Translations under genes and position numbers: made by a program
Shown: positions 1 through 64,000 of the stretch, in pieces
How the letters are laid out: the number at the start of each line of letters is the position of its first letter
How positions within the stretch are numbered: position 1 is the stretch's first letter
Source: Octopus bimaculoides
Lineage: Eukaryota
NCBI RefSeq assembly: GCF_001194135.2
Contig: NC_068983.1
Location: forward strand, 15,394,452 to 15,458,451
Direction: 5' to 3'
DNA: 64,000 bases
Notes under the pieces: generated by a model
Database searches by the model: none
What the model saw: the letters and a program-made list of their open reading frames with translations, nothing else
What the model was told of the DNA's origin: nothing

Positions 1-128
1 TGTAACTTTGAGATTTTGATGAGGTAACTGTTCAGTTTTAGAATCACACTGGAGGGTAGGTGTAAGAGGCCACATCTAGCCAGTTTGAATATTTGGGCTG
101 GATATGGCCGGTTCAAATGGTAAAGGGC
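1..128 (+). mobile_element. 3' part of a TTAA-type (piggyBac-like) MITE; family also at ~4409-4640, ~20275-20475, ~28370-28575 (-) and ~2520-2570
   Basis: Shared 'gtagctttgagatttt...tagaatgacattgtagggtagg...gaatatttgggc..gatatggc' sequence in several dispersed copies with ttaaccc/gggttaa-like ends. Confidence 0.6.
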
Positions 129-1340
129 TAAATAAATATATAATGAAGTAGAACATTTTCATTATAACATTCTGAAGCATATTGAGCTTGAGAATGTTGT
201 GCTTTTACTGTAAAATGGCAATATAATAACATAAAGTCTACTTTACTTTTTTAATTTAATTTTATTTTATTTCATTTCCTTGGAAAATTTAAAACTTTCT
301 GTGCACAAATTAACTAAGAAAAAATTCCTTTATTTCTTCTGATTAATTTCACTATTATTACTTATATACTATTTTGTACACTACCAAACTATTTATGCTT
401 TTAAACATTTACATATCAACAACATCATTTAATACCCGCCTTCTTGGAGAGGTTGGTGTTAGGCAGGGCATCCAACCATAGAAACCATGACAAATCAGAA
501 TGGAGTCTGGAGCAGACCCTCAGCTTACCAGCCCTGGTCAAACCATCCAACTCATGCCAGTATAGACAACGTATGGTAAATGATGATGATGATGATGATG
601 ATAATGAATATACCCATCATGACTACCCATCTGATAAGGATACACTAGGCACATGCATCACAAGCATGTGTGCGCAACATGGTGATATCATATCAAGATA
701 AACAGCACATGACCTTGCAGGTGGGACCCAATTAGAATTTTCTTCATGTTGAGTAGCCCATCCTGCTCAAAACGTCCCTGAATAAGGTTTAAGGATGATG
801 AACGAAACACTCATGCTTCCGGAGATTAATTATTCAAACCCCAAAGAATTCCTCTCAACACATGGCTATGATGCTCCCCCACTAATTCTGTTCGTGATCA
901 GAGATGAACATATCGTCAGCCACTAAGGGACTCAACTGATTAAGGTCAAACAACTGACAAGCAAATTTGTGGCATTGAGCAAGAATATTTGCAGTAGCCC
1001 ATCTTTTATACCAAAACAAAATATTATTATTATTATTATTACACTGATTAAACTTAAAAGGGTTTGAAATATTTAGCTTGGTTTTAATGAAAGGGATCCT
1101 CTTCCACTGTGATCGTTGCATGTGTAAGGGTCAATATTCAAATTAAGTAACAGCAGGTGACAGAAAAATGTTCCAAGCTGATATTAGATGATAATTAGAG
1201 TTCAAATTAAGAAAAGAAGCAAGTTACGTAAAAAAAAATGGAATTACAGGTTAAGGCTAGCAGCTGATGCTTAATATAGCTATCAAAATGTGATAAAAAT
1301 ATACACCATAGGTTAAAATTTTCCTTACAGTTTCACTTAC

Positions 1341-1459
1341 CTAAAAACCAACATCTTATCACTAACTTTCAAAGATTCTTCAATAAGGTTGAAGAGCAAT
1401 ACCATTTTACCACCATTTTCCAGTAATTCTGGTGTGTAGTCTTTCATTATTTCCGCTAC
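1341..1459 (-). CDS. RAD54L2: RAD54L2 exon ([40 protein letters not shown]), start of ATPase lobe 2
   Basis: aaaag acceptor and GTAAGT donor; 119 nt, phase 0 to 2; SNF2 'GKM..L' and motif IV 'LVFS'. Confidence 0.93.
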
Positions 1460-4228
1460 CTTTTAATGAAATTACAAAAAACAATATTTTATTTTCCACC
1501 TCAGTAAAATGTTTTTGAAAACATTACATATCACTTTTTTAATTAAATCTGAAAAAAAAAATAAAGATAGGAAGAAAAACATTAATGACAAGGATAATTT
1601 ATTAAGATCAACAGAAGGCCATTAATATACTCTAGCTGCCTGTGTCTCTTCCATCACAAATATAACGATTTCAGATACTCTGAACTAGCTAGCTGTGTAC
1701 CAATACTGCATAAATCAACTTTGTAGGCTTATTTTACCTCATCCACTAAACCTGTTGTATCCGCCATCTCCAATATGTCATGGAACCACCACGATATTGT
1801 GACAGATGGTTTAGATAGTGTACCAGTGTAGTAACAGTAAACAAGATAACGATGCAGCCATAATAACAATGTTAACAATCCAACAATCTCTTCACGAACC
1901 AACAAAATAACAATAAAGTCATCAAAGGCTCAGAGTTTAGAGCACATTAATTCTGATAAAGCAACCATTTAACATCCATGATTGTTTGTGTCTGTCTCTA
2001 TCTATCTATCTATCATCTCATTATCATTATTTAATGGCTGTTTTCCATGCTGGTGTGGGTTGGATGGTTTGACAGGAACCATTGAGCCAGAGAATAGTGA
2101 CAAGCCCCAATATCTGTGTGCATGCGTGCTTGTGTGTGTGTTAGCATCTTTTAGATGATATCTATCTCTTAGATCCTATTTAGTAATATCTGAGAGTTTC
2201 TTCACAGAAATGATTGAGTATAATTTGATTCTGATACAGTTGCATGTCTCACAAAATTTATCTACATTCATTTCAGCACATACCCTTGTCTTCATTATAT
2301 TAGCACAAACTGATGCCATGTCTCTTAAATAAAATAAACAATGTAAAGTAAACAGGACTAGTCCAAGCTATAAGGATAAATGATCAGATTTATGAAACAA
2401 CAATAATAGGCCAAATATATATCTAATGATAAACAGAGTCTAAACCTGTAAAAGATATAATGTTTCCCAAAATCTGTTTAAAACAGTGACAGAATATGTC
2501 AGTTAATATCTGTTATTACTTTAACCCTTTAGCTTGCAGATTACTCTGTTAAATGTATTGCTTATTCATTTACTGTAGAAACCCGTGTAATTTGTGCACC
2601 TGTGTGATTTTCAGGACAAAATTTGTTTTAAAAAATCTTTTACTCATGTAAAATTCGCACCCAAAAGTTTTCAGAATTGCTGATTATAGCCAGGAAAAAA
2701 AAAAAGGTTTTCAATTTAGTTGTATTTAGCATAATTTCACTTACTTATGATTAGATTTTATTAAATTTTCAATAACTAATAATAATTTTGTTTAACAGGT
2801 ATCACATTGAAAGCTATTAAATTACAAAATGTTTGTGTTGTTTATAATAAACTTTATATTACATTTCTTGCCCACAAGAGATTATGTCCGATCTTTAGCA
2901 TACTGCTGTGTGTCTTCTCAAATCATGATCATAGGAAAAGTTGTTAATAAGAAATACTAACAAAAACAAAGCTGATAAATATGCACAGGTGTTGCAAATT
3001 AAGTTTAATTACCAATAAACATCAGCTTGGATGACACTTTACTCAACCGACAGAGGAAGGTGACTGACCAAATTGATTATGTAAACAGAATTCTTTTAAG
3101 CCTATTCTTGTCAGAACCTTTGATACTGACTATCGAAATTTTAATCCCTTTCACACTTATAAAATGTTAAGCAAACTTTAAAATTTGTCATTACCATTAT
3201 TATTGTATGGGCAGAACTTATGAATTTTTTACTGTGAAGAAGAAATTAAATATGTTGAATATGCATTTGAACGTGACAATAGAGCTGCCAGAAGGTATTT
3301 TAATGTTAATGAAGCCAATGTTCGAAACTGGCATAAACAGTACGACAAACTTAAATCTGTGCCTAGTAATAAACAGACAAAAATAAAAACATACAATCAA
3401 GATTATCCAGATCATTACATTTTTTTCAGTCAGGAATATTCCTATCACTATGTATATAAATGGTGCTCCATTGCGATAGGTAGAAACTCCAAGCAATGTA
3501 AAATATGGCTCGGAGAGCTAAAAACTTAAAACAGTTAAATATCTAAATGTCTGTTAATAAGCTTATAAATCTTCAAGAGTGAGAAAAGAAATTATATACC
3601 ACTATGGAATCAAATTTTGACAACTGATAGACAACCATATTGTAAACTGAGAAAATTCAAGGACAGAATCTATCATTTTTCTTCAGTCATTATCTTCATT
3701 TCTTCACTCATTCCCCATCTATAACTATCTCTGAATCCCACACACCATGGCAACCTCTACCAACTAACACTCCCTATTCTATTCCCTCGCTCACTCCTAC
3801 TCATCCCTTACATTGAGGGTCCACCTTAACAACTCATCACCACTATTTTTATCTCCTTCCTGCTCCACCCCAGTCACTCTTACTTTCTCTTCTGTATTGT
3901 CAGCAGGCATACAGCTCCCTCTACAACAAGAGACCAGTTCCTCTCTTACTTCAACCCCTCAGTTCCTAGCAGAAAACAATCTCACTCACTACAGCAGCTC
4001 CACTCAGTTGAAAGGGTACTTATTCTTGCAAACTGCTTGACAACCACACAAGTGCTGGTGCCATGAAGAAACCCACCCAGTACATGCTATAAAATGGTCG
4101 GTGTTGGGAAGAGCATCCAGTTATAGAAGCAATGCCCAAAGCAGACACTGAAGCATGGCACAGTCCTCACACCAACCGGATCCTGTCAAATCATTCAGTC
4201 TATGCTAGCATGGAACATAGACATTAAG

Positions 4229-4264
<36 letters not shown>

Positions 4265-7200
4265 CAGTATATATAACATTTGTTGATAATCCTATTGAAA
4301 GCCCATTGCTGATGTCAACTCAATATGGCTGCTTTCACTAAAAGAGAAATGTAAATGTAAGTAACCCAAAAATGTACCAGCAATGGTGATCTAGAAGTTA
4401 AGAGCATTATCACTCTAACCATTTAGTATTCGGATTATTCTGTTAAATGTAATGTCTATTTATTCACACTGTTTTGAATTAATCATGTACTGCCTTGTAG
4501 CTTTGAGACTTTAATGTTGTGAATGTTTATTTTTAGAATGACATTGTAGAGTAGGTGTGAGAAGCTGGATCTGGCTGGTTTAAACACAAAAATAGAATAT
4601 TTGGACCAGATACAGCTGGTTTGAATACTAAAGTGTTGAGAAATAGACTCCTGGCTCAAATTAAATCTGAATTCGGTACCCATCTAATAACAAGACATTC
4701 GGTAAATATCAAAATCAATTTAAAACAATGTAAGTCAAAATATCAAAACATGCTGCATGAGGTTAATTCTTTTAGAAAACACATTAAGAAAAATGCCAAG
4801 TTAAATTTGGGGTTTAGCCGAAACAATATCTTACTCGAGTCACATTTTGTAATAGCGTTCTACTTTAAACACTGCTAATTTGGGTGTATTTGTGTCCTAA
4901 TGCTGTAAGAAAGGTGATTTATAGAGTTAAGAATTGCTCTAAGAATTGAATGGTTTACTGTGACTAGCTGTTTCGTCCAGGGTAAGAAACCAGAGACTCA
5001 TCTAGAGATTCCCAGTTCAGGAAAATATTTTCTTTTCAAGGTTTCAGTCATTGAACTGTAGTCATGGTTCCACACCACTTTTAGGGTATAGCTGATTACA
5101 TCAACCCCAGTACTTCATTTTTCAACACTGGAGCATGAAAGTCAAAGTGAATTGAGGTAGAATCTGAACTCAGAATATAAATGGACATAAACAAATAATA
5201 CCACAAGGTATTTTGTCAGATGCTCTACTGATTATATTAGTTATTTTGCTATTTGGTACACTGGAACTGAAAGAAGCCCATCGTATGTGTGTGTGTGTGT
5301 GTGTGTGTGTGTCCCAACATCGCTTGACAACCGATGCTGGTGTGTTTACGTCCCCGTAACTTAGCAATTTGGCAAAAGAGACCATTAAAATAAGTACTAG
5401 GCTTACAAAGAATAAGTCCTGGGGTCGATTTGCTCAACTAAAGGTGGTGCTCAAAATGACTGAAACAAGTAAAAGAGTAAAAAGTATATATTTAGCATCA
5501 ACCACATGTTAGTCAAAGACCATCCCAAGATCCAGGATTTCTTTTACTTTCCTTTCTCTCTGTCTTCCCCCCCTCCTCCCTTCCTTCCTCTTTTCTCCTC
5601 ATCTAAACAAAACGAAACGATATTCTCTTTTTGATTTGTATATAAGACTGAAGAAATTTTCTGTGCATCATATCTGAAGAGTTCCACTGAACAGATGAAA
5701 GCGCTAATAAAGAATTATCCAAAATTCTGACTGCCTCCTTCTTCTTAAAACACAATATCTGTACACCACTTCAAACACTCTATACATACATACATATATT
5801 TATATACTTACCCAGTCTAAAGAAAGGACATTGCTGTCTAACTTTTTCTCTGTTGTTGAAATTGTAGTAGGTACATTTCCTTGTGTTCCACTTTGGCTGC
5901 AGACATGAGCACCGGCAGTTGAGTTACTGCCACCATACATATTCGTGCTCTGCATATTCATGTTCTGGGAAACTTTGTTGCACATATTTACATTTTTACA
6001 ATCTTTAGCAGTTGTGTTTAACTGGGTGTTGTTACTACAACTATTCAAACCAGTATTGGGAGTGATGTGACCACTGATATCTCTGTTGTAGTCATCCTTT
6101 GATTCCTGATTGTTCTGATTTGTATTGCTCAGTAGCATGTTACCGATACCAAGAGAGTTGTTACTGTTCAAATGACTCTGCTTATCACTGTTCATTTGAC
6201 AAGGATTTATATTCATATTATTCATTTGGCAAGTAACATTACTTTTTATGTCTGTTATTTGTTCACAGCTATCGATATTTATATTTTTCATGGTATCATT
6301 TGTCAAGGAACAACTAGCATTGATATCAGGACCCAAATGGCTCATGTAGTTCATACTACTACCACCTAAGTGATTATTCGTATTTGCTGCACAAGACTTC
6401 AAGCTGGAAAGGCCCATGTTATGATTGCTATTTGTGGCATCATAGCAATGAGACTGATTGCCAAAATTCAAACCACTAGGAGGGCAAGAATTTAAATTGC
6501 TAGAGTCACCAATGGCACAATTGGAATTTATTACATCTCTACTAACCATGTTCATACTACTATTGCCACTCATATGGCTTCCAGAATTCAAACCATAGTT
6601 TAAATTCATTTGGTCATTAGCATTCATAACATTGCTAACATCATTATGTCTACTTGTATTCAAACAACCATGAGCATCACTATTTGAATGTGTATTCAAA
6701 TAACCTAAAGACCCAATATGATTTTCACTGTTCATACTTCCACTGTCCATTAGATGCCTTGTATTAGTTTGATCACAACTTGCATTCATACCAATATGAC
6801 TACCAGGAATCATATGGTCGTTATTAATGCAATTATTCTGACTGGACTCATTTCTAGTCATGCATTCTCCTGGCTCCAGGTTTCTTACCATATCTCCTCG
6901 AGGTTCATTATTCATATGACAACCTTGGTTAATGGTACTCATACCACTGTTAGAATCCTTATGGCAAGTTGAATTTAAGTAGGAAGCACTCAACTGGTTA
7001 TTATTGTCCTTCATATTGCTCATCTTCGAACTCATAAAACTCATGTTCTGTTCAAGGCTGTTATCATTACAAGTATTATTACCACTAGGTGTATTATTCA
7101 TTCCAGGACTGTTACATGATTGCATTCCAGAATTACAGCAAAGCCCTAGATCCTGGCCTAAACTGTAATTACAACAACTGTTGTCCCTTGATCCACTACA

Positions 7201-10200
7201 ACTATTCATTCCCATTCCTTTTGGTTGAAAACCAAGGTTCAAATTGTCACTTGTATTTGATCTATTGTTGCTGCAACATTTATGAGCATTATTTTTCATA
7301 TTAATAGGTTCAGGAAGTATTTTTTTCTTTGTATTTGCATTCATACGAGTAGAGTTGCCAATAGTTTTGTTTTTCTTTTTACCACCTGACTGAACACCAT
7401 TAACTTTTCCATCAGGTTCAAAATCCAAGTCATTGTCTTCAAGAAGAGTTTTCTGATGTTGTATAATTTTCCACATAACATCTGGATGGTTCCAAATCTG
7501 AATTTGACAATAGATATTAATACTTTTTTTGAAAGACTATATTGAAATCAGATTTTAAATATTCAATAATTAATTCAGATGCAATATTTTAAATTTAGCA
7601 AAAGAAAAAAATGAAAATTGTTTTTAAATGTACATATAATTCTGTAACAAATTAATGTAAGATATTTCAAGTTTTTTCATAATTTAGTAATGATAATCCA
7701 GGAGGAGTTTCTTGTAACTTATAAAATGCAAAAGCAAACATTTTTCACTTGCCAGACAAATGCAAGTCATAAAATAAATATTTTTTTACAGAAAATTAAT
7801 TACCTTACAACATGTAGAGAAAGCTTTCAAGGGATTGTAGCTTGCCCACATTCCCATTTCACAATCTGAAATGCAGTCCATAAATTTCTTGTAAAGTTGT
7901 CTTTGGATATTTGACATTCGGATAGTAAAGACATGTTCTTGTTTCGGGGGCAAACTAAACTGAAGGACTGAATGGCCTCTCCTGTTAGAATGAAAAGAAT
8001 GTGAAGTAAATTAATTTACAAAAACAAAATTTTTTTTTTCTATTAAGAAAGTAGATTTGATAATCATTTTTTAAAGATGCTTATCCATGTATTAAATATT
8101 TATGTTGCACATACAGCACTTAGATATGATGCTTCATATTTTGTCAATGACTCAATTTGGGTAATAGAATTAATCCTCTACACAGTTTAACCTCACATTA
8201 AAAAAAGTCCACTGCAATTACAATTTGGATCCAGTCTCTAGGTAGCTCAGATAACTCACTGTATCACATACACAAGACCCTACCATAGCTATAACATTCA
8301 CTTTTATTTACCAAGCAAGTAGCATGGAAACAAAACTCAAACAACTCAAGTGTCCTATTAAAATTATCCTAATCTCAGGCTTCCTCACCAAACATTAAAA
8401 AAATATGAACACAGAATATTTTATGGGTTCCTATCAAAGAGTTATGCTACTTTGAGATTTCATCATCATTTTGCACCTGTTTTCCATGCTGGCATTGGTT
8501 ACACAGTTTGACTGGAACTGGTCAGCCAGAGAGCTGTGCCAGGCTCAAGTCTAGTTTGGCGTGGTTTCTACAGTTGGAAGCCCTTCCTAATGTCAACCAC
8601 GCTACATGTCACCAGCACGGGTACCTTTTATGCGTCACCAACACTGACCACAACTACAATTTCACTTGGCTTGACGTGTCTTCTCAAGCACAACAAATTG
8701 CCAAAGGTTTCGATCACTTGTCATTGCCTCCCTCTTTTCCTTTTATTTTGGCTAATAAATTCTCCTAAATTCTTGTTTACTTTTATATTTTAAGAACATG
8801 TTAACAACTATTATGCTATAATAGTGTTAATGAAAAATATATCACTAACATTCTAATAGAAATGTTTAATTACTTAAGCAGAGCCTATTTGGCAGTTATA
8901 AAAAAATTATCAGCTAAGTAAAAATAGGAATTAAAAATAAAATGTGATATCTAAAAATAACAAAAAGAAAAAAGAAAATTAATTTAGAACTTGTAGTTTA
9001 GTAAAAGCATAGTCATATAGCTTAGGATACCAGTACTTGACTGGTAATTATTTTATTATTTCTGAGAGGACAGAAAGCCATTTAACAATTTAGAAATTTA
9101 AGATAAAATATAACAAAACTAAATCAGGAAGTAAAAATTACAAAATGAAATATTAACATTAAACAACATCTAAATCGTTTTGACATGTGCAGATAGAGAG
9201 ATAGAAGTGTGGTGGCGAGCATAAAGCACTCATATCTGCAATTATATATCTGTCAGTTTATTGTTTGATGTCAATGTCATAACTTGCCCATTTTGCTACA
9301 TTGCACATTTGTACATGTCATAACAGTTTTTAGTTCATCGTTTGGTTTGTTAAGAGCCAAAATACTGAATTTTTTTGTTTTTTCTATATTCAATACTATT
9401 AAGTGAAATTCATAACTTTGTGATAATCAAAAGTATTATTTGCAAAATTTCGTAATCATTTTTCCAGGTTAGTAAGAATATTACATAACAATAAAGCAAT
9501 ACTTTTTTACAGATGCATGTTCATTCTATTGCTAATTATTCATTTACAAAGTAGAACATAAATGAGACATGCTAACAGTTAAATCAAATAAGGCCAGAAA
9601 ATAATGTAATAATGTGCAATGCACAGACCATAATAAATTCACGAAAAAATTTTTTTTGAAAACTTTTCCCAAAAATATAGCCAATTTTTATAGGAGACTA
9701 GTATATGGGACAACTGAAGTGACCCCCAACAAAAACTACTAGACTTGTTTCATTAACCCTAAATGTTAAAAAGCAAAGGTGGAGCTTAGTAGTATTTAAA
9801 AGAGCAAAAGTAGGATGAAACTGTTAAGCATACTTCCATTTGTCTTATTTACTTTCCTTAAATATTATTTCTAACTTAGGCACAAGGTCACAAATTCAAG
9901 AGAGAAATGTAGTCTATTAAAACCAGTACTTGGCCAGTGCTTATCAACTTCAAAAGGATAAAAGACAAAGTCAAACCCAGTTGGATTTTAACCCATTTGA
10001 TTCCAACTTGTTATCAAAAGTTCTGAACCAAAATCTTCCACCAAACCTTAGTCACAATTTATGTTCCTAACACTAGCTTAATGATAACTAAGTTATTTTA
10101 CTAAATTCTTTGTTATATTTAAAATTAATTGAAAGAAACACAGAGTATCTCAACAGAAAGATGGTAAAAAAAGGGTTAATTCTAAACATTAAAAATGTTA

Positions 10201-13200
10201 TATTTGGTAATCTATCAACTCTGTCATCCACTTGGTTTATTAAAAAGAAAAAATTAAAAATATTTCTTACCTCTGAATAAATCCTTGCAACAAACTGTGA
10301 AGAACATGGGCTCTGTACCTCATTAAAGTGACATCCTCACGTGTACTGTCAACACATTGACCATTCATGATGGGTCGTTCAAACATGTTACAAAATTCTG
10401 CTTTTGTACCTAGATAGTTAGGTCTTACAAAGTCAACCATGCACCAATACTCCAATAAATTATTCTGCAGCGGGTAACCAGTTAGTACAATTCTTCTCCT
10501 TGAAAAAAAAAATTGTTTTAAAAATAAACATTAGTTAAAAGATCTAATTTTTAAGATTAAATTAACAAACACAAAAATGATTTTCCTTTACTGACAAAAC
10601 AATGTGGTTTTTCTCTCCAAAATAGTTTAGGCAGAAAGCCTTCTATAACTAGTAATAAAGCAGGGAATGTATACTGTGAATTCTACATTACAAAAGATTC
10701 TGTTAATAAAATGTACAGTGAGAATTTGAGAGAATTGAAATGCTTGAAGAAAATAATTAACTGTATATATGATGGGTGAAAACAGAATTCATGACATTTA
10801 ACGAATTGGAAAAGTAATAAACTGAAGACTTCATTTAATCATTGCTATATAATGCAGACCAATGCATCCCCACTAAAACCTTACTTAACTTGCTTAGGAA
10901 TAAAATGTGCCTGAGCAATTAATTGTATAAAGTTCAAGATAATTCAGATTAAGAAAACAGCCTTAATTGAGAGATTGGAGATGAGAGAGGAACTAGGTAG
11001 AAAAAAAAAAAATTTCTTTTTTTAATCAGGCAATATAAATGAAAAAGTTTCATAAGATAGGATTCAATGGTGCACAAAGTAAATGTAAGCTAAGGATGAC
11101 ATAAAGTAAGGCCAATACTAATTCTTATAAATTGGAGACAAGAGATACCAAATAAAACTAGCTCAACTCACGCTAACTTGAAAAAGAAATTGATACTATC
11201 AAAATAATAATGAGAAAAATATAACAAAATAACCCTTATCAGTTCCAATAATTGAACAGTTTTACCGACGACAATCATCAACATTGCACAATGTTAAATA
11301 TTTCATCAACAGAAATTAACAAAAAACTTATGGAAATGAAATTCATATTTGAAAAATTTTACATTAAATAAAACTCACTTTGTTTTAATGTTCTTCAATG
11401 ATTGAGCCACTCCAGACAAACTGTTCTTTATGCGATGGCCTTCATCACAAACAATCAAATCTGGTCCAGGATTCACAAGTGCTTTTTGAATGCCTAGAAC
11501 ATATAATTTAAAGTGTAAACCATTTAAATATCATTTTGTTATAATTACAAGAGAACTTCCAAAAAATAGCTTCATATCATATAGTGGCCTCTTAACACAA
11601 TTTCCTGAACACTTCACAAATTTTTTTGTTCTATTTAAATTCCTATTTAATTCTGTACTTTTGTCTCTTTGCAATTCATGTCTCAAAAATTTTTGTCCCT
11701 CTGCAACTTATGTCTCAAATCTTCATACTGACTAGAACGACCATATCAAATTAGTACTTTGCACTGAAAAATTTACCAAAATATGACTTCAAACAAAAAC
11801 CCAACAACATTCTTTAGATTGTACATTTCTCAAAATGCCATATATGGTTGTTTTTTATTATCTGCCTGATGAGACAACAAATAAATAAATTCATTTTTTT
11901 ATCTAAGAACTAAATTTATTTAAAATGCTTAGAAAGTTTACATTAGTAAAATAGCAAAAGAAAAAGGAATGAATTTCTGCCTTTTAATGTTTGAATAGCT
12001 ACTTAACAAAACTTAGTTATCGGCCAACTAAAAATTGTGCAGTACTGTCAGAAATATATACAAGAAGTAATTAAAATCCTTTGTTGTTGTCGAGTTGTTA
12101 GTAAGAGGAAAAGCACCTAACTTTAGAAACCATGCTAAAAAAGGAACACAATGGGAGCATGAACTCCATGTGTTATGTCACATGATATATCTAGGAAGGC
12201 TGATATTAGGTACAGAGTTGTCTGATTATCTTTGATGCTGTCGGTGCCAGATGATGAGGCCTACAATGAGTGAGATGCTATGAGATTATTCTGATCCATG
12301 TCAGAATGGAAAAATGGATGTAAAAATGGTGGTATATGTACAGTCACACTAATACTATCATATAAGTATTGTATTGCTAATTGATATTTATTAATTATTA
12401 TTACATCTTTTGACATTCCTGCTTTTCAGGATACAAAATAGTTTTCCATCTATTTAAATAAATGGCAAACAGAACTAAATTTATGTGCAAAATATCAAAT
12501 TTAAATCTTACCTAAATGTAATTTTTTATTCATATCTTCTTCCTCAATATCTATAACAATCGGTTCATTATTCTTCTTTTTCCTTCGAGAAGGGGGAGGA
12601 CCAAAAGTGCACTTTTTTGTTACCAACAATCTGTACATTTCATATCCCATCAAAAGTACTCCACCTACACGACTCCATTCATCTTGGAAAAAAAGAAGAT
12701 GAAATTAATGAAAATTTGCATTAAAATCATATAATATTCAAACATTATAAATGTAAAGTTGATCTGTAATTAACAAGAAAAATGTTTTTGATTTTTTAAA
12801 AAGTTTTTGAGACACCAGTAATTTCAACTGGATGTTAAACTTGATTAAATTCAATATATGTAAACTTCGCCTTACTGGCACTTGTGCCGGTGGCATGTGA
12901 ACAAAACATTGGACTGACTCCTGTGCAGGTAGCACGTAAAAAACACCATTTGAGCTTGGCCGTTGCCAGTACCGCCGAACTGGCCCTCGTGCCGGTGGCA
13001 CATAAAAAGCACTCACTACACTCTCCGAGTGGTTGGCGTTAGGAATGGGCATCCAGCTGTAGAAACTCTGCCAGATCAGATTGGAGTTTGGTTTAGCCAT
13101 CTGGTTCGCCAGTCCCCAGTCAAATCATCCAACCCATGCTAGCATGGAAAGCGGACGTTAAATGATGATGATGATGATAGGAATAATGAAGTGACTAAAC

Positions 13201-15596
13201 ATTTGCATATATTGTATTTATTCACATGTAAAATAGTCTATACACAGGGTGATTGTTCCTGAAATTTTCTTTAAAGTCTTTCAGATTATTTTTGTAATCA
13301 ACATATCTCAATCAAATTTCTAACTTTTTACATAGAGAGCCAACATGGAAGGCAGACAAACGATGATAATGATACAAAACCATTTTTTTTTTTATGGGAC
13401 AGATATAATCAATGAAATCAACAATTCCTAGAAATTGTTTTATTGATACTAGAGTGAAAGGCAAAGATTGAAGTGTAGAAATAAGCTTGATCTTGTTGAG
13501 GGATCAAACTTGCTTTTAATCTACATGATTGGTAAACCAAGTTGGAAAATACACTAATGGCCTTACTCCATCAACTTTTCTCATCTAGAAATATACTATA
13601 GATAGTGACAAAGAGATTTCCTACATAAATGAAATGTAAAGGAAAAGGTTATAGTTTAGCCACAAATTCTGAACCTGCAGGTTTAGGATCAAAGCCATTC
13701 CAGTTGAAACCTACATACACTTGGTGTATTGAGGTCAAGGTTAAATACATATGTATTTAGGTCTATATTATTCAATGTCTTTCTCTTTGATGGAAGAATG
13801 TGATTTGAAAGATATCTAGTTGAAACATTTAGCAGAACCATGTAGATGCTCCCTTATTGGCTTAAACATAACGAACAATTTATGTGGAAATCTGGACACA
13901 TCTGTAGGTATAGATGACCAAATAAGTAACTAGAATATTCAGTCATCCTAATTTGCAAACATACGAACTGGCTGCCTCAAGTCTTGGTAATTTTTCTCTC
14001 ACTCAACTAACCAAATTATATTATAAAAATAGAAGCAGAACTGATTCATTCTCCAGGACAGCTTTCAATTCCATTATAAAATATTTACATCAAGAATAAC
14101 CATAATTTATACGAGCACTTGATATTGTATGGTCATCAATAGGCTTCAACAAACAATGTGGTCTTCATGGAAGATGTGTAACATGAAGTAGCTAATTTAA
14201 TTGTGGATCTTGTACATTTCATCGTGTTTGTAAAAGACAGGAAAATAGGGCTCACCAAATCAACTAGCAGTAAACTAATTCTATCTAGAACTTTTTCAGA
14301 GAACTAAAACTTTCAACTTTACTGCAAACGAACCATGTCTGAAACTAAGAAATAAAAAGACACCCGATTTTATTTTTAAAATGATGGTCTAGATTCAACC
14401 AAAACCACAATTAAATTGATACTGTAGTTGACTGGTAATTATTTTATTATTTCTGAGAAGATGGAAAGCAAGCTGGGATTTGAACTTCAGCTAATATACA
14501 CCCTTACAGGACAAGTTTTAATGATAAAAGGATAATCATTAAAATTTAAAAATTTATTTTTCTTTAATAATAGGTAAAAAAGAAAACAGATTTTCCTGTA
14601 CACCAATAACCTCAAATTGGCTATGCTTCACTAAGAAAGTCTACCTTACTCCCAATATTTCTAGCATCATACATCATTGACATGGCATAACTAAAGATAT
14701 CAGTTGAACTTGCTTTGTATAACCTATGTTTGTTGTCATAAGCATGTCTTTATAAAAGTGTTGCTTCATTTGCTAAGTCTTCTGACAAGCCTTGGGAAAC
14801 TAAAATGCTAAGATGTTTACAAACTAGAAGCCCTCAAACAGATTTCCATACTCAATCAGACTGTTACTTAATGATAAAGATAATTCATTGCTCAGTTTAA
14901 CACCTGGCCCTCTGGGTGTCTTTAACAAATGCCATTCTGTTTCAAGCAGTTAGATCAGGGTCTTTATTCTGAAAATAAATTTCTTCCTTCCTCCCACTAA
15001 TCACAGAAGTCCGAAAAGGAGTCATGGATACTGTCCTTTCTCTTATGACTAAGTCTATTTAAAAAAAAAAAATTAAAAAAATAAAAGTATTACAAAAATC
15101 TTTTCCACTATAATTAGAAATTTATTTTTCAAACAGAAGACACGTTTACTTACCTAGTATTTTTGCTCTAGCTAAAGTTGTTTTATGATTATCATTGATA
15201 ACAAACAGCTTGAAGTTTCTTGTTGTGACATCAAGATTAGCTTTATCTTCAGAGTCCTCGGGTGATTTTTCAGGTAACCACATATTAAATTCAGCTAACC
15301 AATTCTGTATGGTGTTAATTGGAACAACGCAAAGCACAGATTGAGCCTCAGTGAAACGCAAAAATATATCAATAAAGCCAATGAGTTGAATGGTCTTTCC
15401 TAAGCCCATGCTATGAGCCAAGATACAGCCAAAGCCGCTGCTGGATTTAAATCGGCTTTGGGATTCTATCACATTATCATACAAAAATCTGATGCCACCA
15501 ATCTGAAATAAAATAAATATCAGAAAACTCAAATATACTTTTGATTTTATTTCCTTCCTGCTTTAAAAAATATTATACAAACATTATTATAGAAGC

Positions 15597-15627
<31 letters not shown>

Positions 15628-18600
15628 GGGAATGGAACAGAGACAAAAGAAAGTAATTCTTGAATGGTGAACCTAATCAACCAACCAGTTTAACTAGTTT
15701 GGTCCTTACCAGTTTTTAGCAGGGTTTATGCCATAAGCATTCAAACTTAGACATACAAACCCTTAACATAGTTCTCAGAGAGATTCAGCATGACAACTCA
15801 TTTTTGCCAGCTGAATGGACTAGAGCAATATGAAATAAAGTGTTTGGCTCAAGGACACATACTGCCAGGTGTTGAACTCACGGCCTTACAATCATGAGCT
15901 GAATACCTTAATCACATAATCACAGGCCTACACACACACCTATGTATAATAACTTGGACAAAGAGCCAGCTACTTTTAACATCTGCATTTCCATAACAAA
16001 ATAGGTTGGGAGTTTCTGCAGTAAAGCATTATCCATATATATAGACTTTATATCATATAAATGAATTAATATTCTAAGAACTGCCTACTACCTTAACAAT
16101 ATACATAAATTGAGTTCTACACTTAACTTTTACATTCAGCAAGAAGCATCTAGTTGCATTGTAAGTCCTTGCCAGGATAGTTACTGCTTAGACACATCAA
16201 GAAGATATTTTTGTTGACTAAATGTTTTCTAAGCATTTGCACTCAATTGTCCTAATATAAAACACTAATTCTCAACTCTTTTACCCACAATTAAAGAACT
16301 TCTTGATTGCCTATCAGTCAAAGATTTCATTTCATCATTGACTATATGATAAAGAATTACTACTTATTTTCTTCCTATATACTCAACATAGCTATTCCCC
16401 TAAATAATAAGTTTCTATTGGTCTCTTACTACCAATTAGTATCTTTAATGTTTACTTTCAGAACTATTAATCGAGCCTTATCATTGTAATCATATTACAA
16501 AGATTATGACTGCAATGAAAACTAAGTCATTTACAAACTGAAGCTTTTATAAGAATTTGGTTTTTACTATTTTACTACTAATATTAAGAGAAGGAGGGCC
16601 TAGCACAAAACCTTACTGAATTTATATATATATATATATATATATCATCATCATCGTTTAACGTCCGCTTTCCATGCTAGCATGGGTTGGACGAATTTGA
16701 CTGAGGACTGGTGAAACCGGATGGCAACACCAGGCTCCAATCTAATTTGGCAGAGTTTCTACAGCTGGATGCCCTTCCTAACGCCAACCACTCAGAGAGT
16801 GTAGTGGGTGCTTTTACGTGTCACCCGCACGAAAACGGCCACGCTCGAAATGGTGTCTNNNNNNNNNNNNNNNNNNNNNNNNNNNNNNNNNNNNNNNNNN
16901 NNNNNNNNNNNNNNNNNNNNNNNNNNNNNNNNNNNNNNNNNNNNNNNNNNNNNNNNNNNNNNNNNNNNNNNNNNNNNNNNNNNNNNNNNNNNNNNNNNNN
17001 NNNNNNNNNNNNNNNNNNNNNNNNNNNNNNNNNNNNNNNNNNNNNNNNNNNNNNNNNNNNNNNNNNNNNNNNNNNNNNNNNNNNNNNNNNNNNNNNNNNN
17101 NNNNNNNNNNNNNNNNNNNNNNNNNNNNNNNNNNNNNNNNNNNNNNNNNNNNNNNNNNNNCTACCTCTTCCACGGGTTCCCTCAACTGTTAGGGTGTGGC
17201 ACTTTTTCACGCAGCTATCCTCATCCATTCTCACCACATGTCCATACCAGCGCAATCGTCTCTCTTGCACGCCACAACTGATGCTTCTAATGTTCAGCTT
17301 TTCTCTCAAGATACTTACACTCTGACGGGTATTCACATTGACATTACACATCCAACGGAGCATACTGGCTTCATTCCTTGCGAGCTTACGTATGTCCTCA
17401 GCAGTTATATATATATATTTTCAATTTTTTTAGGTTATCTCTTAATGGCATTCACAACACTCGTAAGTCAGTCTTTCACACCTAACCTTTTCAATGCCTA
17501 TCAGGATGTTGAATGAAGACTCAGAACACAGTCAAAAAACCTTCTCTTAATAAATAAATGCAAACTAGAATTCTTTGATATTTCTAAAGAACTTTCTTTC
17601 AGCTACCTCAACAGAAAAATATGATCCACATACCAAAACAAACACAAACAGTATGAAAAGAAAAGTTAATTCCAGTCTAGCACACTAATCAAAATGTGAC
17701 TTCATCAAGACAAATTAATCAGTTTCAATTCTATTAAAAAAATATATTTAGCAAATCATTACTTTCAAATATCTGTTTGAGAATTCTCCCAAAAATAAAA
17801 TAAAATATCCATGTAAAGAATTGAAAATTAATTTTCACCTGATGTGGTTTAATAACACTTGCAATGTGTGGAGGGAGGAAAACATCAGGGTCACCTTCAG
17901 GATGACCAATATTAATTAAAACATTGCCGGTTTCGTCTGGTTGATTCAACTCATCGTTAATATGTGTACCAACATTATCCATATCTTCTTCCTCTTCTTC
18001 TTCCTCTGCCTCCTCAGGCTCTTCATCACTTTTTATCATGACAACATCATCATCATCACTAAGTTCAATGATGTCAGTCAACACTAAAAGTAATAATATA
18101 ATAAAATATTAATACTCATAAGTACAATGTTGCTATTTAAAATATTTTGAAGCTTTTTTTTTTATTATTCAATTCAAGTTAATTATTCAGTAATTGTATA
18201 CAAACAACAATTATCATCATCATCATTTAACATCCGCCTTCCATGCTAGCATGGGTTGGACGATTTGACTGAGGACTGGTGAAACCAGATGGCTACACCA
18301 GGCTCCAATCTGATTTGGCAGAGTTTCTACCGCTGGATACTCTTCCTAACGCCAACCACTCCGAGAGTGTAGTGGGTGCTTTTACGTGCCACCGGCATGA
18401 AGGCCAGTCAGAAGGTACTGGCAACAGCCACGCTCAAAATGGTGTATTTTACGTGCCGCCTGCACAGGAGCCAGTCCAGTGGCACTGGNNNNNNNNNNNN
18501 NNNNNNNNNNNNNNNNNNNNNNNNNNNNNNNNNNNNNNNNNNNNNNNNNNNNNNNNNNNNNNNNNNNNNNNNNNNNNNNNNNNNNNNNNNNNNNNNNNNN

Positions 18601-21600
18601 NNNNNNNNNNNNNNNNNNNNNNNNNNNNNNNNNNNNNNNNNNNNNNNNNNNNNNNNNNNNNNNNNNNNNNNNNNNNNNNNNNNNNNNNNNNNNNNNNNNN
18701 NNNNNNNNNNNNNNNNNNNNNNNNNNNNNNNNNNNNNNNNNNNNNNNNNNNNNNNNNNNNNNNNNNNNNNNNNNNNNNNNNNNNNNNNNNNNNNNNNNNN
18801 NNNNNNNNNNNNNNNNNNNNNNNNNNNNNNNNNNNNNNNNNNNNNNNNNNNNNNTCAGTGACAATGTTGTTGTTGTTGTTGTTGGCACTCCATCGCTTAC
18901 GACGTCAAGGGTTCCAGTTGATCCGATCAACGGAACAGCCTGCTTGTGAAATTAACATGCAAGTGGCTGAACACTCCACAGACACGTGTACCCTTAACGT
19001 AGTTCTCAGGGATATTCAGTGTGACACAGAAACAGGAAGTAAGAGAAAGTTGTGGTGAAAGAGTATAGCAGGGTTCGCCACCATCCCCTGCTGGAGCCTC
19101 ATGGAGCTTTAGATGTTTTCGCTCAATAAACACTCACAACGCCCGGTCTGGGAATCGAAACCGCGATCCTATGACTGCGAGTCCGCTGCCCTAACCACTG
19201 GGCCATTGTGCCTCCACTCAGTGACAGTATAATTTTATAAACAATATGTCATTTTCTCAAATTACTAATATTAATAAACATACCTCCAAAAAAAATCAAA
19301 ATTATGATTATACAGTATAAAAAAAAAAAAAAGCAAATTTCACTTCCATACTATGTGAATCATTGTAAATTTAATAACTCCATTACCTTTCTTCTTGTTC
19401 TCATCTCCACTGTCAAGAAGGATAACATCATCTTTGCTAAATTGTTTGTTAGTTTCTTCAGTACCTATAAATAGAATAAGTAGACAGATTTTAAAATTTG
19501 AATACTAAAACAAGGACTCCTATTAAGGTTTTACAATTGTAAACGGGCAAAATCCAAAATCCAGTGTGACAGGTAGAAAGCAAATGCACTAACTCATTTA
19601 ACAATCAGCGTTTGCTGGCAGAATTTGAATTAACAATCTGAATAGCATCATCATCATCTACCACTTTTCCATGCTTGCAGGAGTTGGAAAGAATTTGTCA
19701 AGACAGATTTTCTGTAACTGGACGCCCTTCCTGTTGCCAACCCTCACCCGTTTCCAAGCAGGGTAATACTTCCCATGGCCAGACATGTTTTTCCATGGAA
19801 AACTGGAAACAACATTGATTGTATGATGGTGATGCATGTTTATAACTATCATGTGATGTCTAGACAAGAGTACACACACACACACATACATAAACTACAG
19901 GTTTCTTTCAGTTTCCATTCACCAAATCTACTCCATGCAGTGGGATTGAACCCAAGTCCCACTGTATGGCACCTTGAGCAATAGACTAATATAGATTCTC
20001 CATTGCATGATAAAGCTTATATTTTAGTGAACGTTTTTTTTTATTTAAATATTATCAATTAATCAACAAAGGACAAATGATAAAAAAAAAGTGATAAAAA
20101 AAGTGATGACAAATTTAACTGAAAATTACAACAATTCAACTTGACCATGAAAGAGATAGAGAAACCACAATAAATAGATTTATCGGTTTTATTTCATAAT
20201 CAAGCTGAAGTGATATTAAATTTCATAGAAATTTGATTTTTTTTTTACCATTTTTATTATTAACCCTTCATCAATTAACCCTTTACAATTCAGATTACTC
20301 TGCCAATTTTTATGCTTATTAATTCACACAGTTTTGAATTAATCATGCATTATCATGTAGCTTTGAGATTTTGATGATGTAATTGTCTATGTTTAGAATG
20401 ATAGTATAGGGTTGGATTTGGCCACTTTGAACATAAAATAAGTTGAATATTTGGGCTAGATATGGCTAGTTAAGTGATAATTTTTTTAAATAACATTCAC
20501 TAAAATATGGTGGTTTTTATTGGGTTGTCCGGAAAGTTCGTGCCGATTTTTAAAGGAAAGAAAAAGGTCGACAAATACTTGCCATTACATTTTTAATCAA
20601 TCAAATATGAACCATTTTGTTGCACAATTCGTCTCCATCTTTCCTTTAACTTGAAAATACCCTCTTCCCAGAATTGAGGTGGTTTCATGGCAAATAAGTC
20701 AAAAGGTAAACTACTATAAATCAAGACGAACTTTCCGGACAACCCAATATATATATATATTAAAAAAAGAAAGAAAATTTACCAANNNNNNNNNNNNNNN
20801 NNNNNNNNNNNNNNNNNNNNNNNNNNNNNNNNNNNNNNNNNNNNNNNNNNNNNNCTAATAAATAAGATGGCACATAAATAGACACACACAAGAATGATTT
20901 TATCACAACATCCAATTATTCCTTGCTACCTACTATTAAACACAACATCATTACCATCATTCAAATTAAACATAAAAGACTAACAAGGAACTATATGAAA
21001 AAAAACTAATTTTAATATGCTTGTACCTTCAATACAATAGTTTTATACATGTATGTGAACAAATACAAACACATACACTGGCCAAAATAAATTTAAGACC
21101 GATAAGAACAGTTCTATCCCTTCATTAATTTATTTTTAACAAAACTGTATAAAATTAGTTTACTTTTTACAGTTTATGTAGAATCTTTTCTCTTTCGAAT
21201 GATACAGGCATTATATATCTTTCTACAATTTGAATAGTTTTAATGCACAATTAATTCAAATGATTGAAATTTGTCAGCAAAATAAGTAAGTTTAAGATTG
21301 TACCAACATTATTTTGTTTAAATTGAAAATTTACATCACAAATGATCAACAAACAAAAATTTATTATTAGTATCCTAGTTCCATAACCATTATTTTCAAT
21401 TATGGCCTTACGACGGCATGATATGGAGTTCGACAAATGAGCACAAAAATCACCTGCCATATTTCTTCAATAAAAGTATATAATTTGGAAAATTATATAT
21501 AACATGAACTCTTTTAGGAACATAATTCCATAAATTTTCTATCAGATTCAAATCCGGGCTCTGCAGAGGCCACTCAATAACCACCACATTATTGCGCTCA

Positions 21601-24600
21601 AAATATTGCAAAACTTTCCTAGCCTTATGAACGGAGCAATTGTCCTGCTGGAAAATAGATCCCAGTGGCATCTGATTATTTAAATATGGCAGCACATTTT
21701 TATTTACTAATTGCAGATAGCCTACACTGCTCAATCTGCCATCAACTTTAACAATTGGACCAACACCTAAGCTGCTGAACACTGCCCACACCATTACCCA
21801 CCACCTCCCATTTGCACCGTTTTCTTGACACACTTAGGATGGAAATTTTCAGTTGGACAGCAGCTAACATAAGTTTTTCTGTCTGATGCAGAAGTGGGAT
21901 TTGTCTCTCCAAAGAACTTTTGAGCAGTCTTTGGCCATCCATTCAATATGGCTTTTAATAAATTCGATCCACTTCCACCAGTTCATCTCAGAAATTATCG
22001 GCTTCTTTAGAGCAATCCAGCCAAACAGTTCAAATTTTTTTAGGCAGTTTCTTATTTCTTTATTGCCCACAAGGGGCTACACACAGAGGGGACAAACAAG
22101 GACAGACAAACGGATTAAGTCGATTATATCGACCCCAGTGCGTAACTGGTACTTATTTAATCGACCCCGAAAGGATGAAAGGCAAAGTCGACCTCGGCGG
22201 AATTTGAACTCAGAACGTAGCGGCAGACGAAATACCGCTAAACATTTCACCCGGCATGCTAACGTTTCTGCCAGCTCGCCTTAAACTGCTCTTTTAGGCA
22301 GTTTCTGACAGTTTGTTGTGTAAAGCTGATGTCCGTTTAATCAGATAATTGCTTGCAAATGTCCACTGCTGCTAGCATTTGGTTACCTTCAGAGAGCCTA
22401 TGAATTCACCGATCCATTTGTATTGTTGTTTTTCTTGGAGTGCTCATTCTTTGCTGATCTTTGTATTGGCCAGTGGCTTGATAAAGTTTCCATGCTTGAA
22501 CACAAGCCGTATTACTGCATCCTAATTGCTTGCTATGTTCATGGAGGACACATTTTGCTGATGAAGCAACACAATCTTTGATCTAGTAACTTGGCTGATA
22601 CCACGACGCTTTCCCATAGTGAATTAATGTGTGACAATGCTCGATTACTAAACAAAACAGTGTAGTTTGACCAGCCATATGACCACCCATTTGGTTTATC
22701 AATGTGTATAATCTTGGTACGGTCTAAACTTATTTTCCCGACAATTTCTAATCATTTGAATTAATTGCAGATTAAAATTATTTGAATTGTAGAAAGATAT
22801 ATAACTCCTATATCTTTTGAAAGAGAAAAAATTCTACACACACTGTAAAAAGTAAAATAATTTTATACAGTTTTGTTAAAAATATATTAATGAAGGAATA
22901 CAACTGTCAATACCGGTCTTAAACTTATTTTGGCCAGTGTATATGTTAGTGTAAGGTGCCACCTTACATGACAGTAAGATGGCACCTTACTGTCATAGCA
23001 GTAAGATGGCAAGCTGGTAGAATCATTAGCACACCTGGCAAAATGCTTACCAGCATTTCATCCATCTTTGCATTCTAAGTTTAAATCCTGCCAAGATTGA
23101 CTTCACCTTTCATCCTTTCGGGGTCGATAAAATAAGTACTGGAGTCAAAGTAATTGACTTACCCCTAATATTGCTGGCCTTGTGCCAAAATTTGAAACAA
23201 ACATATCACAGCAGTAGGCTACAAGTTTTAGTTATGGTTCAACACATGACAGGCACATGTGTTTCTTAGCATGTTTTAACATATGATGAACTAAAACCAA
23301 CAGCTAAATACAAGTTAATCAAAGTTATAAAGTTTTCTAGTCAGTGATAAGGACAGCATTCCAACAGCCACAGGGACATTTACTGCTGAGAGTTTGAGCC
23401 CAGAACCATGTGGTTGGGAAGCAAGCTTCTAGCTTCTTACCACACAGCCAGTATGTATATTATTATATTGCAATATATTAAGAAAAGGTTGCTCCATAGA
23501 ATCACAGGTTAAAATTCAGATTTTATACTTGGTATAGTAAGGATGGATGTTGGTTTTGAGAAATTCTTTTTTTTAAGTCCATATCCCTACACACACACAT
23601 ATATATATGGTAATTGATACAGAAGAATGTGAGAAAACTAGTGTTGGATTTCACTGACAATTAGTATGTCCAATGAAGTATTCTGTTGGAAAAGCTAGAC
23701 TTCACTTCTTCCTCAAGGCAAAACAATTTCATTTTGTGAACTTTAATAAACAAACACACACACATATAAAACTCATAAAATTTTTGAACAAAATAATGCT
23801 TACCTAATATTTCTTCTTTTGGTTTTTTCTTTCTCTTTCTTCCGTTGACGTTTGAGTGTTAGTTTTCGTTTTCGAGATGAAATTTTTGGTTTCTCTTCAT
23901 CATTGCTGTCACTTTTCTTCTTCTTGCGTCCTTTACGAGAGCTCTTCTCTTTGCTTTTTACCTTTTCTGTATCTTTTTGCGTTTCCTCTTCCTCATTATC
24001 TTTCCCACCATCATCATCATCATCATCATCCTCATCATCGTCAGCGTCATCGTCATCATTGTCTCCATCCTCATCTTCATCATCTCCAGAAGACGATGAG
24101 GAGTCACCATCTTCATTTGAAGATGAATTTGAACTAGTGCTATCAGAATCCGAAGAATTTGAGCTTTCGCTATCAGCATTATCTTCACTTGAAGATGGAG
24201 ATTCGTTTTTGATTTCATTTTCATCTTTTGGAGTAAAGGACACATCTGATTCTTCCTTTATGTCTTTAATATCTTCCATTTCAATTTTTGATTGTTTCGA
24301 TTCCACTATATCACTGTCAGATTCATCGTCATCATTTTCAACTTTCTTCACTCTTTTTCTTTTATGTTTCTTTTTCTTTTTATTGCTGTCAGTACTAGGT
24401 TCTTCTTTCTTTACTTCCTCCTCTTCGTCGTCATCATTTCTTTCTTCAGACTGTTCTGAATGAGCTTGGGGTGAAGATGGATCCATCTTATCGTTACCAA
24501 TCAGATTTTCTTCAATATTTTTATCTTCAGGTTTTTCACTATCAGAATTTACTTCATTCTGAATGTCAGTTAAATTATCATTTTCTTGAGTATCTTCTTT

Positions 24601-24750
24601 GTGGCTGGTAACAGCTGCAATTAAAGTATCTAAATAATCAACCTCTGCCATTTGATCATTTAATTGGTTTATTGAAGCATTGCAACTGGATATATTATCA
24701 ACACTAGTTTCCATATTGGCCGATATTTTATTTAGACTGGTATTTGATAA
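1341..24750 (-). CDS. RAD54L2: RAD54L2/ARIP4 SNF2-family chromatin-remodelling ATPase, multi-exon, 3'-incomplete in this window
   Basis: Spliced translation gives an acidic N-terminus, then ...[15 protein letters not shown]|[10 protein letters not shown]...[15 protein letters not shown] (Walker A/motif I), [10 protein letters not shown] (motif II), [22 protein letters not shown] (motif III), LKAFSTCCK|IWNHPD and [16 protein letters not shown]...KMLVFS. These match the RAD54L2 subfamily as I recall it. All junctions are GT-AG and phase-consistent except across the 20.8 kb gap. Confidence 0.95.
2573..3540 (+). mobile_element. pogo/Tigger-like DNA transposon relic (5' end with Brinker-type DBD remnant)
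   Basis: TA followed by a degenerate CCGTA-type TIR. 3235-3350 translates to ...[31 protein letters not shown], a pogo N-terminal HTH. Homologous to 34361-35663. Confidence 0.75.
3670..4263 (+). mobile_element. Old RTE-related retroelement 3' end with (GAT)n tail; similar copy at ~45910-46510
   Basis: Pyrimidine-rich body, 'ggtgttgggaagagcatccag...atgctagcatgg' 3' motif, (GAT)n tail. Confidence 0.6.
5812..7497 (-). CDS. RAD54L2: RAD54L2 giant exon: IWNHPD, then a ~500-aa Asn/Ser/Met/Cys-rich insert, ending ...VLSLDW
   Basis: aattcag acceptor and GTAAGT donor; 1686 nt = 562 stop-free codons, phase 0 to 0. Conserved residues at both ends join in frame to the flanking exons. Confidence 0.9.
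7804..7981 (-). CDS. RAD54L2: RAD54L2 exon ([16 protein letters not shown]...[11 protein letters not shown])
   Basis: ctaacag acceptor and GTAATT donor; 178 nt, phase 2 to 0. Confidence 0.94.
8460..8660 (-). mobile_element. RTE-type 3' end fragment
   Basis: (ATC)n followed by 'ttttccatgctggcattggtt...cccttcctaatgtcaacc', homologous to the other copies. Confidence 0.7.
9992..10175. mobile_element. TTAA-flanked MITE; relatives at ~25110-25270 and ~48150-48360
   Basis: ttaa|ccc...ggg|ttaa ends; internal sequence shared with the other copies. Confidence 0.55.
10271..10498 (-). CDS. RAD54L2: RAD54L2 exon containing motif III ([13 protein letters not shown]...GFIQR)
   Basis: tttcaag acceptor and GTAAGA donor; 228 nt, phase 2 to 2. 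Confidence 0.96.
11379..11493 (-). CDS. RAD54L2: RAD54L2 exon containing Walker B ([16 protein letters not shown])
   Basis: ttctag acceptor and GTGAGT donor; 115 nt, phase 1 to 2. Confidence 0.95.
12512..12682 (-). CDS. RAD54L2: RAD54L2 exon ([19 protein letters not shown]...[10 protein letters not shown])
   Basis: ttccaag acceptor and GTAAGA donor; 171 nt, phase 1 to 1; absent from the ORF track. Confidence 0.92.
12871..13177 (+). mobile_element. Young RTE LINE 3' UTR fragment with (GAT)n tail
   Basis: Near-identical to the 3' UTR attached to RTE ORF2 at 40043-40712. Confidence 0.85.
15154..15502 (-). CDS. RAD54L2: RAD54L2 exon containing Walker A (AHSMGLGKT) and motif Ia
   Basis: tttcag acceptor and GTAAGT donor; 349 nt, phase 0 to 1. 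Confidence 0.96.
16644..17405 (-). mobile_element. 5'-truncated RTE LINE (ORF2 C-terminus + 3' UTR) spanning an N gap
   Basis: Translates to [20 protein letters not shown]...[20 protein letters not shown]...GTRGRG, an RTE-clade C-terminus; (ATC)n tail at 16644. Confidence 0.88.
17839..18083 (-). CDS. RAD54L2: RAD54L2 exon ([10 protein letters not shown]...[10 protein letters not shown]...VIKPHQ)
   Basis: cttttag acceptor and GTGAAA donor; 245 nt, phase 1 to 0; conserved pre-ATPase segment. Confidence 0.93.
18213..18488 (-). mobile_element. Young RTE 3' UTR fragment
   Basis: Same family; runs into the N gap at 18489-18854. Confidence 0.85.
18864..19217 (-). mobile_element. Full-length tRNA-Arg-derived SINE (octopus OR-type) with (CAA)n tail; second copy at 32621-32918 (+)
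   Basis: Head has an A box (TGGCCCAGTGGTT), a TCG anticodon-like loop and a B box (GGTTTCGATTCC). 9-bp TSD tcagtgaca at 18855-18863 and 19218-19226. Confidence 0.85.
19387..19464 (-). CDS. RAD54L2: RAD54L2 78-nt exon ([25 protein letters not shown]), absent from the ORF track
   Basis: ttatag acceptor and GTAATG donor, phase 1 to phase 1. Joins in frame to the next exon (G+TG = Val). Confidence 0.8.
20520..20747. mobile_element. mariner-type MITE
   Basis: Perfect 22-bp TIRs ttgggttgtccggaaagttcgt / acgaactttccggacaacccaa, flanked by TA. Confidence 0.9.
21076..22939 (-). mobile_element. Full-length but disrupted Tc1 transposon
   Basis: 26-bp TIRs with one mismatch (cactggccaaaataa(a/g)tttaagaccg), TA on both sides. 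Frameshifted transposase remnants: [24 protein letters not shown]. Confidence 0.92.
22053..22291 (-). mobile_element. Young tRNA-derived SINE with a Meta-like central domain, nested in the Tc1; relatives at ~5060-5235, 23003-23205, 39300-39520
   Basis: 15-bp TSD ttttaggcagtttct on both sides; B box gagttcaaattcc; central 'gcctttcatcctttcggggtcgat..taagtaccag' resembles the MetaSINE domain as I recall it. Confidence 0.8.
23804..24750 (-). CDS. RAD54L2: RAD54L2 acidic/Ser-rich N-terminal exon; likely start ATG at 24714-24712
   Basis: Acceptor ttccag ends at 24751 and the donor GTAAGC starts at 24750-947=23803. The ORF encodes poly-D/E, Ser runs and basic clusters and ends RRNI-AG (phase 2), matching the conserved RRNIR motif. 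Confidence 0.88.
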
Positions 24751-25803
24751 CTGGAAATAAAAGACAGAAAAACAGAAAAATAAAATTACTTTATTGTTAA
24801 CAAATTCCAAATACATAATAAATTTATGGAAAGTAAGTGGATTAATTTTAATCAACAACTCTCTATATTGGTAGTATACTATAACATATAAATGACATGA
24901 AGAAATACATATTCTCTTGTAAATAGTTAATAAAAACATAATATTAACACTTTGGAATAATTATCATCATTAATTTTTTATGCTTTTTTAGTCAGGAAAA
25001 TCTATTTGAGGATCTAAAGGTTTGCAATTCAATAAACAATGCTAACTACTTGATTTGATATGTTAAGCTTTTAGCAACGAGTGAAACTCAAATATAACAC
25101 CTTCACTGCTTTAATCCTTTTGATACTATCAAAACTGCAACTGCTTTTAGTTCTATGATACAAACTCCCTACTTTAAAGTAATGTAAATGGAAACCTCCC
25201 AGCAAAACTTCATGTTAATTTATATTCCAAGCACTAATTTAATGACAGTTATTTTACTAAATTCATTATTTTCAAAATGCACACACACATATACAATGGG
25301 TTTCTTTCAGTTTCTATCAGTCAAATCCACTCAGAAGGATTTGGTCAGCCCTGGGTTGACACTTACCCAGGGTTCCATGTAGTGGGACTAATGCTGAAAC
25401 AAGATTTGAAAGCAAGGTCCTTAATCACACAGCTAGAATACATTAGTATATTTTTAATTAAAAACAAAACAAAAGAATGAAGCAAAATAAATTAAAACAG
25501 ACATTTAGGAACAAAGTATATCAATGTGTTAACTGATGTGGTTATCTGACCTGCTAAAATTAGCAACCAAATCATCTTTAAATCAAACCTATCTTGAAAA
25601 AATAATTTTAAAAAAAAGGATACAGTGGATGGTGGGCTTTTGGATACACTATGAAAAATAGACAGAATGATTGTGATTAGAACAGCGTTGATCAAATGAT
25701 CTGTTCAATCAGGGTTGATAAGACTACTGTCTTTATATGTTTTAATGATAACCTACTGCAAGATCTTTTGCTTTACAACCCTTTGCCTTGTTTACATTTT
25801 TAA

Positions 25804-26960
25804 CACTAGAAGGACCGGACTTTTCACCTACCATTAAGGACCAGAATGTGTCATTTGAGGCAATGAGGTTTCTCAGTTTGAAAGGGAAAAAAAAAAAGAA
25901 AAGGATAAGTAGAAAACCTTTATTAAATGTATGAATCTACTGGATTTTATGATTTCATGATATTAGTCACAATAGTTTGATATTTTGATAGAAATTTATC
26001 CTTACAAATTAGAAAGAAATTTATTGAAATTCTAAACATTTATCACAATATTTCAGCACACATTTGCCACACAGAGGTTTTTTACAGACTCCATACATTT
26101 CTGTGGTTCTGTTTCAGCATTTTGTTTCCACATATATACATCTGACTTAATTTTTAGAGGAAGAAGTTTCCTCAGTAGGTGTTTGATAGTACATGAACAA
26201 CCATGAGGTGAATCACCACAAATATCTTCAGCAACTTTTTGAATATATTCCTGTTCACTAATGACTGAGTTACAAACACTTGTGTATAAGCTGTTTACAA
26301 GAGCAACATCCAAAATATTAAAAAAACATGCATTGGCCATCATCTACTGATTGCTTTGACTGAATAATGCCTTGCCATTTGGTCAAGCATGTCTACGCCT
26401 ATTTTATTTTTGTTATAAAAAAAAAGTATGGTGTCAGGGTTAGGGTTAGGCTTCTTGGGTTTATTTTCAGAAAGAATTTCTACATGTTGATGTAAGGTAC
26501 CAACAACAGACTTTGATTTTTTGCACTGGTATGATGTGTGACAGTAGGCTTCTCTGTGGATTTCAAAACTACTGTTTCATAGACTGGTTTCACCTGTTTT
26601 ACTGCTTCTGCTAATTCCCTTCTGTTGTGACGAATTGTTCTGACTAAACTGCAGTTTTGTTTTGTGAGCTGCAAAGGCTAAGCAATTACTGAATATCTAA
26701 AACAGTGTCACATGTATTAATAAACAAAAGCAAGTGCAAGTTTCAAAAGTTGCAAGTGCATCAATTGACGCATGGTCCTTATAGGTAGTATGTGTTTTTT
26801 GTTTTTTTTTACAGTTGGTACAAACAACCTATAATTTATAGTGTATATAGATATCATAAAACTATGAAAAGTCAAGCACCATGATGCCAAAATCAGTTTT
26901 TGAATTGTGTGCAATTAAGACTTCAAAATGCATCAGTTGACACACTCGGTCCTTCTAGTA
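25804..26960 (-). mobile_element. Internally deleted piggyBac transposon
   Basis: TTAA|CACTAGAAGGACC left end and GGTCCTTCTAGTA|TTGA right end. The minus strand reads FYNKNKIGVDMLDQMARHYSVKAISR*WPMHVFFNILDVALVNS, the piggyBac DDD C-terminal block. Confidence 0.88.
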
Positions 26961-29651
26961 TTGAAAATCTTAGTCAAAGAGAAAGGCAGTACCTACAATC
27001 CTATCTATACAGAGCCTGAGACTAACAAGCAGGAGAGAGAAAGTTATTCTCAAACCAAAGAACTGGTCAGAATGCTTGCAATACAGTTGGCATCACTAAA
27101 GGAATCCAATGAGCCAGGTGGTGATGTCAAATCAGGCAATAAGTCCACCACCAAAATGCAAGGTTATCAAATTTAGATGTTTATAAATTATATGAAATTG
27201 ATAAGCATTGTTCCTATTTAACCCTAGGACAATTGTTATCCTGTAGACATAGTGTGTCCACTACATACTGTAATACTTTCTAGAATCTTAAACTGTATCC
27301 TTTCTTTATTTTTAAGACAGTAAAGTGTGAATTAGAGGAGACTTAAGTATTTCTGATAGATGGAGAAACTATGTAGAAGTCATCTTGTTGACTTGCAAAT
27401 TAACTGTTACTGCTGTTTAACCCTAGGCCATCTTTGATCCTGAAGATCTACAATTAAAAGAATTCCAGCTTTCATTGTTTATTCAGTGTTTCCAGAACTA
27501 GATTAGCCTGTATTTTCTTTCTTAAGAAGGTAGGATGTGATTTGAGAAAGAGTTTGCTGCTAGTTTTAACATAGAAGCTCCTATAACGGTTTGCAAAAAG
27601 TGGGTGTTCATTTATTTCCTTTATGTGTTCTTGCCAAAAGGCTGGGGCCATGCTGGGGCACCATCATTTTGTTTATTGTTACATACTAATTTTTGGTATT
27701 TTACATAAAAGTGCATTTCAGGGATAACAAGTGTAAGAACAATCATGTTGTAAGAAATTCACTTTGCAACCACATGATTTTGAGGCAGATCCCATTGCCT
27801 GGCACCTTCAGCAAGTGTCTTTTCCCAGAGGCTCAAGTTGACCAAAGAAAACCTGTGAAGGGAGCCCATTCCTGTTCTTGGATGGTAGATTTAATCTGTC
27901 ACCCAATTAAACACAACTACCTGGCCCTTTGGGACCCTTAGTCTCTGGCCTGTGCATAACTCTATCTCTTCCTCCCACTAGTCACAGAGGCCCTGACAAA
28001 GGTAATGGACACTGCCCCCTCTACTTTGACTAAGTCACAAAACATGAAAATAACAATTGATTTTTATAATTAGTGTAAAGTAATGAAGATGTTTATTTTA
28101 TTTGTCTAGCAAACGATAGTATTTCAATGCCTAAATGTCTATATAAGTTATTAATAAGATTATAAATTGTTCAGTCTATTTATCTCAACTCTAGTGATGA
28201 AGCATTTTTTAACATTTACATATCCTACTTCATTTCAATTGGTTGGATTTCCAACCATCATCAAGAGTTTTATTCTTGAATGTGCACAAACTATCGGGCA
28301 AAATTTGAACTAAGAACCTTAGTGTGATAGGCGACTGATACTTTAATAGTCTGAAAAAATTATAAACTTAGCCCATTAGCATTTAAACTGACAATATCTG
28401 GCCCAAATATTCTACCTGTAATTATATTAAAACTGACCTGATCCAGCCTCTCACATCTACCTTACAATATCATTCTAAAAATAAGCAATCACATTAAACT
28501 CTTGAAGGTACAAGAATAATGTATGATTAATTGAAAACAACGTGAATAAATAAGCATAACATTTGGAAGTGTAATCTAAATGCTTATAACAAGTTTGATT
28601 GATAAAGAATCAAATCTTTCTTTACATCAATAAATTCATTTTATTCACAGAAAACTCAATAGAAAGAATTTGATCGCACACAAAATACATATTACCCACC
28701 AAACAAAAAAGAAAATAGCTTGCAAATGACTTTTTACATTTACGGAGATATAATTTAACTATCTAAGATAGTGATATGAGTTGACAAAATTATGTACAAT
28801 GGAAATCTAGCATAATGGTAAATGTAAATTGAACTTCAACAACAAAAAATATGCCAGCTTTTTTGCAAAAGAACATATTTATCTTTTGTTCGGACTAGTT
28901 ACTTTTAGTATTTCCTATTTTACAGTGCATTGAGTAAAACTTTCATATTGTTAATGAAAAGAAAATTGCTTTAATATGACTTAGAATTTTTATTCAACCA
29001 ATACCAATAATAAAGCTTATTAAAATCTACTTTATAGTTATATACTAAATAAAAGAAACTATTTAAAACAGGTTAAAACATTACGAGAGCAATCATTGCA
29101 CTAAAACCTTTAACATACGAGTCAATAAAGAAGCTTGTATTTGGTCACTTGACTGAAAGATACAGTCACTAAATCTACCCCTACTGTCTTAGAAACAGAA
29201 GGACAGGCAGAATGAATACAAAAGTCCCACTTGGAGAGATAGAGTTAACAAATGTAAACAGTAGTAGCATTGTAAAACTGATTTACTGTACTGATTTCAT
29301 CTCATATTAAAAGTAATCTGTAACAGATACAATCATATATATGCAAAGAGAAAGACAAGAATTAAGTATCACTTCACTGCCCCCCCCCCTCCAACAATGA
29401 AAAGAGACTCTGCTAAGTAGACTAAATAGACTGTAACATTCAGAATTAAGTAATTCTTGGCCATAATGACAATATAGTGCCAGATAAACATTGTGTTAGT
29501 TGTCCAGTACCTGTGTTCACCCCCTTATGAAGAGAATACTTGATAATATCAATATAGTAGATGCAATGTTAACCCTCTGTAAAATAAAAAAAAACAACAC
29601 CCTATAACCTTAAAAATACAAAAGCACAAATTAGACAATGTAGTTCTAGAT

Positions 29652-29903
29652 CAGGGGTTTTCAAACTTTTTGACTTGCGGACCCCTTTATATTTCAGGCT
29701 TTACCTTAGGGACCCCCTTATAAACGCTTATGAAATTTATACATAAATGTTTGCTTAAAATAACATTTTTACATTTATTTATTTAACAACATTTAACAAA
29801 TAGGTTTATTGTCTATTAAAAGATTTCGATTAAAAAACATATATAAAATCAAATTGCCCATAAAAAGTATTTGCTGTCCGCGGACCACAGTTTGAAAACC
29901 CTG
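29652..29903. mobile_element. hAT (Charlie-like) MITE
   Basis: TIRs cagggg/ttttcaaact and agtttgaaaaccctg; perfect 8-bp TSD ttctagat at 29644-29651 and 29904-29911. Confidence 0.92.
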
Positions 29904-30056
29904 TTCTAGATATCCCAATAAGGATAAAATGGCTATGGTTGGAATGTTTTGATCAATAGATTTGCTCAATTAGGGTTAACCTATGGCTAAACAACTCAAA
30001 TTCTATCAATGTCTACAAATAATTTTTCCTTATAAATGTTTTCTGATTAACTGTAT

Positions 30057-30184
30057 ATCATCATCATCATCATCATCGTTTAACGTCCGCCTTCCATGCT
30101 AGCATGGGTTGGACGATTTGACTGAGGACTGGTGAAACCGGATGGCAACACCAGGCTCCAATCTAATTTGGCAGAGTTTCTACG
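30057..30184 (-). mobile_element. Young RTE 3' end fragment
   Basis: Nearly identical to 16644-16770. Confidence 0.85.
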
Positions 30185-30792
30185 TCCTGTAAATTTCTAT
30201 CAACTACTGTTTTTGTTGAATAGCTTATATCAACTCTAATTGAGCAAAGTCATGATACAGAAACAATCGACTACAATTCCAATACACTACAGGTTTGTCT
30301 GACAATAGTTTGAAATTACAATAGTTCAGCAGGTGTCAACAGTTATTGCTAAATTATGCTGTATAATTCTAATTATCATTTAACTAATTCTTCATGTATC
30401 ATTTGAAAGAAAAATGTTAAGAAAGGAAATAATCTAAATAAATATATTTTACGATTGAAAATGCTTTTTCTATTCCACCTTAGGTTAGATCAGTTACACA
30501 ATCAATCTTTTCAAACATGTTTTATACTACCATTTATTATTTTAACATCTATGAAAGAGTGTAAGTCTAAAATTTGAATCAACAGCAGTTTTCTTGTTAC
30601 TAGGTGCTTCCAATTAAACATATCATGCATCTTCCATTGTAAAGATTGGTATATTTGGAACTGTTTTGTTCCCATATTATTATACTAAATTCTATCTCTA
30701 AATTTCACATAACATATTATACTACTTCTGTCTTTGGTACTATGAACAAATACACTGTTTCATTATATATAATAATAATAAAAATATATAAA

Positions 30793-31150
30793 AGGTGCAG
30801 ACGTGGCTGTGTGCTAAGAAGCTTGCCTCCCAACCACAAGGTTCTGGGTTCAATCCCACTATGTGGCACCTTGGGTATGTGTCTACTACTATAGCCTCAA
30901 GTCAACCAAAGCCTTGAGTAGATTCGATAGATGGAAACTGAAAAGAAGCCCATCATGCATGTGTGTGTGTGTTTGTCTGTCTGTCCCCAACCAGTGCTTG
31001 ACAACCATTGTTAGTATGTTTAGGAAAGAGACTGATAGAATAGGTACCAGTCTTAAAAAAAATACTGGGATCAATTCATTCAACTAAAAATACTTGAAAG
31101 TAGTGCACCAGCATGGCCACAGTCTAATAACTGGAACAAGTAAAAGATAA
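30793..31150 (+). mobile_element. Abundant tRNA-headed SINE with an internal (TG)n; other copies at ~5260-5485, 25275-25440(-), 31265-31680(-), 45400-45740, 47940-48115(-), 55668-55830, 56365-56690, 57015-57385, 63355-63505
   Basis: Head aggcgcaggagtggctgtgtggtaag...ggttcagtcccac, CORE/V-like 'ggcaccttgggcaagtgtcttct', and 3' 'gaaacaagtaaaaga' repeated across the window. Confidence 0.85.
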
Positions 31151-31472
31151 AATACATATTTAAACATACATACATCTTTTTATGAACTCACATATACACA
31201 CCATGTATTTAGTGGTAGCAGTGGCCATAAAATAATACAAAAACATACTTGATAAACTAAAAACTGATCTTTTATGTGTTTGTCATTAGACTGGCCGTGC
31301 TGGAGCACTACCTTGCAGAATTTTAGTGGAATGAACTGACCACAGTATGCTCTTTTTTTTTAATGCCTGATACTTATTCTTTCAGTCTTTTTTGCTGAAC
31401 CACCAAGTTACAGGGACATAAACACACCAGCACTGATTCTCAAGCAGTGGTGGAGGGACAAACACAGAGACG

Positions 31473-31503
<31 letters not shown>

Positions 31504-34360
31504 ACACACGCACACACACACACACATATATATATAACATGGGCTTCTTTCAGTTTTCATCTACAAAATCCACTCTTTGGCTACAGCAGAAGACATTTGC
31601 CCAAGATTCCACACAATGGGACTGAACCCAGAACCATGTGGTTGAGAACGAAACTTCTTACCACACAGCCACCACAAATACACATCGTTGCTATTATGCA
31701 AAAGTGTCTTAAGTCCAAAATGTTGCTTTTTCTGAAAACAAAAAAATAGTTTCATCATTCCATAGCAAAACTGTTGGACTACAGTTTGACAATTTTTGAT
31801 ATCTTGGCATTTAAAGCAACTGAAGATATGATAGTTTGACCAAAAGAACTGGCTATATTGCAAGCAACAATAAATATTGGAAAAAAAAATGTATTTGGCC
31901 AAATTTGGACATATGACAGTTTAACATAATAGCAACGACATATTCACAAAAATATGCTAAAATAACTGGAAAACATTAGACAAACATCAGAATAAGATAT
32001 TAAATAAATAAAAAACCCTGTAGAAAAATGATGACCATAGTGCCAAAGGAAGTGGATGACGGTGAAGAAATACTAATAATAGGAGTGCTATATAGAGGTA
32101 AAAAAAAATTTTTTTTTTTTCATAAGGATTGAGATTTTGTTCTATTTTTACCAATCCTAACATGAAATATAAAAAAAAAAATGTTAAGCCTGAAGTCCAG
32201 GAGAAAGTGTGTTGTACCTTTCTGCAACACCATACCTTAATTTTTGTAGCAAGAGTTGATTTTGAGAGTTTTTTTCCACAACTCAAATTCTGCTTTAAAT
32301 AAAAAATTTCATGTAAGTTTTCTAGGATTATTTATGATAAAGTCATAAACATAATTGACTAGTACAATTAGCTGTCAAGAAATATATTTTAGAGCCAACT
32401 TACTTCAATTAGCACATTTCACTAAACATTGTTGNNNNNNNNNNNNNNNNNNNNNNNNNNNNNNNNNNNNNNNNNNNNNNNNNNNNNNNNNNNNNNNNNN
32501 NNNNNNNNNNNNNNNNNNNNNNNNNNNNNNNNNNNNNNNNNNNNNNNNNNNNNNNNNNNNNNNNNNNNNNNNNNNNNNNNNNNNNNNNNNNNNNNNNNNN
32601 NNNNNNNNNNNNNNNNNNNNCGTTGTGAGTGTTTATTGAGCGAAAATACCTAAAGCTCCACGAGGCTCCGGCAGGGGATGGTGGCGAACCCTGCTGTACT
32701 CTTTCACCACAACTTTCTCTCACTCTTACTTCCTGTTTCTGTTGTGCCTCTAATTCAAAGGGTCAGCCTTGTCACGCTGAAAATCCCCGAGAACTACGTT
32801 ACGGGTACACGTGTCTGTGGAGTGCTCAGCCACTTGCACATGAATTTCACGAGCAGGCTGTTCCGTTGATCGGATCAACTGGAACCCTCGACGTTGTAAG
32901 CGATGGAGTGCCAACAACTTGCCTGCTAGATAGCTGTAACCAAATTTTATCTCCAATGCTAGCTCACAGGTGATTCTATTGCCTTTACCACAAACAAAAC
33001 CCAATATACAATCTTGCTGCCTCCCTCATCCCAGATGAAACTAGGTGATTGATTGGACCAAAACGCAGGGCCTTTCTGAGAGATCTCCCATGACTTTTGA
33101 ACTACTGTCAATGTTTTCATTATCTCATCCTCACACCTGGTTGATAAGCATCTCTGAGAATGAAAGATTTTCAAACACTTCATTTTCTGACAATATTGAC
33201 CTTATAACGGTCACTGCAGATATCTGAATCACATTCATAAGTAACTTGCTGGTACAGCAGCCACTGACTTAAGTGATTTTTTAGGTCAAGTGCTTTCTTA
33301 CAGATAGGCATTATTTTTTGCCTATTTGACAGATATGCTCCATGTTTTGTGCATTTCACAAGTTGGCCAACAAAATCAGTGACCTATACTTTCTTGTCCA
33401 GGCTTTCTCTCAACTAATATTTGTTCTGTTTCTTTTTGTTGCTCCATAGCATCTAGGTATTTGAAGACAGCAATGGTTGACCACATACTCATTGACATGC
33501 TTGTGCTTTGAACAGCACATTGGCTGTTGGGCCAACTAGAAAGCAAGGTAGCTGAACTTGGTCAAGTACTTCTCCATATTTAGATTGTCAGCAGGTTTTT
33601 CTACTGATCTGCAATTAGTGTATGGAGAGGAATTACTCATGCAACATCAGTGTCCATGTCTAATACTTATGATGCTTGTACTGTAATTTTACTTTTTTCA
33701 CAATCTGGAAATATACCTCTCCCAAAAAGAAGATGACTAAGATCATTTTGTGGTATGCTGTTCATCTTTACAGGTGTCCACCCTACATGATAGTCAATAA
33801 GGATTTTTTTTTACTTACAGCAAATCCTGGTTTGTTCCTGGAAGTAGCAATGGTTTGGCACAAACAAGATTACTAAGCAGTATCTGCTCAAGTAAGCTGT
33901 TTGATATAGGGGATGTAGTCATAGACTGCACCTGTCTGGAATCATTTGTGTCTAATAAAATATTTCTCTTTGTAAAATATAAATGACTGCTTGAGTATCA
34001 AATCAAACAACTGCTGTGCTACGGATGATCTCTTTTCACTCATGCAATACAAGTTTTACGAAAGCTACAGGAGTAGATTAACAGATTTATTTTGCCAAAG
34101 AAATGGCTTCAACACTGGCTCTTTCTTCACAGTCTACAAAGTCCAATTTTACTATTTAGGGCAGACATGGTTGTGAGGTTGTCTGCATCAAACCATTTAC
34201 ATGTATGAGACTTACAAAACACACTGTTTTGCAAATGTCTCTATCTTGAGATTTTTACACACACGTCATCAAAGCATACATCTGCTCCCAGAGATGTACA
34301 ACAATTCAGTTTGAGTCTTTAGCAGCTATCTGTAGTCTCATTAAAAGGAAGTCTCAAATA

Positions 34361-35663
34361 CACCGTAAAAATCCATGTCATTTACGCACTCATTTTCACA
34401 AAAAATAAACTTTATGGGATGCATAAATTACATGAGTAGATCATTTCCAAAATTTTTTAGAAATTTTTTTGTTGAAAAATGACGTACAAATGTAAACATT
34501 CATGCTGGAAGTTGACTCATTTAATGTCAGAATAGGTTTTTACAAAAAAAATATAATGAAGTCGACTTTTATTTATGCTAGACAGTATAATGCTTACTTT
34601 TTCTGTATAAATTTGCTAAAATGGTTAACTACTTTTTGAAGTTTGACGTTCATGCTGGTAAATCATGGTCAGGGCCATATTTTATTGCATCTAACGCCAA
34701 TGACAACATAATAATTCGTCCTTGTGCATGTAAACTCACTAAGTGAATATGACTTAGTGTTCCTACAGAAACCTTCATTTACCTTATACGATGTTTAATG
34801 TCATTTTGCAGCAATCTTAGAACACTTGGATGTATTATCAGTTCTTTTGGTATAGTAGAATTTTGCTATTCTTGTTTTATGTCTCCTCACAGACATGTAT
34901 ATTCTAACAAGTCGCTTCTTAAATTTTGCACCTCTTTTGTTTATTTTAGTGGGTTACCAAACTATCAGTTGGGTCTCCAGGCTAAAATGGTTATGGCAAA
35001 TATTTTTAAGTTTGCTTGACATTTTATAAGTGTAAAAGGGATTAAAATTTTGATAATCCATATCAAAGGTTCTGACAAGAATAGGCGGAAAATCAGAGCT
35101 TGAGACAAGAAGACACTTCGACCAATCAGAATTCTGTTTACATAATCAGTTTGATCAGTTACCTTCCTCTGTCAGTTGAGTAAAGTGTCATCCAAGCTGA
35201 CGTTTATTGGTAATTAATCTTATTTTGTAACACTTGTGCGTATTTATCAGCTTTGTTTTTGTTGATAAGAATTATCAACAACTTTTCCTGTGATCATGAT
35301 TTGAGAAGACATAGGGAAGTATGCTTGAGATTGGACATAATCTCCTTTGGGCAAGAAATGTAAAATAAAGTTTATTATAAACAACACAAACACTTCATAA
35401 TTTAATAGCTTTCAATGTGATACCTGTTAAACAGAAATTAATTTTTATTTAATGAAGATTTAATAAAACCTAATCATAACTAAGTGAAATTATGCTAAAT
35501 ACAACTAAATTGAAAACCTTTTTTTTTTCCTGGCTATATCAGCAATTCTCAAAACTTTTGGGTGCGAATTTTACATGAGTAAAAGATTTTTTTAACAAAT
35601 TTTATCCTGAAAGTTACCTGCGTAAATTACACAGATGCACAAATTACATGGGTTTTTACGGTG
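34361..35663 (-). mobile_element. Internally deleted pogo/Tigger-like element with both TIRs
   Basis: CACCGTAAAAA(T/C)CCATGT TIRs at both ends; ~650 bp homologous to 2573-3200 in the opposite orientation. Confidence 0.8.
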
Positions 35664-36844
35664 AGTACTACTATCTGGTCCTTAGCTTTAAAATAAGAAA
35701 TTAGAGACTATAGAAAAATCTTCTTACATCAATTTTGTAAAAGTCTTTCAAACCTGAAATAAGCAATTAAATACACTACATAAAAATAATAATTCTTTAA
35801 GGAACTATATTTTCACTTGGTAAAATTTAGAAAAATGCTAAATAAGTTTTGGTTCCAAAATGTAGTTCTTCACTTTTAACATGTCCTTAAATGCCAAAAG
35901 ATTTTGAGATTTTTTTGTTTATGGTTTTATATTATATCATAAATAACCCCAGAAAATGTTTTAAAAATTAGTTTTTACTCAAAGCAAAGCCCCACATTGA
36001 AATTTTTGTCCTTTCAGGTCAAGATAGGTAAAACAGAACACAAAAAAACTCAGTCCTTAGCAAAAAAATTAAAAAATCCACTCACAACCCACTCCAAATA
36101 ATATATATAAATTTCATTTTATTCATTGGCAATGTCCAGCTCAATGAATAGAATGTGGTTGCTTTTTCTAGCAGGTCTAACACTACATAGCAGTTACCTC
36201 ATTGATTTGATAAAGATGTATACATATATTCTTATGAGCATGATTGTGATAAACTTATGAAATTTCTTCCACATTGCTGACCTGAATTACTCATTGGTCT
36301 AATAAACTAGAAGATTTTCTGTGCCCTATGCTTTGACATAAATCATTAAAAGTCTGTTTAGTATTTGCACTCCAAGTATGAATAAATAAACAAAGCAAAA
36401 ATTGATATAATAATGAATTGTTTTACTAGGGCAGAAATGGTAGTTTACTGTTATTTAAGTGGCTTGTCAAAGAAAATAGTGCTCTTAAATAAAACTACCA
36501 TTTATTCTATGGTTTAGTTTTGTTTTGCAGAACCAAAGACATTAATCTAATCTAAATCTGCACTTGCTCAGTACTCCAACTGCTAGAAAAAGCAGCCAAA
36601 TCTCATTCAAATTACACCCTACTTCTTAAAAAAAAAAGAACACAATGGAAAATGTAGTCCTAGTTTGAAAAAAAATTAGGATGGTTATAGCTGGAATGCT
36701 TTTGATATACAAGGCAGCAAAAACGAAAAAATTCTAGCACCCACCCTGGAATATGTTTGAAGCACTTATACCAAATATACCATCAGTTTTACTCTACCAG
36801 ACTTTGTTTTGGAGATACACCATGAAATTGGGGACCACAGTTGC

Positions 36845-36879
<35 letters not shown>

Positions 36880-36939
36880 CATATGTATATAAAAGCAACA
36901 TTAACAAGCATATTTGTGTATACACCAGATAATGAACCA

Positions 36940-37257
36940 CTGCTCAGTGATGGCCCAATCCTTTTCCATCGAATAAGCAAGGTACCATATAAAAAGTAGT
37001 CAGTCCACTGTAAAATGGTTGGTGTTAGGAAGAGCATCCAGTCATAAAAATATTGCCAAAGCACACTTTGCCGGTACTTGTGCCACCTAAAAAGCCCCCA
37101 GTCCACTCTGTAAAGTGGTTGGCATTAGGAAATGCATCCATCCATAAAAATTATGCCAAAATAGATAGTGGAGCTTCATGTAGTCCTCTGGTTACCAGCT
37201 CTTGTCAAACCATCCAACCCATGCCAGCATGGAAGATAGACATATGATGATGATGAT
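36940..37257 (+). mobile_element. RTE-type 3' end (diverged)
   Basis: cttgtcaaaccatccaacccatgccagcatgg followed by (GAT)n. Confidence 0.7.
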
Positions 37258-37950
37258 ATTTGTGAATACACCAATTTCGAATGTTAGTTTCTTTGATCTC
37301 AAGTTGACATTTACAAAGGTATAAAATTTATATAGTTTATATTAAAAAATTTTAGCAAGTAATTAACTATTCATATTCTAGTAGTTAAGTTTTGTCTGTA
37401 ACAAATCCAACTGCAATATTTTGCTGTTAAACACTGTAACAGAAGCCTAAGCTCAGTGTGGTCTAATCAGTAAAATAAAATCATGCAAGCAACAGGTACA
37501 GAGTTCACGTCCCAAAGGTGGGTTTTTTTTTTCACTCTTCAATCTCAAATTGATGTTTACAAAAATATGTCTAATATTATTTGGCTTAAAAATTTTAAAC
37601 ATTAAATAATACATGTACAAGTGATATATTTGTATGTTTTCTGTAAACTTGAAGAAAATGATAATATTAATATGAAGTGTAGCCTATCTCAGACTCATGA
37701 CAATTACAGCATGTCATCTCAAAAATTATACTTTTGCAAACCACAAGGAGATACTAACAAAATACCTAATAAACAAATAAGACAATTAAGCCCTTAAACT
37801 CTCAAATTGTATAAGTCAGTTATGTTATTCTTCTGTGGCAGATATCATACATGTAATCAGTAGCTACTCAAAAGTTCACTGATATATGACAGGATGTTGT
37901 TGCTAAAATAACATACAAAGTCATCCACAGAAAAGACTGCTCTGGGGTAA

Positions 37951-38141
37951 ATCATCATCATCATCATCATCGTTTAACGTCTGCTTTCCATGCTAGCATG
38001 GGTTGGATGATTTGACTGAGGACTGGCGAACCAAGCTACAATCTGATCTGGCAGAGTTTCTACAGCTGGATGCCCTTCCTAACGCCAACCACTCCGAGAG
38101 TGTAGTGGGTGCTTTTACATGCCACCGGCACGAAGGCTAGT
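37951..38141 (-). mobile_element. Young RTE 3' end
   Basis: (ATC)n plus the family 3' UTR. Confidence 0.85.
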
Positions 38142-38169
38142 CAAATATATACAACTCTGCAACTAAATA

Positions 38170-38952
38170 CAAGAGTAGGCTGAAAAGTTCTAGATTGGCT
38201 ACGAAGGTGTGATGCTAGAGCTGTGAAATCCTGCATGCATTAATTTCAACTTAATATCTGCATTGTTTCTTTCAGGTACACTGTTCAAAGACTTCAAAAG
38301 TACCTAGTAGCAACTTCTCTTGAAAATGTTAACAAGTATCTACAGGAAAAGGGTTTAACCCCCAAGGACATTCATGCTGACATACTTGCAATATTAGGGG
38401 TCGATGCTCAAGCTGTATCAACAGTGCAAAAGTGGGCAGCTGAATTAAAGAAAGGAAGGGAAGGGACAGGCAATTGATTATAAATCAAATAGCAAATGCT
38501 ATTGGCAAATCCCATGACAGAGTTGAGAATATTCTGCACAATGAACTTGGCATGACTGAAGTTTCTGCTCAGTGGCTACCACATCTGACACCCTATCAAA
38601 AGTGCACCAGGCTGATCACATCACAACAAAACCCGACATTGTTTCAGGCAGATCCAGTTGGTTCCATAAACATTTCTGAAAACCAGAATAAGTGTTGGGT
38701 TGGCTTCATGATTTTCAGCCAGAAACAAGACAATCCATGCAGTGAAAACACCCCACCACATCTGCTCCAAAGAAGGCCATGGTTGTTTCATCTGCAGGGA
38801 AGGTGATGGATTCAGCTTTTGGGGATGCAAAAGACAACACTGATGGAAGAAGAGTGTGTTCCTGCAAAGGGGACTATGTTAAAAAATAAACCACATTTGG
38901 TTACATTCCATGAGTATCTTGATCAGCCTATGAACTTCTTAGTTGACCATCA
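38170..38952 (+). mobile_element. Decayed mariner element
   Basis: Degenerate TIRs (caagagtaggctgaaaagttc / gaacttcttagttgaccatca); remnants HADILAILGVDAQAVSTVQKWAAELKKGR and ILHNELGMTEVSAQWLPH. Confidence 0.8.
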
Positions 38953-40003
38953 TACATATAGAAGACTGGTGGAACATTCTCATCAATACTTCTACCCACT
39001 CTAAACACTAGCCTGCCCTGCAGATAATCTCTTCCAATATCAGCAAGACATAGAATATTTGTGCACAACTACTTCAAAACCTACACTTCTACCCCAATTA
39101 CAAATTCATGTTTATACCAATAATTACTGGTACACTTGGTTGTTAGTAAATGAGAATTTTCAGGCGAAAAAGTGAATACTAACAGGCACTTTCACACATA
39201 AGTTATGGTACGAAAAGCATGGAAAGCGGACATTAAATGATGATGAAGGAAATATAGCATTAAGATTTCATAAAATAATATTAAAAAATTGTGGCAAAAT
39301 ATTGGTTTTAAATTTTGGGACAAGGCCAGCAGTTTTGGGGAGGGGTAAGTCAAATACATCAACCCAAGTGCTCAATTGGTACTTATTTTATCAATCTCAA
39401 AAGGATGAAAAGCAAAGTAAACCTCAGTGGAATTTGAACTCACATCCTAAAGACACAACGAAATGCCACTAAGCATTTTGCATGGCATGCTTAACAGTTC
39501 TGACAGCTTGCTGCCAAATTGTAGAAAACTTTATGCAAACAGAATTTATTGAAGAAATGCAGTGGAATAAACACAAGATCCAAAATCCAAAAGTAAATGG
39601 CACCTTGTTTTGGGAGATAGATTTCGTTCTTCCAAAATCCTCAATCACAAAAAAATATTAAGACTAACAAATTGGTTTCTGTGAAACTTAGAATACTACA
39701 ATATTCCTTAAAGTGAAGCCAGTACATTTTACCAACTATGACCCTATCAAACCAATAGTTGCTTTGGCTTGCAATTCCGTGACACTGATAACACATTCTG
39801 ATATATATAAATCAGGAAGAGTATAAAANNNNNNNNNNNNNNNNNNNNNNNNNNNNNNNNNNNNNNNNNNNNNNNNNNNNNNNNNNNNNNNNNNNNNNNN
39901 NNNNNNNNNNNNNNNNNNNNNNNNNNNNNNNNNNNNNNNNNNNNNNNNNNNNNNNNNNNNNNNNNNNNNNNNNNNNNNNNNNNNNNNNNNNNNNNNNNNN
40001 NNN

Positions 40004-40042
<39 letters not shown>

Positions 40043-40044
<2 letters not shown>

Positions 40045-40712
40045 TCATGTGTTGTGTATGGATGAGGACAGCTGTGTGAAAAAGTATCACACCCTAACAG
40101 TGGAGGGAACCTGTGGAAGAGGTAGATCCAGAAGACCTGGGATGAGGTGGTGAAGCATGACCTTTGAATGTTGGGCCTCACGGAGGCAATGACAAGCAAC
40201 AGAGACCTTTGGAGATATGCTGTGCTTGAGAAGACCCGGCAAGCCAAGTGAAACCTTAGCCGTGACCTACGTCAGTGTCGCATAACTGGCCCATTTAAGA
40301 ATACCTTTCAATCATTGGTCAATGTACTGTGCTTGAGAAGACCTGTTGAGTCAAGTGCAATCATTGTTGTGGTCGATGCCAGTACTGCCTAACTGGTACC
40401 CATGCTAGTGGCACATAAAAAGCACTGTTCAAGCGTGGTTGTTACCAGTCCCACTGGACTGGCTCCTGTGCAGGTGACACGTAAAAAACACCATTCGAGC
40501 GTGGCCGTTGCTAATACCGCCTGACTGGCTCTCGTGCCGGTGGCACATAAAAGCACCCACTACACTCTCGGAGTGGTTGGTGTTAGGAAGGGCATCCAGC
40601 TGTAGAAACTCTGCCAGATCAGATTGGTGCCTGGTGCATCCATCTGGTTCGCCAATCCCCAGTCAAACCGTCCAACCCATGCCAGCATGGAATGCGGACG
40701 TTAAACGATGAT
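40043..40712 (+). mobile_element. 5'-truncated RTE LINE (ORF2 C-terminus + complete 3' UTR)
   Basis: [28 protein letters not shown]...[16 protein letters not shown] followed by the 3' UTR that all the short copies share. Confidence 0.88.
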
Positions 40713-40760
40713 ATATATATACATATATATATTGAACTAGGAGCGAAGCAATCTTTTAAT

Positions 40761-40792
<32 letters not shown>

Positions 40793-40873
40793 TTGAGGAA
40801 TAAATATTCAAATGAATATTTATATAGATATTTTAATTGTTGATCNNNNNNNNNNNNNNNNNNNNNNNNNNNN

Positions 40874-40919
<46 letters not shown>

Positions 40920-41847
40920 TATTTATAGTAGACTTTTCAAAAACAAAAAAGTAATGGCAATGTTTTCTATTTTCTAATTTTCACTTTTTAACACTAAACA
41001 AGACCTTCTTTGTTTCATTTAAGAGGAGGAAAACAGAGCACATAAGTACTTAGAAAGTATACGAGACAGAAAGCGAAGGAATGAAGCAGAGAGTGTAATG
41101 GGTGGGAGAAAAAGAAAAACAGCGTCACTTAGTGGAAAGAAACATTGTGCTAATGACAGAATATATTCCTTGCAGCTTACAAACTCAGGAGCAAAGACTG
41201 TAGAGTTGAGAAAATTATAGACGGATGACTAATGCGAGAGCACATGAAACACAAGATCAAACATCACAAAGACAAGAAATACACAAGAGAAGAGAAGCTA
41301 ATACAAGATTAAGTTCAAACTGCTGGCCGAACGACACACAAGCATGAAACAGAGATTCACTAAAGCAGTGTTTCCTAATGTAGGTTCTGTGAGGCAAAGC
41401 ATCTTTTGATGAAATTTAATAAAAGAAAATGATATCCACCTATTTGAAATTAATTTTTTTTCAAGTTTTTATTTTTAATATGAATAAATTCTTTCTCTAA
41501 AACAATTGTTGTTTCGTGTAATATATTGCTAAAACTATGGGTGCTAGGGTTTTTTCCATAAAATATGTAAACATGGGTTCTGCTATTTTAAGAAAATCAT
41601 ATAAAGATTAAACAAAATAACTTTGAGAACCACTGGGCTGCCGTGGCTACTTCAAAAACAACCAGAAAAGATAGGGAGATTGTTTCCAAATGGAAGACAA
41701 TGAATTTGATGAGACAAAAATAGAAACTAACTCCAAAGAAAAATGAATGTTAAATATTCAAAATGTGCTCCAATGATGGGATGAAAGGAAAGGATTTAAA
41801 GTAACTCAAAAACAATTCCCAAGTTCAATTTATGTTGTGATAATGGA

Positions 41848-42130
41848 CATCATCATCATCATCGTTTAACGTCCGCTTTCCATGCTAGCATGTGTTGAAC
41901 GATTTGACTGAGGACTGGTGAAACCGGATGGCAACACCAGGCTCCAATCTGATATGGCAGAGTTTCTACAGCTGGATGCCCTTCCTAACGCCAACCACTC
42001 AGAGAATGTAGTGGGTGCTTTTACGTGTCACCCGCACGAAGGCCAGTCAGGCGGTACTGGCAACGGCCACGCTCAAAATGGTGTATTTTATGTGCCACCC
42101 GCACAAGAGCCAGTTCAGGGGCACTGGCAT
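41848..42130 (-). mobile_element. Young RTE 3' UTR fragment
   Basis: (ATC)n plus the family 3' UTR. Confidence 0.85.
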
Positions 42131-45100
42131 GTATGTGCAAATATGCTGTCTACAAAAGAGTATGTTAGTACTAAAGTGTGTGTGTGACCATTTAACATCC
42201 TCTTTTCCATGCTTGCATCGATTCAATAGTGTTTATTTGAGGCATATTTTCTATGGTCAGATGTCCTTCCTATTGCCAACTTTCATCAGCTTCCAAGCAA
42301 GGTAATATTTTCCAAAGCCCACACAGGATAAGTGTGTGTGTGTGTGTGTGTAATATACATACACATATACACATACATACAAACACATACACACAATGTG
42401 ATCCTCTTTTTAGAATAGGTATAATATGACCTTGCATTTCATAAGAGCAGACTAAAGAATTTGGTAACAAGAAAGCTATCCAAACATTAAATGCTGCCTT
42501 AGAAAACCCATCTAACCCACATGACTTATGTACCCCAATAAACATATATGTATATTTTTACATGTATGTTGATTATTTATATATATGTTGTATGTATACA
42601 TATTTACATATGTTAATTATTTATATCTATTAATTATATAAATTTAATTATTTCAAACATATAAATCTCTAATATAATGAATGAATACGACAGATAGATA
42701 TACCTAACAAAATACATTTAACTGGGTTAACGAAATTCAAGCCAGAAATCATGACATTTAATCAAGTCTCAAATAGGAGGAAGTTAATAAGGACATCATG
42801 AGTAACAAGTTGAATATGCTCACAAGCAAATGTGGTTGAGAAAAACTTGTGATTTCAAACTTAAAAGTCACACATGAGTAGGCTCATTAAGAGAACGAAA
42901 CAGAAAAGAGGTTTCCTACAAAATGGTCTCTCAGACGAGTGGTAGAAGGAAAGGGAGTTATCCTCAAACAAGAAACCTGGCCCAAAGACTTCCAACAGAA
43001 TGTACTATGTTAAAGGTAAACAAGGACATGATGTGAAACCTAACAATGAATTAAGTCTACCACCCAAGAACTTAGGATGCAAAAAACAAGAATAAGCACC
43101 AAAAATTCTTATCCAATGCTCTATCAAATTATCCTATCAGTCCACCACCCAAAACTAGTATTTAATTTAAAAGACCCAAAAGGATGAAAGGCAAAAATTG
43201 TCCACGGTGGGATTTGAACCAACAAATACTACTCTACCACTCTGCCAGTTCACTGTTCTTATTTACATAGTCAACCTAATGTTTTTGTGCGGTCACTTGA
43301 ACTTCTAACAATAGTAGCCAAATCACATCTTACCATCTTAAATAACAAAAAGAAACAGCTAAAATGCCTCTCCTCAATCAAGGTTGATCTAGGGCTAAAC
43401 AATAAGGTCAGATTACTAGACAAAGAGACTGAGCAGCATATGTATATCTAAGAGTGAAAACAAACTCCACACACTATAGTTTAAAATGGTTCAGAGTAAA
43501 TGAATGATTATTCCAGTAGTAATTCAACATATTTCACATTTACATGCTAGGAAGACCTATCTATATTTCTTAACATAGGTTATACAATTTTATACCAATA
43601 AAGAATACAATAAAAACTTACAGAAACGGTAATAAGAATCTAAAAGTGATCAAGAAAATACCATTGTTTTCAAAAACTTGTGGAACATCAATTTATTGTG
43701 TTTACAAAGTTTACTAATAAAGGATCTTACAAGAAAGTTTGGATTCAGTTTTTATAAATAGCCAGCAAGTTATTTGAAAGAAAGTGAATCATTGTCAGCA
43801 TTTCTACTATGACAGGCCAGTTTCTGTCAGAATAAGCACTTCAAAAATTCTCACATTCTTTGGTCTGTGATTCTATACTCTATATTCATTCCCCAATCCA
43901 TAGTATTCTGCAATCTAAATCTTATCAGAAAAAAAAATCTTTCAAAAATTCCGCACAAGGAACACTTCTTACTCAGATGTGTATTATTAGCAGAAGGTTG
44001 TCCCCCCAGTTATACTACCTAATCCAAGGGAGGTATAGGCATTATCTTTTAAAGTTTAGTCAATCATAAACAGTTAAATTTCAATCTGGGGGGGGGGGGA
44101 ATATATATATACAAGTAATTTTTCTCCTTGTATGAAAAATTTGTTTTGTGAACTTTGCACCAAAGAACTCAAACCTTGAAATATTTATCTGCACACTAAG
44201 AACTATGACAAAATTTTCAACAGAATCTTGTTTATTGTCCTCAATTCCAAACTAGATTCATAACAAACAATACTAGCTTGTATCACACGTACAGTAACTA
44301 ATACATTCACACAATCACTTTCTGTAATATTCCTAAAGCAACCTGTTCTCACTACTTCTAAAACATTTTCATCTTACTTTGCAAACTAAATTTAATATAT
44401 ACCCACTAGTATTCATAATATTCCAATTCTACCTCCAGTTTTTCAACATAATAAACAAAACCTTTAAATATTTCTGAGTTTTTATCAATCCTTAATATTT
44501 TTGTACTTCAAATTTATAATTTCAAACTCAATTTACGCCAATCTTCTACTACAATTCTTCTACTAATATTATGCGAAACAAATCAGTTATGGAGTCAAAA
44601 CAGAGATGATGAACAAGATAATTTATTGTCACATAACTACATTACAGATGACATTGTAATTCTATGCAGCTATTGAACCTGATAAAAATAGGAGCCAAAC
44701 TTTCTTCAAATTACACTATCAGCTTTAAAAACAATGGAAGACATTGAATAGTATAGTCCAACATACACTATGCTTGAATTAAAAAAAAAACAAGATGGTC
44801 TGATTGATTAGGGCTAAACTGGGCCTAAACAGAGAATATGGTTATTTCTGTTAGAGATGTGCATTAAGTAGACACTAGCTCAACCTATATTGATAAAAGA
44901 TATAAGAAAATTAAAAGACTATTCAAAATTTAAATTTCATTGACTCTAAGACCAAATCAACAATGACAATGTCAACATTTAAAACTTTACCTAACTCTTT
45001 ACTGAAGGGAAGATTCTTACATAAAAATGCAAATGTTAGGGAACACAGTTAAAACTAGTTTGCATTGAAACAAACAATCATTTGTACTCAAGACTTTCTG

Positions 45101-45299
45101 CCTCGAATTACAATTTCCACAATTAAAAAACCAATCTATTAGCAATCCAAATACTTTACACACAAAGAAAAGCACAAGCAACTTCCTGTATCTACATGAA
45201 TTTACATTTAATATGAAGATACGAGTCACCAATTTCCAGTAATAATTTCCCAGACTTATTAATATTAAATATTTCCTCATGCTGGTCTCTCACCCCCTC

Positions 45300-45338
<39 letters not shown>

Positions 45339-46524
45339 ACCCATGCTAGCATGGAAAGCGGACGTTAAACGATGATGATGATGATGATATATATATATAT
45401 AGGCGTANNNNNNNNNNNNNNNNNNNNNNNNNNNNNNNNNNNNNNNNNNNNNNNNNNNNNNNNNNNNNNNNNNNNNNNNNNNNNNNNNNNNNNNNNNNNN
45501 NNNNNNNNNNNNNNNNNNNNNNNNNNNNNNNNNNNNNNNNNNNNNNNNNNNNNNNNNNNNNNNNNNNNNNNNNNNNNNNNNNNNNNNNNNNNNNNNNNCG
45601 TAACTTAGCGGTTCGGCAAAAGAGACCGATAGAATAAGTACTAGGCTTCTAAAGAATAAGTCCTGGGGTCCATTTGCTTGACTAAAGGCGGTGCTCCAGC
45701 ATGGCCACAGTCAAAAGACTGAAACAAGTAAAAGAGTATATATATATATAGTTATTAATATTTCTAAGTCTCTCTAAAGGAGACTACGGCAGCAGTACTG
45801 GAAATTAATAGTTATCGCCAAGCCAACATGGCAGTCCCAAAATTAGGACGAAAGATGCCGTGAATTAGCTCCAAGAAGCCATATATATATATATATACAC
45901 ACACACACAAACTCTTGTCCTTGGCACTGTCAACTGTATCATTATAACCATCCTACTGATCCCCTCACCCCACTATATTCTGCATCCTTCTACTTTTCCC
46001 AACTCATGCATCACTAGTCATCCCCCACCACTTATCCGTCACTCCCTAGAACCATCCTTCAACACAACCCAATATTTACAGTTGTTGCCTACTTCCCTTC
46101 TTCCATTTCCCATCTCTTGTCACCACCACCATACACTCTTGCATATTCCCCACTCACACTTCCAGTTCCTCTATCCCCACTTCTTCTCGCCTTGTACCTG
46201 GACATCTTATCATCACAATTCCTTTGCAGCTCCTACTGATCATTCTTACCCTCTCTTCTCAATGTGAGAAGCCATATAGCTCCTCTGCAAGAGCCTGCAC
46301 TGTACCCCACCTCCCTTTTCTCATAATTTAACCCTCAACCTCTAGCATAAAGTCAACCCCCACCCTTTGGGTTTCATAATCTTACACGCTGTATGGCAAC
46401 CTCACTAATGCCAGTGGCACGAAAAAAGCACCCAGAGCACAATGTTGTTTTTAGACCCATGAGATCCTGTCAAACCATCCAACCCATGCAAGCATTGATC
46501 ATGGGGACATGAACATGAAATTAG

Positions 46525-46566
<42 letters not shown>

Positions 46567-47309
46567 TTTGCATTATTGTTTATAATAAATCAATATGAGA
46601 AAGGGTTATCCCTAACTGAATTTTGACAAACATAAAACATGTGACATATGAAATTTCATAACTGTGACTGAGTATTTCAAAATACAGAGGCCTTCAGTTG
46701 TTAACCAATGCTATATATAATTCAGCTACTCATATAGATACTTGCCAATATCAGGTAGATAAAAAAAAACTTTGACCAAAAGCCTTCCAGTGTTATAGTA
46801 GTATGCTGACAATATCAGCTCTTCATTATTATGCATGTGACACATGCACTAATTCCATTTGAATCCAAAATGCAAGGCTTCACATATCTTTTTAGATTTC
46901 TTCACAATACAAATAGTGAAAGCAATTCATCTTCTATATAATTTTGTATTCTGTATATTCTTTTACATAATTTATATTCAAAAACCTACTCCTCTCATCC
47001 CCAAGCATGAAATTGACTCTCCCACCTACCCCAGGGCTCATAGTCCTACAAATTGCTTGGTGACCTCAATAGTGCAAGTGGCACAAACAAAGTACCCAGT
47101 CCATGCTGTAAAGTGGTTGGCATTAGGGAGGGCATCCAGCTTGAAAAACGATGCCAAAGCAGACATTGGAGCTCAATACAGTGCTTGGACATATCAGTTC
47201 CTATCAAACCATCTGTTGAATGATGATGATGATGTATGTGGATAAGAAGTTCAATTTGTGGTTCTCAGTTCAATCTAACTGCATGGTATATTGGACAAGA
47301 GTAGTCTTC

Positions 47310-47620
47310 TCTGTAGTAAGGTTACTTGAGAGGGTGCACAGCTCAAAAACCGGGGAGTCTCTCCAGGTCAAACCACTACTTCTCTACATTGACAGATTAC
47401 AACTCCAGGACTACGGACAAGTGATCAGAATGTCACAGTAAAGAATTGCAAAATGGATTTTTCGAGCTGAGCAAACCAGTAAGAGACCTTGGGGTCAAAC
47501 CAAGAATGAGATGGTTGGATAATATCCATAGTTTCCATCACAGCTGAGAATCCATCTGGAATGTCTAATGACAGTTGCTTCTGATAGGACCCTATGGAGA
47601 GATGCCTGAGGACTCTACTT
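47310..47620 (+). mobile_element. Second, older RTE-clade ORF2 C-terminal relic
   Basis: VRLLERVHSSKTGESLQVKPLLLYIDRLQLQDYGQVIRMSQ*RIAKWIFRAEQTSKRP resembles RTE 'RSQLRWYGHVIRM..RIA...GKRPRGRP'. Confidence 0.65.
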
Positions 47621-50600
47621 TCATGGCCCTCCCAGGAATAGAGGGTGGAGAAGCCACAAGTTTGACAATACTTTGCGAGTAAAATCTAGATGAAAACTGT
47701 AGCATTCTTTCATGTAGATACATACATATATCATCATCGTTATTTTTATATCTGTTTTTTTCATGCATGGGTTGGATGAAACTTGAGGCAGTATGCTACA
47801 GCTGGATGGCCTTCCTGGTGCTAACCCTATTTTCAAATAAGGTGCTTTATTCCATTGGTTTTCACACATCAAACCGCTAAGTAGCAGGACATAAATAAAC
47901 TTCACCTCTTCCCAAGTGGTGTTAATGCAAAGACATATGGAGACATACACACACACACAAACAATGAACTTCCATATAGTTTCAGTCTGCCAAATTTTAC
48001 TCACAAAGCAATGATAAACTCAAGGCCATAGCAGAAGGCACTTGCCCAAAGTGCCATGCAGTGGGATCAAACCTAAAATCACAAGGTTGCAAAGCAAACT
48101 TCATAACCACACTGCCAAGGCTCTACCTCATATACATGAAAAGTGAAATGAGCCCATTTGATACCAATGCATCCAAGATCACTCCTGATTCTACAAGACA
48201 AACTCCATTTTAAAGTGATCTAAATTAAAATCTACCATCAAAATTTCATGTTCCAAACTCCAGTATAATAACACAGTTATTTTTATTAAATTCATTATTT
48301 TCAAAATTAATTAAAACAAAGGCAATCTATGTCAACAAAAATATGGTAACAAAAGAGTCAATATTATTGATATCTAACACTGGCACATTTTAGAAAGGAA
48401 ATACAGTGAATTAAACTGACTCAGTACATAGCTGGTACTTTATCAACCCCTGAAGTATGAAAAACAAAGTCAACTGCAATGGGTTTTAAATAATCTTGCG
48501 AATGGTAAGCACTGAACTATAATAAGTTCCCAATGAGGTAAGCTTACAACCCAGCTTCAATTGTGCTAATTTTAATTTAGCTGATCCAATACATAAACCT
48601 TTTCACTTTGCTATAAATCTCTATCATTAATAACACTGCTCAGTACATTTACATAACAGGCAATCATGTCTGTCTGAAAAGCTGTTATCGTTATTTCACC
48701 TGAGGTCAGCTCTTGCTGATCATATCTATGATCAAAAACATTCCATCATGACCACCTCATTTTTCTGTATAACCAGAATGACACCGTCCAATGTATCTTT
48801 TTTATAAGACAAGTAGTGTGATTTCAAAGAGATTTGGCTAACATTTTTAGCATATTGAACAACCGCAGAAGTAGCCTTATTTACTTGAAAGCTAATATGA
48901 AGGGTTAGAAGCAGAAACAAATATCCATAACTGAATGTTTCACAGTACAAATATCCAACCACCATTTGGATCAAATCCCTACCACCACCACCACAAATCT
49001 AATGAGTCATCTACACATACGAAGTACTAGTGTTCAGAATCTTATCAAATATTTATCAAATTCTTGTATTAATGGAAAGAAAAAAAATATTCAGTTGTTA
49101 CATATTAAGAATCTGTTATACCGCTTCTTACTAAGAATGCTATCAATAATTTCTTCTGGTTCCTTATTTTCTATTTGTTTTTCTTGGACTTATTAAAACT
49201 AGATCTTCATAGTTCCACATCATATTTGTTTATACAGATGTTGACTAATATTGTTTACACATTAACTATGCATTTTTGCACTGTCTTGAAAATCTATTCC
49301 TTACAAACATTAGACCTTTAGCATTAATAATACAAAGAGTAATCCTTTAGCATTATTAATACAGAAAGTAGGCTTTCTCAACTTATATTCATTCTTTAAT
49401 ATGTACCACAAACTTTTTTTCTTACTAATATACACCAATCATATGATGTAAAGTTTAAGATTTGAATGGCTAAAGTTAAAAGAAAATTAACCTTAGGCCT
49501 TTGCTGACAGGACCTATGACCAAATGTGTGCCAGTCATAACATATCTAGGAATATATTATCCAATGTATACTTCCTTTTTTTAAGAATGTGTTAGAAATG
49601 TTGTTGTTCAGCACCTACTCAGCTCTGATTGAGCAAAACCTAGATCAAAGATGTTCTGGCTGTCTGTGACAGTCCTGTAATTGTTTTCCAAGACAGCAAC
49701 AGACCAGTGACTCTCCAACAGAAAAATACCAGCCAAACCAGAAAATACCATATTTTCAACCTCCTTCTCGCTTGATTAATGTGAAGACAAAAGAGTTTGC
49801 ATCCATATAATAATTCTTTCTTCACTATGTTTAGAAACATTTTAATTTTATTAAACATAGCAATTTATCTGCCCTCTTTTGAATCCTCTCACTCCACACC
49901 TATGGGAAACACTACGAGTCTGCACATTATCCAATGTGTCCTTTTTAAAAAACAGTAAGATGCGATTTAGCTCCTGTTTGACAACAAGATCGGTTACAAA
50001 TTAGTTTATATATATTCATATTATATCCTTAGAAATTCATGATATACTAACTCATAAATAGAAATTAAACACAAATGCAATGCTTTATTTAAACCTGTAC
50101 CCAACTATTTCTATGGTAACAGATAATACTTAAAAATTAGTAAATGCTCTAAAACTAAACTCCATATTTTTATTGTTTCTGATAAAATAACTTGAAATTT
50201 TCGATGTAAAAGATACGTATTAGTTTATTCCGATCCATCCCAATGCCTGATAACGCTTCTCTGAAAGATGCTGCGATTACTAAGGAGTTGTGATGCATAC
50301 AAATTATCTGAATTTTCTTTGTTGCGTTTCTACAGCAAATAAGGACGATTACGCTTTGTTTTTACTTCATCCAGTTTCAATGATAGTTCCGCTACCTTAT
50401 GTTTGATTGAATCTAAATAAAGTACAGACCCACGCCAGTACTGATCACCAGGTGTTTTCTCGAGTCGAGGAATTCTTTACGCGACCACCCGACAGGTTAG
50501 AAATAGCAGCCAAATCTCCCTTAAGGCAGGGATGTATTGAATAATGTGATCCGATATACATAAAGACAGGACGGTCAAGACTGGAAAGCCTTTTATCCTC

Positions 50601-51779
50601 TTCGTGGCTCACTTGGTACTAAACAACAATAATCAGCCATCGAGAGAGACAAGTCTTTACGTGAACGTTCGACACCCTACCGTTTTCAAAAAAATGCATG
50701 ATATACTGGATAATATCAACCTAGATATAGTACATCAGAATAAAATAAGACGGAATGATTACGACTGGAACGCCTTTGAGCATGTCTGCTGGATCAGTAC
50801 TAAACTGGGGCCAAACAATAAGATGTTTCCCTTCTGCAAATTTACCAGCATTTCTCCCATAACTCATTTCAAACATTCCGAGATAGAAAGCATCTAATAC
50901 AAGAATGAAACGAATGAACTTCTAACACTGAACAAGGCCATCTTTGTTTTATTAAATATAGTATAGAAATATTTAAAAATATATACACATATATTTTTTT
51001 TGTATACATTTAAGCAATTCCTTGTAACCTTGTAAAATAATCTACAAACAACTCAGCCTCTCTGGTATGTATTATTGACGTAAGGTTGATTATAAACCCC
51101 ACTCATGGACGTCCTCAGTACAACCGTGTTTCACCTTTTTTTTTTTACTGCCCCCCACCACCACCATCTTATATAAATTGCAATAATTTAAGCCAGGGTG
51201 ATAATAGATTAAGTAACTATTCTACTTCCTTGTATAAGTATAAAGGTTATTTTCGTTCATTACTTTCAATTTGTGTCTAATAAAACATTTCAAAAACAAT
51301 TTACATATAACGATGTATATACAATTAAGGCATTCTGTCATAATATTGGGATGTAATAACTAATTCTGTATCATAGTAGAGGAATATATTAAAGACTAAG
51401 AAAATAAAAAAATAAAAACGAAAATACTATTTCCCTCTAAAATGAAAATCTGTGCAAAATTGCTATTTCTCTGTATCACTGTCATTCCCAACGTTAAAAT
51501 TTACCAAAATAAATTATATATATCTGTGTTTATCGATCTCATAAAGCCTCAAAGATCAAGTATTAGAATTAGGTACAAATTATTCAGAAATCAGGTACTG
51601 AAAATATTGTATACATTTCTTTTCTTTTTTAAATAAATTTAAAAGATTAATACTTTATCCGCAAATTATTTAAAAGATGGAAAACAAAATTCATTATAAA
51701 ACCAAACGAAACGAAAATGTTTATATCTTGACTAATTGAGAATATTAAAATAAACAAATCTTACACACAAAAACTATTA

Positions 51780-51846
51780 TATATATATAATACTTTTTAT
51801 ATATAAACACAAATATACATATGCATGTATATACACATAGGTGTAT

Positions 51847-51904
<58 letters not shown>

Positions 51905-52579
51905 AAATTACATGTAATTTTATGTATCAATTTCCCGAGCAGATAAGATAAATAGAATTAGCATTTTCAATAAAAAAAAATAGTTGAGATTTATATTTTG
52001 ATTATGAGATTCATGAGAAATCTTTGTAACACAAACGAATCGGTGGTAGAAATAAACAAATATATTCGTTAGCAGAACTGACATATACACATAGATCATA
52101 TATATTCATGAAGAGACATTTATCTTAAAAGTGATTTACAACAGTGAGGGAAATGAAAGAAAAAAAACTGGGAAAACAAAACTAGTTACAGTCGATCTTA
52201 GCTAGACATTAAACAGAGAGAACTAAACAGGAAGGTTAAAGATATATACTTGGATAATATAATAATTAAAAATTAGTTTTCTGCTCATATCCGGTAAACT
52301 AATACTGTTTTTATATTACTTACAAAAGCAATCTTAGTCTTGATCGTTGATTAAATAAAGATCGAATGGAAATGTATGAATACACACACACACATATATA
52401 TATATGTGTATATATAATAATAATATTAGGGATAAAATCCAAAATTACAGGTAAAAACTCAATTAAAATCAATTTATTAAAAATTAAAATTAAATTAAGC
52501 TTCACAGTATAAAATATATATTAATATATAGTATATATATATGTGACATGAGTTCATAAACCTTGGTTCTTTTCCCTAA

Positions 52580-52631
<52 letters not shown>

Positions 52632-53720
52632 CATATGTATATATTTATGTATACGTGTATGTATGTATGTGTGTGTGTGTGTGTGTGTGCATGTGTAAAA
52701 TGTAAAACAGCAATAAAGCGCTTTTTCGGAAATATTCAATCGTTGATGGGAAAGTACTTTGACGTAGACGTAAATGAAATAAGTTCCATGTGAAATTTTG
52801 TTTTAATATATAAAAAGTATGAAATTAAATTTAAATTAAACTAGAGTCCTTTGGAGAAATCATAAACACTGAAGGATGGTCATACAAGGCGAAAATCCAA
52901 TTAGAAACTAATGAATTAAAAGAGATATATAAAAAGGGCCGGAACAATGTCTTACCAATTGTCAGCCATTTTCCATGGTGACAGCAGAAAGTTCATTTTA
53001 CACCAACATTCGTCTTTAAACGGCATCAGATTTCCCTTTGAAGCAAATCTAGTAACGAGGGTACATGGCCATTTATAACGTAATTGAAATCGACATTTAG
53101 AAAACATACGAGTGTTTCTTTTGGCTTTTCTTTTCTTTCTTTTCTTCCGATCTCTCTTCCGAGAGAGAGAGAGAGATTTATGTTTTCTTGCCTGCTACGA
53201 TTTAGATCAATGGTTAAGACATGTACGCAGCTGTTTATATATTTCACAAAGACCTGTTCCACAGTCTTCCATTGTAATGAATAGAGACATTAGTAATTGG
53301 AGGAGCGGGAGGAGGAGGACGAGCGGGAGGAGGAGGAGGAGACGGAGCACCAGAAGAAGGAGGAGGAGGAGGAGAGATCATGTGACCAGCTAATAAAAAC
53401 TGGCGTCTATGGAAGGAAGATAGGAACAAAAAACCTAGTTATGTCCCTTGACGTATTACACTCTTACAATTGGCAAAAGTGTAAACACAAACAACGATAC
53501 ATAGAAATGTTTTCCCACACAAACATACACCATGTGTATGAATGAAAGTGTATATATATGTCATAGTATGTATGTATGTATGTGCGCGCGCGTATACTGT
53601 GCTTATAAATATTATGATTTCAAAATAACAAACGTTGTACGCCTCTCATATATTATAAATATATAAAATATATTTTACATATATATATATACACATATAT
53701 ATATGTATACATATATAGAC

Positions 53721-53754
<34 letters not shown>

Positions 53755-54324
53755 ATATATATATATAAAGTAGCTGTATACTGTCAACTTAACGTGATCG
53801 CTTCACTACTGCTTAAGTCTCTCAGAGATTTAGAAATGTATTATATATATATATATATATATATAGCTTTTTCTCTTTATCTTTATTTGAACACACACAT
53901 GTACATATGTGTGACTACCATCCATTTATCATATTAAGCAATTATATGTACTGCAATCATACAGATATGGGTAGGCTATTTTGACTGTCCTGGGTTGCGC
54001 ATCATCCGAATCATCTTTATATCCCCCACCACACGCACTCTCCCTTCAGCCTGCTTTTTGACTTCCCCCATATTTTCATCATCGCATCTGCCTTAATAAC
54101 TATGAACTGGCATAAGCAAGAGTACATACACACACGAGTATATGTGCGTGATTGTTATATTTATTTACATACACCAATAAAATACCTAACATGCAATATC
54201 GTGAACAGTTGCTTCGTAATCTACAACTTCTACATCTCAAATTACAGGTTCATTTAATATTTGTACTTATCATTACCTAACGTTGTCACCAAATATTTTA
54301 GTAATAATATCTCAACACGAGATA

Positions 54325-54370
<46 letters not shown>

Positions 54371-54400
54371 TTAAATGACTTTATTTATATTATATACTTA
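51780..54400. repeat. Cluster of (TA)n/(TG)n/(GA)n microsatellites; similar tracts at 42350-42700, 62400-62760 and 63510-63770
   Basis: Directly visible; these account for the YIYIYI/CVCV ORFs in the track. Confidence 0.95.
52956..53400 (-). promoter_or_regulatory. Candidate promoter and non-coding first exon of RAD54L2
   Basis: Strong donor TTG|GTAAGA at 52956/52955; YY1-like AAAATGGCT just upstream of it; ETS-like CCGGAA at 52939-52944; (GA)n and (GGA)n tracts; lies inside a CpG-retaining domain. Exon start is not defined. Confidence 0.45.
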
Positions 54401-56248
54401 TATGCATATGCAGAAACAACACGTGCACTGCACTGAAAGCTCGGTACCTAGGACCATAAAAATATACAAGACTTCCGAAAGTTCAGTTGCTGTCGAAATT
54501 CCAATGATGGAGTTTTCAATTTATTTGCAAATTGCTTGCATATTTATTTAAGGAATAAAAAAGAAATATTAAAATGCATGTGTATCTAACTTCCAGTGAG
54601 CTATGAATATAGAAAGTTCGGAAAATAAGCTTTTCGGTAAATATTTATCGGAGAACGACCATGGATGCACACCCACAGTAGTTGGATAATGCTGTTTTAA
54701 CAAAGCATTTGTAGAAAAAACCGCGTGTAAACAGGAAATTTATTCATGGCTGTATTGCCGAAAATAAGTCAGCCATGCAAAAGATCTATGTTCTGTTTAT
54801 GCACATGTGTAATGCCGAGGAAAGGAAAAAACCTATGTCATGATCAGTTAAACTGTCCGAAAATGTACCCGGTGCTTTGTACCGGTATTACGTACCGAAG
54901 TGTTCGAAGCTTATGAAAAGACTTAATTAGTCAGAATCAGTTATCGATGAATCTCAATAAAATAGCGAGCATGCACGCGTATATGATGATAACGATTTCT
55001 TTATTCGGCTCAGTAATAAATGTACGGGATTGGCTCAGTAATAAATTTCAGGATTGTTTCAGTTAACTTTAAACCACTCAAAATACATGCTGCTACAGGT
55101 ACAACCTTTTTAGGAGACATAATGTCGTAATAAAATTATTATAAAAGACAATTTATAAGAAAGGGACCCCTCACCAGATCGACACATAACGGAAAAAAGA
55201 AAAGAAAACAATACTACTGTATATTGAAAAGCATACATATCTCCTGAATCAAGGAATAGTGGTGGACGATAGCCATCACATTAACCAAAAAATAAAAACA
55301 TGGGACATAGTTTTCAGGGACAGATAACAAGATGTACTATTAAAGAAATTAATTTTCCTATAAATATAAAAATAATCACAACAATAAATAACAGTTAATG
55401 ACTAACTCTTGAAAAGCTCATAAAATGATTAAGATAAACTCCACCCCTTCTTTCTCTGTCTCTCTCTCTCTCTCGCCCACATAAATACACACATATAAAC
55501 AATAGTTTATGATTCCCTACCATATTACTTTAAATTTGAATAACTGAATCATTAACTCTTTATAACTATAAACATATATATATATAAAATATAGAATTAT
55601 TGAGCGCTCGTTCTCTTGTACAGATAAAAGTGATGCGAGGTGGGGCGTAGATAGATAGGTGTAAGCATGATTGACTGGTCAGTAGTTAAGAAGTTTACTT
55701 TCCAACAATGAGAAACCTGGTTCAATTCCACTGCATGACGTCTTGAGCAAGTGTCTTAACTATAGCGTTAGATGGATCCAAGCCTTGTATATGAATATGG
55801 ATAGACGGAAACTGTTTAGAAGCTCGTTGAGTTAAATGTAATTGTGATCTAAAGATCCTGCCTTGTTACACAGCGTCATACAGATTCGACTTGAGAGATA
55901 CATTAAGTCTACATTTGTCTGTGGAATATTCAGCCACTTCATTCAGTTTATTTACAGTAACAATTATTTCGTTTATATTTCTGTGAAACTTCTAATTTTT
56001 TTTTTTTTTTTTTTTTTTTTTTTGGTGATTAGCATTTCAATTTTCATTTCTACAGAAATCAATTTTCTTGTCCATGTTTGGTTTGACATTTAGAACTCAA
56101 TAATGCAATCATAAAAATATTTAACAAAATGGGAAAAATTCAACTAATATAGCTTACCATGCTAACAAAATAAAATGAAAAAACCAAAACGAAAATAACT
56201 AAGAGGTGCGACTAAAGAATAAAATTTGTGTGTGTGTGTGTAATATGC

Positions 56249-56282
<34 letters not shown>

Positions 56283-56719
56283 CTCGTGGCACGGTGGAAG
56301 TTTTGACCCAGAGATCCATAGGTCAAAACTTATGCCCTGTTAAGTGTAATTTTTATTGGTGCAGATGTGACTGATGTCTACTTCTCAAACACATGGTGCT
56401 GGATTCTGTGCCACTGCATTCCACCTTAGGCAACTGTCTTCTATAGTTCTATAGCCCTAGGTAGACGGAAAATGAAAGTGGCCTATTTTGCGTGTGCGTG
56501 TTTATACTTGTCCCCTGCAGCCACTTCTCAGCCAGTGTTGGTTTGTCTACGTCCCTGTGGTGTGACAGTTCAGAGAAAGAGACAAATAAAATAAATGCTA
56601 GGCTTTAAAAATAAGTACTGAGGTCGTTTTGCTCAAAGCAGTGCTACAGTATGACCACAGTCTGATGATGACTGAAACAAGTAGAAGATTAAACCATCAT
56701 ATATATATATAGGAGAGAG

Positions 56720-56905
56720 AATGTACGAAAAAAAACAACAACAGACGAGGACAGGTGGTGTAGACAACAAAAGGATGTATTAGTATGACGCTCGGGAATA
56801 CGGAAAGTCTTTAACGTTTCGAGCTACGCTCTTCAACAGAAAGAATACAAAGAAAACAAGGAGAAAAACACGGAGAAAAAAATTTGAATGGTGTTTGGTC
56901 AACGA
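56720..56905 (-). mobile_element. Penelope-type pLTR-like fragment with a hammerhead-like motif
   Basis: Minus strand: tcttt-CTGTTGA-a-gagc.gta.gctc-GAAA-cgtt-aaaga at 56808-56844. Confidence 0.5.
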
Positions 56906-57409
56906 TCTATCAAACTACATTTGAATCATTGACAATTTTTTTCCTCCGTCTTCCTTTTCTCTTGAACTTTCCTCTATCTCCTGTTTCTGAAGAAGAGCTT
57001 TGTATATATATATATAGGCGCAGGAGTGGCTGTGTAGTAAGTAGCTTGCTTACCAACCACACGATTCTCAGTTCAGTCCCACTGCGTGGCACCTTGCACA
57101 AGTGTCTTCTACTATAGCCTCTAGCCGACCAAATCCTTGTGAATGGATTTGGTAGATGGAAACTGAAAGAAGCCCATCATATATATGTGTATGTGTTTGT
57201 CCTCCACCACCGCTTGACAACCAATGTTGGTGTGTTTACATCCCCATACATCAGCAGTTCGGCAAAAAGAAACTGATAGAATAAGTACTAGGCTTACAAG
57301 GAATAAGTCCTGGGGTTGATTTGCTCGACTAAAAGGTGGTGCTCCAACATGGCCGCTGTCAAATGACTGAAACAAATAAAAGAATTATATATATATATAT
57401 ATATATATA

Positions 57410-58280
57410 CAAGGGTTAGACAAAATAATGGAAACACCTTAAAATTTCAAACAAATTAATTTTAATATGGGGTAGGACTGTCTTTGGCAGTAATTACAGC
57501 TTCAATTCTACGAGGTATGGACTTGTACAAAGTTTGAATTGTTTCCAAAGGAATTTTTGTCCATTCTCCAAGAACTGGAGGCTAAAAACAGCCTCCAGTT
57601 CTTGTAGCGATGGTGGTGGTGGATATCGACTCCTTACTTGTTTTTCTAAAATGCACCATAAATGTTCGATAATAGTGAGAATTGGGAACCGTGGTGGCCA
57701 GATAAGATGTTCAACTTTACTAGAATGTTCCTCGTGCCATTCAGTAACAACTTTAGCTGTGTGAATTGGTGCATTATCATCTTGAAAGATTGTGTTTCCC
57801 TCCGGACACAGTTCCGCAACCATAGGATGAATTTGATCAGATAAAATGCTTAAATAGTCCTGACTATTAATTCTGCCATGAAGGAAAACCATTGGGCTGG
57901 TGGATTTCCAAGATATAGTCCCCCAGATCAACACCAATCCTCCACGTTTAACAATTGGAAGATGGCAGTCTGGATCAAAGTCGGAAATATGGTAAAGGAT
58001 GACTCGTCCAAGAAAATAACATTCTTCCACTGTTCTAGGGACCAATTCTGTAGGTTTTTAGTCCACTCTAAACACTTTGCAACGTTTGTTTTTGAAAGTA
58101 GTGGTTTTCTGATTGCAGCCCTCCCGTGAAATCCGGCTTTGTGCAGCTCCTGGCGAACAGTTTTTGTGGAAACTGGGTTCTTGAGGTGGTCATTAAGCTC
58201 TGTAGTAATTTTGGGAGCTGTACTTTTGTGATCCTTTCTAAAAATTTGCGTAAGAGTCCAGCAGTCCCTATCTGAAAGTT
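57410..58280 (-). mobile_element. Tc1 transposon, 3' half with a DDE-domain ORF (57494-58045)
   Basis: TA|caagggttagacaaaataatggaaacacc terminus; ILIWGTISW...IFQDDNAPIHTAK...WPP..IIEHLW. Confidence 0.88.
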
Positions 58281-58289
58281 TTGGTTTTC

Positions 58290-58545
58290 TTAATAACTAT
58301 TGAGGATATCAAAACACAATTTATATTTCCTGAAAGCTAATATTTCCACATTTCTAAACAGGTTTTTATAGATGTTCAATGTGAGTGTCGTGGGTTACAT
58401 GACACACATCCAAACGATAATCCAGTTCTTGTCAAACACAACCAAGCAGAGAATTGTCAATGGTTGCCAAGGCTTCAGTTATTTGAGTCTTCAGATCATC
58501 CACATCTCTGGGAAGGAATGGTACGTGTGCAAACATTACATGTGA
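58290..58545 (-). mobile_element. C-terminal relic of a second Tc1/mariner-superfamily transposase
   Basis: PFLPRDVDDLKTQITEALATID...QELDYRLDVCHVTHDTHIEHL*. Confidence 0.7.
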
Positions 58546-58559
58546 TCAAACATTAGGAG

Positions 58560-59265
58560 AACCGAAGAGGATATTAATTCAAAGAGTGTTTCCACTCAAT
58601 CCTATTGTAAATGTGATAGAAAGGGCAAGATACTTAGATCCCAATGATCTCAGAAAAATAAAATGTGAAACCCAAAATATGTTTCACCTATCTCTATTTT
58701 TAACCCTAGAAATAATGAAATATTTAACGACATACAAAACACACCTACTCTGCTTGAAAATCAAAAACTGAGAGAAAATCCTAGGAAATCCTCTAAACAA
58801 CAAAAGCAAAAGGCAACTGAAGACTTTGGAGGATATTCTAACTTTGATAAATGTTTTAACATATGTGCCCAACTCCTGGATTTCTAAAAGTGTTAGACCA
58901 CACTGTGGTACATGTCTGTACTTAACTGAAGGATCAGAATTCAAATTTAATGATGGTTAAGTTTTCAAAATAAAAGAAAATTCCACTTGCAACTCCCCAA
59001 ATTTAATTTATGCAACCACATGTTGTGGATGTTTGCAAAACAACATAGTACAGACATGTTTATTATTTCACAGAAGATTGACATTACACAAGCAACAAAT
59101 AATGGGTGGAGAAAACAAGAAAATCCTATTAATCGGACATATAGCAACAAGTACCAGAATGGAACCACTAACTCTTAAAATATTTTTATTTTGCAAATTC
59201 TTGGAAAACAATGAATTAACAAAGAAAGATAATTTATAAAATATAAACCCTGATTGAATGGTTAA
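58560..59265 (+). mobile_element. Penelope-like element relic: RT linker, CxxC motif and GIY-YIG endonuclease
   Basis: ...KSKRQLKTLEDILT...RPHCGTCLYL...FKIKENSTCNSPNLIYATTCCGCLQNNIVQT...RRLTLHKQQI, matching the PLE 'TC.S.N.IY.I.C..C...YIGQT...R...H' pattern with frameshifts. Confidence 0.75.
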
Positions 59266-59852
59266 CAATTTCCTTACTCATGAATATTCACATACTGTTT
59301 GGATATATACAATATATCATTGACTTAGGAGTGGGAGGGGGAGTGCACACACTCATGTGCATGTGTGTATGTGTGTTTGTGCATGTGTGTAAAGTACACA
59401 TAACACAAATATTTATGACCTGCCTTAAATCAAAGTGCAACTAACCACTCCTTATATGAAAGAGTATTTACCTATTGACTTATCTATCTGATTTCTTCAA
59501 TGTAGCTGCCTATCAATCTCCTTAAGGCAGTCTTTTGTATAAAACTCAACACTAACTGGTTTATTACTTAATCATATGCTTTCATTTTCATTTTTTCTTG
59601 TAACCTGATATCCTAGTTCTCTGTCCAGCTACAAAATTTTCAACCTTATATATATATTGAATACCATGGATGAATTGTTACATGTATGTTCTAAATAAAC
59701 AATCTAATATATTTAAATGAAATATTACACTTGATTTGTTCCTTTAATTTGTCTAAAAAAACCACAATAATTCTCTTAATGTTATTGCGCATTTTCATCC
59801 ATTTTTTTGTTTGTTTATATAACACAATCTGTACAGAAATCTCCACCCACTC

Positions 59853-59892
<40 letters not shown>

Positions 59893-59894
59893 GT

Positions 59895-60115
59895 ATGTAT
59901 GGGCAGCCGATGAAGGAAATGTTCTCTACGTGGCCTGTCTGTTTTCCTGTGTGTTCCTACCATTGTCCGAAAAAATTTGTTTTCCATGCTTTGTTTATAT
60001 TCTTGTTTTTCATTTTGTCCACGTTTTTTTGTGACGTCCTGTACCCAGATATGCATCTATATATATATGTAGATGTAGGTATGTACATACATGTACATAT
60101 ATATGCATATACTCA
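59895..60115 (-). repeat. Dispersed repeat; an inverted second copy lies at ~63530-63715
   Basis: Shared 'gtacatacctacatcta...gggtacaggac(g/a)tcacaaaaaacgt' in opposite orientations. Confidence 0.75.
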
Positions 60116-60126
60116 CATATTATTTG

Positions 60127-60157
<31 letters not shown>

Positions 60158-60161
<4 letters not shown>

Positions 60162-60375
60162 TACCGCCTGACTGGCCTTCGTGCTAGTAGCACGTAAAAC
60201 CACCCACTACACTCTCGGAGTGGTTGGCGTTAGGAAGGGCATCCAGCTGTAGAAACTCTGCCAAATCAGATTGGAGCCTGGTGTAGCCATCCGGTTTCAC
60301 CAGTCCTCAGTCAAATCATCCAACCCATGCTAGCATGGAAAGCGGACGTTAAACGATGATGATGATGATGATGAT
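60158..60375 (+). mobile_element. Young RTE 3' end
   Basis: Family 3' UTR with (GAT)n tail. Confidence 0.85.
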
Positions 60376-60647
60376 ATATATATATATTATAAATATATAC
60401 AGTATATATTTTAAGATTTGTCTGAGGCATAGTGATACTAACAAACTGGTTCTAGAACTCGATATACATATGCTTCAGAAAAAAGCATTCATTGAATACA
60501 GAACATAATATGAAATTAAATAAAGGACAGGGGAACATTGAGAGCTGAATGCTTGTGCATCACCTTATAGCTTCATAGTATGGAAAAGTGAACATTAAAA
60601 CAATGATGATGATGATGATGCTTATATTTCATAAATCAATAACGAAT

Positions 60648-61490
60648 ATATGAATGTTGGCCAAAAAGTCTGTTCAGTTTTCTTGAGTGAAAATAAGACA
60701 AGTTTTAAACACAAAACTATTTATTCAGTCAATGATACAATTACCGTTTCATTTCAGTATCTTGTAAGCAGATCCATTATTCCCTGCTCGAAGAATTTCC
60801 TGTCTTAATTGGTGAAAAACTCATGCAGGTGAATCTTTACATCGTCTTCAAAGCTGAACATCTGTCCATTCAATGACTTTTGATGACACTGAAACAGGTG
60901 AAAATCTGAAGGTAGAAGGTTGGGTGAATAAAGAGGGTGCAGCAAAACTTCCCAGCCAAGCTCCCGGTAACTTCTGCCATCTGCAAAGAAGTGTGCTGTC
61001 TGGCATTGTCATGGTGAAAGATAATAACCCTTATGATTAGCAAATGCTGGATGCTTCTAGTGGAGCACTGTTGTGTTTAATTCATCCAGCTGATTACAGA
61101 ATACATTTGAATTGATGGTTCTGTCCATGGGAAGAAGCTCGTAAAAGACAACACTCTTCCAATCCCACCAAATTGAATGCATAATCTTCTTTGGGTGAAG
61201 TTATGCTTTGGAAGTTGTTGTGGTTTGCCTTGTTTCTCTCATGATTGTTTGTGCTTCACATTGTTATAAGTGATCTATTTTCCATCTTTTGTCACCATTC
61301 TCTTCAAAAAGGAAATCTGTTGGATTAGGTTAGCATAATTCAATTGACGTAGGAGTCGAACATCAAGCTTGCTGATGTAACCAAGTTGATGCAGATGGTT
61401 TTCAAGACTCAGTTTGGATATGTGGAGAATATCTGTGATCATTCTGGTTGTATAACAGGAATTAGTATTAAATAACTCCTTCATTTTGTT
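60648..61490 (-). mobile_element. Decayed mariner element
   Basis: YTTRMITDILHISKLSLENHLHQLGYISKLDV...FLKRMVTKDGK is a typical mariner HTH/first-D region. Confidence 0.8.
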
Positions 61491-61820
61491 GTCCCCCAAT
61501 GCAAACCCTATGAAACAAGGAAACATGTACAGAACTTCATGCATCACATATAGTTCTCTGGATATGATCAGAAAGATAGGATTTGGGTATACAGGGGAGC
61601 TAGAAAGGAGTAAGATGGCATTATATGTAATGAAACCAGTGATACCTGCCATAGATACAGAGGTAAAAACTGGAATAGGATACAGAGAGTTTGTGACAAA
61701 GCAAACAGGGTGAGCACATGGTACAAGGTCGACAAATATCAAGGAGTGATGTTTGTAGAGGCTACAGCCCATGGAGAACTAGCCTGAAGATTTAGGAAAG
61801 CTTAGCTATGTGCTGGGATG
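61490..61820 (+). mobile_element. Probable Penelope-like RT C-terminal fragment
   Basis: STWYKVDKYQGVMFVEAT.HGELA resembles the PLE 'WYK....VLFV..TP.SEL' segment. Confidence 0.4.
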
Positions 61821-63707
61821 CCCCGACAATGTATACATAAGAATAAATTCAAATATGAAATAGCGGCAACACTAGTGTAATAAACATTATTAACCACACA
61901 CATATAATGCATATTTACTGTGTGTTTACTGGAAGGCTGCAATTTGGCATACTGTTGGCAATGGGATTTAGGATAAGTTGTCTCACCTATCCATGACTTT
62001 CAGGTGTTTTAAAACCCAGTGCTGTGAGAGAGTAACCTCCACCATGCTAAACCACAGCCTACTGGCAAACACACAGTGTATATACAATAAGTCTGTGTGG
62101 TCAATATTGATTATCACATTAGCGCTGCATTTTACTGAGGCATAGTAACACTAATAACGTAGTTTTACAACACAATATACACATGCTTCAGAATAAAGCA
62201 ATAGTTAAGTGCAAAGTATAATATGAAATTAGGTAAATGTGAAGGGAGTAAGAATTATTTAATCAACTTTGTTAGCTTACAGGTGTTTCTGCTGTATTGC
62301 AGAGCACTCAGAGCTGATTGCTTGTGTATCATCTTAGAGCTTCCTTGGAAATTCTAAAAGTACAGGTTTATGGTTTATGTGGGAAAACATTTATATACAA
62401 CATGTATTAAATATATATATGTGTGTGTGTGTAACACATATTATCAGATATATACAATATATATATATATAATATATTACATACACACATGTATATATGT
62501 GTGTGTGTGTGTGTGTACGTATATCTAATCCCTTTATCTATGTGTGTGTTAGTGTATATTGTATGTATATCTGTCTATTTATATATGTATCTATCTATTT
62601 CTATCTGTATATAAATGATTTATATATCATGTGTATGTATATATATATATATATATATATCTATATATATATATATATAATTTATATATACTGTATGTAT
62701 ATATTATATATTTACATGAATATATGTGTGTCTATATGCATGTGTGTACACATACGTTCTTACATTCATCCACTTATGTTTTTCTGTTCCTTTATGTAAC
62801 TCCCCCCCCCCAAAAAAAGCATGACTCTTCTAATCCTTTCATGTATGATCATACTTGAAATCATATTTGATATCTCAGATATTTGCTCTTGGGCATAGAA
62901 ACTTCCTACAGAATTCCAATATGACATCACTACCTTTGAAGCATTTGATACACTACATTTGATATTTGTGAAGGTGGTCTCTTTCAATTCCTTTAGGATT
63001 GGTAAGATATTTATGATATTCTAATATATTTATGAAAATGTAGAAGATTGATTTAGTGATTCAGTGATCATTTAGCCATTAAAAGTACAAAGGTTCCTTA
63101 ACTGAATATAGATCAGCTTCTCACCTTACTTTAGTAGTTAATATATTTTAGTATTTCTTCATTATTTTATTTCCAAATAAATTAATTTTCTCATGCTAAT
63201 AAATGTACAATTTATTGTACATTTATTTTATTTACTAATTAATTTTACTCATCACAACTTCAGAAAGTACAGGCAAGTACCTTGCACTTGAGGTCAGAAT
63301 TATACTAAAATATGTCTGGAGTTGTATCCCTTACTTGCTGGGATATATGAAAATAGTGTGTGATAAGAAGTTTGCTTCCGAACCACATGGTCTCAGGTTC
63401 AATCCCACTGCATGGCACTTTTGGAAAGTGTCTTCTGCTATAGCCTTGGATCAACCAAATCCTTGTCAGTGGATTCAGTAAAAGAAAACTGAAAGAAGCC
63501 GGTCACATATATATATACAATAATATAAATAATATATAAACATATGCATATATCCATACATATATGTACATACCTACATCTATATGTATACATACATGCA
63601 TATATGGGTACAGGACATCACAAAAAAACGTTAAACACAATGAGAAACGAAAACAGAAAACGAACTTTTTCGAACAACGAAAAAAACAAACAGAGAAACG
63701 AGACATG

Positions 63708-63771
<64 letters not shown>

Positions 63772-64000
63772 CTATTGAGTTAGACATGGTCTGGGCCTAT
63801 ACTGGCCGAAACCTATCAAAGTTATATATATCTATATATGTATTGTTTAAAACAGTTTGATTTGGTTCTGTGCAACATCCAGTTTCACAGGCCCCTAGTA
63901 GGAGCCTGACTCCTCCAAGCTTCTGGAATGCTGAATGAAGAAGTCCAAGATGGTTACTGGAAGACAGGCTGCTATAGGTCAAGGTGGGTCACTTGATATT

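Follow-up and report, generated by a model that had tools for sequence, protein, structure and literature searches.

The Octopus bimaculoides gene for an ARIP4/RAD54L2-type SNF2 ATPase, found in the 64,000-nucleotide stretch of DNA analysed here (the window), contains one very long internal exon between its two ATPase lobes. We consider this exon probably genuine, translated and constitutive, with a weakly constrained low-complexity loop expansion that is best regarded as a tolerated spacer. The features discussed below are collected in Table 1.

Table 1. Features of the ARIP4/RAD54L2-type gene, with coordinates counted from the first letter of the window.
Feature	Position	Strand	Description	Basis
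Probable first coding exon	23803..24960	(-)	Open stretch containing this exon (METSVDN...), an Asp/Glu/Ser/Lys-rich N-terminal region	
Lobe-1 exons	10271..15502	(-)	15154–15502 (motif I, MGLGKT), 12512–12682, 11379–11493 (motif II, DEGH), 10271–10498	
Upstream exon	7804..7981	(-)	End of lobe 1, (R)RGHSVLQF...AFSTCCK	
Central exon	5812..7497	(-)	1686 nt, 562 codons without stop, phase 0/0	Sequence and splice sites
N-terminal anchor	7438..7497	(-)	20 residues, block C helix	Aligned with all orthologues
Acidic patch	7408..7437	(-)	10 residues; orthologues DLDLDxEE	Alignment and orthologue fragments
Basic patches	7321..7380	(-)	KKKNK ... KKK	K/R-rich patches at the matching place in orthologues
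Lineage-specific expansion	5854..7314	(-)	About 490 aa, Asn/Ser/Met/Gly/Cys/His-rich, low-charge, non-repetitive, polar	
C-terminal anchor	5812..5853	(-)	14 residues; orthologues EKKEExxS/Y-L/Y-D/E-W	Alignment
Downstream exon	1341..1459	(-)	40 residues, block K and start of lobe 2	

The central exon is flanked by ...tcaaattcAG on its 5′ side and by GTAAGT on its 3′ side, and its product starts with IWNHPD and ends with LDW. The upstream exon ends in ...TGT TGT AAG/GT and the downstream exon starts with AG/GTA GCG, so that the phase at the two junctions (7804>7497 and 5812>1459) is 0/0. The original prediction had described the same stop-free exon with canonical sites, terminal motifs and junctions, all of which were confirmed from the sequence. 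At the given base composition, the chance of 562 open codons is about 1e-19 (5e-19 to 2e-20), and the remaining five frames hold 21–80 stops each. Codon periodicity is strong along the whole exon, with A at 50 % of first and T at 47 % of third positions, and 104 AAY codons lie in frame, compared with 11 and 23 when the sense strand is read in its two shifted frames. These Asn codons (72 AAT vs 32 AAC) make up 18.5 % of the 562 residues, while 6.3 % would be expected from base composition; a previous hand count had given about 103 (about 18 %). Ser (13.9 %), Gly (7.7 %), Met (6.4 %) and His (3.6 %) are abundant, as had also been claimed. The product further contains 27 Cys (4.8 %), a high content that had gone unmentioned. 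An exact-sequence look-up of the 558-aa ATG-to-stop ORF (5800–7476) returned no record. RNA folding z-scores in the exon were unremarkable (+0.34, −0.66 and −0.43), and a structured RNA or editing-type duplex was therefore rejected; no Rfam families were found across the window, which has 33 % GC and long introns.

Judged by its domain and database matches, the gene is of the ARIP4/RAD54L2 type, in agreement with the RAD54L2 identity first proposed. The spliced lobe-1 exons match Pfam SNF2-rel_dom with E = 1.5e-47, and motif I as well as motif II (CDEGHRIKN) can be read directly in them. Where a protein match carried a name, as in Magallana gigas (K1QUU1), Alca torda and Eumeta, it was 'RAD54-like protein 2' or 'Helicase ARIP4', and top identities were 60–88 %; the oyster protein K1QUU1, at 71 % identity, is the highest named protein over most of the query. 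The best PDB match was ATRX (1.6e-79), RAD54 reaching only 1e-36. The intron after CCK at the end of lobe 1 occupies the same position in the bird Alca torda, in the sequences L002 and L003, and in insects. Lobe 2 is represented in the window by its first 40 residues (block K to motif IV, ...KMLVFS), the rest lying beyond coordinate 1. At the other end of the gene, the N-terminal region consists of 17.4 % Asp, 14.5 % Glu, 13.8 % Lys and 7.9 % Asn.

All Snf2 enzymes carry a surface loop, the so-called major insertion region, which is defined as reaching from block C (xWNHP) to block K, itself followed by motif IV, and which is accepted as variable and tolerant of insertions. Most other remodellers have a short acidic loop here that touches the H4 tail. 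Aligned at its two ends, the octopus exon covers this whole region: it opens with block C (IWNHPD) and closes with the conserved Trp that precedes lobe 2 and lies 38 residues ahead of ...VFS(Q). Its location is exactly that of the variable insertion between the ATPase lobes named in the original prediction. Both exon ends match in the orthologue alignment and the middle does not. The N-terminal anchor aligns to IWTHP of ATRX in PDB 9l06 and contributes the only helix of the AlphaFold model (residues 5–20, pLDDT about 60). By analogy to DDM1, the acidic patch may be a putative H4-tail-binding acidic loop, and the basic patches could conceivably serve as a nuclear localisation signal. The p62-binding SID was ruled out as a known ARIP4 partner site in the linker, as it comprises residues 1044–1135 of mammalian ARIP4 and lies outside the linker.

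The homologous exon, enclosed by the same flanking introns, measures 84 codons in Alca torda, which verifies the roughly 90 aa given for vertebrates in the original prediction, and 96 codons in another animal (L002). Linkers of about 36 orthologue fragments range from 49 to 115 aa, with 147 aa in Megaselia. By this comparison the octopus exon is 5–10 times longer than its counterpart in most orthologues (49–147 aa).

The expanded middle is composed of 19.8 % Asn, 14.9 % Ser, 7.1 % Met and 5.4 % Cys, with a charged fraction of 0.12 and 2.2 % aromatics, and Asn, Ser, Gly, Met and Thr together account for 55 % of its core. Among the added codons, the A/G-A/G-T type (AAT, AGT, GGT, GAT) predominates together with ATG and TGT; the longest Asn run in the loop is three, and its Shannon entropy is 3.89 bits. 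The dipeptides NT, MN, LG and SC are about 2-fold enriched, an effect lost after multiple-test correction. In a disordered tract that evolves neutrally, so much Cys (5 %) and Met (7 %) would be unusual. No match to the exon turned up when 1.84e9 representative proteins were searched with phmmer, and even its own protein was missing; this collection therefore seems to be devoid of the species and its relatives. A 139-aa query joining the C-terminal end of the insert to the next exon gave no match either, and no Pfam domain was found in the expanded middle. The insert holds no tandem repeats of note, its direct matches being short and roughly 70 % identical, and its protein self-similarity does not exceed that of shuffles, and a repeat origin was rejected on these grounds. 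Nothing else in the window resembles it, and a transposon or duplication origin was rejected as well. AlphaFold2 returned a mean pLDDT of 30.9 with 541 of the 562 residues below 50 in a single-sequence run, a weak indicator of disorder, and 71 % of FoldIndex-type windows were negative. The loop is probably a low-complexity, predicted disordered region without a known domain, in keeping with the disorder originally ascribed to the added part.

The major insertion loop, usually 50–150 residues in this subfamily, has probably reached its 562 residues here through the in-frame addition of about 490 polar ones, and both loop ends keep the ancestral anchors (block C helix, acidic DLDxD patch, basic patch and EKK...LDW). 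The ATPase lobes would still dock normally, the extra sequence looping out as a flexible disordered tract. We propose that the exon is unskippable because block C and the Trp anchor are both encoded in it, and that the frame stays open for this reason. The earlier remark that skipping would keep the frame and remove IWNHPD is correct, though moot, since the orthologous exon, with block C in it, is constitutive. The tract sequence itself is probably weakly constrained and would thereby act as a tolerated spacer, offering at most a weak multivalent interaction surface and neither a folded module nor a true prion domain.

The behaviour of such a loop is exemplified by bee orthologues, in which the ORF is kept while length and sequence vary. 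Calliopsis andreniformis (XP_076230756.1) carries an 827-aa N/Q/S/Y-rich loop at the same site, and linkers in the related bee contigs L001, L008 and L009 span 617–905 aa. Like the octopus protein, the bee orthologues belong to the same family, are extended at the same site (IWNHPD ... YDW) with a phase-0 intron after the W, and retain an acidic DLDLEE patch, a basic patch and a K/E/D-rich stretch before YDW around a long, polar, N/S-rich tract of low charge in an open reading frame. Bee loops differ from the octopus loop in being longer and rich in Q/N/S/Y/P, with 13 % Gln, 6.5 % Tyr and 0.5 % Cys and, in L001, runs of poly-Q; the bee protein also has a second insertion inside lobe 1. No sequence similarity connects the bee and octopus inserts, so they are of independent origin. 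Bee loops are only 42–79 % identical to each other with hundreds of indel positions, the adjacent lobe-1 segment being 98–100 % identical. ARIP4 of the midge Polypedilum vanderplanki (KAG5670343.1) resembles the octopus protein in site, Asn (16.5 %) and Ser (15 %) content and a Q+N maximum of 26 per 80 residues, but its linker is half as long (273 aa), with 7.3 % Tyr, no Cys and almost no Met; in appearance it is close to the classical prion-like tracts of N/Y/S type.

Because bees and the midge have long Q/N-rich loops at this place, the octopus loop adds one more case to a recurring type and is not a unique invention. The idea of a lineage-specific insert holds insofar as the loop exceeds most orthologues in length, but not as a claim to uniqueness, given linkers of comparable kind in bees and Polypedilum. 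The original prediction had itself named equally long N-rich linkers in most invertebrate orthologues as the observation that would speak against it, and the bee and midge linkers are in part such a case. Literature searches yielded no paper pairing RAD54L2 with octopus, nothing on Asn-rich regions in cephalopods and, among the results listed, no description of an ARIP4 linker expansion.

Among other known systems, INO80 and SWR1 carry long insertions at the same topological position of the ATPase, a site that Flaus et al. 2006 reportedly described as variable in Snf2 enzymes. In INO80/SWR1 the inserted sequence is conserved and serves to dock Rvb1/2 and other subunits, whereas the octopus loop is of unconserved low complexity and has no known partner. 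Of the solved structures, that of ATRX, a member of the sister subfamily, is the closest (PDB 9l06 chain K). The two exon ends correspond to IWTHP and DW...SGKMVLLF of ATRX, but the ATRX insertion of about 112 aa is five times shorter and not Asn-rich. In the AT-rich genomes of Plasmodium falciparum and Dictyostelium, Asn-rich low-complexity insertions occur inside conserved domains. The octopus loop shares with these the AT-rich setting, AAT-dominated Asn, insertion in a surface loop of a conserved enzyme and intact flanking motifs, but the insertions in the two protists typically consist of Asn runs that are homopolymeric or nearly so, in contrast to the octopus sequence with its entropy of 3.89 bits and no run beyond NNN.

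It is unlikely, in our estimation, that the tract is instead a functional prion-like or condensate module selected for self-association in nuclear bodies or condensates, or for gating of lobe coupling; the initial suggestion of condensate formation or tuning of lobe coupling was pure conjecture. Long loops that arose independently at the same site in bees (Q+N up to 32–51 per 80 residues) and Polypedilum are in line with such a module, as are the retention of the bee loop across species, the low charged fraction of the octopus core and a frame that is open over 1.7 kb. A PAPA-type score, re-implemented with approximate propensities, peaks at 0.084 around residues 275–355 and lies above the threshold of 0.05 in 7 % of windows. 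If a Q/N-rich prion-like tract is taken to need 30 or more Q+N per 80 residues, reportedly the Michelitsch–Weissman criterion, the loops of Calliopsis (32) and L001 (51) qualify, whereas the octopus loop reaches a maximum of 26 (residues 440–519). Its Asn runs never exceed three, aromatic 'stickers' are scarce and Cys is frequent, it is free of repeated motifs and of dipeptide enrichments that withstand correction, and the bee loops evolve fast. With these values, the designation 'prion-like' in the original prediction is weak.

The independent long polar loops in bees, midge and octopus could nevertheless point to selection. In a broader version, which we judge quite improbable, independent polar prion-like loops at the RAD54L2/ARIP4 hinge of a mollusc, bees and a chironomid midge would confer a selectable property, such as concentration-dependent self-association by which the remodeller is targeted to nuclear bodies, or entropic gating of lobe closure. 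The octopus Asn/Ser/Met/Cys version would then possibly represent a chemically distinct solution, redox- or metal-sensitive via its 27 Cys.

The exon might also be partly intronic, an 'exitron' whose central region is usually removed via internal in-frame sites, leaving the long frame to a minor isoform. Its length stands out against the 115–349 nt of the other exons of the gene in the window, and an old UniParc bee model (UPI0000513B32) splices out most of the linker, leaving 87 aa. However, a region that is mostly removed would not keep 562 open codons or codon periodicity, no GTRAGT donor was found within the exon, and its sole pyrimidine-tract acceptor match lies at the extreme 3′ end. The current RefSeq bee model keeps the whole linker, as do L008 and L009, each as one uninterrupted ORF; we therefore find this reading very unlikely, and gene predictors evidently disagree on such regions, as UPI0000513B32 removes what the RefSeq model retains. 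That the insert was acquired from foreign or mobile DNA (by exonisation of a transposon, by retro-insertion of a coding fragment or from an intron), or that it is an assembly artefact, is highly improbable, since, despite Tc1/mariner remnants and seven assembly gaps in the window, the exon has no N runs inside or adjoining it, the insert lacks similarity to the rest of the window, to Pfam domains and to the 1.84e9 proteins searched, the conserved motifs at its two ends share its reading frame, and exonising 1.4 kb of non-coding DNA with about 7 % stop codons is implausible.

If the insert is translated, octopus possesses an ARIP4/RAD54L2 with about 490 disordered polar residues at the ATPase hinge, and thus a natural experiment on the amount of unstructured chain that a Snf2 motor can bear at its major insertion site. 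The octopus loop alone reveals no new mechanism. Together with the bee and midge cases, it marks the RAD54L2 site as a recurrent hotspot of low-complexity growth, and such a hotspot is usable as a comparative system for neutral versus adaptive loop growth. For annotation, the loop underlines that internal exons of great length and low complexity are real and should not be split by predictors; the equivalent bee region was split in an old gene model.

Named database matches identify the gene product as RAD54-like protein 2 or Helicase ARIP4, with oyster ARIP4 being the named protein of highest identity (71 %) over most of the query. The spliced lobe-1 product matches Pfam SNF2-rel_dom (1.5e-47), and the best solved structure for the gene product is ATRX (PDB 9l06, 1.6e-79); lobe 2 is represented inside the window by its first 40 residues. 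The Asn-rich exon begins at block C (IWNHPD) and extends as far as the Trp directly before block K and motif IV; this is the "major insertion region" of Snf2 ATPases. IWTHP and DW...SGKMVLLF of ATRX align with the two exon ends but enclose only ~112 residues, as compared to the 562-codon exon in Octopus bimaculoides.

Features of the RAD54L2-type gene and its surroundings in the window, with the additional lobe-1 insertion of the bee orthologues in the last row
Feature	Position	Strand	Remarks
Lobe-2 start, downstream exon	1341-1459	-	40 residues of lobe 2 read
Asn-rich exon	5812-7497	-	1686 nt = 562 stop-free codons
Lobe-1 exon just upstream of Asn-rich exon	7804-7981	-	ends AFSTCCK
SNF2 lobe-1 exon	10271-10498	-	open stretch with Snf2 motif
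SNF2 lobe-1 exon	11379-11493	-	CDEGHRIKN
SNF2 lobe-1 exon	12512-12682	-	open stretch
SNF2 lobe-1 exon	15154-15502	-	open stretch with Snf2 motif
Probable first coding exon (METSVDN...), acidic/basic N-terminal	within 23803-24960	-	open stretch
Tc1/mariner-type remnants	21453-21833, 57497-58296	-	Pfam DDE_3 3e-10 and 1.5e-10; HTH_Tnp_Tc3_2 7e-14
Assembly gaps (N runs), 7	16859-17160, 18489-18854, 20786-20854, 32435-32620, 39829-40003, 40846-40873, 45408-45598		
Second bee insertion	L001 6774-7958; Calliopsis andreniformis protein (P0304) between NMWLPYED and FRLHILNDSHK		lobe 1, ahead of LNDSHKT

The original prediction of a long Asn-rich exon between the two ATPase lobes was confirmed by its open frame, splice sites and composition, and the interpretation attached to it is supported in part. 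A pyrimidine-rich tract and AG precede the exon and GTAAGT follows it. As the upstream neighbour ends in ...AFSTCCK (TGT TGT AAG/GT, slash at the junction) and the downstream one starts at AG/GTA GCG, the exon is in phase 0/0, just as predicted. At the exon's base composition, the chance of 562 open codons is 5e-19 to 2e-20, and the remaining five frames carry 21–80 stops. AAY codons occur 104 times in frame versus 11 and 23 times out of frame, and codon periodicity is seen with A at 50 % of first and T at 47 % of third positions. The encoded 562 residues contain 104 Asn (18.5 %, versus 6.3 % expected from base composition), S 13.9 %, G 7.7 %, M 6.4 %, C 4.8 % and H 3.6 %, so that both openness and Asn content are far above chance. 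None of the N runs in the window lies inside or adjoins the exon; two of the seven are intronic in the RAD54L2-like gene and close to its 17.8-kb exon.

The phase-0 intron positions before IWNHPD and after the conserved Trp are identical in Octopus bimaculoides, a bird and L002, an orthologue contig from another animal, and the intron after the Trp is also found in bees; the two introns bracketing the variable region thus hold ancient positions. Between them, the homologous exon comprises 96 codons in L002 and 84 in the bird Alca torda, which verifies the ~90 aa given for vertebrates in the original prediction. The exon is thus ancient and has expanded from within, about six-fold in Octopus bimaculoides. 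When both exon ends were aligned with nine orthologues, the N-terminal anchor was found to be a helix, IWNHPDV(L/M)..., accompanied by an acidic patch reading DNDLDFEPD where orthologues have DLDLDxEE, and by a conserved basic patch KKKNK...KKK near the N-terminal end. The C-terminal end is likewise conserved (EKKEE..S/Y-L/Y-D/E-W in orthologues), while the ~490 residues between the anchors (nt 5854–7314) have no counterpart in these nine sequences.

In the core of this insert N (19.8 %), S (14.9 %), G (7.9 %), M (7.1 %), T (5.6 %) and C (5.4 %) prevail, with a charged fraction of 0.12 and 2.2 % aromatics. Lobe 1 (6.1 %) and the disordered N-terminal exon (7.9 %) hold far less Asn, so the enrichment is specific to the insert and does not simply follow from an AT-rich genome. 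The probable first coding exon carries an extremely acidic Ser/Asp/Glu tract followed by Lys/Arg-rich patches, a low complexity of different flavour from that of the insert in the same protein. The longest Asn run is NNN and the Shannon-type entropy of the exon 3.89 bits; neither tandem nor direct repeats of note occur in the DNA of the exon, and the insert displays neither protein self-similarity beyond shuffles nor similarity to the remainder of the window. A Pfam search of the insert returned no domain, and an exhaustive phmmer run gave 0 matches among 1.84e9 representative proteins, a set that apparently contains neither this species nor its relatives. Single-sequence AlphaFold2 of the exon yielded a mean pLDDT of 30.9 with the block C helix as the sole predicted element, and RNA folding of the exon was unremarkable. 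Counted over exon residues 74–533, the predicted-disordered region contains 36 Met and 27 Cys, including three CC pairs at exon residues 74–75, 108–109 and 120–121, a richness that is odd for disordered regions; neither zinc-finger-like Cys spacing nor a Pfam match was found in the Cys-rich region.

Prion-like domains are classically recognized by 30 Q+N per 80 residues, while the insert reaches a maximum of 26 per 80. A PAPA-type score, calculated with approximate propensities, exceeds 0.05 only near residues 275–355 with a maximum of 0.084. With so few aromatics and as many as 27 Cys, the insert departs from typical prion-like or FUS-type domains, and we describe it as a polar, low-complexity tract predicted to be disordered. 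The "prion-like" label of the original prediction is borderline at best.

Linker lengths from IWNHP to W were collected from fragments and full-length proteins with conserved flanks. They amount to 49–115 aa in 21 sequences, 52–111 aa in 14 further ones and 147 aa in Megaselia scalaris T1GC81. Nearly all proteins from the two homology searches are shorter than ~370 aa and longer full-length models came from cluster look-ups only, so that long linkers are under-sampled wherever both ends are required in one fragment. The long polar linker is not unique to Octopus bimaculoides. The metagenome contig L001, the source of orthologue fragment P0096, encodes a linker of ~905 aa (21 % Q, 12 % N), including one intron and one 1-nt frame correction. 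In its close relatives L008 (617 aa) and L009 (820 aa) the linker is a single uninterrupted ORF; a cluster look-up identifies the clade as bees. The frame shift in L001 lies at ~8724 in a CAG/CAC (Q/H) run and is probably an assembly error rather than a sign of a pseudogene, since open frames overlap on either side. The bee Calliopsis andreniformis (XP_076230756.1, 3104 aa) has a linker of 827 aa (N 13.5 %, Q 13.3 %, S 15.6 %, Y 6.5 %; maximum Q+N 32 per 80 aa), and that of ARIP4 from the midge Polypedilum vanderplanki (KAG5670343.1) measures 273 aa (N 16.5 %, S 15 %, Y 7.3 %). Gene predictors disagree on such long low-complexity regions: an older UniParc bee model (UPI0000513B32) treats the bulk of the Q/N-rich linker as intronic and leaves 87 aa, whereas the current RefSeq model and uninterrupted genomic ORFs keep 820–827 aa.

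Among themselves, bee linkers share 42–79 % identity with 17–334 gapped alignment columns (283–334 for all but the closest pair), and the adjoining lobe-1 segment is 98–100 % identical. The bee loop is retained, yet fast-evolving in length and sequence. Inside lobe 1 of the bee orthologues lies another low-complexity insertion, of roughly 250–300 aa, at a place where the Octopus bimaculoides gene has only ~20 residues. As neither bee nor midge linkers resemble the Octopus bimaculoides insert in sequence, the expansions are independent; growth of low-complexity sequence at the Snf2 major insertion site recurs within RAD54L2, with the Octopus bimaculoides insert as a further example.

We consider it fairly probable that the exon is translated and constitutive, and that a hinge loop at an insertion-tolerant site has lengthened through in-frame gain of low-complexity codons. 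The extra chain would form a flexible, weakly constrained loop, and with the conserved anchors retained the two lobes could still dock. A selected condensate or gating function of the insert seems unlikely, its main support being the convergence with insects and not the Octopus bimaculoides sequence itself, and we regard it as rather improbable that polar loops in the RAD54L2 hinge have converged adaptively. That the middle of the exon is intronic in most transcripts is improbable, the long open frame being a strong argument against it, and it is very unlikely that the insert was captured from a foreign source or arose as an artefact of assembly.

The lobe-2 start most similar to that of the window is found in nt 1–200 of contig L007 (Logan SRR27666084; 30 of 40 residues identical, LENGGKM common to both). 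A stretch of 25 residues rich in N/T/C/S (KTNANTCTQNTSTVSIGTNSCTQG) leads up to ...SLEW; at the upstream end of this stretch the intron-less, cDNA-like contig stops, nt 1–3 being an in-frame TGA. L007 may represent the nearest available relative, perhaps another mollusc whose linker is similar.

Elsewhere in the window, degenerate Tc1/mariner-type transposase remnants reside in introns or intergenic DNA; two transposase-like open stretches at 26056–26576 (-) and 60808–61255 (-) gave no Pfam match. Microsatellites of the (TG)n/(CA)n and (TA)n types are abundant (5200–5300, 52500–52800, 62400–62800 and 63500–63800) and surface as CVCVCV and YIYIYI open stretches.
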